Assembly (NCBI GenBank): GCA_947054455.1
Contig: CAMRWN010000003.1
Span: forward strand, 30,681-94,680
Source: an uncultured Alphaproteobacteria bacterium
Lineage (GTDB): Bacteria > Pseudomonadota > Alphaproteobacteria > Rs-D84
Direction: 5' to 3'
Length of the DNA stretch: 64,000 bases
Part shown: positions 1 to 64,000 of the stretch, one piece after another
Layout: every line of letters starts with the position of its first letter
How positions within the stretch are numbered: the stretch's first letter is position 1
Notes under the pieces: model-generated
The model's input: the letters and a program-made list of their open reading frames with translations, nothing else
Told to the model about the DNA's origin: nothing
Databases searched by the model: none
Position numbers and translations under genes: made by a program

Positions 1-788
1 TCGCCTGCGATGTCCAGCTGGCCCGCCGTTGACAGCGATTTGGATTTTGTGGTGTTTAACACCTCGCTTATTCCGGCCAGTTTTTGTGCGGAATCGGACG
101 TGTCCTTGGCGGTGGCGGCGGCATATTCGCCGGCGCTGGCGCTCAGCATTGCTTTTACCTCTGCGGCGGTTTTGTTTATGACCTCTATGTTTAGGTCCTT
201 GAAATCCTGAATTTGGTTGGCCGCCTGGCTCAGCGCGCGTTCGCGGGATTGGATTTCATCCAGCCGGGAAGAGCATATGCATCTGCGGTATGTTGGGTTT
301 TGATTTGCGCAGAACTGGTCCATGCATGTGAAATATGCGTCGCGGCACGCGTTGTATCCGGTGCCAAATGTGTTTGACTGGGATGCGGTCATGACGGCGG
401 CGCGCGCGGTTCGCGGGGCGGTTGCGCTGCGCGTGATTGACGATGCAGACGCGCGTTGCGGCGTCGTTGCGGCGCGCGCCGTTGTTGCACTGCGTGCGGC
501 GGTTGCCGATGACGCGGTGCGTGCACCCGTCGCGGTCTTGGACGTGGTTGCGTTGCGCGCGGCAGTTCGCTGCGTGGTTGCACTGCGTGCGGCGGTTGCC
601 GATGACGCTGCGCGCTGGGAAACTGTGTCGGCGGTGGTGCGCGTGGTCGCAACGGCCGGCGCCGCCCGCGGGGATGAGTTTTGCACCGACCCCGCGCTGC
701 GCGCGACAGCCGCGGCGTCGCGAACCGCGGCGCGCGCCGGAACCGTGCACGCAAAGCATGCGATAAAATACAGTAAAAACTTCTTCAT
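1..788 (-). CDS. Giant Cys-rich secreted protein, paralog 1 (N-terminal part only; ORF runs off the window edge)
   Basis: Absent from the supplied ORF track because it has no stop in the window. Hand translation from the ATG at 788 (aagga SD upstream) gives MKKFLLYFIACFACTVPARA (signal peptide), then T/S/A/R-rich repeats, then ...YNACRDAYFTCMDQFCANQNPTYRRCICSSRLDEIQ... This is the same head motif as 1274-3433, 3459-5894 and 30262-33480. The frame stays open down to position 3. Confidence 0.75.
   Translation of the reverse strand, partial: MKKFLLYFIACFACTVPARAAVRDAAAVARSAGSVQNSSPRAAPAVATTRTTADTVSQRAASSATAARSATTQRTAARNATTSKTATGARTASSATAARSATTARAATTPQRASASSITRSATAPRTARAAVMTASQSNTFGTGYNACRDAYFTCMDQFCANQNPTYRRCICSSRLDEIQSRERALSQAANQIQDFKDLNIEVINKTAAEVKAMLSASAGEYAAATAKDTSDSAQKLAGISEVLNTTKSKSLSTAGQLDIAG
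484..608. repeat. 93-bp-period tandem repeat inside paralog 1 (encodes an ASSATAARSATT-containing spacer)
   Basis: The 32-nt string gttgcactgcgtgcggcggttgccgatgacgc occurs at 484-515 and again at 577-608. The offset is 93 nt, or 31 codons. Confidence 0.8.
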
Positions 789-850
789 CCTTGATATAAG
801 TATAATGATATCAAAAATGCGCTTTTAAGGGCAAGGGATATTTCGCATAA

Positions 851-880
851 AAATAAAAATCCCGTCATTATTTTGACGGG
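851..880 (-). terminator. Intrinsic terminator after infA
   Basis: Hairpin cccgtc (861-866) / gacggg (875-880), followed on the minus strand by a U-rich run (plus-strand aaataaaaa). Confidence 0.5.
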
Positions 881-887
881 TTTGAAT

Positions 888-1136
888 TTATTGGTTGGTC
901 TGTTCCGGGGCGGGGCGGTTTCGTTCCACGAACGTTATGCGGCCCTTGTCCAAATCATAGGGCGTCATTTCCACGCGAACCTTTTCGCCAACGTTGACCC
1001 AGATGCGCGCCTTGCGCATTTTGCCGCACACAGTGGCCAAAATTTCATGACCGTTTTCCAGCTTTACGCGGAACATTGTGTTGGGCAGTTTATCTTCTAC
1101 TGTGCCTGTGAATACAATAACATCATCTTTTGCCAT
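888..1136 (-). CDS. infA: Translation initiation factor IF-1
   Basis: [69 protein letters not shown] is a textbook S1-fold IF-1 sequence. Confidence 0.95.
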
Positions 1137-1273
1137 AAATCATCCTTCGGATTTTAATTTCATTGCGTTTATGATATTGCGTATGACAAAAATTGCAAGA
1201 AATTTTTAATATGCTTGCGCAGGGGGGCGACATTTGATAAAATCAAATATAAAATTATGTAGGATGGAAACGC

Positions 1274-3433
1274 ATGAAAATAAAAATATTCGTTATGTTG
1301 TTGTGCATGACGCCGTTGGCGGCGACGGCGGCGGTTCGCGGTTCGGATTCGCGTGTCGGTGTCAACCGCATGGCAATGGCCGGCGTGCGCGGCGGCCCCA
1401 ATTCCAGCGCTGATTTGAATCAGACGACGCAGCCGACAATGACGACGCAACCCGCGGTCAAGGCGCCGTCCGTGCAGGCAAAGCCCGATGAAAGCAATGT
1501 TTCAGGCGGCGCGGATTCGGATAAAGGTACCGTGCCGGCGCCGGGTGTGAACTGTCGCGATGCGTACCGCGCCTGCATGGATGAATTTTGTCTGCTGGAC
1601 GAGTCCGAGGGATACCGCTGTGCGTGTTCCGACAATATCAACAAGTCGAAAAGCCTGATACAGGAAATCCTGAGTTTGCAGGAATCCGCCGACAAGCTGT
1701 ATACAGAAGGCGTGGAGCGTGAAAAACTGGGGGCCAAGGCAAAGCTGGTTTTCGGACAGAGCGAGGCTGCCAAACGCAGCGGCCGCACGTCCGGTGTTAG
1801 TTTTTCCGAATGGCTGAACGCCGATTCCGGCGCACAGGAAGATACGGACGGATTGGGCGCGGACAGCGATATCGGCGCAAATTTGTATGAAATGGCGTCC
1901 GAATATTGCCAGGCTCAACTGGATGCATGCGGCGGGTCTGCCGAAATGGAAAAAGTGCTGTATTCCCGTCAGATTGTTGCGGACTGCAAATCGTTTGACG
2001 CCTATCTGGCCGACCAGAAACGCAACGCAAAGGCAAATCTTAGCACGGCAGAAACTGCGGTTCGCCAGGCACGACTGGAAATGCTGGATACCACGAACAA
2101 ATACAACCGCGGCGAATGTTTGCTGGCGTACAAGGCCTGTATCGCGGACAAGGGCGGATGCGGAACGAATTTTGAAAACTGTCTGGACGAGGCGCTGCTG
2201 ACACGTCGCGCGAACGCGTGTGAAAACGTTTTGGACCAGTGTATGGCGGTGAAAACCGGCGTGCTGGCGGACTGGGCGGATGAATCGCAAACCATTCTGG
2301 CCGATGCGGCGTTATATGCCGACAGAAACAAGCGCGGTACATGTTTGGCGCGAATACAGGTCTGTCTGGAAGATAATTGTTCAATCACCACCAATGCCGC
2401 ATGTTTGACAGATATTAATGTGGCGGCGGGAATATGCCCGGTTATCACCGATTGTGAAGAATTGGTTCCCGGGATCAAGGATGTCGTTAAGAATAATTTG
2501 GGCGCCCTGCGTACGCAGTTCTGCCAGAACGACGTGGACAAATGTTTGCGCGACAAGTGTGGCGACAACTTTACCGCGCCGGAATGCATCGGCAAAAAAG
2601 GAACTGAAATCGCCGCAATGTGTCCCCAGGGTATGTTCCCGTCGTGTCGTAATGAAACACAGTTCGACATAATTGTACAGGCGGCGTTGATGCAGATGGA
2701 TTATAAGTTGATGACGGGATGCCTGAATTATTTCAGCGAGCAGCTGGGCCGTGTTTGCGGTACGGATATGTCGTGTCTGCCACAGGATGAAACGGTTGCG
2801 TCATTGGTTGAATTGCCTGAGGACGGGGCGGGTCTGAAAGCGCTGCGCGAAGAAGTGCGCAAAAATTCAAAGGACGCAGTGGACGAATTCTTCCAGCAGT
2901 TCGAGGTTGATATCACCGTTGCGGCATGCAGCGACAGTCAAAAGCCCGCAGGACAAGATAGTCTGGGCGAAAGCGTGTTTAACAGCGCAAAAATGATTGC
3001 GTATAACGGTGCGGTCCTGCGCGCGGAACGCGAATTGGATGCCAAAATATCCGAATTGTCGCGCAAACAGGATGTGGCCAAGGCAGAGGAAAACTGTTTA
3101 GATACATATGCGGTTGAAACGCCCAAATCAGGTGAAGGCAGCTATAGCTATATCCGCAGCGTTTCGTTTGAACCGTCATTGCGCAACTGCCACGTTTGCC
3201 GTATGCAGCGTGTTTGCGAAACGGGCGGCGAATCCAAGGGCGCGGCGGGGTTAAAGGGCCTGGCCGGCGGATTGTCGGCTGGCGCGGCGGCCGGAACGAT
3301 GGTATCCCCGGGCTGGGGAACTGCGATTGGTGGCGTCATCGCCGGGGTTGGCGGATATTTCGCGGGCCGTGAAGCCGGCGGCGAGCAGGAATTCTGCCAG
3401 GAAATTGAATCCTGTGAAGATATAAACATGTAA
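1274..3433 (+). CDS. Giant Cys-rich secreted protein, paralog 2 (719 aa), with a C-terminal Gly-zipper-like segment
   Basis: Signal peptide MKIKIFVMLLCMTPLAATAA and SD aggatgga. Head motif NCRDAYRACMDEFCLLDESEGYRCACSD lies at nt 1553-1630. I count 36 Cys in the mature protein. The C-terminus reads GAAGLKGLAGGLSAGAAAG...AIGGVIAGVGGYFAG and the protein ends SCEDINM. Confidence 0.85.
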   Translation: MKIKIFVMLLCMTPLAATAAVRGSDSRVGVNRMAMAGVRGGPNSSADLNQTTQPTMTTQPAVKAPSVQAKPDESNVSGGADSDKGTVPAPGVNCRDAYRACMDEFCLLDESEGYRCACSDNINKSKSLIQEILSLQESADKLYTEGVEREKLGAKAKLVFGQSEAAKRSGRTSGVSFSEWLNADSGAQEDTDGLGADSDIGANLYEMASEYCQAQLDACGGSAEMEKVLYSRQIVADCKSFDAYLADQKRNAKANLSTAETAVRQARLEMLDTTNKYNRGECLLAYKACIADKGGCGTNFENCLDEALLTRRANACENVLDQCMAVKTGVLADWADESQTILADAALYADRNKRGTCLARIQVCLEDNCSITTNAACLTDINVAAGICPVITDCEELVPGIKDVVKNNLGALRTQFCQNDVDKCLRDKCGDNFTAPECIGKKGTEIAAMCPQGMFPSCRNETQFDIIVQAALMQMDYKLMTGCLNYFSEQLGRVCGTDMSCLPQDETVASLVELPEDGAGLKALREEVRKNSKDAVDEFFQQFEVDITVAACSDSQKPAGQDSLGESVFNSAKMIAYNGAVLRAERELDAKISELSRKQDVAKAEENCLDTYAVETPKSGEGSYSYIRSVSFEPSLRNCHVCRMQRVCETGGESKGAAGLKGLAGGLSAGAAAGTMVSPGWGTAIGGVIAGVGGYFAGREAGGEQEFCQEIESCEDINM

Positions 3434-3458
3434 TTGTTTTCTTGAGGGAGAGGGAAAC

Positions 3459-5894
3459 ATGACGACAAAAAAAATGGTTTCATTGGCGGTTTGCATGCTG
3501 GCGTCGTTTATGGGCGCTGATGCGGTTGCGGCGGCCGCCAAAAAGCAGTCTGCGATTCAAAGCGGAACATTTGTCCGCACCAAGGTAGAGGCCAAGGGCC
3601 TGTATGACCAGGCATGTTATGACGCATACTATGGCTGCATGGACCAGTTCTGTATTCCCGACAATTCCAACGGCGGCAGCTGTGCCTGCAGCGATGAAAG
3701 CATCGAACTGGAAAAACAGTTTGATGAAATTGAAGCCATTCTGACCGAGGCCGAGCGCATCAGAACCATAGAGGTTGAAAAAGTCAAGGCCGGCGCCCAG
3801 GCGGATATTATATTTACCGGCACGCGCCAGTATGACGAAAACGGCAATGTCATGAATCTGGACGCCGTCAACAACCAGAAAGACAAGGCGCAGAAACGCG
3901 AAAGCCTGCTGGCAATGTGGGATTCAAATTCTTTGGATGTTGACGAAGACATATGGGGCGGCGGCATCGGGGATATCGCAAACAAGACGGGCGGGGCGCT
4001 GTTTTCCGCGGCCGAACAATTATGCGCGGCCCAGATACCGGATTCGTGCGCCAAGGATGTTCAGTTCCTGCGCCAGTTGTATTCCAGACAGATTACATCC
4101 GACTGTCGCGCGTTTGCCAACAGTGTGGATGCAAAAAAATCCGCGGCGGATTTGGAACTGGCCAATGCCAACGCCGATGTGCGCACCGCACTAAAGGAAA
4201 GTTTCGAAGCGGCGAACAAGTATGACCTGGGTACATGCATGGTTGAATTCAAAAAATGCATGCTGACCGATGATGCCTGCGGCAAGGACTGGACGAACTG
4301 CGTGTCTGTTGTTGCATCGGAAAATATGCAGAACAACAAGAGTGCAAGTGTCGCCGGCAGCACAGTAAAAACGGTCGACAAATACGATATCACTGCGTCC
4401 ACGCTGGAAATTATGGATTCCAAGCGCATGATATGCGAACGCGTTCTGGACCAATGCGTGGCGGTGCGCGACATGGTTTGGCCGGCATTCCTGCGCGAAG
4501 CGGCGCCGACCATAAAGGTTGCGGAATCTTCGGCGGAATCAAAATTCCGCCAGTCGTGCCTGACCAGCATATCCAACTGTATACAAAACGCGTGCAAGGA
4601 CGATATTGTCGGCCGCGGTGTTGCGACAATGGATGCCTGTCTGTCGCGTCCGGATATGGCACGTTCTTTCTGCAAGGTGGAAATTGACCCGTGCGAGCGT
4701 ATGGAACCGCTGATTTGGGGATATGTCGTGGACAAGCTGGCCGCGATGCGGGTCGACGCCTGCACCCAGGAGGTCAAGGACTGCTTTACCGATGAAACGC
4801 GTTGCGGGGCCAATTTCCAAAATTGCATAGGCATGGATTACGACTATATTCACGATATATGCCCGATTGACAAACTGGTCGTGTGCAAGGCGAACAAACC
4901 TGATTTTTCAATGGATGATTTGGATTCCATGCTGATGGGACTGTATCTGAATATTGATAATTCCGCACTGGACCAGTGCCAGGAACTGGTGGATCGCAAA
5001 ATGGCTGAAATCTGTGGCAGCACCACTGATTGCAATAAGTTTGCGGCCGACGACACGTTGGGGACCGGCAGTCTGCGTTCTCAAAAGGACGGCAATATAT
5101 ACCGCGTAACGGGCATGATTTCATTCGGTAAAATCAAAATGGGCAGCTCCAGCGGCACCACATTGGATGGAGCAAATGTATTAGGCCCGGGCCAAATCGG
5201 AATTGCGGAGTATCTGGAAAACGTGCGCGAACAAAATACAGACGTTCCTGATGCAGATGCAATAATATCATCTATTGACATGGAACTGAACGATATTGCC
5301 GGCACAATCAACAGAACAATTGAAATGATAGAACAGGATCCGGAAATTCAGTTTTGTGTGAACGGACGCAATCTGTCGCAAATCACCGGACGTAATGAAT
5401 CAACGACGGGGCGTTTCCCGAACCTGCTGAACCAGGTCAAGATGCAGATTGCAAACGCCGCACTGCGCCAAGCCCAGGATAACTATAATGCAAAACTGAG
5501 CGAGGAAGTCGCCAAAGCCACAAAAGATGCATCTGTCGATTTAGCGCAATACATGTGCCAAAAGATTGCACAGGGCAATGCAGTCGTCGGCGCACAATCG
5601 GTCAACACGACCCTGACGGCTCCATATGCGATATCTTATGAGGTAGGGGCAGGATTATCCGCCAAAGACTTAACCAGCGGCGGTCTGGGCCAGACATCGT
5701 TCGTCAGCGATAACGGCAGCGGCATGAGCAAGGAAACAACGGCCCTGTTTAACCGCGACAGCAGAATCTGCCACGTCTGCACCACGACGACCACAACCAG
5801 CTGTAATGTCAAGGGTGCGAACTGGTTCCGCAAGCAGAATGTTGACTGCACCACTGCCAGCGACGGTCCGGTATGCAAAGACATACAGATGTAA
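3459..5894 (+). CDS. Giant Cys-rich secreted protein, paralog 3 (811 aa)
   Basis: Signal peptide MTTKKMVSLAVCMLASFMGADAVA and strong SD gagggagaggga. Head motif ACYDAYYGCMDQFCIPDNSNGGSCACSD. It aligns with paralog 2 (LYSRQITSDCR, NKYDLGTCMVEFKKC, CERVLDQCVAVR) and ends CHVC...VCKDIQM. Confidence 0.85.
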   Translation: MTTKKMVSLAVCMLASFMGADAVAAAAKKQSAIQSGTFVRTKVEAKGLYDQACYDAYYGCMDQFCIPDNSNGGSCACSDESIELEKQFDEIEAILTEAERIRTIEVEKVKAGAQADIIFTGTRQYDENGNVMNLDAVNNQKDKAQKRESLLAMWDSNSLDVDEDIWGGGIGDIANKTGGALFSAAEQLCAAQIPDSCAKDVQFLRQLYSRQITSDCRAFANSVDAKKSAADLELANANADVRTALKESFEAANKYDLGTCMVEFKKCMLTDDACGKDWTNCVSVVASENMQNNKSASVAGSTVKTVDKYDITASTLEIMDSKRMICERVLDQCVAVRDMVWPAFLREAAPTIKVAESSAESKFRQSCLTSISNCIQNACKDDIVGRGVATMDACLSRPDMARSFCKVEIDPCERMEPLIWGYVVDKLAAMRVDACTQEVKDCFTDETRCGANFQNCIGMDYDYIHDICPIDKLVVCKANKPDFSMDDLDSMLMGLYLNIDNSALDQCQELVDRKMAEICGSTTDCNKFAADDTLGTGSLRSQKDGNIYRVTGMISFGKIKMGSSSGTTLDGANVLGPGQIGIAEYLENVREQNTDVPDADAIISSIDMELNDIAGTINRTIEMIEQDPEIQFCVNGRNLSQITGRNESTTGRFPNLLNQVKMQIANAALRQAQDNYNAKLSEEVAKATKDASVDLAQYMCQKIAQGNAVVGAQSVNTTLTAPYAISYEVGAGLSAKDLTSGGLGQTSFVSDNGSGMSKETTALFNRDSRICHVCTTTTTTSCNVKGANWFRKQNVDCTTASDGPVCKDIQM

Positions 5895-5935
5895 TAAAAA
5901 AAATGGGTTCTGAAATTCAGGGCCCATTGAAATGA

Positions 5936-6796
5936 ATGGGGGAAAATAAAATGCAAAACGCCGGGCTGGCAAACATAGAAATTTCCGGATTGGAATCCGC
6001 ATTGTCCACGCTGGTGCACGGAACCGTGCAGCTGGGGCTGAAACTGATTGTCGCCGCGGTAATATTCGGCGTCGGCATGCGTCTGGCGTCGCGGCTTACG
6101 GCGTCTTTTGCGCGCGCAATGGAACGTCGCAAGCTGGAGGCGTCCGCGCGTTCGTTCCTGGTGTCTTTTATCAATATTTTGGCCAAGGGATTTGTTTTTA
6201 TAATTGTCCTGACGACGCTGGGGGTTCAGATGACATCGATTGTCGCGGTGTTGGGCGCGGCATCGCTGGCCATAGGAATGGCGCTGCAGGGTACGCTGCA
6301 GAATTTCGCCGGCGGCCTTATTATTTTGATGTTCAAGCCGTTTCGTGTCGGGGATACCATTGAAACCGCCAGCGGCAAGACCGGTGTCGTTAAGAAAATA
6401 GCGATTTTTACAACCGAACTGCGCACATTTGACAATCAGGTTGTATTTTTGCCCAACGGTGCGCTGGCCAACGGGATAATAACGAATTTGTCAAACGGCA
6501 CAAACCGCAGGGCCGATTTGGAAATCGGTATCGCATATGGCGACAATGTCGGCACCGCGCGCAAGGTTATTTTGGATGTTCTGGCGGCGGATGCGCGCGT
6601 ACTGGCGGATCCCGCGCCGTCTGTTTTTGTCGCGCGCCTGTCCGACAGTGCGGTTGTCCTGACCGTGCGTTTTTGGTCGCGGTATGCCGACATGGCGGCG
6701 GCGACGGCCGACATCACTGAAAAAATTTATGTGAACCTGCCAAAGAAAAAGGTTAATTTCCCGTTCCCCCAGATGGATGTCCACATAGTAAAATAA
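5936..6796 (+). CDS. mscS: Small-conductance mechanosensitive channel (MscS family)
   Basis: TM helices followed by PFRVGDTIE..GKTGVVKKIAIFTTELRTFDNQVVFLPNGALANGIITN, the typical MscS beta-domain signature. The start could instead be the ATG at 5951. Confidence 0.85.
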   Translation: MGENKMQNAGLANIEISGLESALSTLVHGTVQLGLKLIVAAVIFGVGMRLASRLTASFARAMERRKLEASARSFLVSFINILAKGFVFIIVLTTLGVQMTSIVAVLGAASLAIGMALQGTLQNFAGGLIILMFKPFRVGDTIETASGKTGVVKKIAIFTTELRTFDNQVVFLPNGALANGIITNLSNGTNRRADLEIGIAYGDNVGTARKVILDVLAADARVLADPAPSVFVARLSDSAVVLTVRFWSRYADMAAATADITEKIYVNLPKKKVNFPFPQMDVHIVK

Positions 6797-6802
6797 AAAT
6801 CG

Positions 6803-6823
6803 GGTGCGCCTTGGCGCACCTTT
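6803..6823 (+). terminator. Intrinsic terminator after mscS
   Basis: ggtgcgcc-tt-ggcgcacc hairpin followed by ttt. Confidence 0.5.
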
Positions 6824-6899
6824 CAAAATGATTCCTAGACATTTTGTATGTATTTTATGATATAATCAGAATATACAACCAAACCAAGGGGGGGAATTC

Positions 6900-7271
6900 A
6901 TGAAAAAGTTATCAATGGCCGTAATGGCCTGCATTGCCGGATTGTCGGCGGCCCATGCGGATTTTGTTCCAGCCGCTGCCACGTCAGAGAAGGGCGGATT
7001 TGTCGGCGGCAAGGAAACAATAGTTTCTGTATCGCAGGTAAAAGAGATGCGCGATGATGTAAACGTAGTTGTTCAGGGAAACATAGTCCAGCGCATGGGC
7101 GATGACAAGTACCTGTTCGAAGACAAGACAGGTTCCATCACCGTCGAAATAGACAAAGAGGATTGGCGTGGTCAGACTGTTAGCCCGGCAGACACCGTAA
7201 AGCTTTACGGCGAAGTTGACCGTGGTTTGATGAAAACCGAAATTGATGTCGACTATATAGAAAAACTGTAA
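6900..7271 (+). CDS. Periplasmic OB-fold protein (YgiW/BOF family)
   Basis: Signal peptide, then VSQVKEMRDDVNVVVQGNIVQRMGDDKYLFEDKTGSITVEIDKEDWRGQTVSPADTVKLYGEVD, the pattern seen in YgiW-like proteins. Confidence 0.75.
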   Translation: MKKLSMAVMACIAGLSAAHADFVPAAATSEKGGFVGGKETIVSVSQVKEMRDDVNVVVQGNIVQRMGDDKYLFEDKTGSITVEIDKEDWRGQTVSPADTVKLYGEVDRGLMKTEIDVDYIEKL

Positions 7272-7280
7272 ATATTTAAT

Positions 7281-7305
7281 TCCCCCGTTTTTGGGGGATT
7301 TTTTA
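7281..7305 (+). terminator. Intrinsic terminator
   Basis: tccccc-gttttt-ggggga hairpin followed by tttttt. Confidence 0.7.
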
Positions 7306-7587
7306 TTCCGACAAGGCGCATATCTGTGTATATGAATATTCACCCGTCTCGTCTTTGAATTCCATATCAGGAGATATAAACAGTCCGCATATACCAGATG
7401 TCCCCGTCGCCATGCAAGGCGTCAAATCCCTGTATACTGTTGCTTGGTTTAATGCGCATTGTGGTGCAAATACGGCATCGGGAATACGAATTGTTATATA
7501 TCCACCCGGGCATTGTGTCATCGGCTGTCCAACAGCAGGTGTAAAAAGCGGAACCGCCGCAAAAATCAGGCAGTATATTTTATTCAT
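7303..7587 (-). CDS. Small Cys-rich secreted protein (94 aa)
   Basis: Signal peptide MNKIYCLIFAAVPLFTPAVG and SD ggagaa. Contains CPGGY and 6 Cys. The start lies 2 nt after the stop of 7590-8006, so the two genes form an operon. Confidence 0.65.
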   Translation of the reverse strand: MNKIYCLIFAAVPLFTPAVGQPMTQCPGGYITIRIPDAVFAPQCALNQATVYRDLTPCMATGTSGICGLFISPDMEFKDETGEYSYTQICALSE

Positions 7588-7589
7588 AT

Positions 7590-8006
7590 TTAGTTCTCCA
7601 AATTATTGAACAGGCTAGATTTTATATTGCGGTCTTCATCAACGACAACTTTTGAGGCACATGTTGCAGCGCATGTATTCAAACAATTTGCAATTGTCGT
7701 GGTATTGTCCTGATATTCGCCCATGGCAACCCATTTTGAAACACCGGGATAAATCATTTTGCACCAGCAATTCACGCCCCCTGCTGCCAGTGTTTCCGCA
7801 ACTGTCCCATATTTGGCGGCATTTGACGCGCATGAACTGACACCTTTGATGTCGACAGTGCCGCATCTTATTGTCCAATTAAAAGCACCTGAACTGCGAC
7901 CGCCAGAACAGGTTGATGAACTGTTTAGATTGCTGCATAATACCGCGGCCGCCACCGGCATGGTAATAATTGAAAAAATACAAACAAAAATAAGTTTTCC
8001 GAACAT
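7590..8006 (-). CDS. Small Cys-rich secreted protein (138 aa)
   Basis: Signal peptide MFGKLIFVCIFSIITMPVAAA and SD aagggag. Multiple Cys are present (CSNLNSSSTCSGG..CWCK..CLNTCAATC). Confidence 0.7.
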   Translation of the reverse strand: MFGKLIFVCIFSIITMPVAAAVLCSNLNSSSTCSGGRSSGAFNWTIRCGTVDIKGVSSCASNAAKYGTVAETLAAGGVNCWCKMIYPGVSKWVAMGEYQDNTTTIANCLNTCAATCASKVVVDEDRNIKSSLFNNLEN

Positions 8007-8033
8007 TTCGACTCCCTTTTTTCAGAATCCTGT

Positions 8034-8136
8034 AAAAAAACCACCAAAAAGGTGGTCGGGAAGCTCGAAAAATCATAAATCTGAATGACCCCGCGGTCTT
8101 TGGACAAGCCTGTTGTATAACCGCGGCTTCCCGACC
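8034..8136 (-). promoter_or_regulatory. Structured RNA core plus overlapping intrinsic terminator (element A). Candidate cis-regulatory leader or 3' domain of an sRNA.
   Basis: In RNA sense: P1 GGUCGGGAAGC (8136-8126) pairs with GCUUCCCGACC (8064-8054). P2 is CCGCGGU..ACCGCGG and P3 is GUCAU..AUGAU. The terminator is ACCACC-UUUUU-GGUGGU-U7, and its 5' arm overlaps the 3' end of P1. The element is homologous to 16021-16128. Confidence 0.55.
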
Positions 8137-8274
8137 TGTGATGCGTCGGGATAAACACTACGTCGCGAGTAGGCGCGCCGTATGTTCACGTTTTACACCG
8201 GCATGCACCATGCATACCGCAGATTTATGGGATTTTCGAAGTCCCAAACCCAAATTCCCCTTGGATTTAATATA

Positions 8275-8303
8275 ATTATAAATTATGTGCGCGGCAAAAA
8301 CAA
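8275..8303 (-). promoter_or_regulatory. Sigma70-type promoter driving element A
   Basis: Minus strand reads TTGTTT (8303-8298), a 17-nt spacer, then TATAAT (8280-8275). Confidence 0.55.
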
Positions 8304-8320
8304 GATTTATTCGCACACAT

Positions 8321-8346
8321 AAAAAATCCCCCCGTTTTGGGGGATT
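8321..8346 (-). terminator. Intrinsic terminator after the motB-like gene
   Basis: atccccc/gggggat hairpin flanked by A and T runs, so it could act in both directions. Confidence 0.7.
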
Positions 8347-8348
8347 TT

Positions 8349-9461
8349 TTATCGATTGGTCAGCTGCAGTTCTATGCGGCGATTTTTTTGCAGGCTGGCC
8401 GCGTCGCTGCCCAGTTCAACCGGGTGCATGTCGCCAAACCCGCTGGGGACAAGACGGCGTTTTGACACGCCCGCCGCGGCCAGTTCGTTTGCCACCGCCG
8501 TTGCACGCCGCAGCGACAGTTCCGTGTTGTTTCTGTAGCCGCGCGTTCCCGGGACGACCCGTTTTTTATCGGTATGTCCGTCGACACGTATAATCCAGTT
8601 TACGTCGGACGGAATCTTGTTTTCCAAATCCTTTATTACATTGGCAATCAGGCGCAGCTGTTTTTTACCCTCCGGCGACAGCGTGTACGAGCCGCTGGAG
8701 AACAAAATATCGCTGTTTACTATAAACCGGTCGCCGTCGGGCTGGATTGTCGTGCGATCCCCCAGTGCGTCCTTTATCGACTTGTAAAACGCCGATTGAT
8801 ACTGGGACACCTTGTTCAGTTCCGCTACCTTGTCCGCCAGCGCCTTGTTCAAACGCGACGACATTTCAACGTATCTTATTTCCTGGGCGTGGGATTTTTC
8901 CTCGGCTGCATCCAGCGCGGCCTGCAACGATGCCAGCTGGTCCGACAGGGCGGCCCGCTGCGCGTCCATTTGTTCCTGCAGTTGGCGGCGTTCCGCCTCC
9001 AGCTGGGTGGCCTGTTGCTTGTCCAGTGTTGCCTGGTTCAACTGCTGCGTCAAATCCGCAACCATTTGCTGCATGTCCTGGCCCTGGGTCTGCAGTTCCA
9101 GTACCTTGGCCTCGTATGCGGCGACCAAATCTTCGATGCTCAGGTCGATTTCGGTCAGTTCGTTGGTCAGTTCCGTGTTGTCGTTTTCCAGATTTTCCAG
9201 TTCCGCGCGCGCCAGAATCAGCAGACGTTTTGCCTCTTGCTCGTCGGCGGTCATCTGCTGGATTGTCTGGGTTTGTTCCGCATTGACCTGTTTCAGTTCA
9301 GCGATGGTTTTTGCACCGGTTTTTTTGTTAAATATGCTGGTTGTGGTCCACAGGAATACGAACACAATCAGCAGAAATATCAATATGATGACCAGATTGG
9401 AAAACAAATCCACAAAACCCGGCCATGTGTTTGTCTTTTCACGATAGCGTATATTAAGCAT
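8349..9461 (-). CDS. MotB/OmpA-like peptidoglycan-binding stator subunit with a long coiled-coil insert (370 aa)
   Basis: N-terminal TM segment with the conserved Asp (WPGFVDLFSNLVIILIF). A heptad-rich Q/E/L segment of about 200 aa follows. The C-terminal OmpA_C motif reads VDGHTDKK...NNTELSLRRATAVANEL...NRRIELQL. Confidence 0.8.
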   Translation of the reverse strand: MLNIRYREKTNTWPGFVDLFSNLVIILIFLLIVFVFLWTTTSIFNKKTGAKTIAELKQVNAEQTQTIQQMTADEQEAKRLLILARAELENLENDNTELTNELTEIDLSIEDLVAAYEAKVLELQTQGQDMQQMVADLTQQLNQATLDKQQATQLEAERRQLQEQMDAQRAALSDQLASLQAALDAAEEKSHAQEIRYVEMSSRLNKALADKVAELNKVSQYQSAFYKSIKDALGDRTTIQPDGDRFIVNSDILFSSGSYTLSPEGKKQLRLIANVIKDLENKIPSDVNWIIRVDGHTDKKRVVPGTRGYRNNTELSLRRATAVANELAAAGVSKRRLVPSGFGDMHPVELGSDAASLQKNRRIELQLTNR

Positions 9462-9487
9462 TTTTCTCTCCCTCTGTGGTGTTGTAA

Positions 9488-10192
9488 TCAGGGCCGTGCG
9501 CCGTCGGCGTGCCCGTCATTTTCAATGCGCGCCCGTGCGGCGGCATAATCTTCTATCTCGCGGACTATCGCATTCTGGGCCAGCTGCACCTGCAGCCCCA
9601 GAAACCCGATTGTCAGGCTGCCCGCCAGTCCCAGCAGCGAACTGGTGAATGCGGTCGCCATCCCGGCCAGCGGCTTTGACAGGCCCGCCTGCATCGCCAG
9701 CATAACTGTTTCATCGTCAAACTGCAGTCCGCCGATTAATTCCGCAAATCCGCCGACTGTCATAATCAGTCCCCAAAACGTCCCCAGCAGCCCCAGAAAA
9801 ACCAGGGTGTTTGTTATATAGCGCACGGATTCGCGTGAATCCTCGATACGGACCATTACCATGTCCAGCATTCCGTTCAGCGCCGCCGGATTTATCTGTG
9901 TGGGGCGCGCGCGCAGAATTATCGCCATCGGCCGCAGCAGGCGCGGGGGCAGGGCGATGTTCTTTCTGCCGCTTTTGTAATCGCGAATCCATTTGTATTC
10001 GGGCAGCAGGCGAAAAATCTCTGCAAAGCACAGGCCGATGCCGAACAGTGTGGTGCCGATAATGATTCCGTTAAGATAGATGTTTGAAGTGGCAATTTCC
10101 ATAAACGGGTGGAAAAACAACACAATCCCGGCCGCCAGCAATGCGGTAAAAAGTGCCATTCTGTTAAGATTTCTGTGGAACAGGTTGGTCAT
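9488..10192 (-). CDS. MotA/TolQ/ExbB-family proton-channel subunit (234 aa)
   Basis: TM helices with FLGLLGTFWGLI and GMATAFTSSLLGLAGSL, both typical of the family. It lies immediately upstream of the MotB-like gene. Confidence 0.8.
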   Translation of the reverse strand: MTNLFHRNLNRMALFTALLAAGIVLFFHPFMEIATSNIYLNGIIIGTTLFGIGLCFAEIFRLLPEYKWIRDYKSGRKNIALPPRLLRPMAIILRARPTQINPAALNGMLDMVMVRIEDSRESVRYITNTLVFLGLLGTFWGLIMTVGGFAELIGGLQFDDETVMLAMQAGLSKPLAGMATAFTSSLLGLAGSLTIGFLGLQVQLAQNAIVREIEDYAAARARIENDGHADGARP

Positions 10193-10370
10193 GTAATCTC
10201 TCTTGTTATAATTATGATAGTAAAATTGCGCCGATTAAGTCAATAAAGATATTTAGGAAAAACGCCGCGTTATTTGGCGTTATATGTAGTTGTTTCCGGC
10301 ATGTGAGATAGAATTTTTGGCGATGGTTTTGATTCTGTCGCGGTTGATTTGTTTTTTTTGTTTGTTGCGC

Positions 10371-11120
10371 TTATTTTGTATCAAGGTCAGATTGTTTAGG
10401 GATTTTATTTACGGTGATATTGCCGGTAATACCAACAGCGGTGCCGACACTTGTAAGAGTAGCGCCAGTTGTCAGTTTCTTTTTAGATGTGTCCTTTTGT
10501 TCCTGCCATTGTTTGGCATCTTGGCTTGTTTCATCCATCAGGGCGCGTGCAATAGATGCATAATTGCCACCTGTTTTTCCGGTTCCCACGTCGTCGTACA
10601 GACCGGTTGCGGCCTTGTCTATCACTATTTCTGATTCTATGCCCGGGCGCAGTCCCAATGCTTCCTTGCGTATTTTCAGATTGTTGGCCAGCGCGGCGTA
10701 TTCCGTATACAGTGCGACCATGTCGTTGCCGCCTGGTGTTTGTATGTTTTTCTCGCCGTTGTTAAAGGTCTGACCGTCGTTGTATCTGCATTTTATCGTT
10801 TGCAGGTATGCCTGCATATCCTGTTCGGCGTCCGCGTCGGCACGTTGTTCCGCTGCGCTTGATGCCAACATCATACCGCCGATACCGCTGGTTCCGATTG
10901 TTGTTGCGGCCAATATTTTGTTTGATGATGATTGTTCTCGTTTTTTGGCAGCAATGTATTTTTCATACAAATTATCCGTATGTGAGTATAAGTCTACGAC
11001 TTCTATTCCCAGCGTTCGTTTATAAAGCGATGTATACGGGTTGTCTGGCAACGCCGCTTCCAAACCGTATGCCGCATACGGAATTAACAAAAACAACAAA
11101 AAAAGCTTATTTGATATCAT
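10371..11120 (-). CDS. Secreted protein of unknown function (249 aa)
   Basis: Signal peptide MISNKLFLLFLLIPYAAYG. Contains G/T/S-rich hydrophobic stretches. It overlaps the upstream gene by 14 nt. Confidence 0.6.
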   Translation of the reverse strand: MISNKLFLLFLLIPYAAYGLEAALPDNPYTSLYKRTLGIEVVDLYSHTDNLYEKYIAAKKREQSSSNKILAATTIGTSGIGGMMLASSAAEQRADADAEQDMQAYLQTIKCRYNDGQTFNNGEKNIQTPGGNDMVALYTEYAALANNLKIRKEALGLRPGIESEIVIDKAATGLYDDVGTGKTGGNYASIARALMDETSQDAKQWQEQKDTSKKKLTTGATLTSVGTAVGITGNITVNKIPKQSDLDTK

Positions 11121-11961
11121 TGGATTGTGATTTGCTGTTTATGTACTCATAATTATAACCAATTACAAAGCCTGTAGGGAAATTGCCGGGATATTTCTCT
11201 TCTATAATTTTTCTTTTTTTGACATCTCGCTTATAGTTCCGTAACTCTTTTTTTGACATAGTCCCAAACTTTGCGGTATATGCACGCTCTTGTTCACGAT
11301 ACTGGGCCCATTCATCGTATGGAAACTGGATGGAATCAATATCTAAAATAATTTCAGTGGTGGTATTGTTTGTGTCGCTAAAACTGTCATTGGACAAATA
11401 TATAGAAAAAGTTTGAGTTACATTGCGGTCTGCGTCATCTTCCTGTACAAAAATTTCTTGCTGGGTACCATAATCTGTTATATCAATGTAAAACTCTTCA
11501 TGTTTGTCAGGATACGGACATATTTGCCATATGTCCTTTTGACATTCCGGCAAATCCAGGCGACCGTTATCCAATTGATAAAAGTCATGTTCTGTTGTAC
11601 TGTTAGATTTTATCTGGCGGCCGGTTTTTTGACTGCGTTCTTTTAATTTATTTATAAAGTATTCTTTGTACCAGTCAAACGATGCGCGGGCCAGATAATT
11701 ACGATAGGCAATTAATTTTTCATTATTGGATTTGTTCGTATTTTGCTCAACCAATTCTGGATTTATTGCTAACATTTTGTTTTCTATATTTTTTAACTCA
11801 TCTTGTATAATTGTACTTTGCGCACCGGCATAAGATATAAGTTGCTTTGCTTCGCTCAGATCATATTCTTTTTTGTCGGATTGGGAGGCGTGTGAGTATG
11901 ACGCCAGGCAGCCCATAGATAAAATCACAATAAACAACTTCCTCATTTCGCTCACCATCAA
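11107..11961 (-). CDS. Secreted protein of unknown function (AT-rich gene)
   Basis: Signal peptide MRKLFIVILSMGCLASYSHA. The likely true start is the ATG at 11946 (SD ggtgag), whereas the ORF track starts at the TTG at 11961. Confidence 0.6.
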   Translation of the reverse strand: MMVSEMRKLFIVILSMGCLASYSHASQSDKKEYDLSEAKQLISYAGAQSTIIQDELKNIENKMLAINPELVEQNTNKSNNEKLIAYRNYLARASFDWYKEYFINKLKERSQKTGRQIKSNSTTEHDFYQLDNGRLDLPECQKDIWQICPYPDKHEEFYIDITDYGTQQEIFVQEDDADRNVTQTFSIYLSNDSFSDTNNTTTEIILDIDSIQFPYDEWAQYREQERAYTAKFGTMSKKELRNYKRDVKKRKIIEEKYPGNFPTGFVIGYNYEYINSKSQSNDIK

Positions 11962-11971
11962 TCGGACTTAA

Positions 11972-12134
11972 CAAAAAACCACCACAAATTTCAGGTGGTC
12001 AGGAGTTTTTTTCCGTCGCAATATCAAAAGCAGCACTAAATAGCGCATATTCAATTAAATTTCGACGCGTAGCGGAAGGGGCTTGAACACCACCGCGACA
12101 TGTCAATTATAGCATTGAGGTGTCCACTGTGCAA
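11972..12134 (-). promoter_or_regulatory. Promoter, ~125-nt RNA and terminator unit (element B) directly upstream of 11107-11961
   Basis: Minus strand reads TTGCAC (12134-12129), a 17-nt spacer, then TATAAT (12111-12106). The terminator GACCACC-loop-GGUGGU-U6 (12000-11972) ends about 12-27 nt before the start codon. Confidence 0.45.
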
Positions 12135-12251
12135 GTATTCAAATTCTTTGCTCATATAAAAATACTTGCTTTTATTAAAAAAATAGACATAATTATGTCT
12201 GTTCCTGCTAATAACATGGTGTTATTGGCTATATAAACCAAAGGAAATAAA

Positions 12252-12590
12252 ATGGCTTATTATGAAAGCGTCTTGGTTTTTCGCCAGGACCTGACCGAAC
12301 CGCAGGTTAAGGAAAAAGCGGCTAAATTCACTGAAATCATCAAGGAACTGGGTGGCGAGGTAAAATCCACAGAATTCTGGGGATTGAAAAACTTGGCTTA
12401 CATCATTCGTAAAAACCGTAAGGCGCATTACGTCATGTTGAATATCGAATTGCCGGGCAACCAGATTACAGAACTGGAACGCCGCAGCCGCATTGACGAA
12501 GACGTTATCCGTTTTCTGAATGTACGTGTTGATGAATTGGCGACCCAGCCGTCCATCATGATGAAAAAGAACAGCGAGGAGGCAGAATAA
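12252..12590 (+). CDS. rpsF: 30S ribosomal protein S6
   Basis: [22 protein letters not shown]...HYVMLNIE matches S6, and the gene sits in the conserved rpsF-rpsR-rplI order. Confidence 0.93.
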
Positions 12591-12817
12591 TGGCAGTCCG
12601 TGCAGCAATTTATCGTAAAAAGTCCAACCCGTTGAAGGGCAAGGTCATTGATTACAAAGATATAAAGACATTGTCTCATTATATCACGGAACGCGGCAAA
12701 ATCGTTCCGTCCCGTATCAGTGGCGTTTCCCAGAAAGACCAGCGTGCATTGGCGACCGCAATCAAGCGTGCGCGTCATTTGGGCCTGATGCCTTTCGTTC
12801 GCAACAACCTGGGCTAG
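12590..12817 (+). CDS. rpsR: 30S ribosomal protein S18
   Basis: [50 protein letters not shown] matches S18. The start overlaps the rpsF stop by 1 nt. Confidence 0.93.
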
Positions 12818-12865
12818 AATTAAATTTGGGATTCGTCCCTAACTTATGAACTAAGGACAGATAAA

Positions 12866-13447
12866 ATGAAAGTTATTTTGACAGAAAAAATCAACAAGCT
12901 GGGCAACATTGGCGACACGGTTGAGGTAAAGACCGGTTTCGCGCGCAACTATCTGTTGCCGAATTCCAAGGCTATGCGCTGGACACGTGAAAACGTTGCG
13001 CTGTTCGAAGCGAAAAAGGCGGAACTGGTTGCGCGTCAGGAAGCGGCCAAGAAATCGGCGGAAAAGAATGTCGATGCGGTCAAGAACGCGAAACTGCACA
13101 TGATTCGCCAGGCGGGCGACACGGGCCAGCTGTATGGTTCCGTATCCACACGCGATATCGCGCGCATGCTGAAAGAAGTTGCGAATATCGCGGTTGATTC
13201 CGCACAGGTCATGCTGGGCAGCCCGATTAAGTCCATCGGTGCGTTTGATACAAAAATCGCGTTGCATCCGGACGTCATTGTTCCGGTAAAGGTTTTTGTC
13301 GCGCAGACCCAGGACGAAATTGAAGCGTTGGTTGCGGGCAAGGTTCTGACATTCGGCACCAAAAAGGTCGAAGAAGAAGTCGAAGAACCGGTCGCGGCGG
13401 AAAAATCTGAAGAGAAATCCGAAGAAAAGGCCGCTGACGCGGAATAA
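12866..13447 (+). CDS. rplI: 50S ribosomal protein L9 with an acidic/Lys-rich C-terminal extension
   Basis: MKVILTEKINKLGNIGDTVEVKTGFARNYLLP matches L9. The tail reads KKVEEEVEEPVAAEKSEEKSEEKAADAE. Confidence 0.92.
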   Translation: MKVILTEKINKLGNIGDTVEVKTGFARNYLLPNSKAMRWTRENVALFEAKKAELVARQEAAKKSAEKNVDAVKNAKLHMIRQAGDTGQLYGSVSTRDIARMLKEVANIAVDSAQVMLGSPIKSIGAFDTKIALHPDVIVPVKVFVAQTQDEIEALVAGKVLTFGTKKVEEEVEEPVAAEKSEEKSEEKAADAE

Positions 13448-13469
13448 TCATCCGTTTTTCGGTATAAAA

Positions 13470-13496
13470 ATCCCTGCAATTGCGGGGATTTTTTTA
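13470..13496 (+). terminator. Intrinsic terminator after rplI
   Basis: atccctgc-aatt-gcggggat hairpin followed by a T7 run. Confidence 0.75.
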
Positions 13497-13533
13497 TAAA
13501 CTTTTGCAATATTGGTGGTTATAATAACAACAA

Positions 13534-14187
13534 ATGAAACTGGAATCCGATGGTATTTTGATAGGTCTGCGGCCGCTGGGCGAGCGCGATTCGATTGCGC
13601 TGGTGTTCACACGCGAATTTGGACTGATGCGCGGTGTGATGCGCGCCGCGCAAATAGCCAAAAAAAACCGACCGCTGGTGGGGCAGGTCGGCGCGGCGGC
13701 ATGGAATGCGCGTCTGGATTCGCAGCTTGGGGCCTTTCACTGGGAGGCGGAAAAAAACCTGGCCGCGCCGTTGATGATGGATCGTGCAAGACTGGGGATT
13801 ATGAATTCCGCCTTTGCACTGATTGGCGCAATGCTGCCGGAACGCGAATGCTATCGGATGCTGTATTCGCAGACGCATGAAATGCTGCGGGCGGTCGGCA
13901 CCGGCGGCGGCGCGGCGGCATATCTGGCGTGGGAGATAAATTTGCTGCGCGAATTGGGATATGCGCTGGATTTGTCGCGTTGTTCGGGATGCGGGGCGAC
14001 GACGGATTTGTGTTATTTGTCGCCGCGAACCGGGCGTGCGGTTTGCCGCGAATGCGGGGCGCCGTATTCCGACCGATTATACCATATGCCCGTCGGATTG
14101 GATACGACAATGCATTTTGTCGCCAACGCATGCGCACAGCAGGGTATTGATATACCCGCGGCCAGAAAGTATCTGGCGGGTTTATAA
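13534..14187 (+). CDS. recO: DNA repair protein RecO
   Basis: N-terminal OB-fold sequence (GILIGLRPLGERDSIALVFTREFGL) and a Cys4 zinc motif (CSGCG...CRECG). Confidence 0.85.
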   Translation: MKLESDGILIGLRPLGERDSIALVFTREFGLMRGVMRAAQIAKKNRPLVGQVGAAAWNARLDSQLGAFHWEAEKNLAAPLMMDRARLGIMNSAFALIGAMLPERECYRMLYSQTHEMLRAVGTGGGAAAYLAWEINLLRELGYALDLSRCSGCGATTDLCYLSPRTGRAVCRECGAPYSDRLYHMPVGLDTTMHFVANACAQQGIDIPAARKYLAGL

Positions 14188-14270
14188 AAACCAGAATACG
14201 TACATATTTATTCCTTGCGATTTTTTCAGAATTTGCTATTGTTGATGCGTTCAACAGAAAGGAGAAAACT

Positions 14271-15092
14271 ATGACTTGGACAATACTTGTTCTGGTGCTG
14301 GCGATTGCTCTGTATTTGTTCGGCGGCATGCTGCTGCAGAATAACGGCAAGAAACCATCAACAGCTGTTAGCATGGGTAAAAAATCAATTCAATTGATTT
14401 CGATTTTATTGGTCGCGGGCTGTGTATGCCGCCTGTTTGTACCGTATTATCTGACATCGGTAAAGCCTGAAATCGTTCAGGAAATGGTCGAAGGTGTTCA
14501 GAGAAAACAAAACGAGGAAAAGAACAAGGTCATTCGCAGCTATGTTCGTTCCAAGGTTGACACGATGATTGCCGATGCCCCGATTATGGGCGCCCAGGAC
14601 GCTAAAAAGACGATTTTTGTATGGACGGACTTTTCCTGCCCGTATTGCCGTCGCGTACATGGCGAACTGGAACGTGTATTGGATGCGCGCAATGACGTTC
14701 GCGTTGTTGTAAAGAACTTTTCTATCCATGGCCCGTTGTCGGATGCGCCGGCCAAGGCCGTTATTGCCGCAAAACTGCAGAGTCCTGAAAAAGCGGGCGA
14801 ATTGGTCAAAATGCTGATGAACCGCAATTATTATTCCCAGGATGATTTGCAGGACCAGGCAAAAATCGGCGAAAAGATTGAAAAGAATGTCATGAAAATG
14901 GCACAGGAAGCCGGTTTGGATACCGCGCAATTGAAGAAGGACATGAACGGCGAAGTTGTCGCACGTGAAATGGCCAATGTTCGTGATTTGGCCCAGCGCT
15001 TTGAAATCAGTGGTACACCGTTCCTGATTATCGGTGAACAGGCGTTCCCGGGTGCGATTCCGTATTCCCAGATTATCAAAGCGTTGAACTAA
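14271..15092 (+). CDS. Membrane-anchored DsbA-family thiol:disulfide oxidoreductase
   Basis: N-terminal TM segment. The thioredoxin-fold active site is WTDFSCPYCRRVH, and the C-terminus carries GTPFLIIGEQAFPGAIPY. Confidence 0.8.
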   Translation: MTWTILVLVLAIALYLFGGMLLQNNGKKPSTAVSMGKKSIQLISILLVAGCVCRLFVPYYLTSVKPEIVQEMVEGVQRKQNEEKNKVIRSYVRSKVDTMIADAPIMGAQDAKKTIFVWTDFSCPYCRRVHGELERVLDARNDVRVVVKNFSIHGPLSDAPAKAVIAAKLQSPEKAGELVKMLMNRNYYSQDDLQDQAKIGEKIEKNVMKMAQEAGLDTAQLKKDMNGEVVAREMANVRDLAQRFEISGTPFLIIGEQAFPGAIPYSQIIKALN

Positions 15093-15108
15093 CCTTTGCA
15101 ATAAAAAA

Positions 15109-15133
15109 ATCCCGCAATTGCGGGATTTTTTTT
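15109..15133 (+). terminator. Intrinsic terminator
   Basis: atcccgcaattgcgggat palindromic hairpin followed by a T8 run. Confidence 0.8.
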
Positions 15134-15202
15134 ATCAAAAGCGTCCTATGGTTTTGCAGGTTCGGGCGGCGTATAATATTGTTGCCCAAGGAGGAATGCG
15201 CC

Positions 15203-15523
15203 ATGCCTTTTTTTGGTGATGTAAAAACCGTATATACGCCGGTGAAAAAGCTGAGCCAGCCCGAGATATTGCGTGCGATTCAATTCGCCATTGCATCGGA
15301 ATACGAAACAATACAGGTATATCAGCAAATTATGGAAAGCACGGACAATGACATGGTAAAAACCGTGTTGGCGGATTTGACGAATGATGAAATGCATCAT
15401 GCGGGGGCGTTGCTAAAGCTGCTGTATATTTTATCGCCACAGGATGCGGCGCAATATGAAATCGGGGCCCAGAAAGTGTTGCAGGATTTGGGAATAGGGG
15501 GGATGCGCGAACTGCCGGAATAG
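15203..15523 (+). CDS. Small ferritin-like protein resembling encapsulated ferritin (EncFtn)
   Basis: The ATG at 15203 is preceded by aaggagg, whereas the track ORF starts at the TTG at 15179. The pattern EILRAIQFAIASEYETIQVYQQ...DMVKTVLADLTNDEMHHAGALLKLL resembles EncFtn (E..AI..Y.Q ... VL....EE.EH). The C-terminus reads DLGIGGMRELPE. Confidence 0.5.
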   Translation: MPFFGDVKTVYTPVKKLSQPEILRAIQFAIASEYETIQVYQQIMESTDNDMVKTVLADLTNDEMHHAGALLKLLYILSPQDAAQYEIGAQKVLQDLGIGGMRELPE

Positions 15524-15559
15524 AGCTAAAAAACACAGGAAGCGATTCCTATATTAATA

Positions 15560-15770
15560 TTGATTTTGGAAATTTGATGATATATAATGATGGCGACGTC
15601 AATGATATTTGACGTTGGGGCGTAAGAACCTCTTAATTCAGAGCGTGCCTGAGCACGAAAAATCTCTAACTATTCTGGTTGGAGGGCGGCGATATATCTG
15701 AATAAGCCCGCTATTTCTCTGAATTATAGTTCTTAACCTCCAACCACCTTTGTTTGTGGTTGATTTTTTT
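15560..15770 (+). promoter_or_regulatory. Promoter, ~175-nt structured RNA and terminator unit (element C1). Candidate sRNA or attenuator.
   Basis: TTGATT (15560-15565), 17-nt spacer, TATAAT (15583-15588). A 17-bp interrupted helix joins 15623-15643 to 15717-15735. GGUUGGAGG (15677-85) can pair with CCUCCAACC (15737-45), which overlaps the terminator CAACCAC-loop-GUGGUUG-U7 (15741-15770). Confidence 0.5.
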
Positions 15771-16020
15771 GTCCCGGGTGGAATTTGGGTGTGTTTCCTC
15801 ATCTCCACACAACCACGAAATGCACTTGAATCTTTCAGCCGGGACACCTTGTTAATTTACTTGTTTTTATATTATTTTATGATATCATTTTTAACAGAAT
15901 CAGTAAGGGATTGCTGGTTCGGGGCTTCACTAGCCCGAATACACCGGAATAAGTCCACGTTGGCTGTTTGCCAAACGTTTCTATGGATTTATGTCGTTAA
16001 AAAATCCCCCGATTATAAAA

Positions 16021-16128
16021 GGTCGGGGAGCTGTTGGTTATATAACACGGGCAACCGAAAGGCCAATGGAGTCATTAGTGTATTTGATTAGTGAACTCCC
16101 CGACCGCCACTTGTTGAGCGGTCTTTTT
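16021..16128 (+). promoter_or_regulatory. Structured RNA core plus overlapping intrinsic terminator (element D), homologous to element A
   Basis: P1 is GGUCGGGGAG (16021-30) with CUCCCCGACC (16096-105). P2 is UUGG..CCAA and P3 is GUCA..UGAU. The terminator GACCGC-loop-GCGGUC-U5 (16102-16128) shares GACC with P1. It ends 27 nt before the ATG of 16155-16898. Confidence 0.55.
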
Positions 16129-16154
16129 ATTTCTGTAATAAAAGGAGTACACTC

Positions 16155-16898
16155 ATGAAAAAATTATTGTTAACATCAGTCATGGCTTTGTCGGTTGCAA
16201 GCGTCGCGCATGCGGACGGATTTTATATCAGCCCGCGCGTCGCATGGTCGCAAATGCGTGTGGACGAAGCGCGCATTGAAAAGAAGCCGATTGCCGGCGC
16301 GTGGTCTGAATTTGCCGGAAACAAACGCGAATCCTGGGGCGGGCGTGAAAGCAAACTGGCGCCAAAGTTTGCGGTCGGTTATGACCATGATGCTGAAGAA
16401 TACGGTATTTTGGGTCTGGAACTGGAATATGGTAAAACATCAAACCATTTTGATCCGACGCACAACGGCGTCGACTTTGACGGCGCATCACCCAATGACA
16501 GCGACAGCCGCGATTTTAAATACGGCGAATCCACATTGTCGTTGAACGCAAAATACGGATATGATTTGAAGTATGTAATTCCGTTTGTATCCGCTGGTAT
16601 CGGCTATACGACGATAGATTCAGAAAACAATTTCCGCAGTGGAACATATTGGTGGGAAACGCGCGATAGCGAACGCAACGTGTCTTGGAACATCGGGGCC
16701 GGTATAGAATTGCGTGCGACGGACCAAGTTTCATTCAGCTTGTCATATCGCTATACTGATTTGGGCAGTGTAAAATACACGAACCGGATGTACCATGAAA
16801 ACGCCAAGACAAACAGCAACGTGATTGAACGCAACTTTGATTCCGATGTTGACTTGCACAAACATGAAATTATCGGTGGTGTAAAATTCATGTTTTAA
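16155..16898 (+). CDS. Outer-membrane beta-barrel protein (Omp25/OMP_b-brl-like porin family)
   Basis: Signal peptide MKKLLLTSVMALSVASVAHA, SD aaggag, alternating beta-strand pattern, and C-terminal ...GGVKFMF. Confidence 0.8.
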   Translation: MKKLLLTSVMALSVASVAHADGFYISPRVAWSQMRVDEARIEKKPIAGAWSEFAGNKRESWGGRESKLAPKFAVGYDHDAEEYGILGLELEYGKTSNHFDPTHNGVDFDGASPNDSDSRDFKYGESTLSLNAKYGYDLKYVIPFVSAGIGYTTIDSENNFRSGTYWWETRDSERNVSWNIGAGIELRATDQVSFSLSYRYTDLGSVKYTNRMYHENAKTNSNVIERNFDSDVDLHKHEIIGGVKFMF

Positions 16899-16920
16899 TC
16901 AGATTCTACACTTATAAAAA

Positions 16921-16943
16921 ATGCACCCAACGGGTGCATTTTT
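16921..16943 (+). terminator. Intrinsic terminator
   Basis: atgcaccc-aac-gggtgcat hairpin followed by ttttt. Confidence 0.7.
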
Positions 16944-16953
16944 GTTTTATTTC

Positions 16954-17038
16954 TGGTGGCCCTGGTCGGACTCGAACCGACACTCCTTGCAGAACTTGAT
17001 TTTGAGTCAAGCGCGTCTACCAATTCCGCCACGGGGCC
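16954..17038 (-). tRNA. tRNA-Leu (anticodon CAA), class II with a long variable arm
   Basis: Reverse complement reads GGCCCCG-UG-GCGGAAUUGGUAGACGC-..CUUGA-CUCAAAA-UCAAG-..variable arm..-GGUUCGAGUCC-..CCA. The anticodon loop is CU-CAA-AA. There is one C-A mismatch in the acceptor stem. Confidence 0.85.
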
Positions 17039-17056
17039 AGAAGGCAAAAGGTGCGA

Positions 17057-17428
17057 TTAGTTCGCCGCCTTTTTCGCTTCGACCTTTTTTACCAGACGCG
17101 CGCTGCGGTTTGCCTTGCGTACAGGTTTTTTCGCAGGTGCCGCCGCCGGGCCCATTTTCTTTTCAATGGCTTTCTTAATAGCGGCCATTTCCGGTGTCAG
17201 GCGCGATACAGGCTTTGCCATTACATAGCCGTCCAAGCCGCCGTGCTTTGTCAGTGTGCGCAGACCAGCAGTCGAAATACGCAATGAAAAATCACGACCC
17301 AAGATATCGCTGTGGAATTTCAATTTTTGCAAATTCGGCAAGAATGTGCGCTTTGTGTGGCGCATAGAATGGGAAACGTTCATCCCGACTTCTGTTTTCT
17401 TACCTGTAACATTACATACACGTGGCAT
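17057..17428 (-). CDS. rpmB: 50S ribosomal protein L28 with a Lys/Ala-rich C-terminal tail
   Basis: MPRVCNVTGKKTEVGMNVSHSMRHTKRTFLPNLQ matches L28. The tail reads AAPAKKPVRKANRSARLVKKVEAKKAAN. Confidence 0.9.
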   Translation of the reverse strand: MPRVCNVTGKKTEVGMNVSHSMRHTKRTFLPNLQKLKFHSDILGRDFSLRISTAGLRTLTKHGGLDGYVMAKPVSRLTPEMAAIKKAIEKKMGPAAAPAKKPVRKANRSARLVKKVEAKKAAN

Positions 17429-17548
17429 AATAATAATCCTTTAATAACTGCGGCTTAATTTATAACAAAAAACAAAGAAAGTCAAGAAATGTTTTCATAT
17501 TTTCGATGTTTTATTTGTTCCGGCGGCTTTGGGGGTTTGTTCCTGTAT

Positions 17549-17578
17549 CTTGAAAGCGAAAAAAATGCAACTATATAT
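17549..17578 (+). promoter_or_regulatory. Possible sigma32 (heat-shock) promoter upstream of clpB
   Basis: CTTGAAA (17549-55), 15 nt, CTATATAT (17571-78). The E. coli sigma32 consensus is CTTGAAA-N13-15-CCCCATNT. The -10 element matches only partly. Confidence 0.35.
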
Positions 17579-17616
17579 AGGACAATGAAAAATAAAACAC
17601 CAAGGAGGATTTTATC

Positions 17617-19674
17617 ATGAATCCAGAAGAAATGCAGGAAACGCCGCAACAGGCGATAGAAAAATATACCACCGATTTTACCAAGCTGGCGGCGGATGGA
17701 AAGTTGGACCCGGTTATCGGCCGGGACGAAGAAATTCGTCGCACAATCCAGGTCTTGTCGCGTCGTACCAAGAACAATCCGGTATTGATTGGAAATCCGG
17801 GGGTCGGAAAAACCGCGATTGTAGAAGGACTGGCCGAACGCATCATTTCCCGCGATATTCCGGAAAATCTGCAGAATAAAAAGCTGCTTAGTCTGGATAT
17901 GGGCGCACTGATGGCGGGCGCCATGTTCCGTGGTCAGTTTGAAGCGCGTCTGAAGGCGATACTAAAGGCCGTCAAGGATTCCGACGGACAAATCATTCTG
18001 TTCATAGACGAATTGCACACGCTGGTTGGCGCGGGCAAGGGCGAAGGTTCCATGGATGCGGGCAATTTGCTAAAACCCATGTTGGCGCGCGGTGAATTGC
18101 ACTGTCTGGGGGCGACGACGCTGGACGAATATCGTCAATATATAGAAAAAGACCCGGCGCTGGCGCGACGCTTTCAGCCGGTGTACGTAGATGAACCGAC
18201 CGTTGATGACACAATATCGATTTTGCGCGGTCTAAAGGAAAAATACGAAGGACATCATGGTGTCCGCATTTCCGACAGCGCATTGGTTTCGGCGGTAAAT
18301 TTATCGAATCGATATATAACCGACAGATTTTTGCCGGACAAGGCAATCGACCTGATTGACGAGGCCGCCGCCCGCGTCCGCATAGAGGTTGCGTCCAAGC
18401 CGGAAAAGCTGGACGAAATCGACCGCCGACTGATGCAGCTGAAGATAGAGCAGCAGGCGCTGAAGAAAGAAAAGGACGAAGATTCCAAAAAGCGTCTGAA
18501 AGACTTGGAAAAACTAATTCGCGAAACCGAAGACGAATCGGCCCAGCTGACCAAGGTTTGGCGTGCGGAGCAGGAAAAGATGCGCGCGTTGTCGGATGCG
18601 ATGGCGGCGCTGGATTCTGCCAAGGCCGAAGTTGCGACAGCCATGCGCGAAGGCAATTATGAAAAGGCGTCCGCACTGCAGTACGGCAAGATTCCGGAAC
18701 TGGAGGAAAAAATCCGCCAAATGAACGCGGATGCGCGCGAATACAAGACGGTTTTGCCGGAACACATTGCGACCGTGGTCAGCAAATGGACCGGCGTTCC
18801 CGCAGATAAACTGAGCGTAGAGGAGCAGTCAAAACTGCTGAACATCGAGGACGAGTTGCGCGCACGTGTCGTAGGCCAGGATTTGGCGCTGTCGGTTGTG
18901 GCGCGCGCAATCCGGCGCAGCCGCGCGGGATTGTCCGACCCGCGTCGTCCCGCCGGCAGCTTTATGTTTTTGGGGCCGACCGGCGTCGGTAAAACCGAGG
19001 TTGCAAAAGCGCTGGCCGAATATTTGTTCAACGACGACACGGCCATGACCCGCATTGATATGAGCGAATATATGGAACCGCATTCGGTTTCGCGCCTGAT
19101 TGGCAGTCCTCCGGGGTATGTCGGATACGAGCAGGGCGGTGTTCTGACCGAAAGCGTGCGCCGGCGCCCGTACCAGGTGCTGCTGTTTGATGAAATCGAA
19201 AAGGCAAACCCGGACGTGTTCAACGTATTTCTGCAGATTCTGGACGACGGCCGGTTGACCGACGGCCAGGGCCATGTCGTGAATTTCACCAACACGATTA
19301 TTATCATGACCAGCAATCTGCCTGATATGGAGGCGGTAAAGAAACATTTCAGACCGGAATTTATAAACCGTATTGATGAAATTGTTTTCTTTAATCCGCT
19401 GGGCAAGGAAGTGATGGCCGGCATAGTAAAAATTCAGCTAAAGGGTCTGGAAAACAGACTGGCGCAGCGCCGCATATCGCTGGACGTGTCGGACAAGGCT
19501 GTAAAGTGGCTGGGCGAACACGGATACGATCCTGTATTTGGCGCCCGTCCGTTAAAGCGTCTGATAACGTCTGCGGTCGAAGATAAAATCGCCGATTTGA
19601 TTCTGGCGGACAAGATTGCCGAAGGTGGCACCGTTCATGTCGATGTCAAGGGCAAGGATTTGACGGTTAAATAA
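17617..19674 (+). CDS. clpB: ClpB disaggregase lacking the N-terminal domain (685 aa)
   Basis: Two AAA+ modules ([16 protein letters not shown]) and a coiled-coil M-domain. The protein begins at ...[37 protein letters not shown], which is roughly residue 150 in full-length ClpB. Confidence 0.9.
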
Positions 19675-19677
19675 AAA

Positions 19678-19700
19678 ACGGGGGCGCGCCCCCGTTTTTT
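19678..19700. terminator. Bidirectional intrinsic terminator
   Basis: acgggggcgcgcccccgt palindrome flanked by an A6 run and a T6 run. It lies between convergent clpB and 19699-21087. Confidence 0.8.
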
Positions 19701-21087
19701 ATTTTTGCTTTTCCGCTGCGATTTGGAATTTGCGACCATTGGCCTTTTTCTGTTCGCGCGCCAGTTCCAACAATATGTGGGAATTGTTGTTGCGCGTCAA
19801 CTTTACCATTTTGTCGTTGCCCTGGATTTTTGTTATATCCGGCTCTTTCTTATTCAGCCAGTTCTGACGCGATACCGGCGGACGCACGTTCAGATGTGTA
19901 TCATATACGTACCATTTTTCCGGTGCCGGTATTCCGCTTGCTTGCAAAGACGCGCCATGAATACCCAGCAGCGTTCCCTGCAGGAATGTTTCGATTTGCG
20001 GATTCAGAATATTTTTTTCCAGCAGTTTGCCGTTTACATATATGTCGCATATTGTGCCATTTAACACGGATTTCGTCGGTACGGCGCTGGCGGTCAATAC
20101 GCGGCTGGTGCCGTTTATCACGGATGCCGCGCTGGTTGCGACTTTTGCCTTGGGCAGTCCCGGGGTAATAATAGGCTGAACCGGGCGCGGCAGGACATTG
20201 TAATCCGGCAGCGTCAGGATAGGGCATGTGCCGACATTGCCTTTGCCGTCAAACACCAACGTTGTTTCCATAAGTATGTCCGCACTCAGCGTCAGGGTGT
20301 TATTTGGAACATTTTTTATCTGCTGGGGTACGTCATAGCGTGGCATGGCCCAGGAATACTGAAAGCCCATGGTGTTGCCGCTGGTGTAAAGAACACCTGA
20401 TTCGGGACTGACTTTGATTTCTTTGGTGCCCGATTTTGTTTCGCTGACAATCATGCCCTTGGCATAGTCCACGATATAGAGCATGTATCCGTATTTCTTG
20501 GATTTCTTGCGAACAACCGCGCGTCCGGCCTTTTGATCCAGCAACAGCAGGGCATACGGCGCGCTTGCCCCGGTCAGCAGCATTTTCTGGTTTCTGTACA
20601 GCAGTGTATAATTGCCGCTGCGCATTGCGTTTGAAAACAACGGCACCATGTCGAATGCCTTGTCGCCGGCCGCATCCAGCAGTTTTTGTTTTGCCTGGCT
20701 TCTGTTTTTCTGTACATGTCTGGCGTTTCCGAATGTCTGGTTTTTAGCGTCGTAGCCCGGAAATCTTTTTATTAATTCCATATGCAGGCCAGCGGGCAGG
20801 GCTTTTCCCTTCTTGGTATAGAAATGATACATGCTGCGCAGATAGACGTCGTTTTTCTTACTATAGTCAACCGGTTGAGCCGTGGCTTTTGCTGCACGGC
20901 GTTTTTTTGCTTTGTGGCCGAATGTGCGTGTATAAGGATCGTATCCAGGAAATCTGGCCATCAGTTCTTCGTGCAGTGCCTGCGGCAGCGGCTTGCCATT
21001 ACTATGAAGGTATGAATATTGGTTGCGCAGATAGACGTCGCTTTTCTGGCTATAATCAACGGGGGTGCGTTGTTTTTTGCTTGTCAT
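19699..21087 (-). CDS. Hypothetical cytoplasmic protein (462 aa) with a duplicated ~60-aa N-terminal module
   Basis: There is no signal peptide. PVDYSQKSDVYLRNQYSYLHSNGKPLPQALHEELMARFPGYDPYTRTFG is repeated as PVDYSKKNDVYLRSMYHFYTKKGKALPAGLHMELIKRFPGYDAKNQTFG. Confidence 0.65.
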   Translation of the reverse strand: MTSKKQRTPVDYSQKSDVYLRNQYSYLHSNGKPLPQALHEELMARFPGYDPYTRTFGHKAKKRRAAKATAQPVDYSKKNDVYLRSMYHFYTKKGKALPAGLHMELIKRFPGYDAKNQTFGNARHVQKNRSQAKQKLLDAAGDKAFDMVPLFSNAMRSGNYTLLYRNQKMLLTGASAPYALLLLDQKAGRAVVRKKSKKYGYMLYIVDYAKGMIVSETKSGTKEIKVSPESGVLYTSGNTMGFQYSWAMPRYDVPQQIKNVPNNTLTLSADILMETTLVFDGKGNVGTCPILTLPDYNVLPRPVQPIITPGLPKAKVATSAASVINGTSRVLTASAVPTKSVLNGTICDIYVNGKLLEKNILNPQIETFLQGTLLGIHGASLQASGIPAPEKWYVYDTHLNVRPPVSRQNWLNKKEPDITKIQGNDKMVKLTRNNNSHILLELAREQKKANGRKFQIAAEKQK

Positions 21088-21117
21088 ATTTTATCACCTT
21101 AATTTTTAACAAATAAA

Positions 21118-22926
21118 TTATTTAGCTTTTTTAACGGGCTTGAACTGGATATCGCGCAGCTTTTTATATTCGCCGTCCATGGCGACCAATTCCGCGTCGG
21201 TTCCCTGTTCGATTATGCGTCCCCCCTTTACCACGCATATTATGTCAGCGTCCAGAATGGTTGACAATCTGTGCGCTATGACAAATGTCGTACGGCCCTG
21301 CATCAAATCGCGCAGCGCGGCCTGAATCAGTTTCTCGCTCTGCGTGTCCAGGGCTGATGTTGCCTCGTCCAGCAGCAGTATCGGCGCATTCTTTAAGATT
21401 GCGCGTGCAATTGCAATTCGCTGTTTCTGGCCGCCCGACAACAGACCGCCGCCTTCGCCAACGGATGCATCGTATCCTTGGGGAAATGCGGTTATGAAAT
21501 CATGTGCATTTGCGGCGCGTGCGGCGGCGACAACCTGCTCATGCGTGGCGTCGGGGGCGCCGTATTTTATATTTTCTTCGATTGTGCCGTTGAACAGGAA
21601 TACGTCCTGGGATACTTCGGCAATATGCTGGCGCAGGGATTTCAGCGTATACTTGCGTATGTCTGAATTGTTTATGGTTATTTTACCGCTCTGCGGTTCA
21701 TAGAAGCGTTCCAGCAGGTTGAATATCGTCGTTTTTCCGCCACCCGAAGGGCCGACCAGCGCGCAAACCTTGCCCGCCGGTACCTTCAGATTAATGTCCT
21801 GCAGGACGGGTTCGCCGGCTTTGTATTCAAAAGAAACGTCGTCAAAGCCAACCGACAGCCGGTCTGATTTTAATTCCCGTGCGTCGGGCGCATCTTGGAT
21901 GTCGGGGCGACTGTCCAGGAATTCGAACAGTATTTCCGCCGCCAGCAGCCCATGCTGCAGCGAGTCGCCCGTCCCAGTAATGCTTTTCGCAGGTTTGTAC
22001 GCCGCAGTCAGCGCCAGCAAAAATGCAGTGAAATCACCGGTTGTAATTGCGCCGCTGGAGATAAAGTGGCCACCCATAATCATGGCTATGCACAATCCGA
22101 TTGAAATCATGAATTCCATCAGCGGCGACCGCAGCGCGTTGGCCTGGGTGCTTTTATAAGAATTGATAATCGATGTGTTCAGCACATGGTCAAAATTTTT
22201 GTTTTCCTTGTCCTCGTTTGCGAAGGCCTGTATCGTCTTTATCCCGTGCAGTGTCTGGTTCAGCTGCTGGGAAACGTTGTTGGCAATCTTGAACGATTGA
22301 CGCGACAGTTTGCGTCGTTTGCGCATAATCAGAACCATGGGAATAACGATTGTCGGCGCCAGGAACAACAGAACCACGCACATCTGGGGCGCATAATAGA
22401 ACATCAGTCCCAGCGTCATGGCCAGTGTTGCGACATTCTGAACCAGTTTGATAATCGTGTTTGTCACCAGATTCAAAACCGCGCCGGCCTGAACCGTGAA
22501 ATAGTTCAGGTTTTTGCCAATCCCGTCGCCGTAAAACCGCGCCAGGTTCATGTGAATCATATGATTATAGATTTTTTTCTGCAGCGTTGCGTGCGCGACC
22601 AGTCCGCCCTTGGCCATAATCAAGGCCTTGGCATAGGTAAACGTTCCCTTGGCGCCAAATGCAATTATAATCTGGATGCCCAGCCAATAGATGGCCTGCA
22701 TGCTTTTTTCAATAAATGCCTTGTCCACGACCTGTTGAACCAGGGTGATAGTATATGCCTCGGCACCTGCGGCCAGAATGGTGAAAATGATGCCACCAAT
22801 CAGCCATTTCAGATATACGTGGCCCACTTCGCCCCATACGCGGCCGTAAAGGGACCATTTGATGCGTCCGTTGTCTTCGTCGCCTTTAATTAACTTTTTT
22901 ATTTTTTTAGATATTTTCTTAAACAT
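21118..22926 (-). CDS. ABC exporter, fused permease/ATPase (MsbA-like)
   Basis: Six-TM N-terminal half, Walker A GPSGGGKTT, signature LSGGQKQR and Walker B ILLLDEATSALD. Confidence 0.85.
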   Translation of the reverse strand: MFKKISKKIKKLIKGDEDNGRIKWSLYGRVWGEVGHVYLKWLIGGIIFTILAAGAEAYTITLVQQVVDKAFIEKSMQAIYWLGIQIIIAFGAKGTFTYAKALIMAKGGLVAHATLQKKIYNHMIHMNLARFYGDGIGKNLNYFTVQAGAVLNLVTNTIIKLVQNVATLAMTLGLMFYYAPQMCVVLLFLAPTIVIPMVLIMRKRRKLSRQSFKIANNVSQQLNQTLHGIKTIQAFANEDKENKNFDHVLNTSIINSYKSTQANALRSPLMEFMISIGLCIAMIMGGHFISSGAITTGDFTAFLLALTAAYKPAKSITGTGDSLQHGLLAAEILFEFLDSRPDIQDAPDARELKSDRLSVGFDDVSFEYKAGEPVLQDINLKVPAGKVCALVGPSGGGKTTIFNLLERFYEPQSGKITINNSDIRKYTLKSLRQHIAEVSQDVFLFNGTIEENIKYGAPDATHEQVVAAARAANAHDFITAFPQGYDASVGEGGGLLSGGQKQRIAIARAILKNAPILLLDEATSALDTQSEKLIQAALRDLMQGRTTFVIAHRLSTILDADIICVVKGGRIIEQGTDAELVAMDGEYKKLRDIQFKPVKKAK

Positions 22927-22992
22927 AGCCTTCGTATTATAGGTAGGCGAACTTGATATGTCCAGTGTAAAAACGGCTTTTTATTTTTTACA

Positions 22993-23021
22993 TTGACATA
23001 CGAATAGATTCTGTATAGAAT
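22993..23021 (+). promoter_or_regulatory. Sigma70-type promoter for the tRNA-Ala transcription unit
   Basis: TTGACA (22993-98), 17-nt spacer, TAGAAT (23016-21). Confidence 0.6.
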
Positions 23022-23045
23022 ACGTGGGCTTTAGGGCAAAGTTTT

Positions 23046-23118
23046 GAGGTCATAGCTCAGTTGGTAGAGGGCGAGTTGCTTTGCAACGCAGCGGTCTGTC
23101 AAAAGTGCGGGACCTTGG
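23046..23118 (+). pseudogene. Decayed tandem copy of tRNA-Ala (tRNA-like, non-canonical 3' half)
   Basis: The leader ggcaaagtttt plus the first 24 nt are 23/24 identical to the real tRNA-Ala 90 nt downstream. The ugcuuugcaa anticodon-loop string is retained. The T-arm and anticodon stem no longer pair canonically, although GAGGUC/GACCUU could still form an acceptor-like helix. Confidence 0.5.
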
Positions 23119-23135
23119 AATAAAGGCAAAGTTTT

Positions 23136-23211
23136 GGGGTCATAGCTCAGTTGGTAGAGCACCTGCTTTGCAAGCAGGGGGTCGTCAGTTCGAGTCTGAT
23201 TGGCTCCACCA
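23136..23211 (+). tRNA. tRNA-Ala (anticodon UGC)
   Basis: GGGGUCA-UA-GCUC-AGUUGGUA-GAGC-A-CCUGC-UUUGCAA-GCAGG-..-GUCAG-UUCGAGU-CUGAU-UGGCUCC-ACCA. The G3:U70 identity pair is present. Confidence 0.92.
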
Positions 23212-23258
23212 AAATGTTAAACAACAAACGAAAACGCGTCAAAGGGGGTGAATAACCT

Positions 23259-23465
23259 ATGGTAAAAGTTCTGGTCCGCGACAATAACGTCGAACAGGCG
23301 TTGCGTGTTGCAAAGCGCAAGTCCCAGAAAGAAGGACTGTATCGCGAAATGAAAGAACGTCAGCGTTATGAAAAACCGACTACAAAGCGCAAGCGTTTGA
23401 AGGAAGAAGCCGTCCGCAATGAAAAGAAACGTCAATCAAAGCAGAGAATGGTCTTCGGATTCTAA
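23259..23465 (+). CDS. rpsU: 30S ribosomal protein S21
   Basis: [46 protein letters not shown] matches S21. Confidence 0.9.
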
Positions 23466-23473
23466 AATAAAAA

Positions 23474-23503
23474 AGTTCCCGCGGTTTGCGGGAACTTTTT
23501 TTT
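23474..23503 (+). terminator. Intrinsic terminator after rpsU
   Basis: agttcccgc-ggttt-gcgggaact hairpin followed by a T8 run. Confidence 0.8.
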
Positions 23504-23526
23504 ATCTTTTATTTTTGTTTTCAATT

Positions 23527-24159
23527 TTATGATTCGTAATAACATACGTTTGAATCTGTGTATTCAAACAGGCCGGACGGGTCGGAAACCATGCCTTGCA
23601 GATAGCATTCGGATGCCGCCATGGCATTTGGCCTGGATTGCACAACGTTCCATGGTGCTTCGCCCGACGGCATGTATGAGCCGATTTGTCCGCCTGTGCC
23701 GGCGCCCGGACAACATGCGCAACTGGCGGATGTGCCGCGTATTCCGTATATTTGCAGATATCCGGCCCACCCGCTGGTATTGCATTCGGCACTATATACA
23801 TATGCGGTGGAACCGCTGCCGCACCAGTATACCTCGCCACATTGCTGCGTTTCGGTCATGGCTGAAAACGATACTGTTATGGTTCCAGTAAACAGGCAAT
23901 AGCACGGATTGCTTTGATCATAGCGGTTTATCGAACCGAACAACGAATGGCCGTACATTGATTTGCATCTGGTGTCGCACGAACCCAAATTGGTTGCGAA
24001 CCAGCTGGCGATTGTTGAGGTGCCGAATTGCGTGCGACGGCATACTTCGCCGACCACTTCGGCAAATGCAGCATTGCTCATCGCGTCGATGATATAGACT
24101 ATGTTTGACACAAACATTGCGGCAACAAAATATAGGGCGTTGCTTATTTTGTGCTTCAT
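23527..24159 (-). CDS. Cys-rich secreted or membrane-anchored protein (210 aa)
   Basis: N-terminal hydrophobic segment ALYFVAAMFVSNIVYII. Many Cys are present (CYC, CGEVYWCGSG, CACCPGAG, ...VCYYES). Confidence 0.6.
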   Translation of the reverse strand: MKHKISNALYFVAAMFVSNIVYIIDAMSNAAFAEVVGEVCRRTQFGTSTIASWFATNLGSCDTRCKSMYGHSLFGSINRYDQSNPCYCLFTGTITVSFSAMTETQQCGEVYWCGSGSTAYVYSAECNTSGWAGYLQIYGIRGTSASCACCPGAGTGGQIGSYMPSGEAPWNVVQSRPNAMAASECYLQGMVSDPSGLFEYTDSNVCYYES

Positions 24160-24266
24160 ATCAATTCTCTCTGTATTCCGATGTTAACAATTACATTTTT
24201 ATCGCTGCAACATGATATCGCAGGGGCAATTTATTGTCAATCGCATTTCATTTTTCGGGGGCTTGA

Positions 24267-27068
24267 TTATTTACCCCATTGGGTTCCGATGACATATTCC
24301 GCCGCCAGCGGTACGGACAGTTTTGCCGCGTTTTCCATGGCGTGTTTAATTTTTGATGCGAATTCGGCGGCAGCCGCGGCATCGCATTCAAATATTATTT
24401 CGTCATGAACCTGCATAATCATGCGGATTTTGTCCGCATTCGGTTTCATTATGTTTTTATCGATTTCAACCATTGCGCGCCGCATCAGGTCTGCTTCGAA
24501 TCCCTGGATGGGGGCGTTTACCGCCGCGCGCATGGCATATGCCCGCATGCGGGGATTTTTTACCTCTGGCAATTCGATGCGACGTCCCCACGGGGTATAC
24601 ACGCACGCGTTTTCCATGGCGAATTCCTTGATTTGGTCTATGTATGTCTTGATTTCCGGCAGTCCCGCCATATAGGAATTTATAACGTCCGCCGCGGCCG
24701 CGCGCGAAACGCCCAGCTGGCCCGACAGGCCGAATGACGAAATCCCGTAAATAATCGAAAAATTGACGGTTTTTGCCGCGCGGCGCAAATCCCGCGGCAC
24801 CGGCGCGTCGGACGCAATGCCAAATATTTTTCTGGCCGTCTGCTCGTGAATGTCCAGGTTGGAATTAAATGTTTCCTTGAACATTTTAACGTTCGCAACA
24901 TCGGCCAGCAGGCGCAGCTGAATCTGGGAATAGTCCGCAGATATCAGAACGCGCTCGTCGGGGGCGATGAAACATTTTCTTATTTCTTCGCCCAGTGCTG
25001 TTTTAATCGGTATATTTTGCAGGTTTGGATCCCGCGAAGACAGGCGCGCGGTATTCGTGCTGGTTTGCAGGTATGTTGTATGAATACGGCCGTCGGATGC
25101 AATTTGGCGCGGCAATGCGTCCGCGTATGTGCCGGCCAGTTTTGCGATTGAACGCCAATTCAGAATTTTTTCAACAATCGGGTGCGCGTCTATGATGTCG
25201 TTCAGGGCGGCGGCGTCTGTGGAACGTTTTTTATTCTCGGGCAGGTGCATTTCATCAAACAAAATGGCGCCCAGTTGTTTGGGACTGGCGATATTGAATT
25301 CGCGGCCCGCCATATCCCATATTTCGCGTTCCAATGCGGACATCTGGTCGTGGAAGACCGCCGACAGATTCTGCAGTCCCGCCTTGTTCACCAGAACGCC
25401 CGCCCGTTCCATCTGCATCAAAATCGGCATCAGCGGTAAATCGCATGTTTCGTACAATTCGCGCAGGCGGCTGTCCGCATCCAACTGGGGACGCATCAGT
25501 TCATACAGGGCCATGCAGACCGTTGCGTCTTCGGCGGCATACGGCGCGGCCGCCGCCAGCGTCAATTCGTCGAAATGGCGGTCTGCGTCGCGTGTTGCGG
25601 CCCCGAACAGCGATGCAAAAGAAATGTTTTCATGTCCCAGATATTTCAGCGCCAGTTCATCCAGCCCGTGTCCGTGCGTCGTCCCGTGCAACGCATAAGA
25701 CAGCAGCATTGTGTCGTCAATCGGCGTGATTTCGGATGTAGGCCAGCCTTCGTTTTCCAAGATATGCAGGTCGTATTTCAAATTATGTCCGACTTTTACG
25801 ATTTCGGGGTTTGTCAGAAACGGCCACAGTTTTTTGCGCACAACGTCAATCGGCATCTGGTTGGGGGCCGTGTCCTGGCCGCCGAACAGGTCTGCGGATT
25901 TTGTTATGTGTCTGATTGGAATGTATGCGCCGCGGCGCGTGTCCGCCGCCAGCGATATTCCGACAATTTTGTCATTCATCGGCGACAGGCCGGTTGTTTC
26001 GGTGTCGAATGCCAGAACATTCTTCACGCGCGCCAGGAATGCATCCAGCTCTTGGGGGGTGGTTATTATCTCGTATTCAGTTGCGACCTGAACGTGCGGG
26101 GCCGCCGGTTGGGGTTGGGCGGGCGTGTCTATGCCGGTGGGACATACTGAGGCCGGATATTGGAATTGCGGCGTCTGGGCGTCCGGGTCGTATTCGGCAA
26201 TTGGAAACATTTTTTCAATCTTTGCGACCAGCGATGCACTTTCCAGTTTTGTTTTTACAAATTCCAGCGCCGCCGGCGTGTTGAATACAAACGGGCGAAT
26301 CTGCAGCCCGTCCAGATTCACATCATCCTTTAGTCTGACCAGCTGTCGTGATATGAACGCCTGTTCCCGGTTGTCGCGCAGCAGTGTGCGTATACGTTCG
26401 TTTTTTACATCTTCCAGATGTTCGTACAGTGCGTCCAGCCCACCGAACTGGTTTATCAGTTCGGATGCTTTTTTCGGCCCGATGCCAGGCACGCCCGGAA
26501 CATTGTCGGTTGCGTCGCCCATCAGACTTTGCACGTCGACGACGTGTTCGGGGTCGACGCCGAATTTTTCCACCACCTGGGGGGCGCGGATTTCGCGTGC
26601 TTTCATCCCGTCATATAGATAGACACAATCCGACACCAGCTGCATCAGGTCCTTGTCGCTGGTGATAATCCGTGTCGTGTCGGTTTTGTTGCAGTTTTCG
26701 CGCGCCAGTGTCGCGATTACGTCGTCCGCTTCGACACCTGGAATGCACAGCACCGGCATCCCCAGCGCGGCCATCGCTTCGCGTATCATTATGCCCTGGG
26801 ATATCAAATCCGCCGGTGTTTCGCTGCGGTTGGCCTTGTATTGCGGATATATGTCCTGACGGAAAGTGATGCGGGATGCGTCGAATATGCACACGAACGA
26901 ATCATCCGGGCCCGCCGCCCCCAGCACGGGCAGAATCATGTTGAAAAATCCGTACACCGCGCCGGTCGGCGTTCCGTCGCGCCGCGTCAGGCGGCTGTGC
27001 ACGCCGTAATAGGCGCGAAACAGCAAAGAATTTCCGTCAATCAGTGTCAGCATGTCTTCCCCCGTCAA
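24267..27068 (-). CDS. polA: DNA polymerase I
   Basis: 933 aa. The 5'-nuclease N-terminus reads LIDGNSLLFRAYY. There is a 3'-5' exonuclease domain (FDTETTGL). Pol motifs include DYSQIQLRLLA and QVHDEIIFE. Confidence 0.95.
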   Translation of the reverse strand: MTGEDMLTLIDGNSLLFRAYYGVHSRLTRRDGTPTGAVYGFFNMILPVLGAAGPDDSFVCIFDASRITFRQDIYPQYKANRSETPADLISQGIMIREAMAALGMPVLCIPGVEADDVIATLARENCNKTDTTRIITSDKDLMQLVSDCVYLYDGMKAREIRAPQVVEKFGVDPEHVVDVQSLMGDATDNVPGVPGIGPKKASELINQFGGLDALYEHLEDVKNERIRTLLRDNREQAFISRQLVRLKDDVNLDGLQIRPFVFNTPAALEFVKTKLESASLVAKIEKMFPIAEYDPDAQTPQFQYPASVCPTGIDTPAQPQPAAPHVQVATEYEIITTPQELDAFLARVKNVLAFDTETTGLSPMNDKIVGISLAADTRRGAYIPIRHITKSADLFGGQDTAPNQMPIDVVRKKLWPFLTNPEIVKVGHNLKYDLHILENEGWPTSEITPIDDTMLLSYALHGTTHGHGLDELALKYLGHENISFASLFGAATRDADRHFDELTLAAAAPYAAEDATVCMALYELMRPQLDADSRLRELYETCDLPLMPILMQMERAGVLVNKAGLQNLSAVFHDQMSALEREIWDMAGREFNIASPKQLGAILFDEMHLPENKKRSTDAAALNDIIDAHPIVEKILNWRSIAKLAGTYADALPRQIASDGRIHTTYLQTSTNTARLSSRDPNLQNIPIKTALGEEIRKCFIAPDERVLISADYSQIQLRLLADVANVKMFKETFNSNLDIHEQTARKIFGIASDAPVPRDLRRAAKTVNFSIIYGISSFGLSGQLGVSRAAAADVINSYMAGLPEIKTYIDQIKEFAMENACVYTPWGRRIELPEVKNPRMRAYAMRAAVNAPIQGFEADLMRRAMVEIDKNIMKPNADKIRMIMQVHDEIIFECDAAAAAEFASKIKHAMENAAKLSVPLAAEYVIGTQWGK

Positions 27069-27105
27069 ACCGGGGGCGCCGCGCGCCCCCGGATATGTGT
27101 TGTAT

Positions 27106-27645
27106 TTAGAATATATAGCGCAATTTCAAACGCATGTCATAGTGCAGGACGTCCGGTTTTACATCCGGTGTTTTGAATACGTCCGCCGCGTAGAGGGCGC
27201 GCGCCTCGGCGTCGATTTTAATCGGCAGTACGGGCACATTGAACGTCAGCCCCAGCATGCCTTGGTATGCGGCGGTGGTTTCAATATCTATGCCATGGGA
27301 TGCATTGCCGCCCAGTATCATGCCGGCGCCCAGACCCAGGTACGGGTTGACAACCAGCATCGGCATCTTTACATACGCATTTATCATGCCCGCATGCAGG
27401 TTCAGGTCCTTTTCATTCAGATAGTTGTATTCCGCTTCGAAGCGAAACAGCGGAATGTCAATCCCCAGAACCGCGCCGTATGCCTGGGCGTTGTCGGTTG
27501 TGTCGTGGTGGTCCGCGAACAATGTCGCCGCACCCGCGCCGGCCGTTGCACCCGCATAAATGTCGAACAATAAATTAGCATTCGCGCTGCCGGCGGCCAG
27601 TATCAATGTTGCCGCGGTCAGAACGCCCGCTGTTTTTAATTTCAT
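27106..27645 (-). CDS. Small 8-strand-type outer-membrane beta-barrel protein
   Basis: Signal peptide MKLKTAGVLTAATLILAAGSANA, alternating hydrophobic pattern, and C-terminal ...LKLRYIF. Confidence 0.7.
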   Translation of the reverse strand: MKLKTAGVLTAATLILAAGSANANLLFDIYAGATAGAGAATLFADHHDTTDNAQAYGAVLGIDIPLFRFEAEYNYLNEKDLNLHAGMINAYVKMPMLVVNPYLGLGAGMILGGNASHGIDIETTAAYQGMLGLTFNVPVLPIKIDAEARALYAADVFKTPDVKPDVLHYDMRLKLRYIF

Positions 27646-27692
27646 ATTTTGCTCCTTTCTATGATATTATAATAGAAAAAAGAGTGGCATAC

Positions 27693-28214
27693 ATGCAAGA
27701 AAATAAACCTGTTTTAATTGTCGGGCTGGGCAATCCGGGGGGGCAATACGCGCGTACGCGTCATAACGCGGGATTTATGGCGGTTGAATTTATGGCCGGG
27801 CCGGACGCATCTTGGAAAAAGGAACATGACGCGATGACGTCGACGGGAAACATTGACGGCCGGCGTGTTATGTTTGCCATGCCGCAGACATACATGAACC
27901 TGTCTGGGAACGCGGTTGGTGCGCTGATGCGCTTTTACAAGATTCCGCTGGAAAATCTGATTGTGATTCACGACGACATGGATCTGCCGATTGGCACCGT
28001 CCGGACCAAGGTCGGCGGCGGCAGTGCAGGGCACAACGGTATAAAGTCAATTGACACTGCCGTCGGCAACGAATACCGCCGCATAAGAATGGGCATCGGC
28101 CATCCCCGGGAACTGGGGCTGCCGATAAGTCCGGCGGACTGGGTTTTGGGAAAATTTACAGACGAACAGGCTGAATTGCTGCGCGGTGCGATTGAAACAT
28201 TAAAATTGTTTTGA
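27693..28214 (+). CDS. pth: Peptidyl-tRNA hydrolase
   Basis: MQENKPVLIVGLGNPGGQYARTRHNAGF... matches Pth. The track ORF (27606) carries a spurious N-terminal extension. Confidence 0.92.
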   Translation: MQENKPVLIVGLGNPGGQYARTRHNAGFMAVEFMAGPDASWKKEHDAMTSTGNIDGRRVMFAMPQTYMNLSGNAVGALMRFYKIPLENLIVIHDDMDLPIGTVRTKVGGGSAGHNGIKSIDTAVGNEYRRIRMGIGHPRELGLPISPADWVLGKFTDEQAELLRGAIETLKLF

Positions 28215-28216
28215 TT

Positions 28217-29476
28217 TTACCGCACTGCCGTTGCTGTAGGCGGGTTGTAGTGTAGATTTTTATTTGACGGCAGCGTGAAACAATTAGTTCCGTTATCGGT
28301 GCAGAATTTTGTGCCACCCGTGCCGGGCACCATGATGCAGTCTTTGATTGACTCCTTTCCTGCGCCGTCCGTTGTCGCGCCCAGCGGACATGGGTGCGGG
28401 CCGTTATCATCACAGTAATACCCTTTGGGGCAATCACCAATGATTGCTATTAGTTTAAGCTTTGGTGGCGAAGCCAGGTCTTTGTCTTTATCCGGGAAAT
28501 TTGACATGATTTTTGTGTCTATGTCGTCGGTTAGTGATAGTTTTTTTTGTGAATCATCGTCTATATGGTCGCACCCTTCAAAACAATACCAAAAGTCAAA
28601 ATATTTTCCTTTATCAGCTGGCAAATCTGTTTTGTTTGGCTCCCGCACCGGGCAAGATTGATCGATTGTGCAAGTTTGCAGCATATATGTGCTGTTGTCA
28701 TCTTCCTTATAATAATATTCTACCGTGTATGAGGCGGGTTCCCATTGCGCATACAGGGTTGTTTCCGGGGTGGTAAATGTGCAGGCATTTATGCCTGCTT
28801 CGCGACGTCCTAGCACGTTAAAATACTTTGTGCCGCCGGTGGCTTCGGTAAAATATCCGGTAAATTTTTTTGACCAATTTGGATTTTCTGGGATTGAATC
28901 CGCTCCAGGATCTTGCTTCCAGCCATCTGAACCCGATGGATCATTAGTGTATGAAAAACCATTCATGCAATATGCCCACCATTCTTTCTGGGTATTGTCG
29001 CCGCGATTTCTTTTTAATATGATTTTGACAGGTACAGGTGTGCAATAAGTGTATTCTGATGTCTCCGGAGTTAGAGGGTCGTCTGGGAAGTCGCCATTCC
29101 AATAATTTTCGCCGTCAAATCTTATGGTTGTCGCAGGCGCCCATTCATTTCCGGCACATGGAACGCAGCCTAATTTCCCATCAACCTTATGTTTTTCGTT
29201 GCATGATATTGTCCATGGACAATTATCTGCAGCGGTTCCAGGGCCGGTCGCCGTGGCGCCGTTTGGTATATTGGTACAGGACTCGCATTTATTGTCTTTG
29301 GCATATTGGCCATTGGCGCAAGGAATACATCCCAGAGTCGTATATATACAATGATTATCCCGGCAGGATTGTTCCGAATCGTTGAATTGTGCGCAATTAT
29401 CAACCCACGCTGTCGCGCAATTTATGGAAAAAGTTAAAAATGCAATGAATATAATTTTTTTCATTCTCAAAATCAT
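28217..29476 (-). CDS. Cys-rich secreted protein with furin/GCC2-GCC3-like Cys modules and Listeria-Bacteroides-type repeats
   Basis: Signal peptide M(ILRM)KKIIFIAFLTFSINCATA; the start is at 29476 or 29464. Cys modules are CIPCANGQYAKDNKCESC...GATATGPGTAADNC and CPKGYYCDDNGPHPCPLGATTDGAGKESIKDC. The central FTGYFTEATGGTKYF....TTLYAQW / YTVEY fits the List_Bact repeat pattern. The track N-terminus runs through a terminator. Confidence 0.65.
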   Translation of the reverse strand: MILRMKKIIFIAFLTFSINCATAWVDNCAQFNDSEQSCRDNHCIYTTLGCIPCANGQYAKDNKCESCTNIPNGATATGPGTAADNCPWTISCNEKHKVDGKLGCVPCAGNEWAPATTIRFDGENYWNGDFPDDPLTPETSEYTYCTPVPVKIILKRNRGDNTQKEWWAYCMNGFSYTNDPSGSDGWKQDPGADSIPENPNWSKKFTGYFTEATGGTKYFNVLGRREAGINACTFTTPETTLYAQWEPASYTVEYYYKEDDNSTYMLQTCTIDQSCPVREPNKTDLPADKGKYFDFWYCFEGCDHIDDDSQKKLSLTDDIDTKIMSNFPDKDKDLASPPKLKLIAIIGDCPKGYYCDDNGPHPCPLGATTDGAGKESIKDCIMVPGTGGTKFCTDNGTNCFTLPSNKNLHYNPPTATAVR

Positions 29477-29502
29477 GCTAGAAAAACGGGTGGGCAAAAG
29501 CA

Positions 29503-29529
29503 ATAAAAAAAATCCGGTTGAAACCGGAT
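29503..29529 (-). terminator. Intrinsic terminator after the lipoprotein gene
   Basis: tccggtt/aaccgga hairpin flanked by A and T runs. Confidence 0.65.
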
Positions 29530-29532
29530 TTT

Positions 29533-29976
29533 TTATTTTTGTTTTTGATATTTTTTGTTGATTGTCCAACCTTGCTGTGTAAGCCACAGGCTGTCGGACG
29601 GGACCTTTGCCGCTTCGCCCAGTTTAAAATTAAAATCGCCACGCCCACGAAGTTTAGGAGACATTTTAATACGTGGCCGCATAAAATTATCACAAAAAAA
29701 AGCAATATTTTCTGAGAGGGCTCTATCCCAATCTCCTTCCGCAACCATATATATAGATTCGACGGATGGGTCATTGATATATTGTTGTAATATTTCAATC
29801 GACAGTCTTTCATCACCGGTAGTAACTGTAAACGGCAGTTCAACATCGTGTTTCGGGCCGGTGTAAGGCTTTTCGTTTTCTATTTTTTTACATGCCGGCA
29901 ACAATGTCGCCCCCGCCAGGGCCAGCATCGGCACCGCCTTTTTTATGTTATACGGAAAAATCTTTTTGAATTGCAT
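29533..29976 (-). CDS. Lipoprotein of unknown function (147 aa)
   Basis: The ATG at 29976 is preceded by aaggag. Signal peptide with lipobox: MQFKKIFPYNIKKAVPMLALAGATLLPAC. The longer track ORF (to 30123) has no SD. Confidence 0.65.
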   Translation of the reverse strand: MQFKKIFPYNIKKAVPMLALAGATLLPACKKIENEKPYTGPKHDVELPFTVTTGDERLSIEILQQYINDPSVESIYMVAEGDWDRALSENIAFFCDNFMRPRIKMSPKLRGRGDFNFKLGEAAKVPSDSLWLTQQGWTINKKYQKQK

Positions 29977-30261
29977 TTCGCACTCCTTGGTTTTTACCTT
30001 TTTTCGGAAAGAGAAAACTTTCCTGTGATACAAACAAAAAAGCCCGGCAAAAAACCGGACTTTTCCATTAATATCGGTTGACAGCATATTCCCACGCAAC
30101 GCCACGGGCGTTTGATACGGCATAAAAGACGCAAATAATTGGTATCATTGCAACCTTTGCTGTAATATGGTCATATGCTCTTGTTCAATATTAATTTTAA
30201 TATGAAAAAAGTCTGTTTGTCAAGAAATAAAGCAAAAACAGCCTGTTATATGAATTTTATC

Positions 30262-33200
30262 TTATTTGGCGACCGGGCTATAGTCAACCATCCATTTTGT
30301 TTTGTATAGTGCATTTGTTCCATTTTTATCCAAATATGGGCATTTTTCGAAGCGAACAAATCTCCATGCGTCGCTTTTCTCAGCTTTTTCTGCCGTTATT
30401 TTGCATGTATTCTGTTCGCCGTTTGCGGATTTAGGCTTGTATTGGAACGATAACAGCGGATTGCTGGTCTGGGGATTTGTCGATGTTGGCGGTGTCAAAT
30501 AACGATATGAGCCATTTCCTATGCTAAACAGTATGTATTGGCCGTCGCACTGTACGGTTTTCCCAGATGGATAATTTGCATCTTCTGTCGTTGCATTTTC
30601 CGTTCCGTGTGGTGCCGTATCGCTTAGGCAATACAGGTAATTATAAGCAGGGATACTATCCTCGTATTCGGTTTTGGGAGTTATATATACATATGACACA
30701 ACAAAGTGCATGTTGTGGCTGTTGGCATTGGCCGGCACGCAAAATTTTATTTTTTTATCCGATGTTTGTAGGGTACCAAAGTAATCGGTTATGCTTGTGC
30801 TCAAATTAGTCTCTATTACTCCATTCGTACAGCAATTGCCCATGCTGTCCAGTTCGCCGGCCGTGCCGTCCGCCTTGATGCAGCAGTTTTCCAAATAATA
30901 ATCATTAAATACCGACGGCGGGTTTGAATTTATTTTTTCATAATCGGCGCTGCATGCCTGGCCGTCGCCCTTGGATACCATTGAATCCGGTACGCAAACC
31001 AATGCGCCGTTGCTGTCAATGCTGGATACAAAGCCGATTCCGCAGCTGGTGTCGCGGCAGCTGTCATCGCGGTTCTGGGTGCCTGTATTGACCGCAAACC
31101 ATGACAACAATGTCGATGTGGAAGAATCAACCGGCGTGCGGATGCGGTTGTGGCTGCCCGCGCTGTTAAGCTGTTTGTCGGATGATACCTCGCAGTTGCC
31201 CCACAGGCTTTCCGACAGGCGGCACACCTTGCACTGGTGTGAATTCGGCTGCTGGCATTCGGTGGTGCAAATGTCATGGACGCAGTTCATTGCGATTACT
31301 TTTCCGTTTTCGTCGCGCAGCGGACGCAGTTCGCACGACTGTGTGGTGTCGGATTCAGCATACGTGGTCTGGGGGGCGTTTGTTATTTCCGGCGGCGGCG
31401 TTTTGCCGTACAACTGGCCATAGAAGGAGTTTGTGCCGGCATCCAGCAGGCCGCGTTTGTCCAGTTGCGCCATTATGTTGCTGATTGCCTCTTCGCCCGC
31501 GCTGTCGACACAGTTTTTAACCTCGTTCCAGCAGGCCGAGCGGTTGATTATCGATTTGCGGTTGACCGATGTCTGGATGTTTTCACACAGACCGAAATTG
31601 CCGGAAATAGATTTGCATGCCTGGATGATGCAGGCGCGTCCAACCTCGCGGCAGGTCTGCATGATGGTTTCATACGTGGTGTCTGTCGCGATTTCGGTCA
31701 TGCCGCCAATCCATTCGTCCGCGCCGCCGCCCGTCGATTCCAGCAGCGCCGTGCATGCCATGCGCACATCGGCGCACATCGCGTTTACCGTCTTGTTTGC
31801 GTCGACGCCGAACGTTGACAGCGCGCGCGCGTCAAAGTCGGCCAATGATTTTGCCGTCTCGGACAGGCACTGGGTGGTCAGTGTGGTGCAGCTTTGGCGC
31901 ATTGTTTCCAGTTTGTCGTCCTGGGCCAGTTTTATCTGCGCCAGCGCGTCTTCAATAAATTCATCCCATACGTAATCGGAAATATCCTGGCAGTTTTCCA
32001 TCGCCGGGGCCAAAAACTTTTTCTTGGAATTCAGAAAAGATACGAACGTGTCGTTGCCGGGCGCGGTTGTCCATGTCTGGCCGGCGTCGGGGCGTTTTAT
32101 CAGATTGGCCAGATTCGCCAGTTCCACCGTCAGGAACGCTTCGCCGGTCGACGGGTCTATGTATCGGCCCGACGTGTCCAGACACTTGGTCAAATCAGTG
32201 CCGCAAACCGAAGAATCCGTCAGCATGTCCAGCATCTTCTTTTTGCAGGTCAATATGTCGTCCGAATTGCGCTTTTGATATATGTCCAGACGCGACATGT
32301 CCAGCAATGCGCCGCCTTCGCGCAGTTTTTCGCGCGCCTGGTCGGTCTGGGTCTGGTACGATTTGGCGACGGTGTTGCAGTCCTGTTCGATTGTCATCTG
32401 GTATCCGCTTTCCGCGATAGCCAGTTCATCTTCGCTGCAAACCTCTTGCGCCATTTGGCGGCATACCGGCAGGGCGGCTGAATACAGGGCGGTTCCGCTT
32501 TTGCCGGTGGTTGATGCCCCCAGCATCGAATCGACGCTGTCGAATGCGGCGTCTGCGTTCAGCGACCACGACAGCGATGACAGGTTGGTGTCAAAATTAC
32601 TGCTGTCAAAGCTGGTGTTTAGCTTCTTGGCGATTTCATCCAGCATCTTTTTTGATGCGGACGTGTCTTTTTGATTGAACGCCTGTTCACCCTCGGTCGC
32701 TTTGAACAATGCATCTGCGTCTTCCTTGTCCATGTTGACGGTCAGCAGACGTTGGTTGAAATCCAGCATTTTTTCTTCAACATCGGACAGTTGCCGCTTG
32801 TATTTGTCAAATTCGTTTGCACGGGACGAACATGCGCAACGCCGCAGCTGTGCATCCTTGTTCGCGCAAAATTCATCCATGCAGTCGTAATACACCTCGC
32901 GGCATTTGGAATAGTTTTTGGATATTACGTCTTCACGGGTCAGGGCGGCGCTGCGTGCGATTTGCGTGGCGCCCGCGCGTGATGTGGTGGCGGCCCGCGA
33001 CGGGGTTCTGGATGTTGTGGCGGTGCGCGATGTAGCCGTGCGCGTGGCCGCGCGCGATGCGGTTGCGTGGGATGTTGTGGCGGTGCGCGACACTGTTGCA
33101 CTGGGGCGCGATGCGGCGGTTCGTGCGGTGGTGGAATTGGTTTGCGTCGCGCGTGATTGAACGCCGGCAGCGGTTCGTGCGGCCACGCCCGTGGATGCGG

Positions 33201-33480
33201 CGCGATTTTCAGTTCTTATCACGACCGCGTTGCCGCGCGGGCTGGTATCGGTGGCGCGTTCGCGCACGGACGGCGCGGCGCCGGTCTGGTTTGTCGCGCG
33301 CGAAACCGTTGTCGGGGCGGTGGTGTCTGCGTTGCCGGTTTTCTGGCGTGAAGATACGACAACGCCGGCCGCAGTACGGCGCGCGGCGGCGCGCGCGGCG
33401 TCCGCTGCATCTTCTGCATGCGCGCCCCAAAACGCAAGCGGGGCAAGGCATGCAGCCAAAATCAGCTTGATTCCTTTCAT
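30262..33480 (-). CDS. Giant Cys-rich secreted protein, paralog 4 (1072 aa)
   Basis: Signal peptide MKGIKLILAACLAPLAFWGAHA. About 170 aa of T/S/A/R-rich repeats follow. Head motif KCREVYYDCMDEFCANKDAQLRRCACSS. A long Cys-paired region follows, and the AT-rich 3' third encodes a distinct Cys-rich C-terminal region. Confidence 0.85.
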   Translation of the reverse strand: MKGIKLILAACLAPLAFWGAHAEDAADAARAAARRTAAGVVVSSRQKTGNADTTAPTTVSRATNQTGAAPSVRERATDTSPRGNAVVIRTENRAASTGVAARTAAGVQSRATQTNSTTARTAASRPSATVSRTATTSHATASRAATRTATSRTATTSRTPSRAATTSRAGATQIARSAALTREDVISKNYSKCREVYYDCMDEFCANKDAQLRRCACSSRANEFDKYKRQLSDVEEKMLDFNQRLLTVNMDKEDADALFKATEGEQAFNQKDTSASKKMLDEIAKKLNTSFDSSNFDTNLSSLSWSLNADAAFDSVDSMLGASTTGKSGTALYSAALPVCRQMAQEVCSEDELAIAESGYQMTIEQDCNTVAKSYQTQTDQAREKLREGGALLDMSRLDIYQKRNSDDILTCKKKMLDMLTDSSVCGTDLTKCLDTSGRYIDPSTGEAFLTVELANLANLIKRPDAGQTWTTAPGNDTFVSFLNSKKKFLAPAMENCQDISDYVWDEFIEDALAQIKLAQDDKLETMRQSCTTLTTQCLSETAKSLADFDARALSTFGVDANKTVNAMCADVRMACTALLESTGGGADEWIGGMTEIATDTTYETIMQTCREVGRACIIQACKSISGNFGLCENIQTSVNRKSIINRSACWNEVKNCVDSAGEEAISNIMAQLDKRGLLDAGTNSFYGQLYGKTPPPEITNAPQTTYAESDTTQSCELRPLRDENGKVIAMNCVHDICTTECQQPNSHQCKVCRLSESLWGNCEVSSDKQLNSAGSHNRIRTPVDSSTSTLLSWFAVNTGTQNRDDSCRDTSCGIGFVSSIDSNGALVCVPDSMVSKGDGQACSADYEKINSNPPSVFNDYYLENCCIKADGTAGELDSMGNCCTNGVIETNLSTSITDYFGTLQTSDKKIKFCVPANANSHNMHFVVSYVYITPKTEYEDSIPAYNYLYCLSDTAPHGTENATTEDANYPSGKTVQCDGQYILFSIGNGSYRYLTPPTSTNPQTSNPLLSFQYKPKSANGEQNTCKITAEKAEKSDAWRFVRFEKCPYLDKNGTNALYKTKWMVDYSPVAK
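33010..33090. repeat. 60-bp-period repeat inside paralog 4 (encodes an RTATTSR-type spacer)
   Basis: ggatgttgtggcggtgcgcga occurs at 33010-33030 and again at 33070-33090. Confidence 0.75.
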
Positions 33481-33548
33481 TCTTTATATGTATATGTTAG
33501 CAAATTTATAAAAAGACGGGCAAGGGGAAAATCAATATTATTGAATGA

Positions 33549-33633
33549 TGGTGCGGCCAAGGGGACTTGAACCCCTAAGGATTTCTCCACAGCATCCTTA
33601 GTGCTGCGCGTCTACCAGTTTCGCCATGGCCGC
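33549..33633 (-). tRNA. tRNA-Leu, class II, apparent anticodon AAG
   Basis: Reverse complement reads GCGGCCA-UG-GCGAAACUGGUAGACGC-G-CAGCA-CUAAGGA-UGCUG-variable arm-GGGGUUCAAGUCCCC-UUGGCCGC-ACCA. The 7-nt loop C-U-AAG-G-A places AAG at positions 34-36. Confidence 0.8.
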
Positions 33634-33721
33634 GTAAAATAAATTTTACAAAGAAGCTGTTTTATTTTCAACCTTTTTATGATATATTGATAAAGATAAT
33701 TATAACACAAGGAATTTTAAT

Positions 33722-35227
33722 ATGAGAAAAGTACCACAGTTCCTTTTTAGATGCTCGCTGGCGGCGTTGATGCCGGTGGCGGCGAATGCAGCCGGAACAT
33801 ACTATACCGGTAATTACCAGTCGCCGCAGTCGCGATATACTCAAAAAAATTATACGAACTATAATCAGAATTCAACCTATGCGCGAAATGTTGGCTATAC
33901 TATGCCGGGTGCCGCACGTTCCGGCAACACTGTGGTCGGTCAGTCCAGAACCCAGGTGGCCCAGCCGCGCGCGCCGCAACAGACCGCCGCGTCGTCTTCT
34001 TCGAAAAAGGGCTTCTTTGTAGATGCCGGTTTGTCCCATGAAGTTGCACAGTGGCAGTTCGAAATGAAGGAATCCGGGTCTATTCTGCATTATGACAATA
34101 TTGGTTGGAACGTGTTTGATGTAAAGGGCGGGTACGCTTTTAATGTCGGCAATACGAACCTGCAATTGGATGCGGGATTTAAATATGGAATGCAGTCCGG
34201 TGATTCCACAATGGTTGACGACGATATTACAAACGGCGGATATTTTATAACACAGTGGGTAAAGGACGATGCCGACAAAACCATAATCGGCGAACAAATC
34301 GGACATTCCTTGTCTGTGGGCAGCAGCAGCGACGGCAACATGCTGGGGTTCAATATAGGCCTGGGGCTGACTGATTTCTTTAAATGGGGAAATGTGAAGT
34401 TCACGCCGTCAATCGGGTATCGTTATTTGAAATACAAATTGGAAACAAAAAACAATTATGGGCTGTCCGTTGATACGGCCGCGTGTTTCCGCATAGATGG
34501 CAGCGATGAAATCCAGTGCGATCCGGCAATCATCGTGAATTATGGCAGCGGCGACCAAACATGGCAGCAGATTTTGTGGCGCGACAAACTGACGGACAAG
34601 CTGCAGGTGGTCGATGCCGCGGATATAAAATTCATTGATACCGGCGGCACGTATTACTATCAGCAGCCGGGAACCAGCCATTCGTACGAGGTTGAATGGA
34701 CCGGGCCGTATATCGCCATGGACATGGTATATGACATAAACAAAAACAACGCCGTCAACGGGCGTGTTGAACTGGGCTTCCCGGGGTATTCGGCCACCGG
34801 CGACCAGCCGTATCGCTTTGACTGGCAGCATCCCAAGAGCGTCGAGGACAAGGCAGATATGTTTTCAGCCATGCACGTCGGGCTGGGTGCGAATTGGACA
34901 ACGGCAATAACTGACATGGTGTCATTTTCGCTGGGGCTGACATATGACTATTATAACGTCAGCGGCGCGGATGCAAAAACATATCTGAACGGGGGATACT
35001 ATATCGACATTTATAACGATTTGCTGTCCCAGTGGGCGCAAAAATATCCGACCAATACGGAACAGCACATGCTGGGCCAGATTGAAGGCGTGGCCGGCGA
35101 CCCTCTGGCCATAAATATCAAGGATTTGGAGGCATCATGTCCGGGATGGGTATGTTCCAGCAACGGTGAAATAGAATCGTTTTACAAATCAATTGGCGTG
35201 CGCGTCGGTATAAATGCGAAATTCTAA
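33722..35227 (+). CDS. Large outer-membrane beta-barrel protein (501 aa), family unknown
   Basis: Signal peptide ...AALMPVAANA, then a Q/N/Y-rich linker and an amphipathic strand pattern. The C-terminus reads ...GVRVGINAKF. Confidence 0.7.
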   Translation: MRKVPQFLFRCSLAALMPVAANAAGTYYTGNYQSPQSRYTQKNYTNYNQNSTYARNVGYTMPGAARSGNTVVGQSRTQVAQPRAPQQTAASSSSKKGFFVDAGLSHEVAQWQFEMKESGSILHYDNIGWNVFDVKGGYAFNVGNTNLQLDAGFKYGMQSGDSTMVDDDITNGGYFITQWVKDDADKTIIGEQIGHSLSVGSSSDGNMLGFNIGLGLTDFFKWGNVKFTPSIGYRYLKYKLETKNNYGLSVDTAACFRIDGSDEIQCDPAIIVNYGSGDQTWQQILWRDKLTDKLQVVDAADIKFIDTGGTYYYQQPGTSHSYEVEWTGPYIAMDMVYDINKNNAVNGRVELGFPGYSATGDQPYRFDWQHPKSVEDKADMFSAMHVGLGANWTTAITDMVSFSLGLTYDYYNVSGADAKTYLNGGYYIDIYNDLLSQWAQKYPTNTEQHMLGQIEGVAGDPLAINIKDLEASCPGWVCSSNGEIESFYKSIGVRVGINAKF

Positions 35228-35256
35228 GGGCGCCGGATATCGCAGGGGATGATAAA

Positions 35257-35871
35257 ATGTTGAAATTGAAAAATATTTTATTCGCATGTTTTTGCTGCTG
35301 TGTGGCGACGTTCGCGGGTGCGGCCGAATTGGCCGGAACCGCGTCGGTAAACATAACCAGCGATACATCCGCCACTGCAAAAAACATGGCATTTGACGAA
35401 GCCAGACGTCAAATAATTATGGATACATTGCGGCAATACGCAAATGTAGAGCAGTTGAAAACAGCCCTGGCAGAGGCGCCGAACGCCGATTTGACCAATC
35501 TGATTTTTGCGTCAAAAATTGACGGTGAAAAAATATCCGACACCACTTATTCGGCAAACATTTCCATGACCGTCGACCGTGATGCGGCCCGCAAATGGAT
35601 GAGCGACAATGCTATCCAGAATTGGTTGCCGGATGCGTCGGGCGGCGATATGTTCACCGTGGTTATCACGACATCTGACCCTATGTCCGACTGGATTGAC
35701 CTGAATGCGGCCGCCCGTGCGGAAAAGGTTGATTTGGCGACGACGTCCATAATGGGCAACCAGATTACGGCGCAATTGCCGTCGTCGGCGCGCGCCGCGT
35801 TCACGATTGCACTGCGCGAAGCGGGATGGCGTTATGCCGCAAATGACGGCGTGCTGCGAATCTGGAAATAA
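35257..35871 (+). CDS. Secreted/periplasmic protein of unknown function (204 aa)
   Basis: Signal peptide MLKLKNILFACFCCCVATFAGAA. The gene starts 29 nt after the preceding OMP gene. Confidence 0.6.
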   Translation: MLKLKNILFACFCCCVATFAGAAELAGTASVNITSDTSATAKNMAFDEARRQIIMDTLRQYANVEQLKTALAEAPNADLTNLIFASKIDGEKISDTTYSANISMTVDRDAARKWMSDNAIQNWLPDASGGDMFTVVITTSDPMSDWIDLNAAARAEKVDLATTSIMGNQITAQLPSSARAAFTIALREAGWRYAANDGVLRIWK

Positions 35872-35951
35872 TTTTGATGATTTTTGTCCTGTTATGTCCT
35901 TGACATTCTGGATATTTTAGATATTTTTCAGACACACAAGGGGAAGAAAAG

Positions 35952-36824
35952 TTGAAAAAAATATCTCTGCTTTTATTGGTGCTGATGACGCCGGCGGCGG
36001 CATTGGCTGATGACGTTGAATCAGAATTGTTTCTGGACATACGGCGCATAGGTCTGGAATTGTCCAAGACCCAGGTTCGCAATGCGGGCCAGTACCAGGA
36101 TTCGCCGGTACAGGCGCTTAAGGCGGACAGCCAGGATTTTATCAAGGGTGTTTTTGATACTGTGCTGGAATACAAGCGCGGGAAATTCAAGTGGGACAAC
36201 AGCCTGTTCATGGAATACGGTGAAACAACGCTGAAGCCGTACAATGCCCCCGAAACGTCGAATGAAAATGCGGACAAGATTTTGCTGTCCAGCGACATGT
36301 CGTGGGCGTGCTGGGAATTTGCCGGATTCAAATTCGGTCCGACATTGCGTGGTGCTTATGATACGGAATTTGTGGCCAGCGGCGACGCCCCGCGCCAGAA
36401 TATACTGCGTGCGAATGCCGGTTTGTCGCTGTTCGACCATGCGATTATCAAAAGTCTGTATCTGACCGGTGTTTATGAATATGATTTCACCTATGCCGGC
36501 GAACAGACCAGCAAGACCGCCGCGGAATTCGGATGGCGTCTGGAATACAAGCTGCGCGAGGGGGTAAAATTTACAACAAACGGATATTATCGTGAATACC
36601 TGAGCTATTCCGATTATGTCGCGACGGATTTGGACCGTGATTTGAGTGCGGTGATACGCATGGACACCAACCTGTGGGGCAATTTCACCATGGGGCCGTA
36701 CGCGCAGTATCGTCGTGCCAAGGCGCGTGGCGCCAGCGTATATGGCAGCAATTTTATACTCGGAATATCGTTTAACTATATAATGCGCTATGGCATTATC
36801 ACGCCCGACGGCGAAAAGAAATAA
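35952..36824 (+). CDS. Outer-membrane beta-barrel protein (290 aa), family unknown
   Basis: TTG start with SD aaggggaag. Signal peptide KKISLLLLVLMTPAAALA, and an alternating strand pattern with aromatic girdle residues. Confidence 0.6.
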   Translation: MKKISLLLLVLMTPAAALADDVESELFLDIRRIGLELSKTQVRNAGQYQDSPVQALKADSQDFIKGVFDTVLEYKRGKFKWDNSLFMEYGETTLKPYNAPETSNENADKILLSSDMSWACWEFAGFKFGPTLRGAYDTEFVASGDAPRQNILRANAGLSLFDHAIIKSLYLTGVYEYDFTYAGEQTSKTAAEFGWRLEYKLREGVKFTTNGYYREYLSYSDYVATDLDRDLSAVIRMDTNLWGNFTMGPYAQYRRAKARGASVYGSNFILGISFNYIMRYGIITPDGEKK

Positions 36825-36833
36825 GCACTTGTT

Positions 36834-36857
36834 CGCCCCGCATGCGGGGCGTTTTTT
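36834..36857. terminator. Bidirectional intrinsic terminator
   Basis: cgccccg-catg-cggggcg hairpin followed by a T6 run, between convergent genes. Confidence 0.7.
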
Positions 36858-39234
36858 ATTTTACAACCGAAAATACCGCCGACTGGCCGGCGCCCAGTTC
36901 GTCCATTGCGCGGACGGTGTGTTCGCCCATGGGGACGGTATGCTCAAATGTTTCGCCGCTGTGGCTGGTGCCTATTACCTCGTCATCTAAAAACCAGAAT
37001 ATTTTTGCGTTTGCGTCGTCGGTTATTGCACGAAAAGACACATTTTCCGTGTCTGAATCGCGAACGATTATTATTCGCGTTCCGTCGGCCGGGGATGTGA
37101 TAAGCGGGGCGGGGCGCGTGGCGGCGATATCGTCCAGTCTGCATCCCGGAACGTACGGCGGCGGTGTATTGCGGGTAATGCCGGCGCGTCTGAACATGTC
37201 CAGATATTCCGCATCCCAGAATTCATAAACCTGCATGCGGGTGGTGCGCGAATCGCGTGTGCATGAACGCAGCCCGGTTTTTTTGTCGATTGCAACGGCG
37301 CGGTATACGGACGCCTGGGCTATCGGGGATTTACCCGGTATGAAATATGATTTCACACTTTTGGGACAGTGTTGGCCGGCAATGCCGCCCACGCCTTCGC
37401 ACATTTCTATTTGCGATATGTTCATATCCGGCCGCAGAAAGTTGTTGTTTACAACCGGCGTGCCGCGTGCGGCGAAATGGTCGCGAATGGTTTGGGACAA
37501 TGCAAAGTATATCGGCGCGGCGGCACGCGCGCCGCTGAATGCGTTGTTTGGGCGCCCGTCAAAATTTCCAACCCATACAATCAGTACAAAATCACCGAAA
37601 ATTCCCGCGGTCCATGCGTCGCGGTATGATGACGAAGTGCCTGTTTTCCAATAGTGGCGCAGGTTATCCGCACGCTTTTTCGCAAACGGCGTGCCGACGG
37701 TCGGCGTTGCCTGACGCCCCAGCATGTCAAGCGTCAGGAAAAACGCCTCTGGCGACAGCAGTTGGATTTCGTCCCCGGCTGCGTCGTCCATTGTGGTTTT
37801 GATGTCGCGGCGCATGCCGGTGTTTGCAATCGTGGCGTAAATGCCGGCCAGTTCCATCATTGAAACTTCGGCCCCGCCCAGGGCGACGGATATGCCATAA
37901 TGCGACGGCGGCTGCAGATTTGCGACGCCGCAGTCCACCAGCAGGCGGTAAAAATTCCGTGTTCCAATCTGGCGTACCAGATTTATTGCAGGAATGTTTC
38001 TGGAATGTGTCAATGCGTCGCGTGCCAGTACGGGGCCGTAAAACTCGCTGTCGGAATTTTCGGGCGCATAAACGCCAAAATTAATTTTCGCGTCTTTTAG
38101 CATGGTCATTGCGTGTATCAGTCCGGCATCCGCCGCCGCTGCGTATATCAGTGGTTTCAGGGTTGAACCGGGACTGCGCCGCGCATGAACGCCGTCGTTT
38201 TCGCCATATATTAACTTGTCAAAATAATCGGCTGAACCAATGTGGGCCAGAACCTCCATCGTTTTATAGTTTACCAGAACCGCCGCCGCATTTTGTATTC
38301 CGACCGCGCGCCGCCGGGCCAGTTCGCGCCCCAGCCGCTGTTCCAATGCGTTTTGCAATCCTAAATCCAGTGTCGTTTTTATCCGCCCGCCCGATGTTTC
38401 ATTACGCCGCCATCGCGCGCGCCGACGCATAATTTCGTGCGTTGTAAAGTGCGGCGCATAAAAGGGCAGGTCATGCACCCCGTACGCGTGCAGCGGCATC
38501 TGTGCCAGCGTGTCTGCCGGCGTCTGGTCGGGAAATTCCGCCAGCCATCGACGCACCAGCGCGCCGCGCATTTTCGACATATTGCGCAGGCCGGCCGAGG
38601 TATTCAAGCCGCGCTTTGACGGGTTTTGCGGAATCGTTGACAGGGTTATGGATTCTATTGCGCTGATTTCGTCGGGCGCGCGGTGGAAATATATCAATGA
38701 TGCGGCGCCGGCGCCTTCGATGTTGCCGCCATATGGCGCCAGATTCAGGTATGCTTCCAGTATTTCGGATTTTGAATAAAATGCGTCTATGTAAATTGCC
38801 GCGGCAATCTGTATCAGTTTACCCTTTGGACGTGTGGTGTCCAGGTCGTATTTCATTCGTGCGACCTGCATTGTGATTGTAGATGCGCCGGCCGGATGCG
38901 CCGCGCCGCGCCAATAGTTTTTTGCCGCGCGCGCCAGTGCCACCGGATTTATGCCGGGATGAAATCGGAAATATTTGTCTTCATATAAAATCGTGGCCCG
39001 GCGGAGTGTTTCGCTGATTTCCGCCAGCGGTGTGTAAAGTCGGTATTTGTCGTCGGCGGCCAGCGTCAGGCGCAGCAGTCGGCCGTTGCGGTCGTAATAT
39101 GCGGTGGAAAATCCGATATCACGCAGCAGCGGCGGCGTGAAAAACAATCTTATCACGCAATACAATGCGACCAGAGCGCATATAAATGCCCACGCAATTG
39201 GATGGCGGTTAAAAAACTTAGTCAGCCGTTTCAT
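36856..39234 (-). CDS. pbpC: Penicillin-binding protein 1C (bifunctional transglycosylase/transpeptidase)
   Basis: GT51 motif ILYEDKYFRFHPGINP, transpeptidase motif SPGSTLKP, and a C-terminal PbpC-type beta domain. The gene is coupled to the upstream alpha-2-macroglobulin gene (17-nt overlap). Confidence 0.9.
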   Translation of the reverse strand: MKRLTKFFNRHPIAWAFICALVALYCVIRLFFTPPLLRDIGFSTAYYDRNGRLLRLTLAADDKYRLYTPLAEISETLRRATILYEDKYFRFHPGINPVALARAAKNYWRGAAHPAGASTITMQVARMKYDLDTTRPKGKLIQIAAAIYIDAFYSKSEILEAYLNLAPYGGNIEGAGAASLIYFHRAPDEISAIESITLSTIPQNPSKRGLNTSAGLRNMSKMRGALVRRWLAEFPDQTPADTLAQMPLHAYGVHDLPFYAPHFTTHEIMRRRARWRRNETSGGRIKTTLDLGLQNALEQRLGRELARRRAVGIQNAAAVLVNYKTMEVLAHIGSADYFDKLIYGENDGVHARRSPGSTLKPLIYAAAADAGLIHAMTMLKDAKINFGVYAPENSDSEFYGPVLARDALTHSRNIPAINLVRQIGTRNFYRLLVDCGVANLQPPSHYGISVALGGAEVSMMELAGIYATIANTGMRRDIKTTMDDAAGDEIQLLSPEAFFLTLDMLGRQATPTVGTPFAKKRADNLRHYWKTGTSSSYRDAWTAGIFGDFVLIVWVGNFDGRPNNAFSGARAAAPIYFALSQTIRDHFAARGTPVVNNNFLRPDMNISQIEMCEGVGGIAGQHCPKSVKSYFIPGKSPIAQASVYRAVAIDKKTGLRSCTRDSRTTRMQVYEFWDAEYLDMFRRAGITRNTPPPYVPGCRLDDIAATRPAPLITSPADGTRIIIVRDSDTENVSFRAITDDANAKIFWFLDDEVIGTSHSGETFEHTVPMGEHTVRAMDELGAGQSAVFSVVK

Positions 39235-42200
39235 TTGAAACCGTGAATTCAGCGTTTACGGGCCCCGTTGCATTTATCTGCGGATTGTACATGGATGCGG
39301 CGCGCACCGGTGGAACGTGGAACCGGCCTGCAACCGTTGGCCGGGCGGTGTACGTTATCGTTGTGCCGCGCCGGTCTAAATCCGTGTATACCAGAACACG
39401 GTCTTCGCGGATTTCATGGAAATCCATGTTGCCGGAAACGTCTTCGGCTTCGAATCCGCCGGGCAGCAAATCCGTTATCACGACCGATGCGATATTGTCG
39501 GCGCGCAGGCTGCGTGCGAATATTTTTACCGTTATCGCATCGCCGATTTCTGCGCCGGTTATACGGCGACCGTCGCGGTCGTAATATTCCCGCGTAATTT
39601 CAATGCCGTTTGATGCTTCGACGGCGCGGCGGGGGAATCCCTGTTGAATAACGGTATAGAACACACCCTTATCCGTGTTGCATTTTTCACATTTGATTTC
39701 CAGTGTTGTGGCATCGTCGGGAATATCGGCAACAAACGCGTCTGATATTAAGCCGCCCGGGATTTCGGCGCCGTCCGCCAAAACAGAAACGCCTGCGTCA
39801 TTGTTGCCGGTCCCCCCCGCCAGACCCATTATAACCGCCGCGGATGTAAACGACGTGTAATCACCGTCGTTTATGTATTCCATAACACGTGTCATGCGCG
39901 CCGGGTCGACCGCATTGAAATAATGTGTCCGCAGGTATGCATATATCGCGTCGTTGGCGACGTTGTTATCGAACATGGATACATATTCGAACCGGTTGTC
40001 CGCCGTCGGACGGTATTTTGCAATCAAATGTTCCGCACGGTCGTTTTGTTTCAACATTTTATAGGATGCCGCGATATATGCGCCCATAATTCCCGATTCC
40101 CAGTTTTTCAGATTTTTGGATGCATATTCCTCGAACTGGTCGATGTATCCGGTGGTTATGTATCCGTTGCGCGTTATGACGTATATTGCAAACGCGTGCG
40201 CCCGCGCGTCCGCGTCGTCGTTTATCTTGGTACCCACGTATGTGCGCAGGAAATCGACCGCCCGCGAATTCATTACATCCGGCACCGCAAAACCCGCATC
40301 ACGCGCCATTGACATGAACTGTGCGACATAGGCGGTTATATACGCCGCATTCGCGTTTGATTCATTGTTGCGCGTAGTATTACGCGACGCCCACAGTTCA
40401 AATGAACCGTCGCTGTTTTGCCGGTTTTTAAGTTTTGCCAACACGTCGGCGATTTTCTTGGCTGATTCGTCGAACGTCGTCCCCAGAATTTCATCGGCCG
40501 GCGCCAAAACATACGGCGTCATACGCGATACCAGCTGCTCGGTGCAGGGATAGTCATAATGCGCCAGATATTCAAACATCGGTTTTATCAATGCCGCGGC
40601 ATTGTTTGATACGAAAATGCGGCGTGATGCGAAAGCGGGGTATAAATCCGCACGAAAATCTTTTATTTTCAACGACTTGGACGTCATCAGGCCTGTTTTT
40701 ATTTTTGTTTCGAATGCTGTTATGGGGCGTATGGACATTGTGGCGGTTGCGCTGCGTGCGGCCAATTCAGTTCCCGATGCATTTTTCAGCGCGACCTGCA
40801 GTGTTATTTCTGCATTGCCCGGCGCGTCGTCGGCACGTACACCGGTTGTCCATAATTTTTCTGTATTTTCAGGTATTTCCATTTCAGTTCCCGCATCACC
40901 GACGATTTTCAGTCTGCCGTCTGTCGTCGCGGCAATCACCGCGCGCGCATTTTCAGAATCGGGGGTCATGTTTGTAATTGATGCGCCGACGTCGAATGTG
41001 TCGTTTGGCGCAACCGCCAGCGGCGCGGCCACTGAGATTATAACCGGGCGCTGAACCAGTGTTTCCGTGTTGGTCGCCCCCATTGCGGAATCGTTTGCAG
41101 CAACGGCGAATATGCGAAGCGCACCGTTGAAATATTCCGGAATATCAAAGCTTATTTCGCCAATCTGGCCGGCGTTTGTGTTTATTATACCCGAATAGAA
41201 CGCAACCGGCATGTTGGTTTTTCTGGCAAACGGGTTGGTCAGCGGCGCGCCGCCGTCCATGGCGCCGTTTTCATAATCGCCGCCGCCAGTTTTGGCGAAT
41301 TCACGCAATATCTTGTATTCCGGCAGCAGCAGGGACAATATCTGGAATGTTTCCACCTGCAGCGCGGATTTCTGGAAAAAGTGTCCCAGCGGATTTGGTA
41401 TTTTATATTTTGCCACCTGCAGTATGCCGGCATCCACTGCGAATATCATCAGGCGGGCGTTTTTGTTCGTCTTGTATTGAACGGTCATCCGGTCGCCGCG
41501 CGCGATTTCCGGCGCGGTCAGCGAAACGTCGATTGTACGCGGCCCGATATCCGCGCGAAACGGTGCGACTGCGTATGCATACGGCGTGGTGAATACGTCA
41601 AGGCTGTTTATGTCGCGCACGAACGACACGTTTACGTATCCCGTGCCTTCGAATCCCGCAGGCACTTTGATATGCTGAACCGAAGATGCGGCGTTTGTGC
41701 GAAACCATTTGTATGCGTATACTTTGTCGCGTTCGATTGTAATCAGGCCGGTTCCGGAATAGGGGGCAGATATGCTGACTGCGATATCCGCGCCCGGTGC
41801 GTATTCTGCGGCGTTCAGCGTGATTTGCATTTCGGCGCGCGTGTCTGTCTGCAATGCGGCGTTGCCGTCGGCCGCGACGAAATATTCGGCACTGGCCAGA
41901 ATTTTTTCCGATGCGTCCAAAACCTGCAGAAAATATGTTCCGCCATCGCGCGTGTCCAATTCGACCGTCGCGCCGCCCGGCTTAATGTCAAATGGTGTCT
42001 GCGATATTATTTTGTCGCGTGAAACCGTCTGGTATTTGTAATAGTCGTTATAGTCCTTGACCAAGCTGGTCAGTTTTTCCCGTTTCACCAGACGCAGGGA
42101 CAGTCCGGTTGCCGCCGTCGGTTCGCCGGTCTGGGACAACGCGATAAAATCAATGCTGCGCGCGGCGCCGCGTGCGACGTACGACAGGGCTGAATTTGCG

Positions 42201-44968
42201 TGATATCCCACCAGATATCCGGCGTCGGAAACGCGCGCCGTTATTGTTGTTTGAACACCGCGTCCGCCGCCGCCTTCGAATCCATTGATATTCAGGCTAA
42301 GCAGGTATGTCCCGGACGGAATCGTTTGGTCGAATTTTACCGGCATTGTCGCCACGCCGTCTGCGCCGGTTCGGGCGTCTGGCAATTCCATGGTGAATGT
42401 CCGCGCATTTTGCATCGCGTTTTCAGCCATTCCCGCGCCGGATATGAAATTGCTGGAGAATATGTATCCCGGATATTTTTTGAATTTGAAATCCAGCGGG
42501 CGCAGTGTTGCGCGCGCGGTTATTTTATGATTGGATGCGGCCGTCCCGAACAAATTGCGCAGTGTCGCGTGCGCCGTGATATTGTCCGGTGATATCCATT
42601 TTTCGCCGTCGGCGCCGGAAATTGTTGCAGTCAGTTTCAGGGTGTCCGGCGTGAACTCTTCAACGCGGAACGATGCCTGACCCAGCGTGTCCTGGGGTTT
42701 GTTCTTGGCGTTTAGCGAATACAGATACGCATAGTATTCGCCGATTGGCGCATCCGCACCGATTTGTATGCGCGCGTCGAACATTCCGTCCGATTCCAGC
42801 GAAAACATTTCTTCGTGTATCGTGCGGCCGCGGGAATCTTGTATCTCCAGTTTGACGGGAACACCGGCCAGCGGTTTAAATGACTTGTTTTTCACAATGC
42901 CCGCGATTACTGCGTTTTCGCCCGGGCGGTATACGCCGCGGTCTGTGAAAACAAACGCGTTCATTGGTGCCGTGGCGGAAGAATATATTCCGTCGATGTC
43001 AAATTTTGAATATTCAACATTTATGTCGTATGCGCCGCTATACGGGATAAAGGACACATCCGCGCCGCGGCGTGCCACAATGGCCACCGGTTCTTTTGCG
43101 TTTTTATATTCGTTTCTGGCCAGTTTTGGCAAATCGACGCGTCCGTCCGAATTGGTGCGACCCGTCCATACTGCGTTTCCATTGCGCCCCAGAACAGAGA
43201 CGTCTATGTCAGCGGCCGGTGTTCCGTCCCCCAGATTTGATATAAACATCACTGACGTGCCGTCCAGGTTCAACTTTCTTATAATCCCCAGATTTGTCAG
43301 CAAAATCAAACGCTTGTCGCTGTATTGTGCCTGGTTGCTGGTGGGGCCGGTCTGGATGATAAAGATTCCCGTTTTGTCCGCGCCCGTGCGGTCCAGATAG
43401 TCGCCCAAATCCACTGATGCATAATTTGTCTTTTTCATGGACGGGTCGGCAAAAGATATTTTTTTCTGAAACACGACCGACATGTCGTCCGCGCCGAACG
43501 ACCATGATTTGAATTCCATATTTGAAGCGAAGACATTGTATGTCTGGGAAATCAGGTGGTTGATTTCAGATGATTTCACCTTGTACAGATTGACATACGC
43601 CGCATCCGCGCCGCCGCGTGCCATAATCCCCAGACGACGTTCCCCCGCCAGGGACAGTAATGCACCGCTGCCCGCGATTTTTACCGTCTTGTCCGGATAC
43701 GGCACCGACAGCACGATATCCGACGAATTTTTTGTTTTAAATCCGCCGCGTGATGGAATGCCGTCTTTGACCATTACATATATGTATCGCGGCGTGCGTT
43801 CGGAAACGTCGTATTCAAACGCATATTGATGCACGCCGGCGGGATTGACGAATTCAACCGGCGTTATTTTCAGCTTTTTTGATTTTTTCAGTACGGCATC
43901 TGTTATTTCGTCCATGGACCAGCGGTGGAATTTGCCGTCTTCGTTTTCGCCCGTATACCGCGGCAGCAAGTATACATCAATGTAATCAGACCATTTCAGG
44001 CCGCCGGTTGCGGCGGCCGTCATATTGACCAGTACCAATTGCCGCGCATTTGCGTTCGCATCGTCTGCGGCGGTCGTGGTGATTGAAGACACCTTAAAGA
44101 AATTGTCCGCGGCCGCCAATGTCGTGGTTGCGGTCAGCTTTTTTGTTTCGCCATCACCGGCCGCGGCCGCGATTGCATTCAGTTTCAGGCGCATTGTCTG
44201 GGGCGCGTCCCGTACGTCGACGGGGGCCGACGTGATGAACGCTGTGCGATGAAAACGGTCCAGTTTGACACTGAATTTCAGTTTTTCCCCGTCCAGTTTC
44301 ATTGAAACGCGGTCGGCAAAATTTTCCGGGTCTATTGGATAGTTGAACGATACAATCGCCATTCCAACCATTTTTCTGGGGGCGGACGCGTCCGGATAAA
44401 TGTCAAAGCTGTCGATTTTTGCAATAATGTCCGGCGTTTTGAATGACACGGTATAAGAATCTGGCCGTACATCCCGGTTTATAATCTTTTTCGATATTTT
44501 TACGGTGAATTTTGTATCGGCGGGCCAGTCGTATTCCGGTGTAAAGACCAGTGAATTTGCCCCCGTAATCTTCCATTCCCCGTGAATTTGCGGAATGATT
44601 TTTACTGCATTGTTGATTTCCGCCGTCGTGGCGTTCATTCGAAACGCAGGGGCGTAATTGCCGGATTTTAAATCATATGATACAACTAACGGTTGAATTC
44701 TGTTCAATGTTCGATTGTTGTTTGGGCTTGGGATGGTATCCGATGCGACAAAATTGACAACGGTGTTGTCGGAAAATGTTTGCGCGGCGGGCTGTGATGC
44801 AACCAACGTCATAACTGTCTTCGGGGTGGAATTATTCGTTCGCATCCACAGAAAAACACCGGCGGTCAATATAACGGCGGCGGCCACGATGGCGCCCACT
44901 ATAATTCGCCAATTTCCGCGCTTTGGGTTGCGTTTTGTCGAAATGCGCCGCTGTTTTGCGTCTTTCAT
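39218..44968 (-). CDS. Bacterial alpha-2-macroglobulin (thioester-containing, 1916 aa), N-terminally membrane-anchored
   Basis: Size and MG-domain-like beta-rich repeats fit A2M. The thioester motif YDYPCTEQLVS is present. The N-terminal TM segment is IIVGAIVAAAVILTAGVFLW. It shows the classic pairing with pbpC. Confidence 0.88.
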   Translation of the reverse strand: MKDAKQRRISTKRNPKRGNWRIIVGAIVAAAVILTAGVFLWMRTNNSTPKTVMTLVASQPAAQTFSDNTVVNFVASDTIPSPNNNRTLNRIQPLVVSYDLKSGNYAPAFRMNATTAEINNAVKIIPQIHGEWKITGANSLVFTPEYDWPADTKFTVKISKKIINRDVRPDSYTVSFKTPDIIAKIDSFDIYPDASAPRKMVGMAIVSFNYPIDPENFADRVSMKLDGEKLKFSVKLDRFHRTAFITSAPVDVRDAPQTMRLKLNAIAAAAGDGETKKLTATTTLAAADNFFKVSSITTTAADDANANARQLVLVNMTAAATGGLKWSDYIDVYLLPRYTGENEDGKFHRWSMDEITDAVLKKSKKLKITPVEFVNPAGVHQYAFEYDVSERTPRYIYVMVKDGIPSRGGFKTKNSSDIVLSVPYPDKTVKIAGSGALLSLAGERRLGIMARGGADAAYVNLYKVKSSEINHLISQTYNVFASNMEFKSWSFGADDMSVVFQKKISFADPSMKKTNYASVDLGDYLDRTGADKTGIFIIQTGPTSNQAQYSDKRLILLTNLGIIRKLNLDGTSVMFISNLGDGTPAADIDVSVLGRNGNAVWTGRTNSDGRVDLPKLARNEYKNAKEPVAIVARRGADVSFIPYSGAYDINVEYSKFDIDGIYSSATAPMNAFVFTDRGVYRPGENAVIAGIVKNKSFKPLAGVPVKLEIQDSRGRTIHEEMFSLESDGMFDARIQIGADAPIGEYYAYLYSLNAKNKPQDTLGQASFRVEEFTPDTLKLTATISGADGEKWISPDNITAHATLRNLFGTAASNHKITARATLRPLDFKFKKYPGYIFSSNFISGAGMAENAMQNARTFTMELPDARTGADGVATMPVKFDQTIPSGTYLLSLNINGFEGGGGRGVQTTITARVSDAGYLVGYHANSALSYVARGAARSIDFIALSQTGEPTAATGLSLRLVKREKLTSLVKDYNDYYKYQTVSRDKIISQTPFDIKPGGATVELDTRDGGTYFLQVLDASEKILASAEYFVAADGNAALQTDTRAEMQITLNAAEYAPGADIAVSISAPYSGTGLITIERDKVYAYKWFRTNAASSVQHIKVPAGFEGTGYVNVSFVRDINSLDVFTTPYAYAVAPFRADIGPRTIDVSLTAPEIARGDRMTVQYKTNKNARLMIFAVDAGILQVAKYKIPNPLGHFFQKSALQVETFQILSLLLPEYKILREFAKTGGGDYENGAMDGGAPLTNPFARKTNMPVAFYSGIINTNAGQIGEISFDIPEYFNGALRIFAVAANDSAMGATNTETLVQRPVIISVAAPLAVAPNDTFDVGASITNMTPDSENARAVIAATTDGRLKIVGDAGTEMEIPENTEKLWTTGVRADDAPGNAEITLQVALKNASGTELAARSATATMSIRPITAFETKIKTGLMTSKSLKIKDFRADLYPAFASRRIFVSNNAAALIKPMFEYLAHYDYPCTEQLVSRMTPYVLAPADEILGTTFDESAKKIADVLAKLKNRQNSDGSFELWASRNTTRNNESNANAAYITAYVAQFMSMARDAGFAVPDVMNSRAVDFLRTYVGTKINDDADARAHAFAIYVITRNGYITTGYIDQFEEYASKNLKNWESGIMGAYIAASYKMLKQNDRAEHLIAKYRPTADNRFEYVSMFDNNVANDAIYAYLRTHYFNAVDPARMTRVMEYINDGDYTSFTSAAVIMGLAGGTGNNDAGVSVLADGAEIPGGLISDAFVADIPDDATTLEIKCEKCNTDKGVFYTVIQQGFPRRAVEASNGIEITREYYDRDGRRITGAEIGDAITVKIFARSLRADNIASVVITDLLPGGFEAEDVSGNMDFHEIREDRVLVYTDLDRRGTTITYTARPTVAGRFHVPPVRAASMYNPQINATGPVNAEFTVSNETAD

Positions 44969-45146
44969 GGAATTCCCCCTTTGTCTTTCATGGATATCTT
45001 AGTTTTTATTATCGCCAAAGACAAGGACTTTGTTTTCCCGATATTTCCGTCGGAAATTAAAAATATGTATTTTAAAATGAACCGGTCCGGGGGTCGTTGT
45101 TGGAGATAAAGAGCATGTATTTCGCCACGACAAAAAGGAGTAATTT

Positions 45147-45767
45147 GTGATATATGGCTACATCCGTGTCTCTACAGACCATCAGACAACCGAAAATCAG
45201 CGGTTTGAAATACAAAAATTTTGTGAAAAACAGGATTTGGTCATTGACTGCTGGATAGAAGAGACGATTTCCGCCACCAAGGATTTAAATAAACGCAAAC
45301 TGGGCCGTCTGATAAAGCGCATTCAGCGCGACGATATGATAATTGCGTCGGAATTGTCGCGTCTGGGGCGCAATTTACTGCAGATTATGAGCATTTTGCA
45401 TCATTGCATGGATGTGGGGGCGAAAATCTGGACAATCAAGGACAATTATAGACTGGGGTCCGATATAACAAGCAAAGTTTTGGCGTTCGCATTCGGATTA
45501 TCTGCCGAGATTGAGCGCAATTTGATTTCCCAGCGCACCAAAGAGGCGCTGGCGCGGGTAAAGTCCGAAGGAAAACACATCGGCCGTCCCCACGGCAGCT
45601 GTAATATGTGCAAGCTGCAGGGGCGCGAACGCTATATATCCCAAAAGCTGGGCAGCGGCAGCAGCAAATATGAAATCGCGCGACGACTGCGCGTGCATCG
45701 CGACACGCTGAGTCGTTTTATAGAAATGAAAGGAATTTTGCCCGTCGATTCCGACCCGTGCCGCTAG
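45147..45767 (+). CDS. Small serine recombinase (resolvase/invertase family)
   Basis: GTG start after aaggag. The catalytic motif is YGYIRVSTDHQ, followed by a resolvase core and a C-terminal HTH (SKYEIARRLRVHRDTLSRFIE). Confidence 0.85.
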   Translation: MIYGYIRVSTDHQTTENQRFEIQKFCEKQDLVIDCWIEETISATKDLNKRKLGRLIKRIQRDDMIIASELSRLGRNLLQIMSILHHCMDVGAKIWTIKDNYRLGSDITSKVLAFAFGLSAEIERNLISQRTKEALARVKSEGKHIGRPHGSCNMCKLQGRERYISQKLGSGSSKYEIARRLRVHRDTLSRFIEMKGILPVDSDPCR

Positions 45768-47578
45768 AATCTGATGTTTGTCTTGGCAATTATATACACT
45801 TCGTCGGTACCGTATGGATTATCGACAAATCCGGCGGTTATGTTTTTATAGCGCATTGTGTATTCCATTGCCGGCGCTGACGCCAGGTCAATCGTGTAAT
45901 CGTTGAACATGATTGCGCCGTCGGCCGCGCGCCCCGCCGGCAGACGCAGGCGCATGTCGCCACCAACGATTGTATCGGGCGCGCTCAGCGTGAATTCCCA
46001 GTCGCCGCGGCGCACGCCGACCTGTGCGGTCATGGTGTATATGTTGGAAAATTCGCTAATCATTGATTCGGGGGCGGGGCGGGGTGCGGACATGCCGATT
46101 TGCGTGCGCTGGAAAAATTCTGTTTCGCCGACCGAAAAACTGCCTGTTGATGCGACGAATGTGGTCATATTTTTTCCGTCGGTTTTCAAAAATCCGTCGG
46201 ATGACAGAAAATCGCTGCGTGAAAATCCCATTTCCATGTTTCCGGCGCGTACCGTCATGCGGGAATCGCCGCGCAGTCTGTCAAACGCCAGCCCGCGGTT
46301 GCGAACCGATATATTGTCGCGTATGTCCGCCGCAAATGCGCGGCCGAAACTGTCAAAGTATGCGAACTTTAAATCCGCGGATTGAATTTTTTTTGCGATT
46401 GTTCCCGGAACGTGCGCGGTGCGCAGCGGGTGCATCATGTTGTCGGAAACCGGCACCAGCGGGGCGCCGACAGGGCGCGTCGCGCGTTCCAGGTCCAGCA
46501 TTCCCCAACCGTATATCTCGTCAACCCCAGGTTCGCCCAAATCGCGGGCGGTTGTAAACAACAGGTTGGTTATTTCCGGCGCGGTCATATATGGAAAGGC
46601 TTCGCGCAGAACCGCGACGGCGGCGGAAACCACCGGTGCCGCGAATGATGTGCCGTTGGCGTTCATGCTGCCGGTATCCAAATCGGTTCCCGGGGCGGTT
46701 ATGCAATAATCCTTGGTTATGCCGCACGCATTGCTGAAATCGGCCAGGGCGCCTGTGGCGCTGTCCCATGCCACAACATTTATGAAATGTCCCTGCAGTT
46801 CGGACATGACGCGCGGCAGTGCGGACAGCGCGCCGCTCTGTGCGGCGCCGTCGTTTCCGGCGGCCCATACAAATATTGCGCCGCGCGTGGCTGCGTCGGA
46901 TACGGCCTGGACGAATCCTTGGTCGGTCAGTGCGGCAATCTGTTCGCGCGAATATATGCTGTCGGCGGGTCTGCCGGCATTCCAGCTGTTATTTATTATG
47001 TCGGCGTTTTGTGCCTGGGACATTATTTCGCCGATTTTTGCATAAGACATAAAATCGACAGTATTGTATGCGATTTTGTATGTTTCAATTTTTGCGTCCG
47101 GCGCAATGGGGCCGCCCGCAATCGCCGCGACCGCGCGTCCGTGCCAGTGGTCGTCGCCGGTATCCATGACGGCGATGGTGGAACCGGCGCCTGTATATCC
47201 GCGCGCCGTCGCATATGCCAGGCGTATGTCGTTGTATTGGTTAAAATTTTGACGGTATTGGCCGTCGGACATAACCGCCGCCAGACGCGCGGCGTCAACG
47301 TCGCCGCCCACGTGCGTGTATGTCGGCAGGGTCGGCATATATGTGCTGGTCGTGGCGGAAGACGCGCCGCCCGAACCGCCGGCCAGTCCCGCCAACGCCA
47401 GTGCGCCGCCCAGTATCACGGCGCCGCCGCCCGCGGCCAGCATTCCCGTGCCGGCAAAATTCATGCACTGGGTCGGATGATTTTTCTTGTATGTGGGATT
47501 GGTGCAGTTGATGTTTGCCGCCGAACACGGCGTTGCAAAACATAATGTGTAAACCAACAGGCTGCGTATCATCTTCAT
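45764..47578 (-). CDS. Subtilisin-like (S8) serine protease autotransporter
   Basis: A signal peptide is present. The catalytic triad contexts are IAVMDTGDD, HGRAVAAIAGG and GTSFAAPVVSAA. The C-terminal ~250-aa beta-barrel ends ...IIAKTNIRF. Confidence 0.85.
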   Translation of the reverse strand: MKMIRSLLVYTLCFATPCSAANINCTNPTYKKNHPTQCMNFAGTGMLAAGGGAVILGGALALAGLAGGSGGASSATTSTYMPTLPTYTHVGGDVDAARLAAVMSDGQYRQNFNQYNDIRLAYATARGYTGAGSTIAVMDTGDDHWHGRAVAAIAGGPIAPDAKIETYKIAYNTVDFMSYAKIGEIMSQAQNADIINNSWNAGRPADSIYSREQIAALTDQGFVQAVSDAATRGAIFVWAAGNDGAAQSGALSALPRVMSELQGHFINVVAWDSATGALADFSNACGITKDYCITAPGTDLDTGSMNANGTSFAAPVVSAAVAVLREAFPYMTAPEITNLLFTTARDLGEPGVDEIYGWGMLDLERATRPVGAPLVPVSDNMMHPLRTAHVPGTIAKKIQSADLKFAYFDSFGRAFAADIRDNISVRNRGLAFDRLRGDSRMTVRAGNMEMGFSRSDFLSSDGFLKTDGKNMTTFVASTGSFSVGETEFFQRTQIGMSAPRPAPESMISEFSNIYTMTAQVGVRRGDWEFTLSAPDTIVGGDMRLRLPAGRAADGAIMFNDYTIDLASAPAMEYTMRYKNITAGFVDNPYGTDEVYIIAKTNIRF

Positions 47579-47803
47579 ACTATTATATATAGTACGAAAA
47601 TTCGCTTTGTCAATAGGTAGGGTAAAGTTTTTGTCAATTTTATATAATGTATACTTTGTACTTGATTTTTTTCGTGTGGTGCTATATTATGGCGGTACGC
47701 GCCAAGCGCGAAGAACACAACCGTTATGCAAGATTTCTGTCCAAAAAATATTTTTTGGTCTGTGGCATACGGCGAGGATAATAACAGAAAAAAGGATAAA
47801 AAA

Positions 47804-48655
47804 ATGGCATTGCCGACATTTACTATGAAACAGTTGATGGAAGCTGGCGTTCATTTTGGACACCACACACGTCGCTGGAACCCGCTGATGACCCCGTATG
47901 TTTATGGCGTCAAGGACAAGATTCACATCATCAACCTGAACAAAACCGCGCCGTTGTTGCATCGTGCGTTGGTTGCGTTGGAAGCGATTACAGCCGCCGG
48001 CGGCAAAGTATTGTTTGTCGCGACCAAACATCAGGCCAAAGATATTGTCAAGGATGCAGCGGAACGTTGCGGCCAGTTCTATGTGAACAATCGCTGGCTG
48101 GGCGGCATGATGACAAACTGGACCACGGTTTCGCAGTCCATTCGTCGTCTGAAGAAAATGGAAGCCGATATTGAAAATGCTGAAAAACTGGGACTGACAA
48201 AGAAAGAAGTCGGCGTCATGACCAAGGAAGTTGAAAAACTGCGCGGTATTTTCGGTGGTATTTTGGAAATGCACGGCACGCCCCAGGCGATGGTCGTAAT
48301 TGATGTGCCGCGTGAAATCAACGCAGTGCGCGAAGCAAAAACACTGGATATCCCGACAATCGCGATTTGCGACACGAATGCAAATCCGGAAATGGTTGAC
48401 TATCCGGTTCCGGGAAATGACGACGCGGCGCGTGCGACACAGCTGTACTGTGATTTGTTCGTGGATGCGATTCTGTCCGGTATTGAAAAGCGTCTGGGCG
48501 GTGCGGCCGGTAAAAAGGTCGAATCCGACATGAAGGCGGCAGCGGCGGACGAATTCGAAGACGACATCAAGGAAAAAGAAGCGCGTCTGAAATCCAAAAC
48601 GTCCGAAGCGCGTGCAGAACGTCGCGGCAAACTGGCGGAAAAGGCCGATAAATAA
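47804..48655 (+). CDS. rpsB: 30S ribosomal protein S2 with a charged C-terminal tail
   Basis: MALPTFTMKQLMEAGVHFGHHTRRWNP matches S2. The track ORF start (47726) is a spurious extension. Confidence 0.93.
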   Translation: MALPTFTMKQLMEAGVHFGHHTRRWNPLMTPYVYGVKDKIHIINLNKTAPLLHRALVALEAITAAGGKVLFVATKHQAKDIVKDAAERCGQFYVNNRWLGGMMTNWTTVSQSIRRLKKMEADIENAEKLGLTKKEVGVMTKEVEKLRGIFGGILEMHGTPQAMVVIDVPREINAVREAKTLDIPTIAICDTNANPEMVDYPVPGNDDAARATQLYCDLFVDAILSGIEKRLGGAAGKKVESDMKAAAADEFEDDIKEKEARLKSKTSEARAERRGKLAEKADK

Positions 48656-48782
48656 TAATTTGCATCGCGGGTCGCCCGCATGAAAGTTATCATAAAATGC
48701 GGTGATGCGCGCGGACGAAACCTGATTTCGGTCGCGCGCGCAACGCAATTAAACAACAATTAAAATTATGGGAGAAAACACA

Positions 48783-49652
48783 ATGGCAGAAATAACAGCA
48801 AAAATGATTCAGCAGCTGCGCGAAAAAACATCCGCGGGTATGATGGATTGCAAGAAAGCCCTGAACGAAGCCAATGGCGATATAGAGGCTGCTGCCGATT
48901 GGTTGCGCCAAAAGGGTATTGTAAAGGCCGCGTCCAAGGCGGGTCGTGTTGCGGCATCCGGTCTGGTCAGCGTTGTAAAATGCGACGGCATGGGCTGCGT
49001 TGTTGAATTGAATGCGGAAACGGACTTTGTTGCCAAAAATGACAAGTTCCAGAAACTGGTTTCTGATGTTGTCGCCAAGGCGGCGGAAATGAAGGGCGAT
49101 TTCGACGCCACATTGGCGGCGGTAAAAGACGATATCGCGGCGACTATTTCCACAATCGGCGAAAATATGAATCTGCGTCGTATCGCCAAGGTCGAAGGCG
49201 ACCATATTTATACATATATTCACAATGCCTTGGTTCCGGGTATGGGCCAGATAGGTGTTGTTGTTGCGATTAACGGCGCGTCTGACAAAATCGATGAAAT
49301 CGGTTCCAAAATCGCCATGCACATCGCTGCCAACAAACCTGAATTCATGACAATCGACGACGTTGATGCGGCGGCGGTTGAACGTGAAAAGAAAGTGTTT
49401 GTTGAATCGGGCGTAACGGCGGGCAAGCCGGAAATGGTTGTTGAAAAAATGATTCAGGGCCGTATCAGCAAGTACTATGCTGAATCTGTTCTGGAAGAAC
49501 AGCCGTTCGTTATGGATCCGTCCAAGACCGTAAAGCAGGTTATTGAAGAAGCTGGCGGCAAACTGGCCGGGTTTGCGTACTTTGTTCTGGGTGAAGGCAT
49601 TGAAAAAGCCGAAGACAACCTGGCGGACGAAGTTGCAAAAATGCTGTCTTAA
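48783..49652 (+). CDS. tsf: Elongation factor Ts
   Basis: MAEITAKMIQQLREKTSAGMMDCKKALNEANGDIEAAADWLRQKG matches EF-Ts. Confidence 0.93.
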   Translation: MAEITAKMIQQLREKTSAGMMDCKKALNEANGDIEAAADWLRQKGIVKAASKAGRVAASGLVSVVKCDGMGCVVELNAETDFVAKNDKFQKLVSDVVAKAAEMKGDFDATLAAVKDDIAATISTIGENMNLRRIAKVEGDHIYTYIHNALVPGMGQIGVVVAINGASDKIDEIGSKIAMHIAANKPEFMTIDDVDAAAVEREKKVFVESGVTAGKPEMVVEKMIQGRISKYYAESVLEEQPFVMDPSKTVKQVIEEAGGKLAGFAYFVLGEGIEKAEDNLADEVAKMLS

Positions 49653-49675
49653 TTCATATTGGCGCATTATTAAAA

Positions 49676-49698
49676 ATCCGGCGGACGCCGGATTTTTT
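49676..49698 (+). terminator. Intrinsic terminator after tsf
   Basis: atccggcg-gac-gccggat hairpin followed by a T6 run. Confidence 0.8.
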
Positions 49699-49746
49699 AT
49701 TGAAATCTCATCACAGTTTGCTAATGTTTCAAAAAAGGTTTTATAA

Positions 49747-50133
49747 ATGCAAAAATATCGTGTTTCTGAAATAGTTGATTACCAGACCTACAGACATGTT
49801 GTCATGAACGGTCGCAGCGGTGTTATGAATGTTTGCATTGAACGGCAATTGGCGGGTTCCCTGCGGCCGGGCGACCAATTCAGGATAATTTATAATAAGG
49901 AAGGCGCGCACATGGCTTATGTCTTTAATTCGTCATTGGTGTTGCCGATGGAACCGTCCAGCGATGCCCAGGTGGAATCGTTCATGCGCGACATCGGCGC
50001 GCGTGGTCGTGCCGTTTGCCGGATTGCGTTGGCACGCGCACTGATGGCGCGGGGAATATTCCCTTCGTTGTCCGCGGCAAATAATCTGCGAATGCTGCTG
50101 TATCAACCGACCGGCCGTGTTCATACGCACTAG
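49747..50133 (+). CDS. Hypothetical protein (128 aa)
   Basis: An ORF in an otherwise empty interval, with a weak SD. I see no recognisable motif. Confidence 0.35.
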   Translation: MQKYRVSEIVDYQTYRHVVMNGRSGVMNVCIERQLAGSLRPGDQFRIIYNKEGAHMAYVFNSSLVLPMEPSSDAQVESFMRDIGARGRAVCRIALARALMARGIFPSLSAANNLRMLLYQPTGRVHTH

Positions 50134-50215
50134 GGATAGGGGCCAAATTATTTTATAATTTTTATTGGTTTTGCACGCTAAGTTTGCTAACATTCAATGC
50201 GATAAGGAAAATATA

Positions 50216-51439
50216 ATGCAGAACGAATTATTACAGGAATTGTCCGCGCGCGGATTTATAAACCAAACATCCAATATGGACGCCCTTAACGACGCATTGA
50301 ATGCGGGGCCGATTACCGCATATTTGGGATCCGATCCGACGGCGGATTCTTTGCATGTGGGTCATTTGGTGCCGGTGATGATGATGCGTTGGCTGCAGAA
50401 ATACGGTCATCGTCCGCTGATGCTGGTTGGTGGGGCGACGGGACGTATCGGCGACCCGTCTGGGCGTGATACCGGCCGCCCAATGATGAGCGAGGAAACC
50501 TTGGCCCACAATATTGCCGGGCTGAAAAAATCATATTCCAAATTTATTAAATTCGGCGACGGGCCGGCCGATGCGCTGATTGTTGACAATTATGACTGGA
50601 TGCGCGGGTACAGCCATCTGGATTTCCTGCGTGATTTCGGAACTGATTTCACCGTGCCGCGCATGTTGAGTATGGAAAGCGTAAAGCGTCGGTTGGACAA
50701 TGGAATGACATTCCTGGAATTTAATTATATGACGTTTCAGGCGGTGGATTTCTTGACATTGTATAAAAAATACGGCTGCATTTTGCAGACGTGCGGTGCC
50801 GACCAGTGGGGCAACGCCATCATGGGAATTGAACTTATCCGCAAGAAATTGGGCAAAGAGGCGTTTGTTCTGTCAACGTCCCTGATTACGGACAGCGCGG
50901 GCAATAAAATCGGAAAGTCGGCCGGAAATGCAATCTGGATTAACGAAGATAAAACCAGTCCGTATGAATACTATCAGTATTTCCGCAACACGCCTGATGA
51001 TTTGGTGGAAAAATTCCTGAAGATATTTACCGAAATTCCGCTGACGGAAATTGCGCGTCTGGCTGCATTGCAGGGTGCCGAATTGAACGAGGCGAAAAAG
51101 ATTCTGGCCTTTGCGGCGACAGAAATCGCGCACGGAACCGCGGCGGCGCAGTCTGCGGCGGACGCGGCGGCGGCATTGTTCGGCGGCGGGGCGGCGGCGG
51201 CGGACAACGCGCCGACGACCGAAATCGATATGGACGCTGAAATGGGCGTGCTGGATTTCCTGTGCGGGGCCGGGTTGTTCCCGTCAAAGTCAGAGGCGCG
51301 CCGTATGGTCGAGCAGGGTGGCGTTCAAATCGACGGCAAAAAAATAACGGATGCGCGTGCGCAAATCGCACCCGCCGCAGAATTCATGGTGCAAAAGGGC
51401 AAGAAAACATTTCTGCGCGTGGTGGTGCGGAATAAATGA
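50216..51439 (+). CDS. tyrS: Tyrosine--tRNA ligase
   Basis: HIGH-type motif SLHVGHLV, KMSKS-type motif KIGKSAG, and a C-terminal S4 domain. The ATG at 50216 matches MQNELLQELSARGFINQ. Confidence 0.92.
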   Translation: MQNELLQELSARGFINQTSNMDALNDALNAGPITAYLGSDPTADSLHVGHLVPVMMMRWLQKYGHRPLMLVGGATGRIGDPSGRDTGRPMMSEETLAHNIAGLKKSYSKFIKFGDGPADALIVDNYDWMRGYSHLDFLRDFGTDFTVPRMLSMESVKRRLDNGMTFLEFNYMTFQAVDFLTLYKKYGCILQTCGADQWGNAIMGIELIRKKLGKEAFVLSTSLITDSAGNKIGKSAGNAIWINEDKTSPYEYYQYFRNTPDDLVEKFLKIFTEIPLTEIARLAALQGAELNEAKKILAFAATEIAHGTAAAQSAADAAAALFGGGAAAADNAPTTEIDMDAEMGVLDFLCGAGLFPSKSEARRMVEQGGVQIDGKKITDARAQIAPAAEFMVQKGKKTFLRVVVRNK

Positions 51440-52509
51440 TGAAAATTCTGGCCTGTTTGCTGGTGTTTTGTGTTGTGTCGCCCGCGGCGCGCGGTGCGAC
51501 CGAACTATCCAAAATTCAGGCCCAGATAAAACAAACCGAACAACAAAATCAAAAATTGGCGCAACAGGTCAAAACATCCGAACGTGATGTTGCCCAGACA
51601 AAAAAGAAACTGGTTCGGGCCGCGGACCAGGTCAGTACATTGGAACAACAGCGGGGTGAAATCGCCCGCAAGATAGAACAGCTGGACGCCCAGCGGGACA
51701 AACTGAACCGCGAACTGGCGCGGAACCGGTCGCGGGTTGCGGATTCTGCGGCCAGTATTCTGTTCGTGGCGTCGCATCCCAGTTTTGATTCTGAAAATAT
51801 GCGGGAATATGTTTTGACATCCGCGGTTTTGTCCGGTGCGGCCCAGCGTTTTGAAGAAGAGATTGACCGCGCCACCGCCCAGATTGCGGAATTAGAGGAA
51901 ATACGTCGCCAGCGCGCGATAGAAAAAGAAAAACTGGACCGGTCGGCAAAAAAATATGCCAATGAAAAACGTGATTTGGACAAACTGCTGCGTACACGAG
52001 CGGCCCAGAACGAAAAATTGAAAAGCCAGCAACAGGCGATGCAGAAAAAGTTGCGTGAATTGTCCGCGCGCGCAAAAAATATTTCGGAATTGTCGGCGGG
52101 GGTCGGTTCATCCAAGATGTCAGGCGATGCACGTTTTTCGCGCCGGAAATTAAATTTGCCGGTGCGCGGTCGTGTTGTCGTGCGTTATGGCGAAAAAACT
52201 GCGCTGGGGTTGGTTTCGGACGGGTGGCGCGTGCGCACGCGCGGCGATGCGCTGGTTATGGCGCCGGCCGACGGCGTGGTAAAATTTGCCGACAGCTTCA
52301 AGGGATTCGGCAAGGTTGTAATCATGTCCCACAAAAACGGGTATAATACGGTTATGACAAATCTGGGGACAATTGATGTCATGCCCGAGCAAGAGGTTCT
52401 GGGGGGCGAACCCATAGGCCGTATGAGCGCTGATAAGGAAGAGATGTATCTGGAGGTGCGGCGCGGCAATCGCGCGGTGGACCCCGCAAATTTGTTCCGC
52501 GAAGAATAA
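51436..52509 (+). CDS. EnvC-like murein hydrolase activator (coiled coil plus degenerate LytM/M23 domain)
   Basis: Signal peptide, then long Q/E/K/R coiled coils. The C-terminal M23 fold lacks the HxxxD/HxH metal ligands (..MTNLG.., ..MYLEVRRG..). The start overlaps the tyrS stop (ATGA). Confidence 0.75.
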   Translation: MMKILACLLVFCVVSPAARGATELSKIQAQIKQTEQQNQKLAQQVKTSERDVAQTKKKLVRAADQVSTLEQQRGEIARKIEQLDAQRDKLNRELARNRSRVADSAASILFVASHPSFDSENMREYVLTSAVLSGAAQRFEEEIDRATAQIAELEEIRRQRAIEKEKLDRSAKKYANEKRDLDKLLRTRAAQNEKLKSQQQAMQKKLRELSARAKNISELSAGVGSSKMSGDARFSRRKLNLPVRGRVVVRYGEKTALGLVSDGWRVRTRGDALVMAPADGVVKFADSFKGFGKVVIMSHKNGYNTVMTNLGTIDVMPEQEVLGGEPIGRMSADKEEMYLEVRRGNRAVDPANLFREE

Positions 52510-52537
52510 ATACGCCCCGTTCGGGGCGTATTTATTT
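52510..52537. terminator. Intrinsic terminator
   Basis: atacgccccg-ttc-ggggcgtat hairpin followed by a T-rich tail. Confidence 0.65.
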
Positions 52538-52538
52538 G

Positions 52539-53261
52539 TTATAAGATTTTTGAGCCACGCAGTTGTTTTAAAATTTCTCTCTGGGTTCTCAGCTGACATT
52601 CTGACATATATTGGGTATATGCGCGTTTATCTCCATTCGCACGGTTAATTATCGCCTGGATATATGCTTGTTTGTCGCTGCGCTTGTTGAATGTAATGGG
52701 TCGAAATCCGTTTTGAAGCAACATCCAGTTCATGATTAGTCTGGCGGTGCGTTTGTTGAAATCGTCAAACGGCTGCAGCATTATTATATTGTAATGTGCA
52801 TCGTATGCGCGTGTAAATATATCGTGTTTTGAATGGTTTATGTTATATACAATTTGTGCCAATTCGTATTCAATAAAACGGCTGTCCGGTGCGTTGTACT
52901 GCAGACCGTTTACACTCATGTTCAACCTGCAGTTCGCTGTACGGAAATTTGAGCCTTCGATATGCGTGTTTTGACACAGCAGGTGATGAATATGACGTAT
53001 GCTGTCGACAGAAATTTCCTGGTTTGTATTTTCTATGATATAATCGTATGCAATACTGATGTTGGACATACTGGTGTAATCAAAGTATTTTTTTGGTACC
53101 GGACACAAAACTTGTGGTTCTTCGTACGCGATTTGACGCCGCAGCCAATTCAGGTTATTTGTGCGCTTTACAGAAGAAAAACTGTTAAAACATTTATCCA
53201 GTTCATCCCGATTGGATATGATGCGCTCCTTTGTCGTAGGAATTGCTTTTTTTGGGGTCAT
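52539..53261 (-). CDS. Fic-fold protein with a degenerate active-site motif (240 aa)
   Basis: The likely start is MTPKKAIPTT at 53261; the track ORF to 53540 crosses hairpins and T runs. The core reads ...AHYNIIMLQPFDDFNKRTARLIMNWML. The Fic consensus is HPFx[DE]GNGRxxR. Confidence 0.6.
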   Translation of the reverse strand: MTPKKAIPTTKERIISNRDELDKCFNSFSSVKRTNNLNWLRRQIAYEEPQVLCPVPKKYFDYTSMSNISIAYDYIIENTNQEISVDSIRHIHHLLCQNTHIEGSNFRTANCRLNMSVNGLQYNAPDSRFIEYELAQIVYNINHSKHDIFTRAYDAHYNIIMLQPFDDFNKRTARLIMNWMLLQNGFRPITFNKRSDKQAYIQAIINRANGDKRAYTQYMSECQLRTQREILKQLRGSKIL

Positions 53262-53283
53262 GTTTTTCTCTTTTGTGTTTGCG

Positions 53284-53385
53284 TTCTGCCTGATCCAAAC
53301 CACCGTTTGCGGTGGTGTTTTTTTTATTTTTTTGTTTTCCCGGTTTTCCGGGATTTTTATCCGCCTGATTCTGCCTAATCCAAAC
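53284..53385. repeat. 17-nt direct repeat pair plus two hairpins in the Fic/ctpA intergenic region
   Basis: ttctgcctgatccaaac (53284-53300) and ttctgcctaatccaaac (53369-53385). Between them lie accacc-gtttgc-ggtggt followed by a T8 run, and tcccgg-tttt-ccggga followed by a T5 run. Confidence 0.6.
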
Positions 53386-53564
53386 GGTGGTTTGGATTTA
53401 GTGGTAAAAAGGTGGTTCCTTATAAGTATTTTATAGTACATAAAATAAAGTTTGTCAATAGCTTGTCCCAAAAATTTAATAAATGTATGAAAATCGCGCT
53501 TGCGGTGGTCGTCCTTTTGTTTTATGGTATTTTCATACATTATATATGCATAAAAGGAAAGGGC

Positions 53565-54992
53565 ATGTTAAAGAAATTTTTGGTTTTGGCGGTATTATTT
53601 TTGCCGGTTTGCACATTGGCGGCGCCCAAGAAACAAAAGGATGAACCCGTTGTTCATCTGACTGACGAACAGATATATGAAGAATTGAAAAAACTGGCGC
53701 TGGTGTTTGAAATCGCCCGTGATAATTTTGTAGAGGAGGCCGACGAAAAAAAGATGCTGGAGGCAGCAATGAACGGCATGCTGGGGGCGTTGGATCCGCA
53801 TTCTTCGTATTTGTCGGCCGATGATTTCAAAGAATTCAGCGATAAATCCCACGGGGAATTCGGCGGACTGGGGATTCAGATTACCAGCGACCGCGGCGCA
53901 GTTCGCGTTATCGCGCCCATCGATGATACGCCGGCGGCCAAGGCCGGAATCAAGGCCGGTGATTATATAACCCACATTGACGGCGACCAGGTTTTTGACC
54001 TGACCCTGAATCAGGCGGTAAAAAAAATGAAGGGCCGGCCCGGTACCAAGGTAAAGCTGACGGTGGTGTCTGATGGCCAGGAACCAAAGACAATGACGCT
54101 GAAACGCGCGATAATAAAGGTAAAATCCGTCAAATTCGAAGAAAAATCAATCGCGGATGCCGACGATGATTCAAATGAAAAAATCGGATACATAAGAATT
54201 TCCGATTTCGGCGCCACAACGGCCAAAGAATTGCGCAGTGCGCTGGAAACACTGGAAAAAAAGAATGTGGTCGGATATGTGCTGGACGTTCGGAACAATC
54301 CGGGCGGATATCTGACGGCGGCGATAGATGTTTCCGACGCGTTTCTGGACGGCGGGGAAATTGTGTCGACACGCGGCAAGGGCAAGACCGATATAGAACG
54401 TTCATTTGCCAAACCGGGCGACATGGCCAACGGCAAGCCGGTTGTTGTTCTGATAAACCATGGTTCGGCATCGGCGTCTGAAATTGTGGCGGGCGCGCTG
54501 CAGGATAATGGTCGCGGACTGGTCATGGGTTCCCAGTCTTTTGGCAAGGGCAGTGTCCAGCAGCAAAAGCCGCTGGGGGATGGTACGGCAATTCATATAA
54601 CAATCGCGCGGTATTATACGCCGTCGGGACGCTCTATCCAGAACGAGGGTATAACCCCAGATATCGAAGTTCTGCACAGTAAAATTGAGGTTCTGGAGAA
54701 AAAGGAAAGCATGTATTCCGAGGCGTCGTTTAAAAATTCCCTGAAGAACGAGGATGCCAAAAAGAAGGATGAAAAGAAATCCGATGACGAAGAATCCAAG
54801 GAACTGACGGATGCGGAAAAGGATGCGCTGGATTATCAGCTGCAGCGCGCAATGGATATGGTTCGGGCCATGTCGAAAATGCAGGCGCGAGCAAAAAAAG
54901 CGCCTGAAAAAGATGGCGCCGCAGACAAGTCCGATGACAAGCAGGATGCTGCTGAAACCAAGAAAGTGGACAAGAAAGTGGAAAAAAAGTAA
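53565..54992 (+). CDS. ctpA: Carboxy-terminal processing protease (S41) with a K/E-rich C-terminal tail
   Basis: Signal peptide MLKKFLVLAVLFLPVCTLAAP, a PDZ domain (GGLGIQITSD...AGIKAGDYITHIDG), and the catalytic region LINHGSASASEIVAGALQD. Confidence 0.88.
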   Translation: MLKKFLVLAVLFLPVCTLAAPKKQKDEPVVHLTDEQIYEELKKLALVFEIARDNFVEEADEKKMLEAAMNGMLGALDPHSSYLSADDFKEFSDKSHGEFGGLGIQITSDRGAVRVIAPIDDTPAAKAGIKAGDYITHIDGDQVFDLTLNQAVKKMKGRPGTKVKLTVVSDGQEPKTMTLKRAIIKVKSVKFEEKSIADADDDSNEKIGYIRISDFGATTAKELRSALETLEKKNVVGYVLDVRNNPGGYLTAAIDVSDAFLDGGEIVSTRGKGKTDIERSFAKPGDMANGKPVVVLINHGSASASEIVAGALQDNGRGLVMGSQSFGKGSVQQQKPLGDGTAIHITIARYYTPSGRSIQNEGITPDIEVLHSKIEVLEKKESMYSEASFKNSLKNEDAKKKDEKKSDDEESKELTDAEKDALDYQLQRAMDMVRAMSKMQARAKKAPEKDGAADKSDDKQDAAETKKVDKKVEKK

Positions 54993-54997
54993 AATAA

Positions 54998-55018
54998 AAC
55001 GGGGCGACGCCCCGTTTT
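54998..55018. terminator. Bidirectional intrinsic terminator
   Basis: aacggggcg-a-cgccccgtt hairpin flanked by A and T runs. Confidence 0.7.
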
Positions 55019-55019
55019 A

Positions 55020-55565
55020 TTATCTGGTTTTAATGTCATAATTACGCATAAATATCGCGTCGCACATGTTCTTTTTCAAGGCCAGTTCCGGCGAGATGAT
55101 AATTTCTTGTTTGCTGGGAACGGTTTTTCGCAGGTTAATGTCGTATGTGTCGGGATAGTAGTAAAGATAGCCCGATTCTTCGTAAATATTGCGGAATCCC
55201 GGCGTGGCGATTTCATGAATGAACTGATGAACCCAACCGTTCATACATGTGGGACCGACTATGTTTGATTCTATCGCAACGTCGTGAAGTTTGGCGTCGC
55301 GCAGCATGTTGAAAAAGCGTTCTGTCTGGCGTGGGTAGCTCTGCTGGTCGGGGCATGCCAGGCAGAAACGAATAACGGGCATCTGTATCATTTGTTGTTT
55401 ACGCAACCGGTCGGCCAGATTGATTTTTTGTTCGATTAAATCATGCATGGCGTTGTAAAACTGATAACGGTTTGTATAATTCAGCGTGCCGCCGATAAAA
55501 ACCGTGTCATGTTCGACATAGTTTTGGTCAGTAAGTGAATTCGGTTTTCTGGTTCTTGACGCCAT
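55020..55565 (-). CDS. Hypothetical protein (AT-rich orphan)
   Basis: The ORF has a likely start at MASRTRKPNS (55565, SD agggga). I see no recognisable motif. Confidence 0.45.
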   Translation of the reverse strand: MASRTRKPNSLTDQNYVEHDTVFIGGTLNYTNRYQFYNAMHDLIEQKINLADRLRKQQMIQMPVIRFCLACPDQQSYPRQTERFFNMLRDAKLHDVAIESNIVGPTCMNGWVHQFIHEIATPGFRNIYEESGYLYYYPDTYDINLRKTVPSKQEIIISPELALKKNMCDAIFMRNYDIKTR

Positions 55566-55713
55566 TTTTTTCCCCTGTTGGTTTAATTTTTTCTTTGATA
55601 ATAAATATATAGTACAAAGTTTATTGTTTGTCAATGCTTAAATAACAAATTCTTGCCTTGGATGAATTTTCGGGCTATTATTTCCACAGCGTTAATTTAT
55701 CAAGGAAGAAAAA

Positions 55714-58700
55714 ATGTCAAAACTGATTGTTGATGGCAACTGGGCTGCGGCCGACGTTGCGTACAGATGTGTTGATTTTGCGGCGATTTATCCCATCACC
55801 CCCAGCAGCACCATGGGCGAGTTGGCAGACGAATGGTCGTTTCAGCACAAAAAGAACATATGGGGCGCGATACCCCAGATAATTGAAATGCAATCCGAGG
55901 CCGGCGCCGCAGGCGCCATGCACGGCGCGCTGCAAATGGGGGCGCTCGCCACGACGTTCACCGCGTCCCAGGGATTGCTGCTGATGATTCCGAATATGTA
56001 CAAGATTGCGGGCGAACAGACGCCGTTTGTTATGCATGTGGCGGCGCGCGCGTTGGCCACGCACGCATTGTCTATTTTCGGCGACCACAGCGACGTTATG
56101 TCCGTACGTTCGACCGGATTTGCAATGCTTAGCAGCCACAACGTCCAACAGGCGCATGACATGGCCGCAATCGCACATGCGGCGACACTGCGGGCGCGCG
56201 TGCCGTTCCTGCATTTCTTTGACGGGTTCCGCACCAGCCACGAGGAATCGCGTCTGACGCGAATTGATGACGATGTTTTGCATAAAATGATTCCGGACGA
56301 TTTGGTCTTGGAAAACCGTGCGCGCGGCATGACGCCGGATAATCCGACGGTTCGCGGCACGGCGCAAAACCCTGATGTGTACTTCCAAGGGCGCGAGGCA
56401 GCAAATCCCCTGTATGTAAAAACGCCTGAAATCGTCCAGGAATGCATGGATTTGTTTGCCACACTTACGGGCCGGGCGTATCATTTGGTCGATTATGTCG
56501 GCGATGCGGATGCAGAAAATGTAATTGTCGCCATGGGCAGCGCCTGCGAAACCATCGAAGAAACCCTGCCGCATTTGCCGGCCGGACTGGGCTTGCTTAA
56601 GATTCATCTGTATCGTCCGTTCCCGGCGGCTGCGTTTATGGCGGCGTTGCCAAAGACGGTCAAAAGAATTGCGGTTCTGGACCGCACCAAGGAACCGGGT
56701 TCAATCGGCGAACCGCTGTACCAGGATGTCAAGACGGTTGTCGGCGACCAGGCAGAGGTTTTTGGCGGCCGATATGGCCTGGGGTCAAAGGAGTTCAAGC
56801 CGCGCGATGTCAAGGCTGTATACGAAGGGCTGATGCGCGGGACGCTGCATCACAATTTTACGGTCGGAATAGAAGACGACCTGACGAATCTGTCGCTGAA
56901 GACGGATGCGGCGTTTGCGGTCGAAGACCCGAATTTTAAAACAGCGGTGTTGTACGGTATCGGTTCGGACGGCACGGTTGGTGCAGTTAAAAACATCGTA
57001 AAGATTGTCGGTGAAAATTCCGACCTGTATCCGCAGTCCTATGCGGTTTACGATTCCAAGAAATCAGGTGGCCTGACCGCGTCGCATATACGCTTTTCCG
57101 ATGCGCCAATCAAAAGCCAGTACCTGGTCGAGGTGGCGGATTTCATCAGCGTGTCCAATTTCATGATTGCACAGCGTTTTGACGTGTTCCGCGGGCTGCG
57201 CGCCGGGGGAACCGTAATGATTAACACGTCGATGGCGCCTGATACGGCGTTTTCAAACCTGCCGCGTGAAACACAGGAACATCTGATAAGAATGCGCGCA
57301 CGCGTGTATTTCCTGGACGCGAACCGCGCCGCGGCGCAGCTGGGGCTGGGCAACCGCATCAATACGTTCATTATGTTGAACTTCTTTAATTTGACGCATG
57401 TCATCGACCCGGCGGTGGCGGCGGCGGCGGCGAAAATCGCGATTGAAAAAACATACAAGAAAAAGGGAATGGATGTCGTAGAGGCCAATTGGGCCGCGGT
57501 TGACAAGGCGTCCGAATATCTGCACGAGTACGTGTTGCCGTCATCTGTTTCAAATTTTGCGCCTGATTTTGTGCCTGCCATGACATCGGATGCGCCGGCG
57601 GAAATTGCAGGCACCCTGGGCGAGATTGCAGCCCAGCGCGGAGATGCGATACCGGTGTCGCGTTTCCGTGTCGACGGCCAGTTCGGGGGCGGTCAGTATC
57701 CGGTGGGTACATCGAAATATGAAAAGCGCGCCATTTCACCGATGGTTGCGACATGCGATTTGGAAAAATGTATCCAGTGCGGCAAGTGTTCAATGCTGTG
57801 CCCGCATGCGGCCATACGCATCAAGGCCATGACGGCCCAGCAGGCGCAGGAAGCACGCGACCAGGGCATTATCGTCGTACCGATGAAGACGCCTGAACTG
57901 GGGCCCGACATGTATTTCACGCTGAATATTTCCCCGGCGGACTGCACGGGATGCAATATCTGTGTTAATAATTGTCCGGTGCGCGCATTGGCGTTGGCGC
58001 CGTACGCGGATGCCGCGAAAAATCAGGCCGCGTTTGATGCGGCGGAAAAATTGCCGGATATGCCGCGTGATAAACTGAATCTGAACATACCAAAGCATGT
58101 TGAGATGCTGCCGCATTATTTTGAATTCCCGGGCGCGTGCGCGGGATGCGGTGAAACGCCGTATGTCAGAATGCTGGCACATTTGTTCGGCGACCGCATG
58201 GTTGTGGCGAATGCGACGGGATGTTCGTCGATTTACGGGGCGAACCTGCCGACAACGCCGTGGACCAAGGATGCCGCGGGGCGTGGTCCGGCGTGGTCGA
58301 ATTCGCTGTTCGAAGACAATGCGGAATATGGTCTGGGGATGAGACTGGCGCTGAATCAAAAGCGTGAAACCCTGAAAAGCCTGTTGTTTGAATTGAACAT
58401 CCCGAATATAGAGGAAATGTTCAACGAAACCAATCCGGCAAAATCCCGCGAATACGAAACCGAATTGCGCGGGCGCCTGGCCGGCATTGACGGCCCGCGC
58501 GCCAGACTGGCCGAAAGTCTGATCGGTGAAATCGTTGATAAATCCGTTTGGATTATCGGTGGCGACGGATGGGCGTATGATATCGGCTATGGCGGTTTGG
58601 ACCATATCCTGCACAGCGGCGAGAATGTAAACATTCTGGTTCTGGATACCGAAGGATATTCCAACACCGGCGGCCAGCAGTCAAAGTCAACACCGTTTGG

Positions 58701-59220
58701 CGCCAGCATGAAATTTGCAATCGGCGGCAAGGAACATGCTAAAAAGGATTTGGGTATGATTGCGATGATGTCCGGCGCATATGTCGCGCAAATCGCAATG
58801 GGGGCGAACCAGGCCCAGGCCGTGCGCGCCATGCGCGAAGCGGAAAGTTTCCCCGGCCCGTCGATTATATTGGCGTATGCGCCGTGTATCGCGCACGGGT
58901 TTGCGCTGCAAAACGGGGTTCAGCATCAGACCCAATTGGTTCAGACGGGCGCATGGCCGCTGTACCGGTTTGACCCGCGCCTGATTTTGGCGGGACAAAA
59001 TCCGCTGATGATGGATTCCAACGTCGATAATCCGACACCGCTGGAAGATTTTCTGAAGACCGAATCCAGATTCGGTGCGGCGCGTGCGTCAAATCCCAAT
59101 TTTGAAAACCTGGTTGACGCAGCCAAGGAAAACAACGCCTACAAGGCGCAGCTTAAAAAGTACATCGCGCATTTCGCGATGCAGTCAAAGCCGAACAAGA
59201 AAGAAAACGGCGAAGGCTAG
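55714..59220 (+). CDS. nifJ: Pyruvate:ferredoxin (flavodoxin) oxidoreductase, single-chain NifJ type
   Basis: 1168 aa. Two 4Fe-4S motifs are present (CIQCGKCSMLCPHAAI, CTGCNICVNNCP), and the TPP-binding region is GGDGWAYDIGYGGLDH. Confidence 0.93.
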   Translation: MSKLIVDGNWAAADVAYRCVDFAAIYPITPSSTMGELADEWSFQHKKNIWGAIPQIIEMQSEAGAAGAMHGALQMGALATTFTASQGLLLMIPNMYKIAGEQTPFVMHVAARALATHALSIFGDHSDVMSVRSTGFAMLSSHNVQQAHDMAAIAHAATLRARVPFLHFFDGFRTSHEESRLTRIDDDVLHKMIPDDLVLENRARGMTPDNPTVRGTAQNPDVYFQGREAANPLYVKTPEIVQECMDLFATLTGRAYHLVDYVGDADAENVIVAMGSACETIEETLPHLPAGLGLLKIHLYRPFPAAAFMAALPKTVKRIAVLDRTKEPGSIGEPLYQDVKTVVGDQAEVFGGRYGLGSKEFKPRDVKAVYEGLMRGTLHHNFTVGIEDDLTNLSLKTDAAFAVEDPNFKTAVLYGIGSDGTVGAVKNIVKIVGENSDLYPQSYAVYDSKKSGGLTASHIRFSDAPIKSQYLVEVADFISVSNFMIAQRFDVFRGLRAGGTVMINTSMAPDTAFSNLPRETQEHLIRMRARVYFLDANRAAAQLGLGNRINTFIMLNFFNLTHVIDPAVAAAAAKIAIEKTYKKKGMDVVEANWAAVDKASEYLHEYVLPSSVSNFAPDFVPAMTSDAPAEIAGTLGEIAAQRGDAIPVSRFRVDGQFGGGQYPVGTSKYEKRAISPMVATCDLEKCIQCGKCSMLCPHAAIRIKAMTAQQAQEARDQGIIVVPMKTPELGPDMYFTLNISPADCTGCNICVNNCPVRALALAPYADAAKNQAAFDAAEKLPDMPRDKLNLNIPKHVEMLPHYFEFPGACAGCGETPYVRMLAHLFGDRMVVANATGCSSIYGANLPTTPWTKDAAGRGPAWSNSLFEDNAEYGLGMRLALNQKRETLKSLLFELNIPNIEEMFNETNPAKSREYETELRGRLAGIDGPRARLAESLIGEIVDKSVWIIGGDGWAYDIGYGGLDHILHSGENVNILVLDTEGYSNTGGQQSKSTPFGASMKFAIGGKEHAKKDLGMIAMMSGAYVAQIAMGANQAQAVRAMREAESFPGPSIILAYAPCIAHGFALQNGVQHQTQLVQTGAWPLYRFDPRLILAGQNPLMMDSNVDNPTPLEDFLKTESRFGAARASNPNFENLVDAAKENNAYKAQLKKYIAHFAMQSKPNKKENGEG

Positions 59221-59245
59221 GGCCGGCTGCATGGCGGTAAAAAAA

Positions 59246-59269
59246 ACGGCGGTTTACCCGCCGTTTTTT
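59246..59269. terminator. Intrinsic terminator after PFOR
   Basis: acggcgg-tttac-ccgccgt hairpin followed by a T6 run. Confidence 0.75.
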
Positions 59270-59278
59270 CATGCCGAT

Positions 59279-59782
59279 TTAACGGCTGCGTTCATGGTTC
59301 ATTCTGAACTGCATCATGCGATACTGATTCAGTTCCAGCTGACCTGTTTTTCCGTCATAGCTGGGTTTCTCGAATTCCGTGTTCAATTCGCGCTTGTAAT
59401 AGTACGCGGTGTGTGCGACCGTGTTTTCGAATTCGCGCGCCAGGTTTTTATACGCTTTCTGGGCGGCGGCGGCACCAAATGCAGGCGCCGGCGATCGCGC
59501 GATAAAGATACCCTTTGACATGTCGGCCATAAACAGACCGGTGTCTTGCTCGGTTCCTTTGTCGGCGGGCGCGGATGCGATTGCATATTCAAAAAATACC
59601 ATTTCGGGGCCGAAATTTAATTTCTTGCGCAAATCGTTTTTTATGATATATTTTGTGTCATTTAAATACAGCACTCTTATATCGTTGCTGTATTGGCTTA
59701 CGGGTTGACGCAGCCGGGCCACATTCATGTTTCGTTCGTCGCGAATATAGGCCATTTCAATTTCTATTTGTTCGTTGTACAT
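59279..59782 (-). CDS. Hypothetical protein (167 aa)
   Basis: The ATG at 59782 is preceded by aaggag (MYNEQIEIEMAYIRDE...). The track ORF start at 59839 is less likely. No motif was recognised. Confidence 0.5.
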   Translation of the reverse strand: MYNEQIEIEMAYIRDERNMNVARLRQPVSQYSNDIRVLYLNDTKYIIKNDLRKKLNFGPEMVFFEYAIASAPADKGTEQDTGLFMADMSKGIFIARSPAPAFGAAAAQKAYKNLAREFENTVAHTAYYYKRELNTEFEKPSYDGKTGQLELNQYRMMQFRMNHERSR

Positions 59783-59884
59783 AATCTGCTCCTTACGAAT
59801 ACCAAGAATAATACTTACAAAAAAAAAAAATGTCAACAAATATTTTCATTGCATTTGAATGCGGGTTTGTTGTAAATTGAAAGC

Positions 59885-60313
59885 ATGAAAAAGATTTTAC
59901 TGATTTGCTCGATTTTTTTGGCCGCATGCACTTTTCAGACCAAGCATCGCGGATATGTCTTTCCGTCTGATTTGGACGATGTGGCGTCATCCATTCGTAC
60001 GACCGCCGCGCTGCGTGATAAAATTGGCGCCCCCCAGGCCAAGACCCTGTACGGGGACGAGGTATGGATTTATTACGGCGCCGATGAAAATTATCGCGGG
60101 CCGCTGCCTAAAACATATGACAACCGGACGGTTTTGCTGGCGTGGGTTCGGGGCAGCCGGGTTGTCAAAACACAGATTTTGCGGGATGCGGATTTGCCGA
60201 CTGTAAAAATTGCAGATGGCGAAACCCAGATTCCGGCCGCCATTGAACTGAACGCAGTCGAAGAATTGTTTAATAATATTGGACGATTCTCGCCGGCGGG
60301 GCTGGGGCAATAA
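59885..60313 (+). CDS. bamE: Outer-membrane assembly lipoprotein BamE (SmpA/OmlA family)
   Basis: Lipobox MKKILLICSIFLAAC. The sequence HRGYVFPSDLDDV...IGAPQAKTLYGDEVWIYY and the tail ...ELFNNIGRF resemble alphaproteobacterial BamE. Confidence 0.6.
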   Translation: MKKILLICSIFLAACTFQTKHRGYVFPSDLDDVASSIRTTAALRDKIGAPQAKTLYGDEVWIYYGADENYRGPLPKTYDNRTVLLAWVRGSRVVKTQILRDADLPTVKIADGETQIPAAIELNAVEELFNNIGRFSPAGLGQ

Positions 60314-60369
60314 TAAAAAACTTTGAATAAACGGCGGAAAAGTGTAAAATATTGCACAAAGAGAGAGTC

Positions 60370-60909
60370 ATGAAAAAAATAATTTGCGCTGCTTTTGTCT
60401 TTGCAATGTTATTTGTGTCCGCACATGGGGCGTTTACATCATGCGGGGCCGGGTATACATTGGAAGGGCATGCCAAGATTGATGGCATAAACGCCGCGGA
60501 ATGCCAGAAATTATGGTGCCGTGATTTAGAAACGGGGCGTGCCATGGGCGCCGGGAAAAATCCGGCCGCCGGGTACAAGGCGACGTCCGCCCCGTATGAG
60601 TTGTGTGATGCGGAAAATCATTGCATTGAATGTTTTGGCGACAGAAAATGGTGTGCGGGCGAACCGGCCGGAATATGGAATCCGGAATACGGCGCATATA
60701 CGCGCGGCGGGGATGACAACGCCACGTACCAGTCATATCAAAAGGGCGGATGCTTTACATGGCGTTTGGAAAAACCGAACTGTTCGGACGGCAAATCCGC
60801 GATTTTACGCGGCGGTGAATGGGTCTGCGTGTCGTCTGTGGGCTCGACAGAGGGCGGACGCGCCCCCAGCATACGCCGAACAGGTACTATGCGTCGTATA
60901 ATTCGATAA
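60370..60909 (+). CDS. Cys-rich secreted protein (179 aa)
   Basis: Signal peptide MKKIICAAFVFAMLFVSAHGA. Cys contexts are CGAGY, CQKLWC, CDAENHCIECFGDRKWC, GGCFTW and PNCSDG. The C-terminus is basic. Confidence 0.65.
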   Translation: MKKIICAAFVFAMLFVSAHGAFTSCGAGYTLEGHAKIDGINAAECQKLWCRDLETGRAMGAGKNPAAGYKATSAPYELCDAENHCIECFGDRKWCAGEPAGIWNPEYGAYTRGGDDNATYQSYQKGGCFTWRLEKPNCSDGKSAILRGGEWVCVSSVGSTEGGRAPSIRRTGTMRRIIR

Positions 60910-60912
60910 AAA

Positions 60913-60939
60913 ATGCGTCAAAATTGACGCATTTTTTTT
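60913..60939 (+). terminator. Intrinsic terminator
   Basis: atgcgtca-aaat-tgacgcat hairpin followed by a T8 run. Confidence 0.75.
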
Positions 60940-61026
60940 ATTTTGGTCAAATATTTGTTTTTCGGCTTTTTTATGGTATAATGCATGGGATAGAGAGAGT
61001 GGCAACATTGTTAAAGGGTATGCCTT

Positions 61027-61587
61027 ATGCCGAGCAAGAAGTTAGATTTTAAAACAGGACAATATGTGGTTTATCCGACCCAGGGTGTTGGAAAACTGCT
61101 GCGGATAGAAGAACAGACGATTGGCGACCAGAAGATAAAAATGCTGGTCATTGATTTTGAACGCAACCACATGACATTGCGCGTTCCGGTTGAACGTGCG
61201 GAAATTTCCGGTCTGCGTCCGCTGACATCGGTCAAGAAAATGGACGAAGCGATTGCGTCCGCCAAGGGCAAGGCCGGCGCCAAGCGCATGATTTGGGCGC
61301 GTCGTGCCGCACAATACGAAGAAAACATAAATTCCGGCGATCCCATGAAACTGGCCGAGGTGGTTCGTGATTTGCAGCGCCGTACGGCCGCAGAACCCAT
61401 GACGTTTTCCGCGCGCCAGCTGTATTTGCGCGCATTAGAGCGCATGGCCCAGGAATTTGCCGTTCTGCACAAGATTGACTTGGATGCCGCATCCGAAAAG
61501 ATAGAAGATATTCTGGGTATTCCAAAGGAAATTGATTTGAACGCTGTCGACGGCGAAGACGATGAAATCGAAGATGAAGATTCCTAG
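61027..61587 (+). CDS. carD: CarD-family RNA-polymerase-binding transcription regulator with an acidic tail
   Basis: FKTGQYVVYPTQGVGKLLRIEEQTIGDQKIKMLVIDFERNHMTLRVPV is a Tudor-like RID, followed by a helical domain. The tail reads DGEDDEIEDEDS. Confidence 0.85.
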   Translation: MPSKKLDFKTGQYVVYPTQGVGKLLRIEEQTIGDQKIKMLVIDFERNHMTLRVPVERAEISGLRPLTSVKKMDEAIASAKGKAGAKRMIWARRAAQYEENINSGDPMKLAEVVRDLQRRTAAEPMTFSARQLYLRALERMAQEFAVLHKIDLDAASEKIEDILGIPKEIDLNAVDGEDDEIEDEDS

Positions 61588-61591
61588 TTTA

Positions 61592-61621
61592 AATTCCCCG
61601 TTCAGACGGGGAATTTTTTTA
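61592..61621. terminator. Intrinsic terminator
   Basis: aattccccg-ttcaga-cggggaatt hairpin followed by a T run. Confidence 0.75.
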
Positions 61622-61661
61622 TTATGCGCAAATTAAATTTTGTTTCGAACGGGGGCGCGCA

Positions 61662-62390
61662 TTACATAACGAAATCTTCGCCCAGGTACACTTTTTTAAC
61701 CATTTCATCCTTGACGATTTCGGCGGTTGTTCCGTGTTTCAATATTTTGCCGTCGTGCAGGACATAGCTGCGGTCGGTGATTCCAAGTGTTTCGCGGACG
61801 TTGTGGTCGGTGATTATAACCCCCAGGCCGCGGTTTTTCAGCTGGGATACCAGACTGCGTATTTCATTCACGGCAATCGGGTCGATGCCAGCGAACGGTT
61901 CGTCCAGCAGTATGAATTTCGGGTCGTTTGCCAATGCACGCGCGATTTCTACACGACGGCGTTCACCGCCGGACAGGGCGGTTGCCGGGCTGCGGCGCAG
62001 GGCGGATATTGAAAATTCTTCCAGCAGTGCGTCCAGTTTTTGACGGCGTTTTTTCTTGTTTGGTTCGACAACTTCCAGAATTGCCATTATGTTCTGTTCA
62101 ACCGTTAGGCCGCGGAACACGCTGTTTTCCTGGGGCAGGTATCCGATGTGCAGGCGCGCGCGCTGATAAAACGGCAGGTGTGTTATATCCTGTGAATTAA
62201 GGAATATCTGGCCGCCGGTTGCAGACAGCTGGCCCGTTATGCAATAAAACGCCGTTGTTTTGCCCGCGCCGTTGGGCCCCAGCAGACCGACCGATTCGCC
62301 TTGCCGCGCCTCCAGCGAGATGTCCTTGATAACCATGCGGTTGCCGTATGATTTTGACAGGTGCTCAACACGTAGTACTGATTTTTTCAT
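61662..62390 (-). CDS. lptB: LPS export ABC transporter ATP-binding protein
   Basis: Walker A GPNGAGKTT, signature LSGGERRR, Walker B FILLDEPFAGIDP, and a 242-aa size typical of LptB. Confidence 0.88.
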   Translation of the reverse strand: MKKSVLRVEHLSKSYGNRMVIKDISLEARQGESVGLLGPNGAGKTTAFYCITGQLSATGGQIFLNSQDITHLPFYQRARLHIGYLPQENSVFRGLTVEQNIMAILEVVEPNKKKRRQKLDALLEEFSISALRRSPATALSGGERRRVEIARALANDPKFILLDEPFAGIDPIAVNEIRSLVSQLKNRGLGVIITDHNVRETLGITDRSYVLHDGKILKHGTTAEIVKDEMVKKVYLGEDFVM

Positions 62391-62902
62391 AATCTTATCA
62401 CCAATTCGTCTGTTAAAACTTTGTCGCCATTGCTGGAATTTATTCGAACGTTTCCGTTCAGTGTTATTGTCTTGTCCCGGCGATTGTACCGGCCCGTGCG
62501 GGCGGATATGTCGTCGGTTATTGTTTTGCCGCCCGCGCGGCGATTTATGGTGCCGGCGACCGTTGTCATGAAAATTATGTCGGGTTTGTCATATTCCTGG
62601 CGGGCGGTGGCGGCGCGCATTTTAAACGGCTGGCCGTCCTTGTCTGTGCCGGCAAAGGACGCGCCCGACATTTTAAACTGGTTGCTGACGATGTCGGTCA
62701 TGTTGATTGCCGATATCGGCGTCCATATCAGCTGGCGCGAAAACAATGCGCCCGCAACCAGCGCCGCCACCATGACCAGCCCCCATCCGGTAAAGAAAAA
62801 CTGCCACAGACGCTTCAGCCGGCGGTGCTTTGTGAATATTATAAAATTGCGTTTGTTTTTCTGCACGTTCCCAAGTTTAGCGCGGCGCGCATCAAAAAGC
62901 AA
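62387..62902 (-). CDS. lptC: LptC-like LPS export periplasmic protein (single TM plus OstA-like fold)
   Basis: N-terminal TM segment FFFTGWGLVMVAALVAGALF followed by a beta-rich ~120 aa. The stop overlaps the lptB start (ATGA). Confidence 0.5.
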   Translation of the reverse strand: MLFDARRAKLGNVQKNKRNFIIFTKHRRLKRLWQFFFTGWGLVMVAALVAGALFSRQLIWTPISAINMTDIVSNQFKMSGASFAGTDKDGQPFKMRAATARQEYDKPDIIFMTTVAGTINRRAGGKTITDDISARTGRYNRRDKTITLNGNVRINSSNGDKVLTDELVIRL

Positions 62903-62953
62903 TTTTTATATTTGTGCGGCATGCATTTTATGTTATAATGATGCACAGAGAGA

Positions 62954-63763
62954 ATGAAAAAAGCCATATTGTTTTTTATAGCTGCCGCACATTTCATGAC
63001 CACAGGGCCGGTCATGGGGGCTGTCGCAATTAAAAAGGCGTCATCGGTTGCGTCGTCCGCATCATCCGGCAGCGCCGCGTCCACCGCCGCCAGTATTGTG
63101 CCTGCGGTATTGAATCTGGTGGCCGGTGTCAAAAGTCTTAACAGCATGCAGAAAGAGTTGGAAAACGACTGCATCCCGACGGCCCAGGAAATAAGTTTTG
63201 TTGACTCCACCTTGAAGGAATGGGCCAAGACCGGCGAAATGAGCGCCAAGGAAGTCGAAAGAAAACTGGGGCGCAAGCCGTGTCCGGGCGGCATCGGGTA
63301 CGAGTCGGCGGTTCGCATCGCGGCCGGTACGCAGGATGTGGAAGTTTGCTATGATAATTATGCCGGCACCGACACAGACATGATTTGGTACGGTTATCCA
63401 AAGGTTGGAAACGCAACGTATTGTGCGGACGGATTGCTTAACTGTGGTGAAAAAAGTAAAAAGCATGCATCCGACATTTACGACATATTCAATCTGATTA
63501 GTTTTTCCACCGACGATTATACCAAGACAGAGGCGACAATGGCCGCCCGCCTGATGGATAAGATTGAGCGCTGTTCTTATTCAAAGCTTAGCGCCAAAAA
63601 GCGTGAGATGTGGGGCGAATTCCTGACCAACACGATGAGCAATGTTGGTCAAAAGACCGATACCGGTATGATTATGCAGTCGGTTGGCGGGATAACCACA
63701 AACGGTCTCAACGGCGGTCTGCAGTCGCTGGGGGCGATTGCGACGCAGTTTATGGACAGATAA
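62954..63763 (+). CDS. Secreted protein of unknown function (269 aa)
   Basis: Signal peptide MKKAILFFIAAAHFMTTGPVMGA, then an S/A-rich spacer and 6 Cys. The promoter TTGTGC-16-TATAAT lies just upstream. Confidence 0.65.
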   Translation: MKKAILFFIAAAHFMTTGPVMGAVAIKKASSVASSASSGSAASTAASIVPAVLNLVAGVKSLNSMQKELENDCIPTAQEISFVDSTLKEWAKTGEMSAKEVERKLGRKPCPGGIGYESAVRIAAGTQDVEVCYDNYAGTDTDMIWYGYPKVGNATYCADGLLNCGEKSKKHASDIYDIFNLISFSTDDYTKTEATMAARLMDKIERCSYSKLSAKKREMWGEFLTNTMSNVGQKTDTGMIMQSVGGITTNGLNGGLQSLGAIATQFMDR

Positions 63764-63765
63764 AA

Positions 63766-63788
63766 ATCCCGCACATGCGGGATTTTTT
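63766..63788 (+). terminator. Intrinsic terminator
   Basis: atcccgc-acat-gcgggat hairpin followed by a T6 run. Confidence 0.8.
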
Positions 63789-63861
63789 CTTGTTCTTTTT
63801 CTGCTTTACTAAGTTTGCAAAAAATCGTATAATATAAGGGATTATAAGAAGGGAAGTTTCT

Positions 63862-64000
63862 ATGAAAAAGAAATCTTGTGTGTCAACATGGATTATTTCG
63901 CGCATGCTGGTTGTGGCGTCGGTCGCCATGCTGGCGGGGTGCGCCAATCGCGGTGGCGACGGCGATTTTGCATATGGGCCGGCCGCGACGCCGACGGTCG
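63862..64000 (+). CDS. Lipoprotein, N-terminal fragment (runs off the window)
   Basis: The ATG at 63862 follows the SD aagaagggaag. The sequence MKKKSCVSTWIISRMLVVASVAMLAGCANRGGDG carries the lipobox LAGC. It is not in the ORF track because it has no stop in the window. Confidence 0.6.
   Translation, partial: MKKKSCVSTWIISRMLVVASVAMLAGCANRGGDGDFAYGPAATPTV

Follow-up and report, generated by a model that had tools for sequence, protein, structure and literature searches.

Two linked questions are raised by this locus: what are the large, cysteine-rich exported proteins that it encodes in several copies, and where might they act? The window (the whole 64,000-nucleotide stretch of DNA that was analysed) comes from Candidatus Enterousia (order Rs-D84), an alphaproteobacterial gut MAG, and a sequence-only reading of it had proposed four such genes, all of which are present, each where and on the strand that it had been placed. 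Paralog A (1–788, minus strand) is cut by the window edge, such that just its N-terminal 262 amino acids are seen: a signal peptide, a 125-residue spacer, the head motif that defines the set, and then the beginning of a helical region; candidate full-length orthologs from other genomes are mostly ~830–975 aa. Paralogs B (1274–3433, plus strand; 719 aa) and C (3459–5894, plus strand; 811 aa) each carry 36 cysteines in the mature protein, exactly the number previously counted for B, and paralog D (30262–33480, minus strand; 1072 aa), the proposed fourth copy, carries 42; with the signal peptide included, the totals for B, C and D become 37, 37 and 43. All four N-termini are signal-peptide-like with AxA sites, as judged by eye.

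The head motif itself, C-x3-Y-x2-CMDxFC-x9-CxCS, had been put forward as common to the set and does occur once in each of the four ORFs: as CRDAYFTCMDQFCANQNPTYRRCICS in A (residues 148–173; 270–347, minus strand), CRDAYRACMDEFCLLDESEGYRCACS in B (residues 94–119; 1553–1630, plus strand), CYDAYYGCMDQFCIPDNSNGGSCACS in C (residues 53–78; 3615–3692, plus strand) and CREVYYDCMDEFCANKDAQLRRCACS in D (residues 193–218; 32827–32904, minus strand). Elsewhere in the 64 kb, six-frame ORFs of 100 aa or more do not contain it. Beyond the motif, B and C align by BLASTP at 2e-49 (27% identity over ~490 aa), with all three of the sequence blocks earlier picked out for this pair (LYSRQI.., NKY..G.C and C..VLDQC.AV) visible in the alignment; B and D align at 2e-10 over ~250 aa. 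C starts 25 bp past the end of B and has its own GAGG ribosome-binding site; the two are probably co-transcribed, since our scan lists no terminator-like site on the plus strand downstream of position 918. The two proteins also have similar final residues: CEDINM in B orthologs and CKDIQM in C itself.

Relatives of the four proteins form 435 clusters at 50% identity. For the 80 loci listed, out of 297 relatives in a species-genome collection, every one (80/80) is from a gut MAG, labelled as Ca. Enterousia, Alphaproteobacteria, Rickettsiales, or something looser. The lineages carrying the family are described as having genomes of <1 Mb and no respiration, with a predicted reliance on a partner (PMC12306168); a scaffold bearing variable tips, as set out below, would suit this predicted dependence on other cells. 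Orthologs number in the hundreds and have dN/dS values well below 1, from which we take the genes to be real; this genome has at least four paralogs, and related genomes have further C-like pairs elsewhere. The literature that we searched held no transcript, proteome or localisation data on the family.

Are these copies diverging, as had been suggested? Of the 80 listed species loci, about 72 keep the gene order A-infA-B-C, and the synteny of D is likewise kept across species. B and C orthologs share a median identity of 66%, compared with 63–65% for the neighbouring MscS and BOF, and thus change no faster than these. Estimated from one strain pair per gene, dN/dS is 0.073 for B and 0.119 for C; between strains, both are under strong purifying selection. 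Given that orthologs of each individual paralog can be followed, in conserved synteny, over some 80 species, the four are not recently diverging copies and are, on these genome comparisons, old, syntenic core genes; the description ‘multi-copy, diverging’ is not supported in that form.

Not all parts of the four proteins behave alike. Both A and D place a polycationic spacer ahead of the head motif: that of A spans 125 aa, is rich in A/T/S/R and has a net charge of +14, while that of D (residues 23–192; 32905–33414, minus strand), predicted to be disordered, is A/T/S-rich with 14% R and a net charge of +17, its sequence being poorly conserved (dN/dS 0.84) with the positive charge kept (ortholog median +16). 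The helical cysteine-ladder core of D, running to residue 700 (31381–32826, minus strand), is highly conserved, species sharing 69–85% identity as far as residue 650 and strains giving a dN/dS of 0.023. After this comes a hypervariable C-terminal region (residues 701–1072; 30265–31380, minus strand): beyond residue 850, identity between species falls to 11–27%, and between strains the region shows a dN of 0.091 and a dN/dS of 0.51, with 57 of the 79 strain differences in D lying within residues 851–1072. The raised dS of this C-terminus (0.18, vs 0.07 in the core) suggests that recombination may have shaped it, a process which can inflate apparent diversification. In A-type orthologs the C-terminal part is hypervariable too. 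Judged by per-region conservation, C-terminal ends, spacer charge and strain dN/dS, the family divides into two types: B and C are conserved over their full length, and A and D combine a polycationic, disordered spacer, a very conserved helical core and a hypervariable C-terminus.

No described family was matched in the profile and Foldseek searches run, in agreement with the original remark that no enzymatic or known adhesin domain could be recognised. Searched at E ≤ 1 against Pfam and NCBIfam, A, B, C and D return noise only (best 15.7 bits, against a 388-bit cut-off); 50 diverse family members yield no Pfam match at E ≤ 0.001, and the sub-regions, at E ≤ 10, nothing except a sub-threshold Gly-zipper match. 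PHROGs gives no match other than to the Gly-rich tail of B; family profiles A1, A3 and A4 find nothing below E 0.26 amongst PDB sequences; Foldseek of the B model against the PDB reaches E 0.22 at best (TM ≤ 0.2), Foldseek of the D C-terminal model E 0.57, and a fold search of BFVD E 0.07. Looking specifically for a route to the surface, we find no match to autotransporter or YadA-anchor profiles in the four proteins and no barrel fold for the D C-terminus; nor is there an autotransporter barrel, a canonical-length lipobox or a known sorting signal, which leaves Sec as the sole secretion or anchoring signal identified. An autotransporter, or trimeric autotransporter adhesin, was considered and set aside: there is no translocator profile, B ends in a three-stranded sheet, and the D C-terminus is modelled as soluble-looking and beta-rich.

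What, then, holds such proteins together? Once the signal peptide is removed, the number of cysteines is even in 111/120 orthologs of B and 99/118 of D, as well as in 109/112 C-like proteins and 90/99 diverse representatives. Moreover, seven pairs of B cysteines are lost together by substitution (94–219, 289–316, 357–394, 369–377, 424–450, 495–501 and 648–708), part of these co-losses probably representing one phylogenetic event each. The even counts and pairwise loss suggest that the disulfides form nested ladders, the first of them being the head motif, with the connectivity read from co-loss and parity; they likewise point to disulfides formed within the molecule, rather than to free cysteines available for cross-linking. 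The sequence-only reading had described the proteins as exported and disulfide-rich, which is supported by signal peptides judged by eye, by cysteine parity, and by the loss of cysteines in pairs.

AlphaFold2 models B as all-alpha, save for a three-stranded sheet at the C-terminus, with a mean pLDDT of 77.6 and values mostly >85 in the core. The cysteine-ladder core of B (residues 94–510; 1553–2803, plus strand; dN/dS 0.034) opens with the head motif, as the first C-x6-C-x4-C helix, and continues into long helices at residues 122–160 and 220–274; it contains 25 cysteine columns that are invariant among sequences sharing only 21–71% identity. An internal repeat is detectable, residues 276–330 matching 412–462 (hhalign probability 94%, E 1e-7). 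Towards the C-terminus lies a Gly-rich hydrophobic segment (residues 655–701; 3236–3376, plus strand), a candidate membrane-inserting element by its sequence: residues 662–701 match Pfam Gly-zipper_Omp at E 0.0025 and 18.2 bits (cut-off 25), covering model positions 2–42 of 46. The alignment takes in nearly the whole model of these Gly-zipper outer-membrane lipoproteins (Rickettsia 17-kDa antigen/SlyB-like), but the segment scores below the cut-off and is not accompanied by a visible canonical-length lipoprotein signal; it amounts to ~6% of B, is absent in C and D, and has similarly weak matches to phage tape-measure proteins in PHROGs, so that the likeness may come from Gly/Ala-rich composition alone. 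In D, the modelled C-terminus becomes beta-rich from around residue 815.

Turning to the neighbouring genes, the membrane-anchored DsbA-like thiol:disulfide oxidoreductase that had been noted nearby is a genuine ORF (14271–15092, plus strand), with a CPYC active site, an N-terminal hydrophobic anchor and a Pfam DSBA (PF01323) score of 68.7 bits (cut-off 25.6), placing it in the DsbA family; against NCBIfam it finds only sub-threshold, DsbC/DsbG-like matches. We consider it a candidate oxidant for the A–D family. Neither DsbB nor VKOR is present in the window, and the lineage is said to lack a respiratory chain, which bears on the terminal oxidant of a DsbA system. Two genes from D, in conserved synteny, lies a further cysteine-rich protein, E (28217–29587, minus strand), which has 25 cysteines and no head motif; its strain identity is 75%, with a dN/dS of 0.59, and it is possibly an associated surface protein, outside the A–D family. 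A weak ephrin-receptor-like cysteine repeat can also be seen in E. Adjoining D divergently, again with conserved synteny, is a beta-barrel of the Protochlamydia outer membrane protein family (Pom-like; 33722–35227, plus strand). The remainder of the window consists of housekeeping and envelope genes (infA, L9, RecO, ClpB-like, PolA, Pth, TyrRS, PFOR, LptB/C, OmpA and PBP1C), with other outer-membrane proteins beside the Pom-like one and an alpha-2-macroglobulin; near the family genes there is no dedicated secretion system or immunity gene. As to the proposal of a lineage-specific surface or host-interaction system, its lineage-specific half stands; the signature expected of the other half is seen in the C-terminal parts of D and A and in E, and not in B or C.

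Two highly conserved copies, and two with hypervariable ends, suggest a scaffold at the cell surface on which variable contact domains are displayed. Our best explanation, to which we give, taken jointly, an even chance of being right, is that A–D belong to a lineage-specific family of large envelope proteins, not described before, in Ca. Enterousia and gut Alphaproteobacteria MAGs, and serve as a disulfide-braced cell-envelope or surface scaffold with variable tips. Each protein would be exported by its Sec-type signal peptide and then oxidised in the periplasm, presumably by the nearby CPYC enzyme, such that essentially all cysteines would enter disulfides: 18 in B and in C, 21 in D, going by parity and paired loss. 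Nested ladders, paired 1–6, 2–5 and 3–4, would clamp helical hairpins, the head motif providing the first and best conserved helix, to give a rigid, protease-resistant, mainly alpha-helical scaffold. B and C would finish in a small beta-sheet end with a C-E/K-D-I-x-M terminus, and the Gly-zipper-like segment of B could sit in the membrane; the conserved, braced helices would act as stalk or lattice, whilst A and D would turn their variable C-terminal domains outwards, to make contact with a partner cell, host material or phage.

The rival that we take most seriously, a minority possibility nonetheless, is a lattice in the periplasm or beneath the outer membrane, like the chlamydial cysteine-rich outer membrane complex, in which disulfide cross-links stiffen the envelope and no outward adhesin role is played. 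A purely periplasmic location is indeed conceivable, as only a Sec signal, and no outer-membrane translocation device, is there to account for the passage of 80–115 kDa proteins through the outer membrane; B and C show the conservation of housekeeping genes, the DsbA-like enzyme is near, the lineage has a reduced genome, and the polycationic spacers could bind LPS or peptidoglycan. The likeness to OmcB/OmcA goes further: these too are large, exported, cysteine-rich proteins of the envelope, come from a host-dependent Gram-negative bacterium with a reduced genome and rely on periplasmic disulfide formation, and a Protochlamydia-type Pom porin homolog adjoins D. In OmcB, the N-terminal region is basic and binds anionic host glycans; the spacers of A and D may be loosely analogous to it. 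Set against this, the A–D family is without sequence similarity to OmcB/OmcA and, although the chlamydial families are presumably modelled in Pfam, matches no Pfam family in sequence or fold; OmcB is beta-rich, whereas the A–D core is predicted to be alpha-helical, and on these grounds we reject membership of an OmcB-like family. The cysteines appear to be paired intramolecularly, rather than mainly in intermolecular cross-links, and hypervariable C-terminal domains are hard to square with a buried lattice. Nor is a wall substitute needed, as peptidoglycan synthesis is present (PBP1C in the window; MreB, RodA and MrdA reported for the lineage; PMC12306168).

Could the proteins instead be a fast-diverging, antigenically variable multigene family for host interaction, with all copies diversifying and exchangeable? 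Gut cells face IgA and phage pressure, there are several paralogs per genome with extra C-like pairs elsewhere in relatives, and the D C-terminus and E vary strongly between strains. A parallel in design can be drawn with Plasmodium DBL, trypanosome VSG and Giardia VSP, helical disulfide-stabilised surface proteins with multiple gene copies, exposed to protease-rich host environments, which combine a conserved cysteine-stabilised scaffold with a variable exposed part, as D and A do; these, however, are eukaryotic, have no detectable sequence or structural similarity to A–D, and form large switching repertoires rather than a few syntenic paralogs that are orthologous across species. One-to-one orthology in fixed synteny and the low dN/dS of B, C and the D core largely refute such a reading for B, C and the helical cores, and neither tandem repeats in the DNA nor obvious switching elements occur in or near the genes; we judge it distinctly unlikely overall. 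That the proteins are released as soluble effectors or toxins, acting on neighbouring microbes or host cells, we consider more improbable still: signal peptides, many disulfides (stabilising in the gut lumen) and a predicted partner-dependent or parasitic lifestyle would suit it, but no toxin, enzyme or pore-forming domain appears in 50 diverse members or by fold search, the lack of a nearby secretion system or immunity gene counts against it, effectors are not typically conserved as strongly as B and C are, and the hydrophobic segment of B suggests membrane retention. Secreted alpha-helical, cysteine-stapled proteins do exist as a multigene family in another gut-associated bacterium, the Sel1-like-repeat Hcp proteins of Helicobacter, where short-range cysteine pairs staple helix pairs; this candidate was rejected, as neither A–D nor the 50 members match Sel1/TPR profiles, Foldseek retrieves no PDB entry (solved Hcp structures presumably being amongst them), and the A–D proteins are 3–5 times larger, with added spacer and variable domains and with three-rung nested ladders in place of one disulfide per repeat. 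Least probable by far is that the cysteines serve metal binding or redox chemistry, in metallothionein-like or Fe-S-like fashion. A cysteine content of 4–5% and one conserved CxxC (CHVC in B and C, CKVC in D) might be read this way; yet the signal peptides place the proteins in an oxidising compartment, counts are even in 84–97% of members and change in twos (34/36/38/40 and 42/44/46), losses come in specific pairs, spacings are i,i+7 within predicted helices rather than the clustered CxxC/CxC typical of metal sites, and no metal-binding family was matched in Pfam or NCBIfam.

Returning to the disulfide-braced scaffold with variable tips, a bolder form of it, which we hold to be doubtful, has conserved subunits B and C and tip-bearing A and D building disulfide-laddered alpha-helical stalks, a bacterial surface architecture not seen before. 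If true, an ultra-small, non-respiring alphaproteobacterium would use such stalks, and the exchangeable, hypervariable binding domains that they present, to attach itself to the cell on which it lives; it would follow that high-capacity oxidative folding—more than 75 disulfides for these four proteins alone—is run, with an unknown electron acceptor, by a strict anaerobe lacking a respiratory chain.

The head motif, C-x3-Y-x2-CMDxFC-x9-CxCS, occurs exactly once in each of the four paralogs of this Cys-rich, putatively exported family: in A (positions 1–788, minus strand; 262 aa visible, the window edge truncating the ORF) at A148, in B (1274–3433, plus strand; 719 aa) at B94, in C (3459–5894, plus strand; 811 aa) at C53 and in D (30262–33480, minus strand; 1072 aa) at D193. 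The regular-expression scan (C...Y..CMD.FC(x9)C.CS) that confirms these four ORFs, as proposed by the sequence-only reading, finds no further occurrence in the other six-frame ORFs of at least 100 aa in the window. The gene order given there also holds, A, infA, B and C indeed being the window's first four genes, and all three of the blocks described as alignable are present in our B–C alignment (~490 residues, 27% identity, E 2e-49), while that of B with D spans ~250 residues (E 2e-10). There are 37 cysteines in B and 37 in C, one of each lying inside the signal peptide, and a total of 43 in D. Two minus-strand ORFs (47687–48748 and 48690–49667) were discarded as Cys-rich genes, each being R/F-rich antisense of plus-strand genes at 47726–48655 and 48768–49652.

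The N-termini of the family are predicted to be signal-peptide-like, and its fold to be mostly helical. Read by eye, B begins with a basic start followed by a hydrophobic stretch and an ATA/A site, the signal peptides mapping to 788–756 (A), 1274–1309 (B), 3459–3494 (C) and 33480–33448 (D). All four contain a cysteine at position 11 or 12, which in D reads LAAC and is lipobox-like; across ~390 retrieved family proteins, ~150 have Cys11 and 147 have no cysteine within their first 30 residues. Lipidation was rejected as the main reading: the hydrophobic stretch before the cysteine is only ~6 residues long, the hydrophobic region runs past it to a clear AxA at ~residue 20, and the cysteine is missing from many family members. 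Cys11/12 lies nearer the N-terminus than a canonical lipoprotein signal would allow, yet is conserved.

Beyond the signal peptide lies a spacer, which in B is neutral and disordered (residues ~21–93; 13–90 in the AlphaFold2 model) and in C is short. The spacers of A and D are polycationic and A/T/S/R-rich, with net charges of +14 and +17 respectively; among D orthologs the median is +16 and the charge never falls below +8. Tandem Repeats Finder (TRF) detects no significant DNA tandem (contingency) repeats in the spacers, ruling out their being recent DNA repeats. AlphaFold2 models B with a mean pLDDT of 77.6, and with 85–97 across most of the core blocks. In this model, the head motif forms a helix (94–106) followed by the CxC, after which come long helices at 122–160 and 220–274, a series of helical hairpins running to ~residue 510, then further helices; in the C-terminal part, a small three-stranded sheet (624–651, 705–718) encloses a Gly-rich hydrophobic segment (655–701). 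This segment (window 3236–3376, plus strand) matches the glycine-zipper family PF13488 at 18.2 bits, below the 25-bit cut-off; on this sub-threshold likeness to a glycine zipper, B may associate with a membrane by way of the segment. It also weakly matches, in PHROGs, phage tape-measure proteins and an endolysin along their Gly-rich hydrophobic parts (E 0.002–0.05), a likeness that is probably compositional. A separate model of D (residues 640–1072; pLDDT 81.9) becomes beta-rich from ~residue 815.

Within helices, the cysteines of B are mostly spaced i,i+7. A C-x6-C-x4-C pattern is found at B94, B357 and B417, so that the head motif shares its helix pattern with two later modules, and a C-x6-C-x6-C-x6-C pattern at B282. 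Profile–profile comparison (hhalign) detects an internal duplication between B276–330 and B412–462 (94% probability, E 1e-7); the head matches B276–330 weakly (42%), lending little weight to the idea that it is a copy of the internal repeat. Among aligned sequences that are 21–71% identical to B, 25 cysteine columns show no variation. After the signal peptide, the number of cysteines is even in 111 of 120 B orthologs, 99 of 118 D orthologs, 109 of 112 C-like proteins and 90 of 99 diverse representatives, with counts shifting by two (34, 36, 38, 40; 42, 44, 46). Among the diverse representatives, cysteines are moreover replaced in pairs: B94–219, 289–316, 357–394, 369–377, 424–450, 495–501 and 648–708. 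These patterns point to cysteines that are disulfide partners, with pairing nearly complete. When the co-loss pairs are combined with secondary structure, three nested ladders are implied in B (357–394, 364–388, 369–377; 417–458, 424–450, 429–438; and 282–323, 289–316, 296–303), their middle or outer rungs being seen through co-loss and the remaining ones placed by nesting. Each ladder would clamp a helix onto its return segment.

Searches with A–D against Pfam and NCBIfam gave no match at E<=1, and 50 diverse family members likewise gave none in Pfam; with whole proteins and sub-regions, Pfam, NCBIfam and PHROGs returned no usable match, those in PHROGs being confined to the Gly-rich segment of B. 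Sequence-profile searches of the PDB produced nothing below E 0.26. Foldseek, run with the model of B, gave nothing below E 0.2 (PDB) or E 0.07 (BFVD), with TM-scores <=0.31 and mostly <=0.2, and no match for the model of D 640–1072 (best E 0.57). With C as the query, tblastn found nothing in 50,697 phage records, and a phage origin was rejected on this basis. The family is thus an orphan, without detectable relative in Pfam, NCBIfam, the PDB or BFVD and, since neither a sequence nor a fold relative is detectable, we rate it as new at both levels as judged against these four resources, the fold being that of the predicted models. Its function may nevertheless prove familiar, as another case of Cys-rich surface proteins; the nearest functional analogies include chlamydial OmcB/OmcA, the Sel1-like Cys-rich proteins of Helicobacter and the Cys-stabilised helical surface proteins of eukaryotic parasites.

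Candidatus Enterousia and its order Rs-D84 are widespread in the guts of humans, livestock, birds and termites. Relatives of B number at least 980 in a 90%-clustered database, those named among the matches listed all being ‘hypothetical protein’ from Alphaproteobacteria or Pseudomonadota MAGs; relatives of D have the same distribution, except for one MAG labelled Muribaculaceae. An exhaustive HMMER search of 1.84 billion representatives places the family in 435 clusters at 50% identity. In a one-genome-per-species collection we find 297 relatives, and the 80 of these listed all derive from MAGs of the human, chicken, ruminant, vole or termite gut that carry the label Candidatus Enterousia, ‘uncultured Alphaproteobacteria’, ‘uncultured Rickettsiales’ or a looser one. 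No description of the family was found in the literature searched. According to published genome analyses, Enterousia belongs to order Rs-D84, has genomes of <1 Mb, lacks a respiratory chain, has an incomplete glycolytic pathway and probably depends on partners (PMC12306168). The copy number per genome is probably greater than four, because related genomes hold additional C-like paralogs at another locus (L087, 6979–13480; L083, 80–6720; L082, 2101–5142), including a divergently transcribed pair (969 aa, 1159 aa) flanked by rpsB-tsf and rplQ-rpoA; L087 has further Cys-rich ORFs that lack the head motif (472 aa, 23 Cys; 690 aa, 27 Cys).

The family comprises old, core, syntenic genes of this gut alphaproteobacterial lineage, and falls into two evolutionary classes. 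In ~72 of the 80 listed species loci the genes keep the order A(−) infA(−) B(+) C(+), with a diagnostic variant of the head motif specific to each paralog, and the neighbourhood of D is also conserved (A2M, PBP1C, DUF3078-like OMP, 204-aa ORF, Pom-like OMP, D, small ORF, E, Pth, PolA). Orthologs of B and C are, at the median, 66% identical to the window proteins, as compared with 63% for MscS, 64.5% for BOF and 74% for OmpA. Against closely related strains, Nei–Gojobori dN/dS is 0.073 for B (0.034 in its core) and 0.119 for C, most neighbours lying at 0–0.13, PBP1C at 0.23 and the 204-aa ORF at 0.30. In B and C conservation extends to the very ends, CEDINM in the B type and CEDIxM in the C type (CKDIQM in the window's own C). 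For D the whole-gene value is 0.37, made up of 0.84 in the spacer, 0.023 in the helical core (193–700) and 0.51 in the C-terminal region (701–1072; dN 0.091), with 57 of 79 strain differences falling within residues 851–1072; across species, core identity is 69–85% per 50-aa bin and that of the last 220 residues 11–27%. A-type orthologs show the same conserved core and variable C-terminus, in a set chosen by a loose head-motif pattern that includes some C-type proteins. The earlier picture, of a multigene family that diverges and interacts with the host, is right only in part, and does not extend to B, C or the helical cores, which are among the more constrained genes of the neighbourhood.

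Two genes from D, and with conserved synteny, lies E (28217–29587, minus strand), a neighbouring protein with 25 Cys and no head motif. Of the genes that we measured it varies most between strains, with an aa identity of 75% and a dN/dS of 0.59 against strain L084, and has a weak ephrin-receptor-like Cys-repeat match (E 0.015); homology to the C-terminal domain of D was considered and rejected, none being found. On the other side, a Pom-like outer-membrane beta-barrel protein (33722–35227, plus strand; 37.7 bits with Pfam Pom, the Protochlamydia outer membrane protein family, for which the cut-off is 22.4 bits) adjoins D divergently in all three related loci examined; a chlamydia-type porin family is unexpected in an alphaproteobacterium. 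Also conserved beside the D locus is a bacterial alpha-2-macroglobulin (1916 aa) paired with PBP1C (36856–44968, minus strand), the two forming the well-known ‘defence and repair’ pair of the periplasm, which is kept despite a genome of <1 Mb. Elsewhere in the window, a serine resolvase adjoins a convergent subtilase (S8), with a Fic-domain protein a few genes off (45147–47578, 52539–53540), and together they may represent a small island, mobile or accessory, amid housekeeping genes. A close strain (L086, 11119–12829, versus window 13447–13534) carries, between rplI (L9) and recO, two genes that the window lacks, one encoding 379 aa with a weak Eco57I-like match and the other a 196-aa ORF; they resemble a restriction-modification insertion specific to that strain.

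What, then, might these proteins do? We favour an envelope or surface scaffold bearing variable tips, a reading whose chances we regard as evenly poised. The disulfide-clamped core would provide a rigid, protease-resistant scaffold, oxidatively folded perhaps by the membrane-anchored, thioredoxin-fold DsbA-like protein encoded at 14271–15092 (plus strand), which scores above threshold with the DSBA profile, has a CPYC site and carries two N-terminal hydrophobic segments, the second with a CVC motif (..LLVAGCVCRLF..); neither DsbB nor VKOR is found within the window. Hypervariability usually marks regions in contact with hosts, partners, antibodies or phages, and on this ground we would place the C-terminal domains of A and D facing outward. 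A surface location leaves passage across the outer membrane without explanation, and a translocator domain, looked for in the family, was not found; this speaks for the main rival, a purely periplasmic, chlamydia-like lattice, which we nonetheless judge rather improbable.

The predicted design is distinctive, with long helices, nested three-rung disulfide ladders and, on the putative pairing, ~18–21 disulfides per chain, in an abundant and hitherto unannotated family of an uncultured gut lineage. The family also raises the question of how DsbA is re-oxidised in a fermentative anaerobe that has no respiratory chain. Ca. Enterousia and Rs-D84 are thought to live off other cells, and these conserved giant proteins take up ~1% or more of a genome of <1 Mb. 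That A–D are core genes, two of them with hypervariable ends, makes them the strongest candidates at present for the envelope or contact apparatus of the organism, and they could serve as handles for isolating it, whether as antigens or as FISH or enrichment targets.

Follow-up and report, generated by a model that had tools for sequence, protein, structure and literature searches.

The window, the whole 64,000-nt stretch of DNA that was analysed, contains two complete copies of a structured leader, each followed by a protein-coding gene, and a third, shorter unit. Copy 1 lies on the minus strand and comprises the following features.

8275–8303, minus strand: promoter TTGTTT (8303-8298), 17 nt, TATAAT (8280-8275), as read from the sequence
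8246–8268, minus strand: H1, 5'-terminal hairpin AAAUCCAAG-GGGAA-UUUGGGUUU with a GNRA-type GGGA loop (MFE)
8229–8245, minus strand: H2, GGGAC-UUCGAAAA-UCCC, whose loop contains box A, UCGAAAA (8239-8233), complementary to J3/1
8220–8229, minus strand: box B, CAUAAAUCUG, complementary to the loop of P3 and the beginning of its 3' strand
8160–8218, minus strand: middle hairpins H3 (8218-8200) and P0 (8181-8160), then U-rich GUGUUUAU (MFE)
8145–8150, minus strand: decoy CCCGAC (anti-P1), pairing partner of GUCGGG in the P1 5' strand
8054–8136, minus strand: three-way junction (3WJ) of 83 nt, a divergent sRNA-Xcc1-type core
8136-8126 with 8064-8054, minus strand: P1, 11 bp (MFE)
8125-8092, minus strand: P2, CGCGGU.../...ACCGCG, with internal-loop box UUAUACAACA at 8120-8111
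8089-8072, minus strand: P3, GUCAU/AUGAU, with the loop box at 8083-8074
8071-8065, minus strand: J3/1 box, UUUUCGA
8034–8057, minus strand: intrinsic terminator GACCACC-UUUUU-GGUGGUU (8057-8039) followed by U7 to 8034 (terminator scanner)
7590–8017, minus strand: downstream gene with SD AGGGAG (8017-8012) and ATG at 8006, encoding a 138-aa protein

An earlier note on this DNA had proposed the promoter TTGTTT-17-TATAAT, which is present at 8303-8275 (minus strand), and a terminator at 8056-8034, which the scanner recovered as a hairpin at 8057-8039 followed by T7. The consensus scanner ranked a weaker promoter, TTGCCG-17-TATATT, positioned 6 nt downstream, above TTGTTT-17-TATAAT. Across related leaders a TANNNT hexamer ends 5–6 nt upstream of the first hairpin H1, and because this spacing matches the −10 element of the earlier note the copy 1 transcript is predicted to start near 8268. 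The proposed three-way junction was reproduced when 8136-8054 was folded, the MFE giving the same structure (−39.2 kcal/mol, z = −3.7), and the 27-nt gap between the T-run and the ATG at 8006 was confirmed. In shuffles, the P1 pattern was expected 0.00 times by chance. Box B has a 10-nt Watson-Crick match to its P3 partner. P0 of this copy failed the family scan for a terminator-like GC hairpin with a T-rich tail. The 138-aa protein has a hydrophobic N terminus, matched no Pfam family, and was found at only one other place, a 1.5-kb ENA metagenome contig.

As had been claimed, the 4 nt GACC serve twice, closing the P1 3' strand and opening the 5' arm of the terminator. The further claim that P1 and the terminator exclude each other holds as a competition but not as full exclusion: the overlap is just 4 nt, the exclusion is partial, and P1 can coexist with a shortened terminator. 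A full switch needs further pairings beyond the 83-nt core.

Copy 2, on the plus strand, has the same element order.

15856–16132, plus strand: complete leader
15856-15883, plus strand: promoter TTTACT-16-TATGAT
15897-15920, plus strand: H1
15921-15936, plus strand: H2 with box A
15938-15944, plus strand: box B
16005-16012, plus strand: anti-P1
16021-16105, plus strand: three-way junction with the same fold as in copy 1
16102-16123, plus strand: terminator, with a T-run to 16132
16142–16898, plus strand: downstream gene with SD AAGGAG and ATG at 16155, encoding a 247-aa outer-membrane beta-barrel protein

This copy had been recognised at 16021-16128; its core at 16021-16105 indeed folds alike (−40.1 kcal/mol, z = −3.0), and the by-eye figure of about two-thirds identity was a good estimate, the cores being 69% and the leaders 60% identical. 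Its terminator was skipped by the scanner because the loop is 10 nt. The encoded protein matched Pfam OMP_b-brl (E = 3.6e-16), and an exact-sequence look-up returned no match to it. When the full leaders of both window copies were folded, the MFE structure corresponded to the OFF fold described below (z = −6.4 for copy 1 and −5.8 for copy 2), with virtually all segments of the predicted terminated RNA paired.

The third unit lies just before copy 2.

15560–15771, plus strand: shorter subtype, promoter TTGATT-17-TATAAT
15595-15616, plus strand: H1
15617-15632, plus strand: H2 with box A
15634-15643, plus strand: box B
15664-15670, plus strand: anti-P1
Plus strand: P1, GGUUGGAGG/CCUCCAACC
Plus strand: P2, a simple hairpin with loop GAUAUAUCUGAAUAAG
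15741-15762, plus strand: terminator, followed by T7

No gene stands behind this unit, and the promoter of copy 2 comes next. A covariance model built from relatives (R1) upheld the kinship of the two complete copies (103.6 bits for copy 1 and 98.4 bits for copy 2, E about 1e-25) and gave the third unit 27.1 bits (E about 2e-5). The reading of this unit as a decayed pseudo-element was rejected because the same variant is conserved in four other genomes (L189, L220, L175, and L123). Within the shorter subtype, changes in anti-P1 match changes in P1, and a scan located a signal-peptide ORF just downstream in L189, L220, and L175, not in L123.

Relationship to sRNA-Xcc1

The sRNA-Xcc1 family (Rfam RF02221) occurs in Xanthomonas integron cassettes, prophages, plasmids, Xylella, and Aeromonas, and has so far been interpreted through predicted trans targets and virulence. 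In Xanthomonas campestris 8004, the only strain for which this is known, Northern blotting and RACE showed that it accumulates at a discrete size of 88 nt (PMC2996969), and relatives have been found directly upstream of symE (bioRxiv 10.1101/2025.06.18.660453) and directly upstream of an ORF6N protein gene (bioRxiv 10.1101/2020.03.17.996009). The statement in the earlier note that the element matches no known RNA family does not hold, as both window cores align end to end with RF02221 (model positions 1-87 of 87 in each). What the Rfam search yielded was thus a full-length match, but one below the gathering score of 53: copy 1 reached 41.5 bits (E = 4.9e-6) and copy 2 reached 38.1 bits (E = 2.7e-5). 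Seven relatives, at 37.4–46.7 bits, were likewise under 53 bits, and the same pattern scan applied to phage contigs gave true RF02221 members with 59.6–86.6 bits. The full-length junction of the family is present: P1 reaches at least 9 bp, P2 carries the AUACAA internal loop, and P3 is a hairpin. Rfam at gathering thresholds reported three tRNAs and nothing else over the whole window, and for the 5' domain of the leader a search relaxed to E up to 10 still produced no credible match to Rfam.

At least 118 related loci were found in MAGs of gut Alphaproteobacteria (Candidatus Enterousia and relatives), with at least seven in one MAG. This genome set was gathered with a pattern fixing GGTCGGG, TTATAYAACA, and CCCGACC, so the invariance of those three strings is uninformative, and an unbiased view is limited to the 13 copies recovered by the covariance model alone. 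On the basis of these sequence comparisons, the window cores are assigned to a divergent, gene-attached, and previously unrecognised subfamily of sRNA-Xcc1. The likeness extends to a three-way junction of equal size and topology, a P1 of GGYCGGG/CCCGRCC with RCC after it, a P2 internal loop of the AUAYAAYA / GAA type in which a GNRA cap is frequent, a variable P3, the position directly upstream of a gene, and the presence, within one transcript, of two collinear boxes complementary to J3/1 and the P3 loop. The subfamily differs in its scores (37–47 bits against a gathering score of 53) and in its setting, which is chromosomal among housekeeping genes and not in an integron or phage; neighbours in the window include ClpB, L28, MscS, YgiW, an OmpA-like protein, and a DsbA-like protein. 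The relatives are spread over chromosomal contigs of the MAGs and not over integron cassettes, prophages, transposons, or plasmids, the usual carriers of RF02221.

Pairings and downstream genes across the family

The compensatory changes claimed from the two window copies recur family-wide: in 116 copies, 23 of the 27 pairs vary on both sides, with 383 compensatory cells. The alignment used for these covariation counts was fitted to the structure under test. Paired cells made up 94.9% in the covariance-model alignment of the 116 copies versus 28–53% in slid controls, and 0 of 500 shuffles came up to the observed pairing and covariation. From a plain MAFFT alignment RNAalifold retrieved no more than P1 and a portion of the terminator; P2 and P3 were lost because indels misaligned them, and the covariance-model alignment was used instead. 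A hairpin with a T tail follows the core in 115 of 119 copies and begins at the G of the P1 GACC in 93, and the distal stem of the terminator covaries in the 116-copy alignment.

The 5' domain is conserved as well. The H1 loop is GGGA in 56 of 61 family cases, with 31 distinct stem pairs. H2 was located by a position-window search, a regex anchor having caught 14 leaders only, and the complementarity of box A with J3/1 distinguished cognate from non-cognate combinations (p = 2e-35; 52 distinct pair types). Between box B and the P3 loop, a match of 8 nt or longer was seen for 64% of cognate combinations, compared with 1.9% of non-cognate ones (p = 8e-56); the two boxes are collinear and lie 3–5 nt apart. 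For anti-P1, a mononucleotide-shuffle test was uninformative because the G-rich P1 pairs readily with T-rich sequence, and the helix was tested with a real-sequence control window and by covariation: at least 8 contiguous bp were found in 54% of copies versus 2.6% in the control window, and P1 position 8 covaries with the base facing it. GC hairpins of the P0 type that end in a T-rich tail occurred in 61 leaders out of 114, whereas a control region gave 2 out of 114. The conserved unit reaches about 130 nt upstream of the core, promoter included. The bounds given for the 83-nt core were thus right, but the functional unit is larger, a ~235-nt leader with three more covarying long-range pairings, and the element first described makes up its 3' half.

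A same-strand ORF lies downstream in 108 of the 119 copies, at a median of 48 nt from the end of P1 to the start codon. In about 85 of the 119 the start codon falls 41–60 nt after P1, and in the leader layout it is about 17–20 nt past the U-tract. With the start codon ~48 nt after P1, the gene would be expressed only by read-through. An N terminus resembling a signal peptide or membrane helix is found in 58 of the 108 downstream proteins. The majority of 82 downstream proteins are without a Pfam family; the matches comprise GT2 glycosyltransferases (9), OMP, autotransporter, and YadA domains, and Cys-rich secreted proteins, and HTH and UvrD proteins also occur. These genes indicate no single metabolite. 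Because the regulon consists mostly of secreted or outer-membrane proteins and glycosyltransferases, it suggests control of the cell surface.

The phage-type members of RF02221 are organised differently. A terminator immediately behind P1 is found in just 1 of the 57, and their P3 plus J3/1 segment pairs with the downstream 70 nt better in cognate than in non-cognate combinations (−21.0 versus −16.7 kcal/mol, p = 1.6e-9). In the alphaproteobacterial leaders the partner boxes instead belong to an additional conserved 5' domain ~100 nt upstream and not to the downstream RBS; these leaders also have an anti-P1 decoy and an intrinsic terminator that shares nucleotides with P1. We conclude that one conserved domain bears two kinds of expression platform.

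A proposed two-state attenuator

We consider it likely that the ~235-nt element is a cis-acting 5' leader that works as a two-state transcription attenuator for the adjoining downstream gene. The leader would be transcribed from its own predicted sigma-70-type promoter in the order H1 (GNRA), H2 with box A, box B, middle hairpins, anti-P1, three-way junction, and intrinsic terminator, and each strand of the junction would have two alternative partners. In the OFF fold, anti-P1 would capture the P1 5' strand, and three further partners would pair collinearly: box B with the P3 loop, box A with J3/1, and the H2 GGG with the inner P1 3' strand. The released GACC would complete the terminator. In the ON fold, H2, P3, and P1 would form locally with the junction closed, and the terminator would be left short of 4 of its 7–10 bp, such that RNA polymerase could read into the gene. 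Constrained folds with a secondary-structure energy model favoured OFF by 2–6 kcal/mol in the nascent RNA, so expression would need some stabiliser of the junction fold. Alternatively, boxes A and B may pair as a tertiary contact within the ON fold and have no part in the OFF fold; covariation fits both arrangements.

The earlier description of the locus as a riboswitch or attenuator platform stands in its second half, the attenuator architecture being conserved with compensatory changes, while a ligand-binding riboswitch is no more than a possibility. On the attenuator side, there is a GC-rich hairpin with a U-tract directly upstream of the gene, and there are mutually exclusive pairings of P1 with the terminator, of anti-P1 with P1, and of boxes A and B with P3 and J3/1. 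Features shared with riboswitches are a covarying structured domain and a platform helix that competes with the aptamer-type helix P1. The most conserved unpaired stretch is the P2 internal loop, UUAUAYAACA/AAAG, which is common to phage and integron sRNA-Xcc1 members, and it is the best candidate binding site. As a rough apportionment, the effector may be a small molecule or ion (a riboswitch) with about the same weight as kinetic or temperature control, and a protein or RNA polymerase itself is given slightly less.

The RF02221 annotation offers another reading, in which the locus is a free-standing gene for a trans-acting sRNA that pairs with distant mRNAs, the downstream gene being incidental. 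The full-length, though sub-threshold, sRNA-Xcc1 matches agree with this, as do the predicted promoter and strong terminator of the unit, the 88-nt size of the Xanthomonas RNA (PMC2996969), and the shorter-subtype unit at 15560-15771 that has no gene behind it. Nevertheless, 108 of 119 copies face a same-strand ORF, and the start codons 41–60 nt after P1 in about 85 of them leave no space for another promoter. The variable loops that such an RNA would offer to targets are complementary to boxes of their own leader and not free, nearly every segment of the predicted terminated RNA is paired, and the published relatives upstream of symE and the ORF6N gene are themselves adjacent to genes. A purely trans-acting sRNA is unlikely. 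Less probable again is processive antitermination of the put-like or EAR-like kind, drawn from the HK022 system, in which RNA polymerase, once bound by the junction during transcription, would pass the next terminator, with no ligand-driven refolding. Such a role would suit the abundance of the family in phage contigs, the sequence of P1 and the P2 internal loop common to very distant hosts, the need to pass a terminator for the gene to be expressed, and the terminator-like P0 hairpin inside many leaders. Yet anti-P1, boxes A and B, and the overlap of P1 with the terminator would be superfluous for polymerase modification and are needed by a refolding switch, and phage-type members use an RBS-pairing platform, not terminators.

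We regard as very improbable a C4/CI-type antisense module, in which the junction would be processed from the transcript and its P3 loop and J3/1 would block the downstream RBS region. The cognate pairing of phage-type P3 and J3/1 with the downstream 70 nt (p = 1.6e-9) points in this direction, both window copies form good duplexes with their own RBS regions (−13.1 and −13.4 kcal/mol), and 83 of 114 copies have RYCA after P1, reminiscent of the 3' end of a tRNA. Among 87 alphaproteobacterial copies, however, cognate RBS complementarity (−8.2) was close to non-cognate (−7.9, p = 0.16), the covarying partners of the P3 loop and J3/1 are upstream in the leader, and RF01695 (C4) gave no match even at E up to 10. 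Masking of the RBS by the P3 loop, an idea taken from the phage-type members, was rejected for the alphaproteobacterial subfamily on the same p value. Finally, a MITE/REP-type repeat spread by transposition, which the earlier note had raised with GGTCGGG.../...CCCGACC as terminal inverted repeats, is scarcely credible in spite of several copies per genome and 7–11-nt ends that are inverted repeats, because copies within one genome are only 60–69% identical yet keep all helices through compensatory changes, face ORFs (108 of 119) with fixed orientation and distance to the start codon, and carry their own promoters within ~130 nt of conserved sequence upstream of the supposed repeat. Neisseria DUS and Pasteurellaceae USS were scanned for and not found.

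Taking the two-state attenuator as the preferred reading, we suggest tentatively, and with some doubt, that the sRNA-Xcc1 fold may be not a small-RNA gene but the sensing part of a riboswitch-like class that is widespread, has gone unrecognised, and works with interchangeable platforms, which would be RBS pairing in phages and integrons and a terminator with decoys in gut Alphaproteobacteria. A general cellular signal, e.g. a second messenger or ion, would then be bound by the conserved P2 internal loop and the junction, and the element would govern expression of a large part of the surface and secreted proteins in the Enterousia/Rs-D84 group, where genomes are <1 Mb. An Rfam "sRNA" family would be re-read as a cis-regulatory module with platforms differing by lineage, and a complex ~235-nt leader with five sets of covarying pairings would have gone unreported at the curated gathering thresholds of Rfam. 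The leader would precede genes that shape host and community interactions in uncultured, reduced-genome gut Alphaproteobacteria, would offer a compact natural switch, directly testable in vitro, whose two states differ by a complete exchange of pairing partners, and would be an entry point for an effector search.

Comparison with known systems

The C4 (P1/P7) and CI (P4) phage antisense RNAs (RF01695) are also small structured RNAs embedded in a leader, and they too have two loop elements complementary to two-box targets of the same transcript, upstream and at the RBS. The present leaders differ in that they have no sequence or model match to those RNAs and that RBS pairing is unsupported in the alphaproteobacterial subfamily. 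With trp-type (1:2 / 2:3 / 3:4) and BglG/SacY RAT attenuators they share successive exclusive helices and a terminator just before the gene, and, as in classical attenuators, an anti-antiterminator element is present. A conserved leader peptide, as in the trp type, is not evident in either the window copies or the family listing, and unlike the BglG/SacY RAT no known protein-binding motif was recognised. The remaining comparison is with terminator/antiterminator riboswitches such as the purine and TPP classes. In the leaders described here the P3 loop is hypervariable and pairs within the molecule instead of making a conserved tertiary contact. They also use a 130-nt 5' domain and two additional decoy pairings, and their regulon is not a metabolic pathway. 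What they have in common with these riboswitches is a conserved, covarying junction (a three-way junction aptamer in the purine and TPP cases), a P1 that shares nucleotides with an intrinsic terminator, and a platform that is transcriptional in one lineage and translational in another.

Anatomy of the two leaders and their relation to sRNA-Xcc1

The minus-strand leader ahead of a 138-aa ORF (copy 1) and the plus-strand leader ahead of an outer-membrane protein (OMP) gene (copy 2) each carry a core in which helix P1 closes a three-way junction with P2 and P3.

8303-8298 and 8280-8275, minus: copy 1 promoter, TTGTTT, 17 nt, TATAAT (sequence)
8136-8054, minus: copy 1 core, three-way junction (minimum free energy [MFE] fold, -39.2 kcal/mol, z = -3.7)
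8057-8039, minus: copy 1 terminator, GACCACC-UUUUU-GGUGGUU, with U7 to 8034 (terminator scan)
16021-16105, plus: copy 2 core (MFE, same fold as copy 1, -40.1 kcal/mol, z = -3.0)
16102-16123, plus: copy 2 terminator, T-run to 16132

The anatomy drawn in the earlier note was right. The promoter at 8303-8275 is followed by 235 nt of non-coding sequence, 27 nt lie between the terminator U7 and the ATG at 8006, the junction folds as drawn, and the final 4 bases of the P1 3' strand (GACC) are also the opening 4 of the terminator arm. The second copy that it had placed at 16021 is real, with its own terminator and a gene for an outer-membrane beta-barrel protein behind it (Pfam OMP_b-brl, E = 3.6e-16); the cores are 69% and the full leaders 60% identical. 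Chance matches to the P1 pattern in shuffled sequence numbered 0.00. The GC content of the window is 50.5%, and the neighboring genes are ordinary housekeeping genes. A bidirectional terminator-like hairpin (8320-8349, both strands; AAAAAATCCCCC-AAAAC-GGGGGGATTTTTT) stands between an OmpA-like gene (8349-9461, minus) and the copy 1 promoter.

At gathering thresholds, an Rfam scan of the whole window returned three tRNAs only and no match to sRNA-Xcc1 (RF02221). In a permissive local scan, both cores aligned to RF02221 over model positions 1-87 of 87, copy 1 with 41.5 bits (E = 4.9e-6) and copy 2 with 38.1 bits (E = 2.7e-5), yet below the gathering score of 53; the claim that the element matched no known family was thus wrong. 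The 130 nt upstream of the core gave no credible Rfam match in the permissive scan. Against RF02221, seven relatives of the window copies from Alphaproteobacteria scored 37.4-46.7 bits. A loose pattern scan of viral contigs yielded many elements, and those scored are true RF02221 (59.6-86.6 bits). Because its scores lie under the curated threshold, we file the window element as a divergent relative of RF02221 and not as a member. It represents a known RNA fold in a new and extended form, not a new kind of system.

In Xanthomonas campestris 8004, sRNA-Xcc1 is an 88-nt RNA by Northern blot and RACE (PMC2996969). It is followed by symE in the Xanthomonas integron cassette with the widest distribution (bioRxiv 10.1101/2025.06.18.660453) and by an ORF6N gene in APSE phages (bioRxiv 10.1101/2020.03.17.996009), and it occurs in seven copies, five in tandem, in Xylella (PMC12189769) and in 15 copies in Aeromonas salmonicida J223 (PMC8780938). 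Our literature search on sRNA-Xcc1 found no paper treating it as a riboswitch or attenuator.

Covariation of the core and the conserved 5' domain

At least 118 stretches in representative genomes matched the pattern GGTCGGG, N4-12, TTATAYAACA, N38-64, CCCGACC. The hosts among the matches listed are nearly all gut Alphaproteobacteria MAGs, including Candidatus Enterousia, MAGs labelled Rickettsiales, and ruminant, human, and bird gut bins; MAG OH_HBB_125 holds at least seven copies. Enterousia is placed in Rs-D84, an uncultured order with genomes mostly <1 Mb (PMC12306168). Judged by where the element occurs, the window probably derives from a bacterium of this kind. A covariance model (R1) built from 69 diverse copies scored copy 1 at 103.6 bits and copy 2 at 98.4 bits and was used to align 116 copies. 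In this alignment, which was fitted to the structure under test, standard pairs fill 94.9% of cells, two-sided changes occur at 23 of 27 pairs, and 383 cells are compensatory; no shuffle of 500 reached any observed pairing measure, and sliding the partners by 1-3 columns left pairing at 28-53%. Covariation was seen at P1 positions 8-10, throughout P2, and in P2b, P3, and the distal terminator stem. The invariance of outer P1 and the P2 box is partly by construction, both having been fixed by the collecting pattern; 13 copies found by the model only still keep these elements, with small variations and with compensatory changes in outer P1. The reading of the element as a MITE/REP repeat is rejected.

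Conservation upstream of the relatives' cores extends to a -10 box. H1, a 5'-terminal hairpin, has a GGGA loop (GNRA type) in 56 of 61 detected cases on 31 different stem pairs, and TANNNT ends 5-6 nt upstream of it; this spacing agrees with the copy 1 promoter and predicts a start near 8268. Anti-P1, an upstream decoy for the P1 5' strand, reads CCYGAC(C), is located 2-10 nt 5' of P1, and complements P1 positions 1-8; a helix of ≥8 contiguous bp was seen in 54% of copies, against 2.6% for a control window (-100 to -61). The base facing P1 position 8 changes with it (A:T 10/12; G:C or G:T 39/57; T:A or T:G 22/28; C:G 2/2), and a shorter leader subtype has matching P1/anti-P1 changes, e.g., GGUCAGGAGG with CUCCUGACC. 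Box A, which forms the loop of H2 (a short hairpin ~96 nt upstream), is the Watson-Crick complement of J3/1 (≥7 nt in 60% of cognate versus 9% of non-cognate comparisons, p = 2e-35; 52 distinct pair types). Box B follows 3-5 nt past box A; its complement spans the P3 loop and the opening bases of the P3 3' strand (≥8 nt, 64% cognate versus 1.9% non-cognate, p = 8e-56; 88 distinct pairs).

8239-8233 with 8071-8065, minus: copy 1 box A and its J3/1 partner
8229-8220 with 8083-8074, minus: copy 1 box B and its P3 loop partner
15926-15932 with 16089-16095, plus: copy 2 box A and its J3/1 partner
15938-15944 with 16078-16084, plus: copy 2 box B and its P3 loop partner

From these patterns we take the functional unit to be the whole leader, not the core alone. 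P0, a GC-rich hairpin just upstream of anti-P1 (scanned from -80 to -6 before P1), has a T-rich tail in 61 of 114 related leaders versus 2 of 114 for a control region, and with that tail it resembles a weak internal terminator or pause site; the copy 1 P0 hairpin (8160-8181, minus) is present, yet fails the T-tail scan. Read on the minus strand, the copy 2 anti-P1 hairpin (16005-16027) is followed by a T-run (CCCCGACCUUUUAUAAUCGGGGGAUUUUUU) and mimics a terminator, which accounts for a weak reverse-strand R1 match at 15989-16130.

A third unit in the window

R1 also matched 15653-15779 (plus) with 27.1 bits, marking a third unit.

15560-15771, plus: third unit, promoter to terminator, of the shorter leader subtype
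15560-15588, plus: its own promoter

The unit has H1, H2, boxes, anti-P1, and terminator of its own; its P1 (GGUUGGAGG/CCUCCAACC) is of the GGUCAGGAGG type, and its P2 is a plain hairpin with the loop GAUAUAUCUGAAUAAG. A decayed copy was ruled out, as the same variant recurs in four other loci (L189, L220, L175, and L123); a signal-peptide ORF lies 11-21 nt past the modelled region in the first three, and the scan found none at L123. The third unit has no gene of its own and the copy 2 promoter comes next, ~125 nt downstream, so that two tandem leaders precede the OMP gene. Between a DsbA-like gene and these leaders is a small ORF (15204-15523, plus; ~106 aa) behind AGGAGG, with terminator-like (15106-15134) and promoter-like (15150-15180) sequences upstream and a DEMHHAG motif reminiscent of ferritin-like or rubrerythrin-type proteins. 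The alignment of the ClpB ORF (17617-19674, plus) to the 853-position ClpB model begins only at model position 148, and its N-terminal domain seems to be absent or separately encoded.

The proposed switch and its expression platforms

The unconstrained MFE structures of both full leaders share one topology (z = -6.4 for copy 1 and -5.8 for copy 2), which contains H1, the anti-P1 hairpin, P2, the complete terminator, and a long interrupted duplex of the H2 GGG, box A, and box B with the P3 loop, J3/1, and the inner P1 3' strand. Each junction strand has a second partner and none is left over in the terminator fold, and the design is therefore that of a two-state switch. In secondary-structure energies only, forcing P1 in the full transcript carries a penalty of 13.2 kcal/mol for copy 1 and 6.7 kcal/mol for copy 2; for nascent RNA that stops 6 nt after P1, the penalties are 5.6 and 2.1 kcal/mol, respectively. 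Judging from these energies, the leader would be OFF by default and something that stabilises the junction would turn the gene ON. The box pairings may be helices of the OFF fold or may also last as loop contacts in the ON fold; the covariation agrees with both.

Among the 119 copies listed, a T-tailed hairpin directly follows P1 in 115, its 5' arm begins exactly at the G of the final GACC in 93, and a same-strand ORF with a Shine-Dalgarno sequence lies downstream in 108; the 4-nt P1/terminator overlap is a family trait. The start codon lies a median of 48 nt past the end of P1 (41-60 nt in about 85 of the 119). After the ~30-nt terminator this leaves room for a ribosome-binding site only, so the gene is predicted to be transcribed by read-through, the promoter and termination likewise being predictions. 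As an architecture, the attenuator half of the riboswitch or attenuator layout proposed earlier is well supported; the riboswitch half is no more than a possibility. A polymerase-binding, put-like mechanism is a minor rival. A purely trans-acting sRNA is unlikely, the P1-to-start spacing being the main argument that the leader acts in cis rather than as a free-standing sRNA.

RYCA directly follows P1 in 83 of 114 copies (GCCA 49, GTCA 20, ACCA 8, ATCA 6) and can be likened to the discriminator-CCA end of a tRNA acceptor stem.

8050-8053, minus: the corresponding four bases after P1 in copy 1
16106-16109, plus: the corresponding four bases after P1 in copy 2

Phage C4 RNA is reported to be an RNase P substrate, and by analogy the junction could be one through this site; the RYCA bases also belong to the terminator arm and covary with it.

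Most of the 82 distinct downstream proteins searched against Pfam had no family. The matches included nine GT2 glycosyltransferases, OMP beta-barrel, autotransporter, YadA-anchor, and cysteine-rich secreted proteins, one sulfatase-family protein, RgpF, and a small number of HTH and UvrD proteins. Of 108 downstream proteins, 58 start with what looks like a signal peptide or membrane helix, and both window genes agree with this secreted or surface picture. The regulon suggests a link with the cell surface rather than with any single metabolite.

For 57 phage-type cores (RF02221 members on viral contigs), P3 plus J3/1 paired with their own 70 nt downstream of P1 at -21.0 kcal/mol versus -16.7 for non-cognate sequences (p = 1.6e-9), the targets by eye flanking the Shine-Dalgarno sequence, and a terminator directly followed P1 in only one. 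For 87 alphaproteobacterial copies, pairing with the ribosome-binding region was -8.2 (cognate) versus -7.9 kcal/mol (non-cognate; p = 0.16), leaving C4-like masking of that site unsupported in this subfamily. Many phage-type copies (L004-L066 and other viral loci) have TAT immediately 5' of P1 and, 20-60 nt upstream of the core, a T-run hairpin that includes CCCGAC, CCCGAA, or CCCGTC, complementary to the 5' strand of P1. The hairpin may serve as an anti-P1 of the phage type, or it may be where the preceding RNA of a tandem array ends. One phage contig (L066) also carries a Burkholderiales-2 RNA (RF02917, 94.1 bits; 6600-6673, plus) ~2.2 kb from its sRNA-Xcc1 copy.

The pairing in phage-type cores and the terminator in alphaproteobacterial copies indicate one domain joined to a translational or a transcriptional platform, and in both lineages junction closure would remove the antisense segment (P3 plus J3/1). 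No unpaired sequence is better conserved across all types than the internal loop of P2 (UUAUAYAACA / AAAG for the alphaproteobacterial subfamily, AUACAAYA / GAA-type for phages, and, in the shorter subtype, merged into the loop GAAUAUAUUGAAUAAG), which makes this loop a candidate binding site. In coupling one conserved domain to different platforms, the sRNA-Xcc1 fold resembles riboswitch classes, a likeness that does not itself imply ligand binding.

Follow-up and report, generated by a model that had tools for sequence, protein, structure and literature searches.

Small structured RNAs that end directly before a gene may belong to that gene or merely adjoin it, and the question here is what such an element does in front of an outer-membrane protein (OMP) gene. 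The locus lies in a 64,000-nt stretch of DNA (hereafter the window) from an uncultured Alphaproteobacteria bacterium (Rs-D84; assembly GCA_947054455.1, contig CAMRWN010000003.1:30,681-94,680, forward strand). The genome carrying the window measures 728 kb (0.73 Mb). An initial annotation had read a three-helix RNA core followed by an intrinsic terminator at 16021-16128. It confined the feature to this core, which stands; the anti-P1 strand, the 5′ domain with its promoter-like site, two long-range helices (PK1 and PK2) and the kinship with sRNA-Xcc1 (Rfam RF02221) had been missed.

Materials and Methods

Copies of the element were collected with R1, our own covariance model built from 46 copies, which spans 20 nt 5′ of P1, the junction and the terminator. 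R1 was built because the first-pass filter of RF02221 misses other copies; the genome-wide RF02221 search returned copy A only. A strict scan of the genome required a perfect 8-bp P1, the core motif, an overlapping hairpin and a T run. Covariation was tested on an alignment of 82 copies. The structure of the 5′ domain was derived by RNAalifold from a plain MAFFT alignment of 7 orthologous OMP leaders. The curated gathering cut-off of RF02221 is 53 bits. Promoters, RNA ends and termination are predictions from sequence throughout.

Results

The core and the rival partners of P1

The features of the element before the OMP gene (copy B) and of two further copies, A and C, are collected in Table 1. 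The sequence, the R1 score and the covariation agree on the three-helix core at the letters and coordinates where it was first read. On the alignment of 82 copies fitted to the model, which favours the structure, P1, P2 and P3 together were paired in 95.5% of cells, with double changes at 26 of the 27 pairs. None of 500 shuffles equalled the junction pairing of the real alignment, and sliding the partner columns by 1-3 lowered it to 29-51%. When the core alignment was scanned for mutual information, no pairs beyond these emerged within the core. A lack of covariation in further copies had been named as a sign against the fold; the opposite was observed, with all three helices covarying. One detail was corrected: the apical hairpin of P2, read as CC-GAAA-GG, was in the wrong register, and covariation gives CGG-GCAA-CCG followed by an unpaired, conserved AAAG. 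The P2 internal loop is invariant in the family (UAUAYAAYA opposite AAAG).

The GACC that opens the terminator (16102-16105) is also the last four bases of P1. The earlier claim that the two helices contest these bases is borne out, both pairings being kept across the 82 copies. The terminator stem, its four P1-overlapping pairs counted in, was paired in 91.6% of cells, with double changes, and the anti-P1 helix was paired in 83.7% of cells, with double changes at 6 of 8 pairs; anti-P1 and the terminator flanks were unpaired in the model that produced this alignment, and these counts, like all others over copies, are inflated by kinship among the copies. Since the anti-P1 and terminator pairings are conserved, there are two rival partners for the P1 5′ strand and two for the P1 3′ strand.

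Anti-P1 (16007-16012) and the P1 3′ strand (16098-16105), CCCCGACC with GCCA after it, have exactly the sequence of the 3′ end (...GCCCCGACCA) of both tRNA-Pro(UGG/GGG), whose genes lie at G000:C2:13208-13284 and C2:65443-65519. A tRNA-sensing, T-box-like reading was rejected, as other P1 variants match no other tRNA ends and P1 relatives ending in GUC cannot pair with NCCA; the identity is probably coincidental. A helix followed by RCCA is also the type of end recognised by RNase P in the c4 and P4 CI precursors. Two further candidates were discarded. A possible internal promoter, TTGTTG-17-TGTAAT (16111-16139), was weak and not conserved among the other copies. A minus-strand terminator at the anti-P1 hairpin (R1 reverse match, 14.9 bits) was not accepted, as no minus-strand gene ends there.

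Table 1. Features of copy B, its downstream gene and copies A and C (window coordinates; paired strands are separated by a slash or by "with").
Feature	Position and sequence	Strand	Basis
Promoter-like site TTTACT-16-TATGAT, predicted start ~15890	15856..15883	+	Consensus scan
H1, 9 bp, loop AGGGAU (GNRA type)	15897..15920 (15897-15905 / 15912-15920)	+	RNAalifold, 7 leaders
H2, GGGC/GCCC stem; loop UUCACUA 15926-15932, 5′ strand of PK1	15921..15936	+	Complementarity, covariation
Linker AAUACAC, 5′ strand of PK2	15938..15944	+	P3-loop matching, RNAalifold
H3, ACGUUGGC / GCCAAACGU, then UUUCUAU; weak terminator-like hairpin within the leader	15957..15978	+	Terminator scan, folding
Anti-P1 strand CCCCGAUU, pairs with P1 5′ strand 16021-16028	16007..16014	+	Covariation, minimum-energy fold
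Xcc1-like core	16021..16105	+	RF02221 38.1 bits, R1 110 bits, covariation on 82 copies
P1	GGUCGGGGAG 16021-16030 with CUCCCCGACC 16096-16105	+	Sequence reading and covariation
P2a, 8 bp	16031-38 / 16062-69 (including UUGG 16034-37, CCAA 16063-66)	+	Family covariation
P2 conserved internal loop	UAUAUAACA 16039-47 opposite AAAG 16058-61	+	Family alignment
P2b, 3 bp, GCAA loop	CGG 16048-50 / CCG 16055-57	+	Family covariation
P3, loop 16075-84	GUCA 16071-74 / UGAU 16085-88	+	Sequence reading and covariation
J3/1 (UAGUGAA)	16089-95	+	Sequence
Intrinsic terminator, 10-nt loop, U5 16124-28	GACCGC 16102-07 / GCGGUC 16118-23	+	Reading, pair counts, folding
SD AAGGAG 16142-47 and gene of 247-aa OMP beta-barrel 16155-16898	16142..16898	+	ORF list, PF13505
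Copy A: anti-P1, core, terminator; leader to ~8303	8035..8157	-	RF02221 41.5 bits, R1 92.6 bits
Copy C, full "type-2" unit	15560..15769	+	R1, promoter and terminator scans, cognate long-range matches

A 5′ domain tied to the core by copy-specific contacts

Together with the predicted promoter, the unit of copy B would extend from ~15856 to 16128 and give a predicted leader RNA of ~240 nt. Orthologous leaders carry TTGACA-17-TAACAT or a similar site at an equal distance from the conserved GAAUCA leader start. This start, H1 with a GGGA-type loop and H2 are shared by 7 orthologous leaders, among which RNAalifold found double changes at 4 of the 9 pairs of H1. H3 was supported by a terminator-like scan match (15960-15974) and by the minimum-energy fold, and relatives carry a GC-rich hairpin with a U run at its position. 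Inspection by eye found no conserved leader ORF; B holds only a 5-codon ORF without SD, which is absent from the other copies.

Two contacts join this domain to the core. The H2 loop of B (15926-32) is the perfect complement of J3/1 (16089-95), giving PK1, and the linker (15938-44) pairs with GUGUAUU of the P3 loop (16078-84), giving PK2. The J3/1 of B is unusual, UAGUGAA against the common UUUUGAA, and the H2 loop matches it exactly. PK1 and PK2 were counted by best-match searches with controls and not on a fixed-register alignment. The best Watson-Crick match of J3/1 within 180 nt upstream was at least 7 nt long in 60 of 82 copies, compared with 8% of non-cognate pairs and 9% of shuffled upstream sequences, and the J3/1 matches nearly always sit in the loop of a GGG...CCC hairpin. 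The best match of the P3 loop, found independently, lay 0-12 nt 3′ of the H2-loop match in 62 of 82 copies, with a mean length of 7.7 nt for cognate and 5.2 nt for non-cognate matches. The sequences of both contacts are copy-specific in nearly all 82 copies. Moreover, both were recovered with double changes by RNAalifold on the 7 orthologous OMP leaders.

Further copies in the window, the genome and the class

Copy B had been described as the second of two copies. The window holds three clear copies, A, B and C, and at least 19 were found in the 0.73-Mb genome (9 by R1, 16 by the strict scan, 6 by both), with motif listings in the same genome showing copies beyond these 19. The R1 matches in the window scored 110 bits for B (E 3e-26), 92.6 bits for A and 31 bits for C (E 6e-6). 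Of 41 genomes sampled from the genus, which comprises gut bacteria with very small genomes, 40 gave R1 matches, the most being 52 copies in one genome (G019); among 150 other genera of the class that were sampled, 18 did so. Many of the 52 matches in G019 lie ~130-300 nt from contig ends, and this assembly appears to be broken at the leaders or at paralogous genes behind them.

A further correction concerns copy A, which lies on the minus strand, before the gene of a 138-aa Cys-rich exported protein (8006-7590, minus strand). Its long-range matches are UUCGAAAA:UUUUCGAG and CAUAAAUCUG:CAGAUUUAUG. Copy C (R1 match 15658-15768) lies 250 nt 5′ of copy B and comprises a promoter TTGATT-17-TATAAT (15560-88), an anti-P1 CUCUAAC, a P1 GGUUGGAGG / CCUCCAACC (15678-15746) and a terminator at 15741-69, with long-range pairing of its H2 loop (UAAGAAC:GUUCUUA) and its linker (UAAUUCAGAG:CUCUGAAUUA). 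No ORF was found behind copy C, and some units may act as free RNAs.

Copies C and B stand in tandem in a 630-nt gene-free interval, where read-through from C would enter the promoter and leader of B. A hairpin just 3′ of the C terminator (15771-15846) carries CUCAUCUCCACACAACCAC in its loop. The core of this loop, ATCTCCACA, occurs 6 times in the genome, 5 of the 6 directly behind type-2 terminators in a GC-rich hairpin; further instances lie in G000:C1 and C3. Apart from an insertion, the loop looks like the P1 3′ strand of type-2 units together with the terminator arm (CCUCCAACCACC), so that it could be a third rival partner, or else a non-coding product controlled by the units without ORF. 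A separate promoter-terminator unit was observed on the minus strand at 11972-12134 (TTGCAC-17-TATAAT ... CUCCUGACC-ACC..GGUGGU-U6), before the gene of a secreted protein. Its P1 3′ strand and terminator resemble those of the family; a P1 5′ strand was not found, and R1 gave only 11.9 bits. Judged from these parts, it may be a degenerate relative that always terminates.

Kinship with sRNA-Xcc1

An Rfam scan of the window at curated cut-offs returned three tRNAs and nothing else. Below the 53-bit cut-off, RF02221 matched copy B over its full length (38.1 bits, E 3.4e-5, model positions 1-87, 501-nt search) and copy A end to end (41.5 bits); copy C had no match at E<=1. RF02221 matches at E<=0.01 were found in 36 of 100 related genomes, two of them above the cut-off (57.8 bits in G029 and 55.5 bits in G060), which indicates that the local elements are diverged relatives of RF02221. 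sRNA-Xcc1 and copy B share the three-helix junction, a G-rich P1 of 9-10 bp, the P2 internal loop AUACAA-A opposite GAA with an apical hairpin, the P3 hairpin, a U-rich J3/1 and a 3′ tail that begins a hairpin. Unlike sRNA-Xcc1, the family of B is a chromosomal leader of surface-protein genes placed directly before the ORF, with an extra 5′ domain of ~130 nt, an anti-P1, a clear U-run terminator and up to 52 copies per genome.

Rfam types sRNA-Xcc1 as Gene; sRNA. Known since 2010, it has been recorded from plant pathogens, from Stx-type and APSE prophages, from islands of Xylella and from integron cassettes, where it stands upstream of symE. The portions of the literature available to us present it as a trans sRNA without known mechanism, or note it upstream of symE or of an ORF6N gene. 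None of them describes a cis-acting switch, and the anti-P1, the overlapping terminator, the 5′ domain, PK1 and PK2, the copy number and the link to exported proteins are not described there.

A genuine RF02221 member of E. coli O157:H7 EDL933 (L084, NZ_CP008957 1394619-1394707, minus strand) was located by searching the whole record, since the coordinate in PMC5331693 disagrees with RefSeq. An apparent promoter, TTGACA-17-CATACT, is seen ~150 nt 5′ of this member, the hairpin that overlaps its P1 lacks a good U run, and a prophage antirepressor (Ant) gene begins 40 nt downstream. A hairpin upstream of the member displays in its loop ACUGAACAAAUAAG, the antisense of the P3 loop and 3′ strand (CUUAUUUGGCUCAGU), indicating that the long-range contact is not peculiar to these gut bacteria.

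Linkage of the element to the gene behind it

The product of the gene behind copy B matches PF13505 (OMP_b-brl, E 3.6e-16), and the earlier label "Omp25-like porin" is fair for an outer-membrane beta-barrel. The U run of B ends 26 nt before the ATG at 16155, and not 27 nt as first counted; the spacing is 27 nt in copy A, so that the likeness of the two copies stands as near-equality. Among the 82 copies, an SD and an ORF follow 69, the start typically lying 20-30 nt past the end of the model. A gap of this size, which in B holds just the SD, leaves no room for a separate promoter, and the OMP gene must therefore be transcribed through the element.

This bears on the current annotation of sRNA-Xcc1, under which copy B would be a stand-alone gene of a trans-acting sRNA that merely adjoins the porin gene. 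The promoter-like site and terminator of its own, the Rfam type and the orphan copy C fit such a gene, but the gap of ~26 nt holding just the SD recurs family-wide, the element always faces the gene and is linked to the orthologous gene in 9 of 9 genomes, and a conserved anti-P1 and terminator overlap would have no role. We therefore regard a stand-alone sRNA gene as very unlikely.

The initial annotation had also noted that both copies known to it precede exported envelope proteins, and this holds for A and B as well as for much of the family. Of 62 downstream ORFs with 60 aa or more, 49 were scored by a crude heuristic, and on copies that are not independent, as having a signal-peptide-like N-terminus; the background rate among ORFs of the genome that follow an SD is 29%. 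The downstream products are mixed and include three PF13505 barrels, a YadA-type anchor, Cys-rich secreted proteins, XRE-type regulators, a GT2 glycosyltransferase and an EcoRI-type methylase.

OMP orthologues with 53-72% identity were recovered from nine further genomes. All nine genes have an R1 match ending ~25-30 nt before the start, and the nine leaders fall in different sequence subtypes. Loss of the element upstream of orthologous OMP genes, with presence at unrelated loci, had been named as the sign of a mobile repeat; the synteny comparison found the element kept before all nine orthologues, which argues against such a repeat. The leader nearest to B, L069 (G003:C2:55348-55476, compared with window 16001-16215), has identical flanks (AAAAUCCCCCGAUUAUA), and the gene behind it encodes a YadA-anchor protein that is not an orthologue of the OMP; the two signal peptides are almost the same (MKKIILTSAMAMSV vs MKKLLLTSVMALSV). 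This likeness before a different protein suggests that surface-protein genes may swap promoter, leader and signal peptide as one unit.

A mobile or recombining repeat, either MITE-like or a promoter-leader-signal-peptide cassette, could have been duplicated without any switching function. The L069 case, the high copy number (at least 19 in 0.73 Mb, up to 52 per genome) and the position of many G019 copies near contig ends are consistent with it. On the other hand, no terminal repeats or target duplications were seen, the element keeps a constant orientation and spacing from the start codon, seven helices carry compensatory changes that show selection on the RNA fold, and synteny with the OMP orthologues is kept at 53-72% protein identity. 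A repeat of this kind is highly improbable as an explanation of the element.

Energy balance and the proposed switch

The two folds of copy B were compared in energy. From anti-P1 to the terminator, the minimum contained the anti-P1 hairpin and the terminator (-44.0 kcal/mol), compared with -40.5 kcal/mol when P1 was forced; without the anti-P1 strand, the P1 fold became the minimum. For the full leader, the stop fold was the minimum at -89.3 kcal/mol, compared with -82.6 kcal/mol with P1 forced. In this minimum, the pairing of PK1 continues through the 5′ half of H2 into the P1 3′ strand. When the H2 and P3 hairpins were kept, the values were -78.8 kcal/mol (stop) and -76.8 kcal/mol (P1), and PK1 and PK2 could contribute ~-6 and ~-5 kcal/mol to either state. 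Across the 82 copies the difference between the folds had a median of -0.35 kcal/mol and was within 5 kcal/mol in 53.

These rival pairings suggest the following mechanism. In the read-through fold, P1 would close the junction and hold GACC, and formation of the terminator stem would be blocked. In the stop fold, anti-P1 would capture the P1 5′ strand, the freed P1 3′ strand would complete the terminator (16102-23), and RNA polymerase would halt at the U run, 26 nt 5′ of the ATG. The 5′ domain, tied to the core by the H2 loop:J3/1 and linker:P3 loop contacts, could either stack on P1 and lock it, or extend into the P1 3′ strand and help to open it. Because the folds are near-equal in energy, a modest input could tip the balance. 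Such an input might come from a small molecule, an ion, a protein bound at the junction or at the invariant P2 internal loop, or from the speed and conditions of folding.

Copy B is thus probably the core of a leader that acts in cis as a terminator/antiterminator switch for the OMP gene. It is the best-supported reading, given the near-equal energies, the conservation of the rival pairings and a constant place ahead of the SD. Sequence, covariation and energy establish the helices and their mutual exclusion, and the gene linkage and the want of space for another promoter are likewise shown; from these we infer actual termination and read-through, the fold favoured in vivo and a trigger. Against the switch speak the unusual conservation of the P1 sequence for a mere switching helix, the terminator of B with its long 10-nt loop and five U only, the lack of an ORF behind copy C, and the downstream genes, which are functionally mixed, unlike those of a classical metabolite riboswitch. 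The suggestion that the copies share a regulatory role rather than coincide finds support in the covariation, the energy balance, the export bias and the synteny at all nine orthologues, the function being deduced from these.

Possible action of the RNA in trans

Leader-derived RNAs are known from phage immunity systems, namely c4 of P1/P7, CI RNA of P4 and CA of N15. IsrK of Gifsy-1 is a leader-derived RNA that acts both in cis and in trans (PMC4825925). Copy B resembles c4, P4 CI and IsrK in being a small structured RNA from the leader of the operon that would be controlled, ending at a terminator before the gene, with loops complementary to sites in the same transcript and short variable sequences that set specificity; the EDL933 relative, like c4 and IsrK, precedes an antirepressor gene. 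Unlike c4 and isrK, the partners of its variable loops lie upstream, away from the RBS, copy B has no phage context, and it resembles neither their sequences nor their models. In a scan of 15800-16300 with Rfam at E<=10, sRNA-Xcc1, Yfr10 and Trp_leader were the only matches, with neither C4 (RF01695) nor isrK (RF01394).

The variable loops were also compared with the region around the downstream RBS. The best matches averaged 6.35 nt for cognate and 5.74 nt for non-cognate pairs, and matches of at least 8 nt were weakly enriched (15 of 81 cognate vs 62 of 802 non-cognate). With this weak family-wide excess only, a c4-like downstream target was not accepted as a general feature. In B itself, the P3 loop AGUGUAUU (16077-84) pairs either with the PK2 linker or with AGUACACU in the SD-AUG spacer (16146-53; 8 bp, one G-U), the RBS spacer being a near-duplicate of the PK2 5′ strand.

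A dual role of the c4, P4 CI or IsrK type would have most transcripts terminate or be processed to a core RNA of ~90 nt, and the short RNA would act in trans on read-through transcripts of the same locus, addressed by the copy-specific P3-loop and J3/1 sequences. IsrK works exactly so (PMC4825925), and sRNA-Xcc1 accumulates as an 88-nt RNA in Xanthomonas campestris (PMC2996969) and is abundant in EHEC (PMC5331693). The position of the EDL933 member, 40 nt before the antirepressor gene, is that of c4 and IsrK; the P3-loop and J3/1 sequence is unique to almost every copy, the P3 loop of B can pair with its RBS spacer, and copy C lacks an ORF. Against this stand the small family-wide excess of complementarity to the downstream RBS region, the upstream position of the variable-loop partners in the same RNA, the scan at E<=10 without C4 or isrK, and the failure to find Hfq or ProQ. 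Searches of 61 genomes from the genus, 45 being of high quality, returned neither Hfq nor ProQ/FinO; Hfq, ProQ and CsrA were not found in the genome carrying the window, where a CsrA match of 18 bits inside a 619-aa ORF was spurious. With no Hfq or ProQ found, a chaperone-dependent trans sRNA is unlikely and a self-contained RNA is favoured. We consider the dual role rather unlikely, and the leader of the OMP gene is discussed below as a cis switch.

Discussion

Large multi-helix leaders that work as terminator/antiterminator platforms include the T-box, M-box and cobalamin leaders. The leader of copy B is like these riboswitches and attenuators in several respects. It has a large conserved fold with long-range loop contacts, it sits between promoter and SD, and it occurs in several copies per genome. 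The 3′ strand of its closing helix is common to an intrinsic terminator, P1 and terminator being mutually exclusive at 16102-16105, and a strand of the anti-antiterminator type precedes the core. It differs from them in its mixed regulated genes, its sequence-conserved P1 and its copy-specific "address" helices. No riboswitch, T-box or leader model of Rfam gave a convincing match at copy B, the best others having E ~2.5-3.9.

A wider reading, which we put forward as a possibility and hold less firmly than the switch itself, is that the ~240-nt leader represents a new class of large cis riboregulator, in which a conserved core would sense one signal and address helices would prevent mis-pairing, forming an RNA regulon for surface proteins. 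The sensor core would consist of the P2 internal loop and the junction, and the address helices would be the H2 loop:J3/1 and linker:P3 loop contacts. These contacts would stop paralogous leaders, as many as 52 in one genome, from pairing wrongly with one another, in hosts that have lost most protein regulators. Under such a reading, the sRNA-Xcc1 of phages, integrons and plant pathogens would be the core of a cis switch and not a trans sRNA.

The copy-specific long-range helices are natural orthogonal RNA folding "codes", of interest for folding studies and RNA design. If the switch is real, sRNA-Xcc1 would gain a testable mechanism. For the bacteria themselves, it would mean that one RNA device governs a large part of the exported and surface proteins in genomes of 0.7-1 Mb that have few regulators, with porins, adhesin anchors and Cys-rich secreted proteins among the targets of an unusually large RNA regulon.
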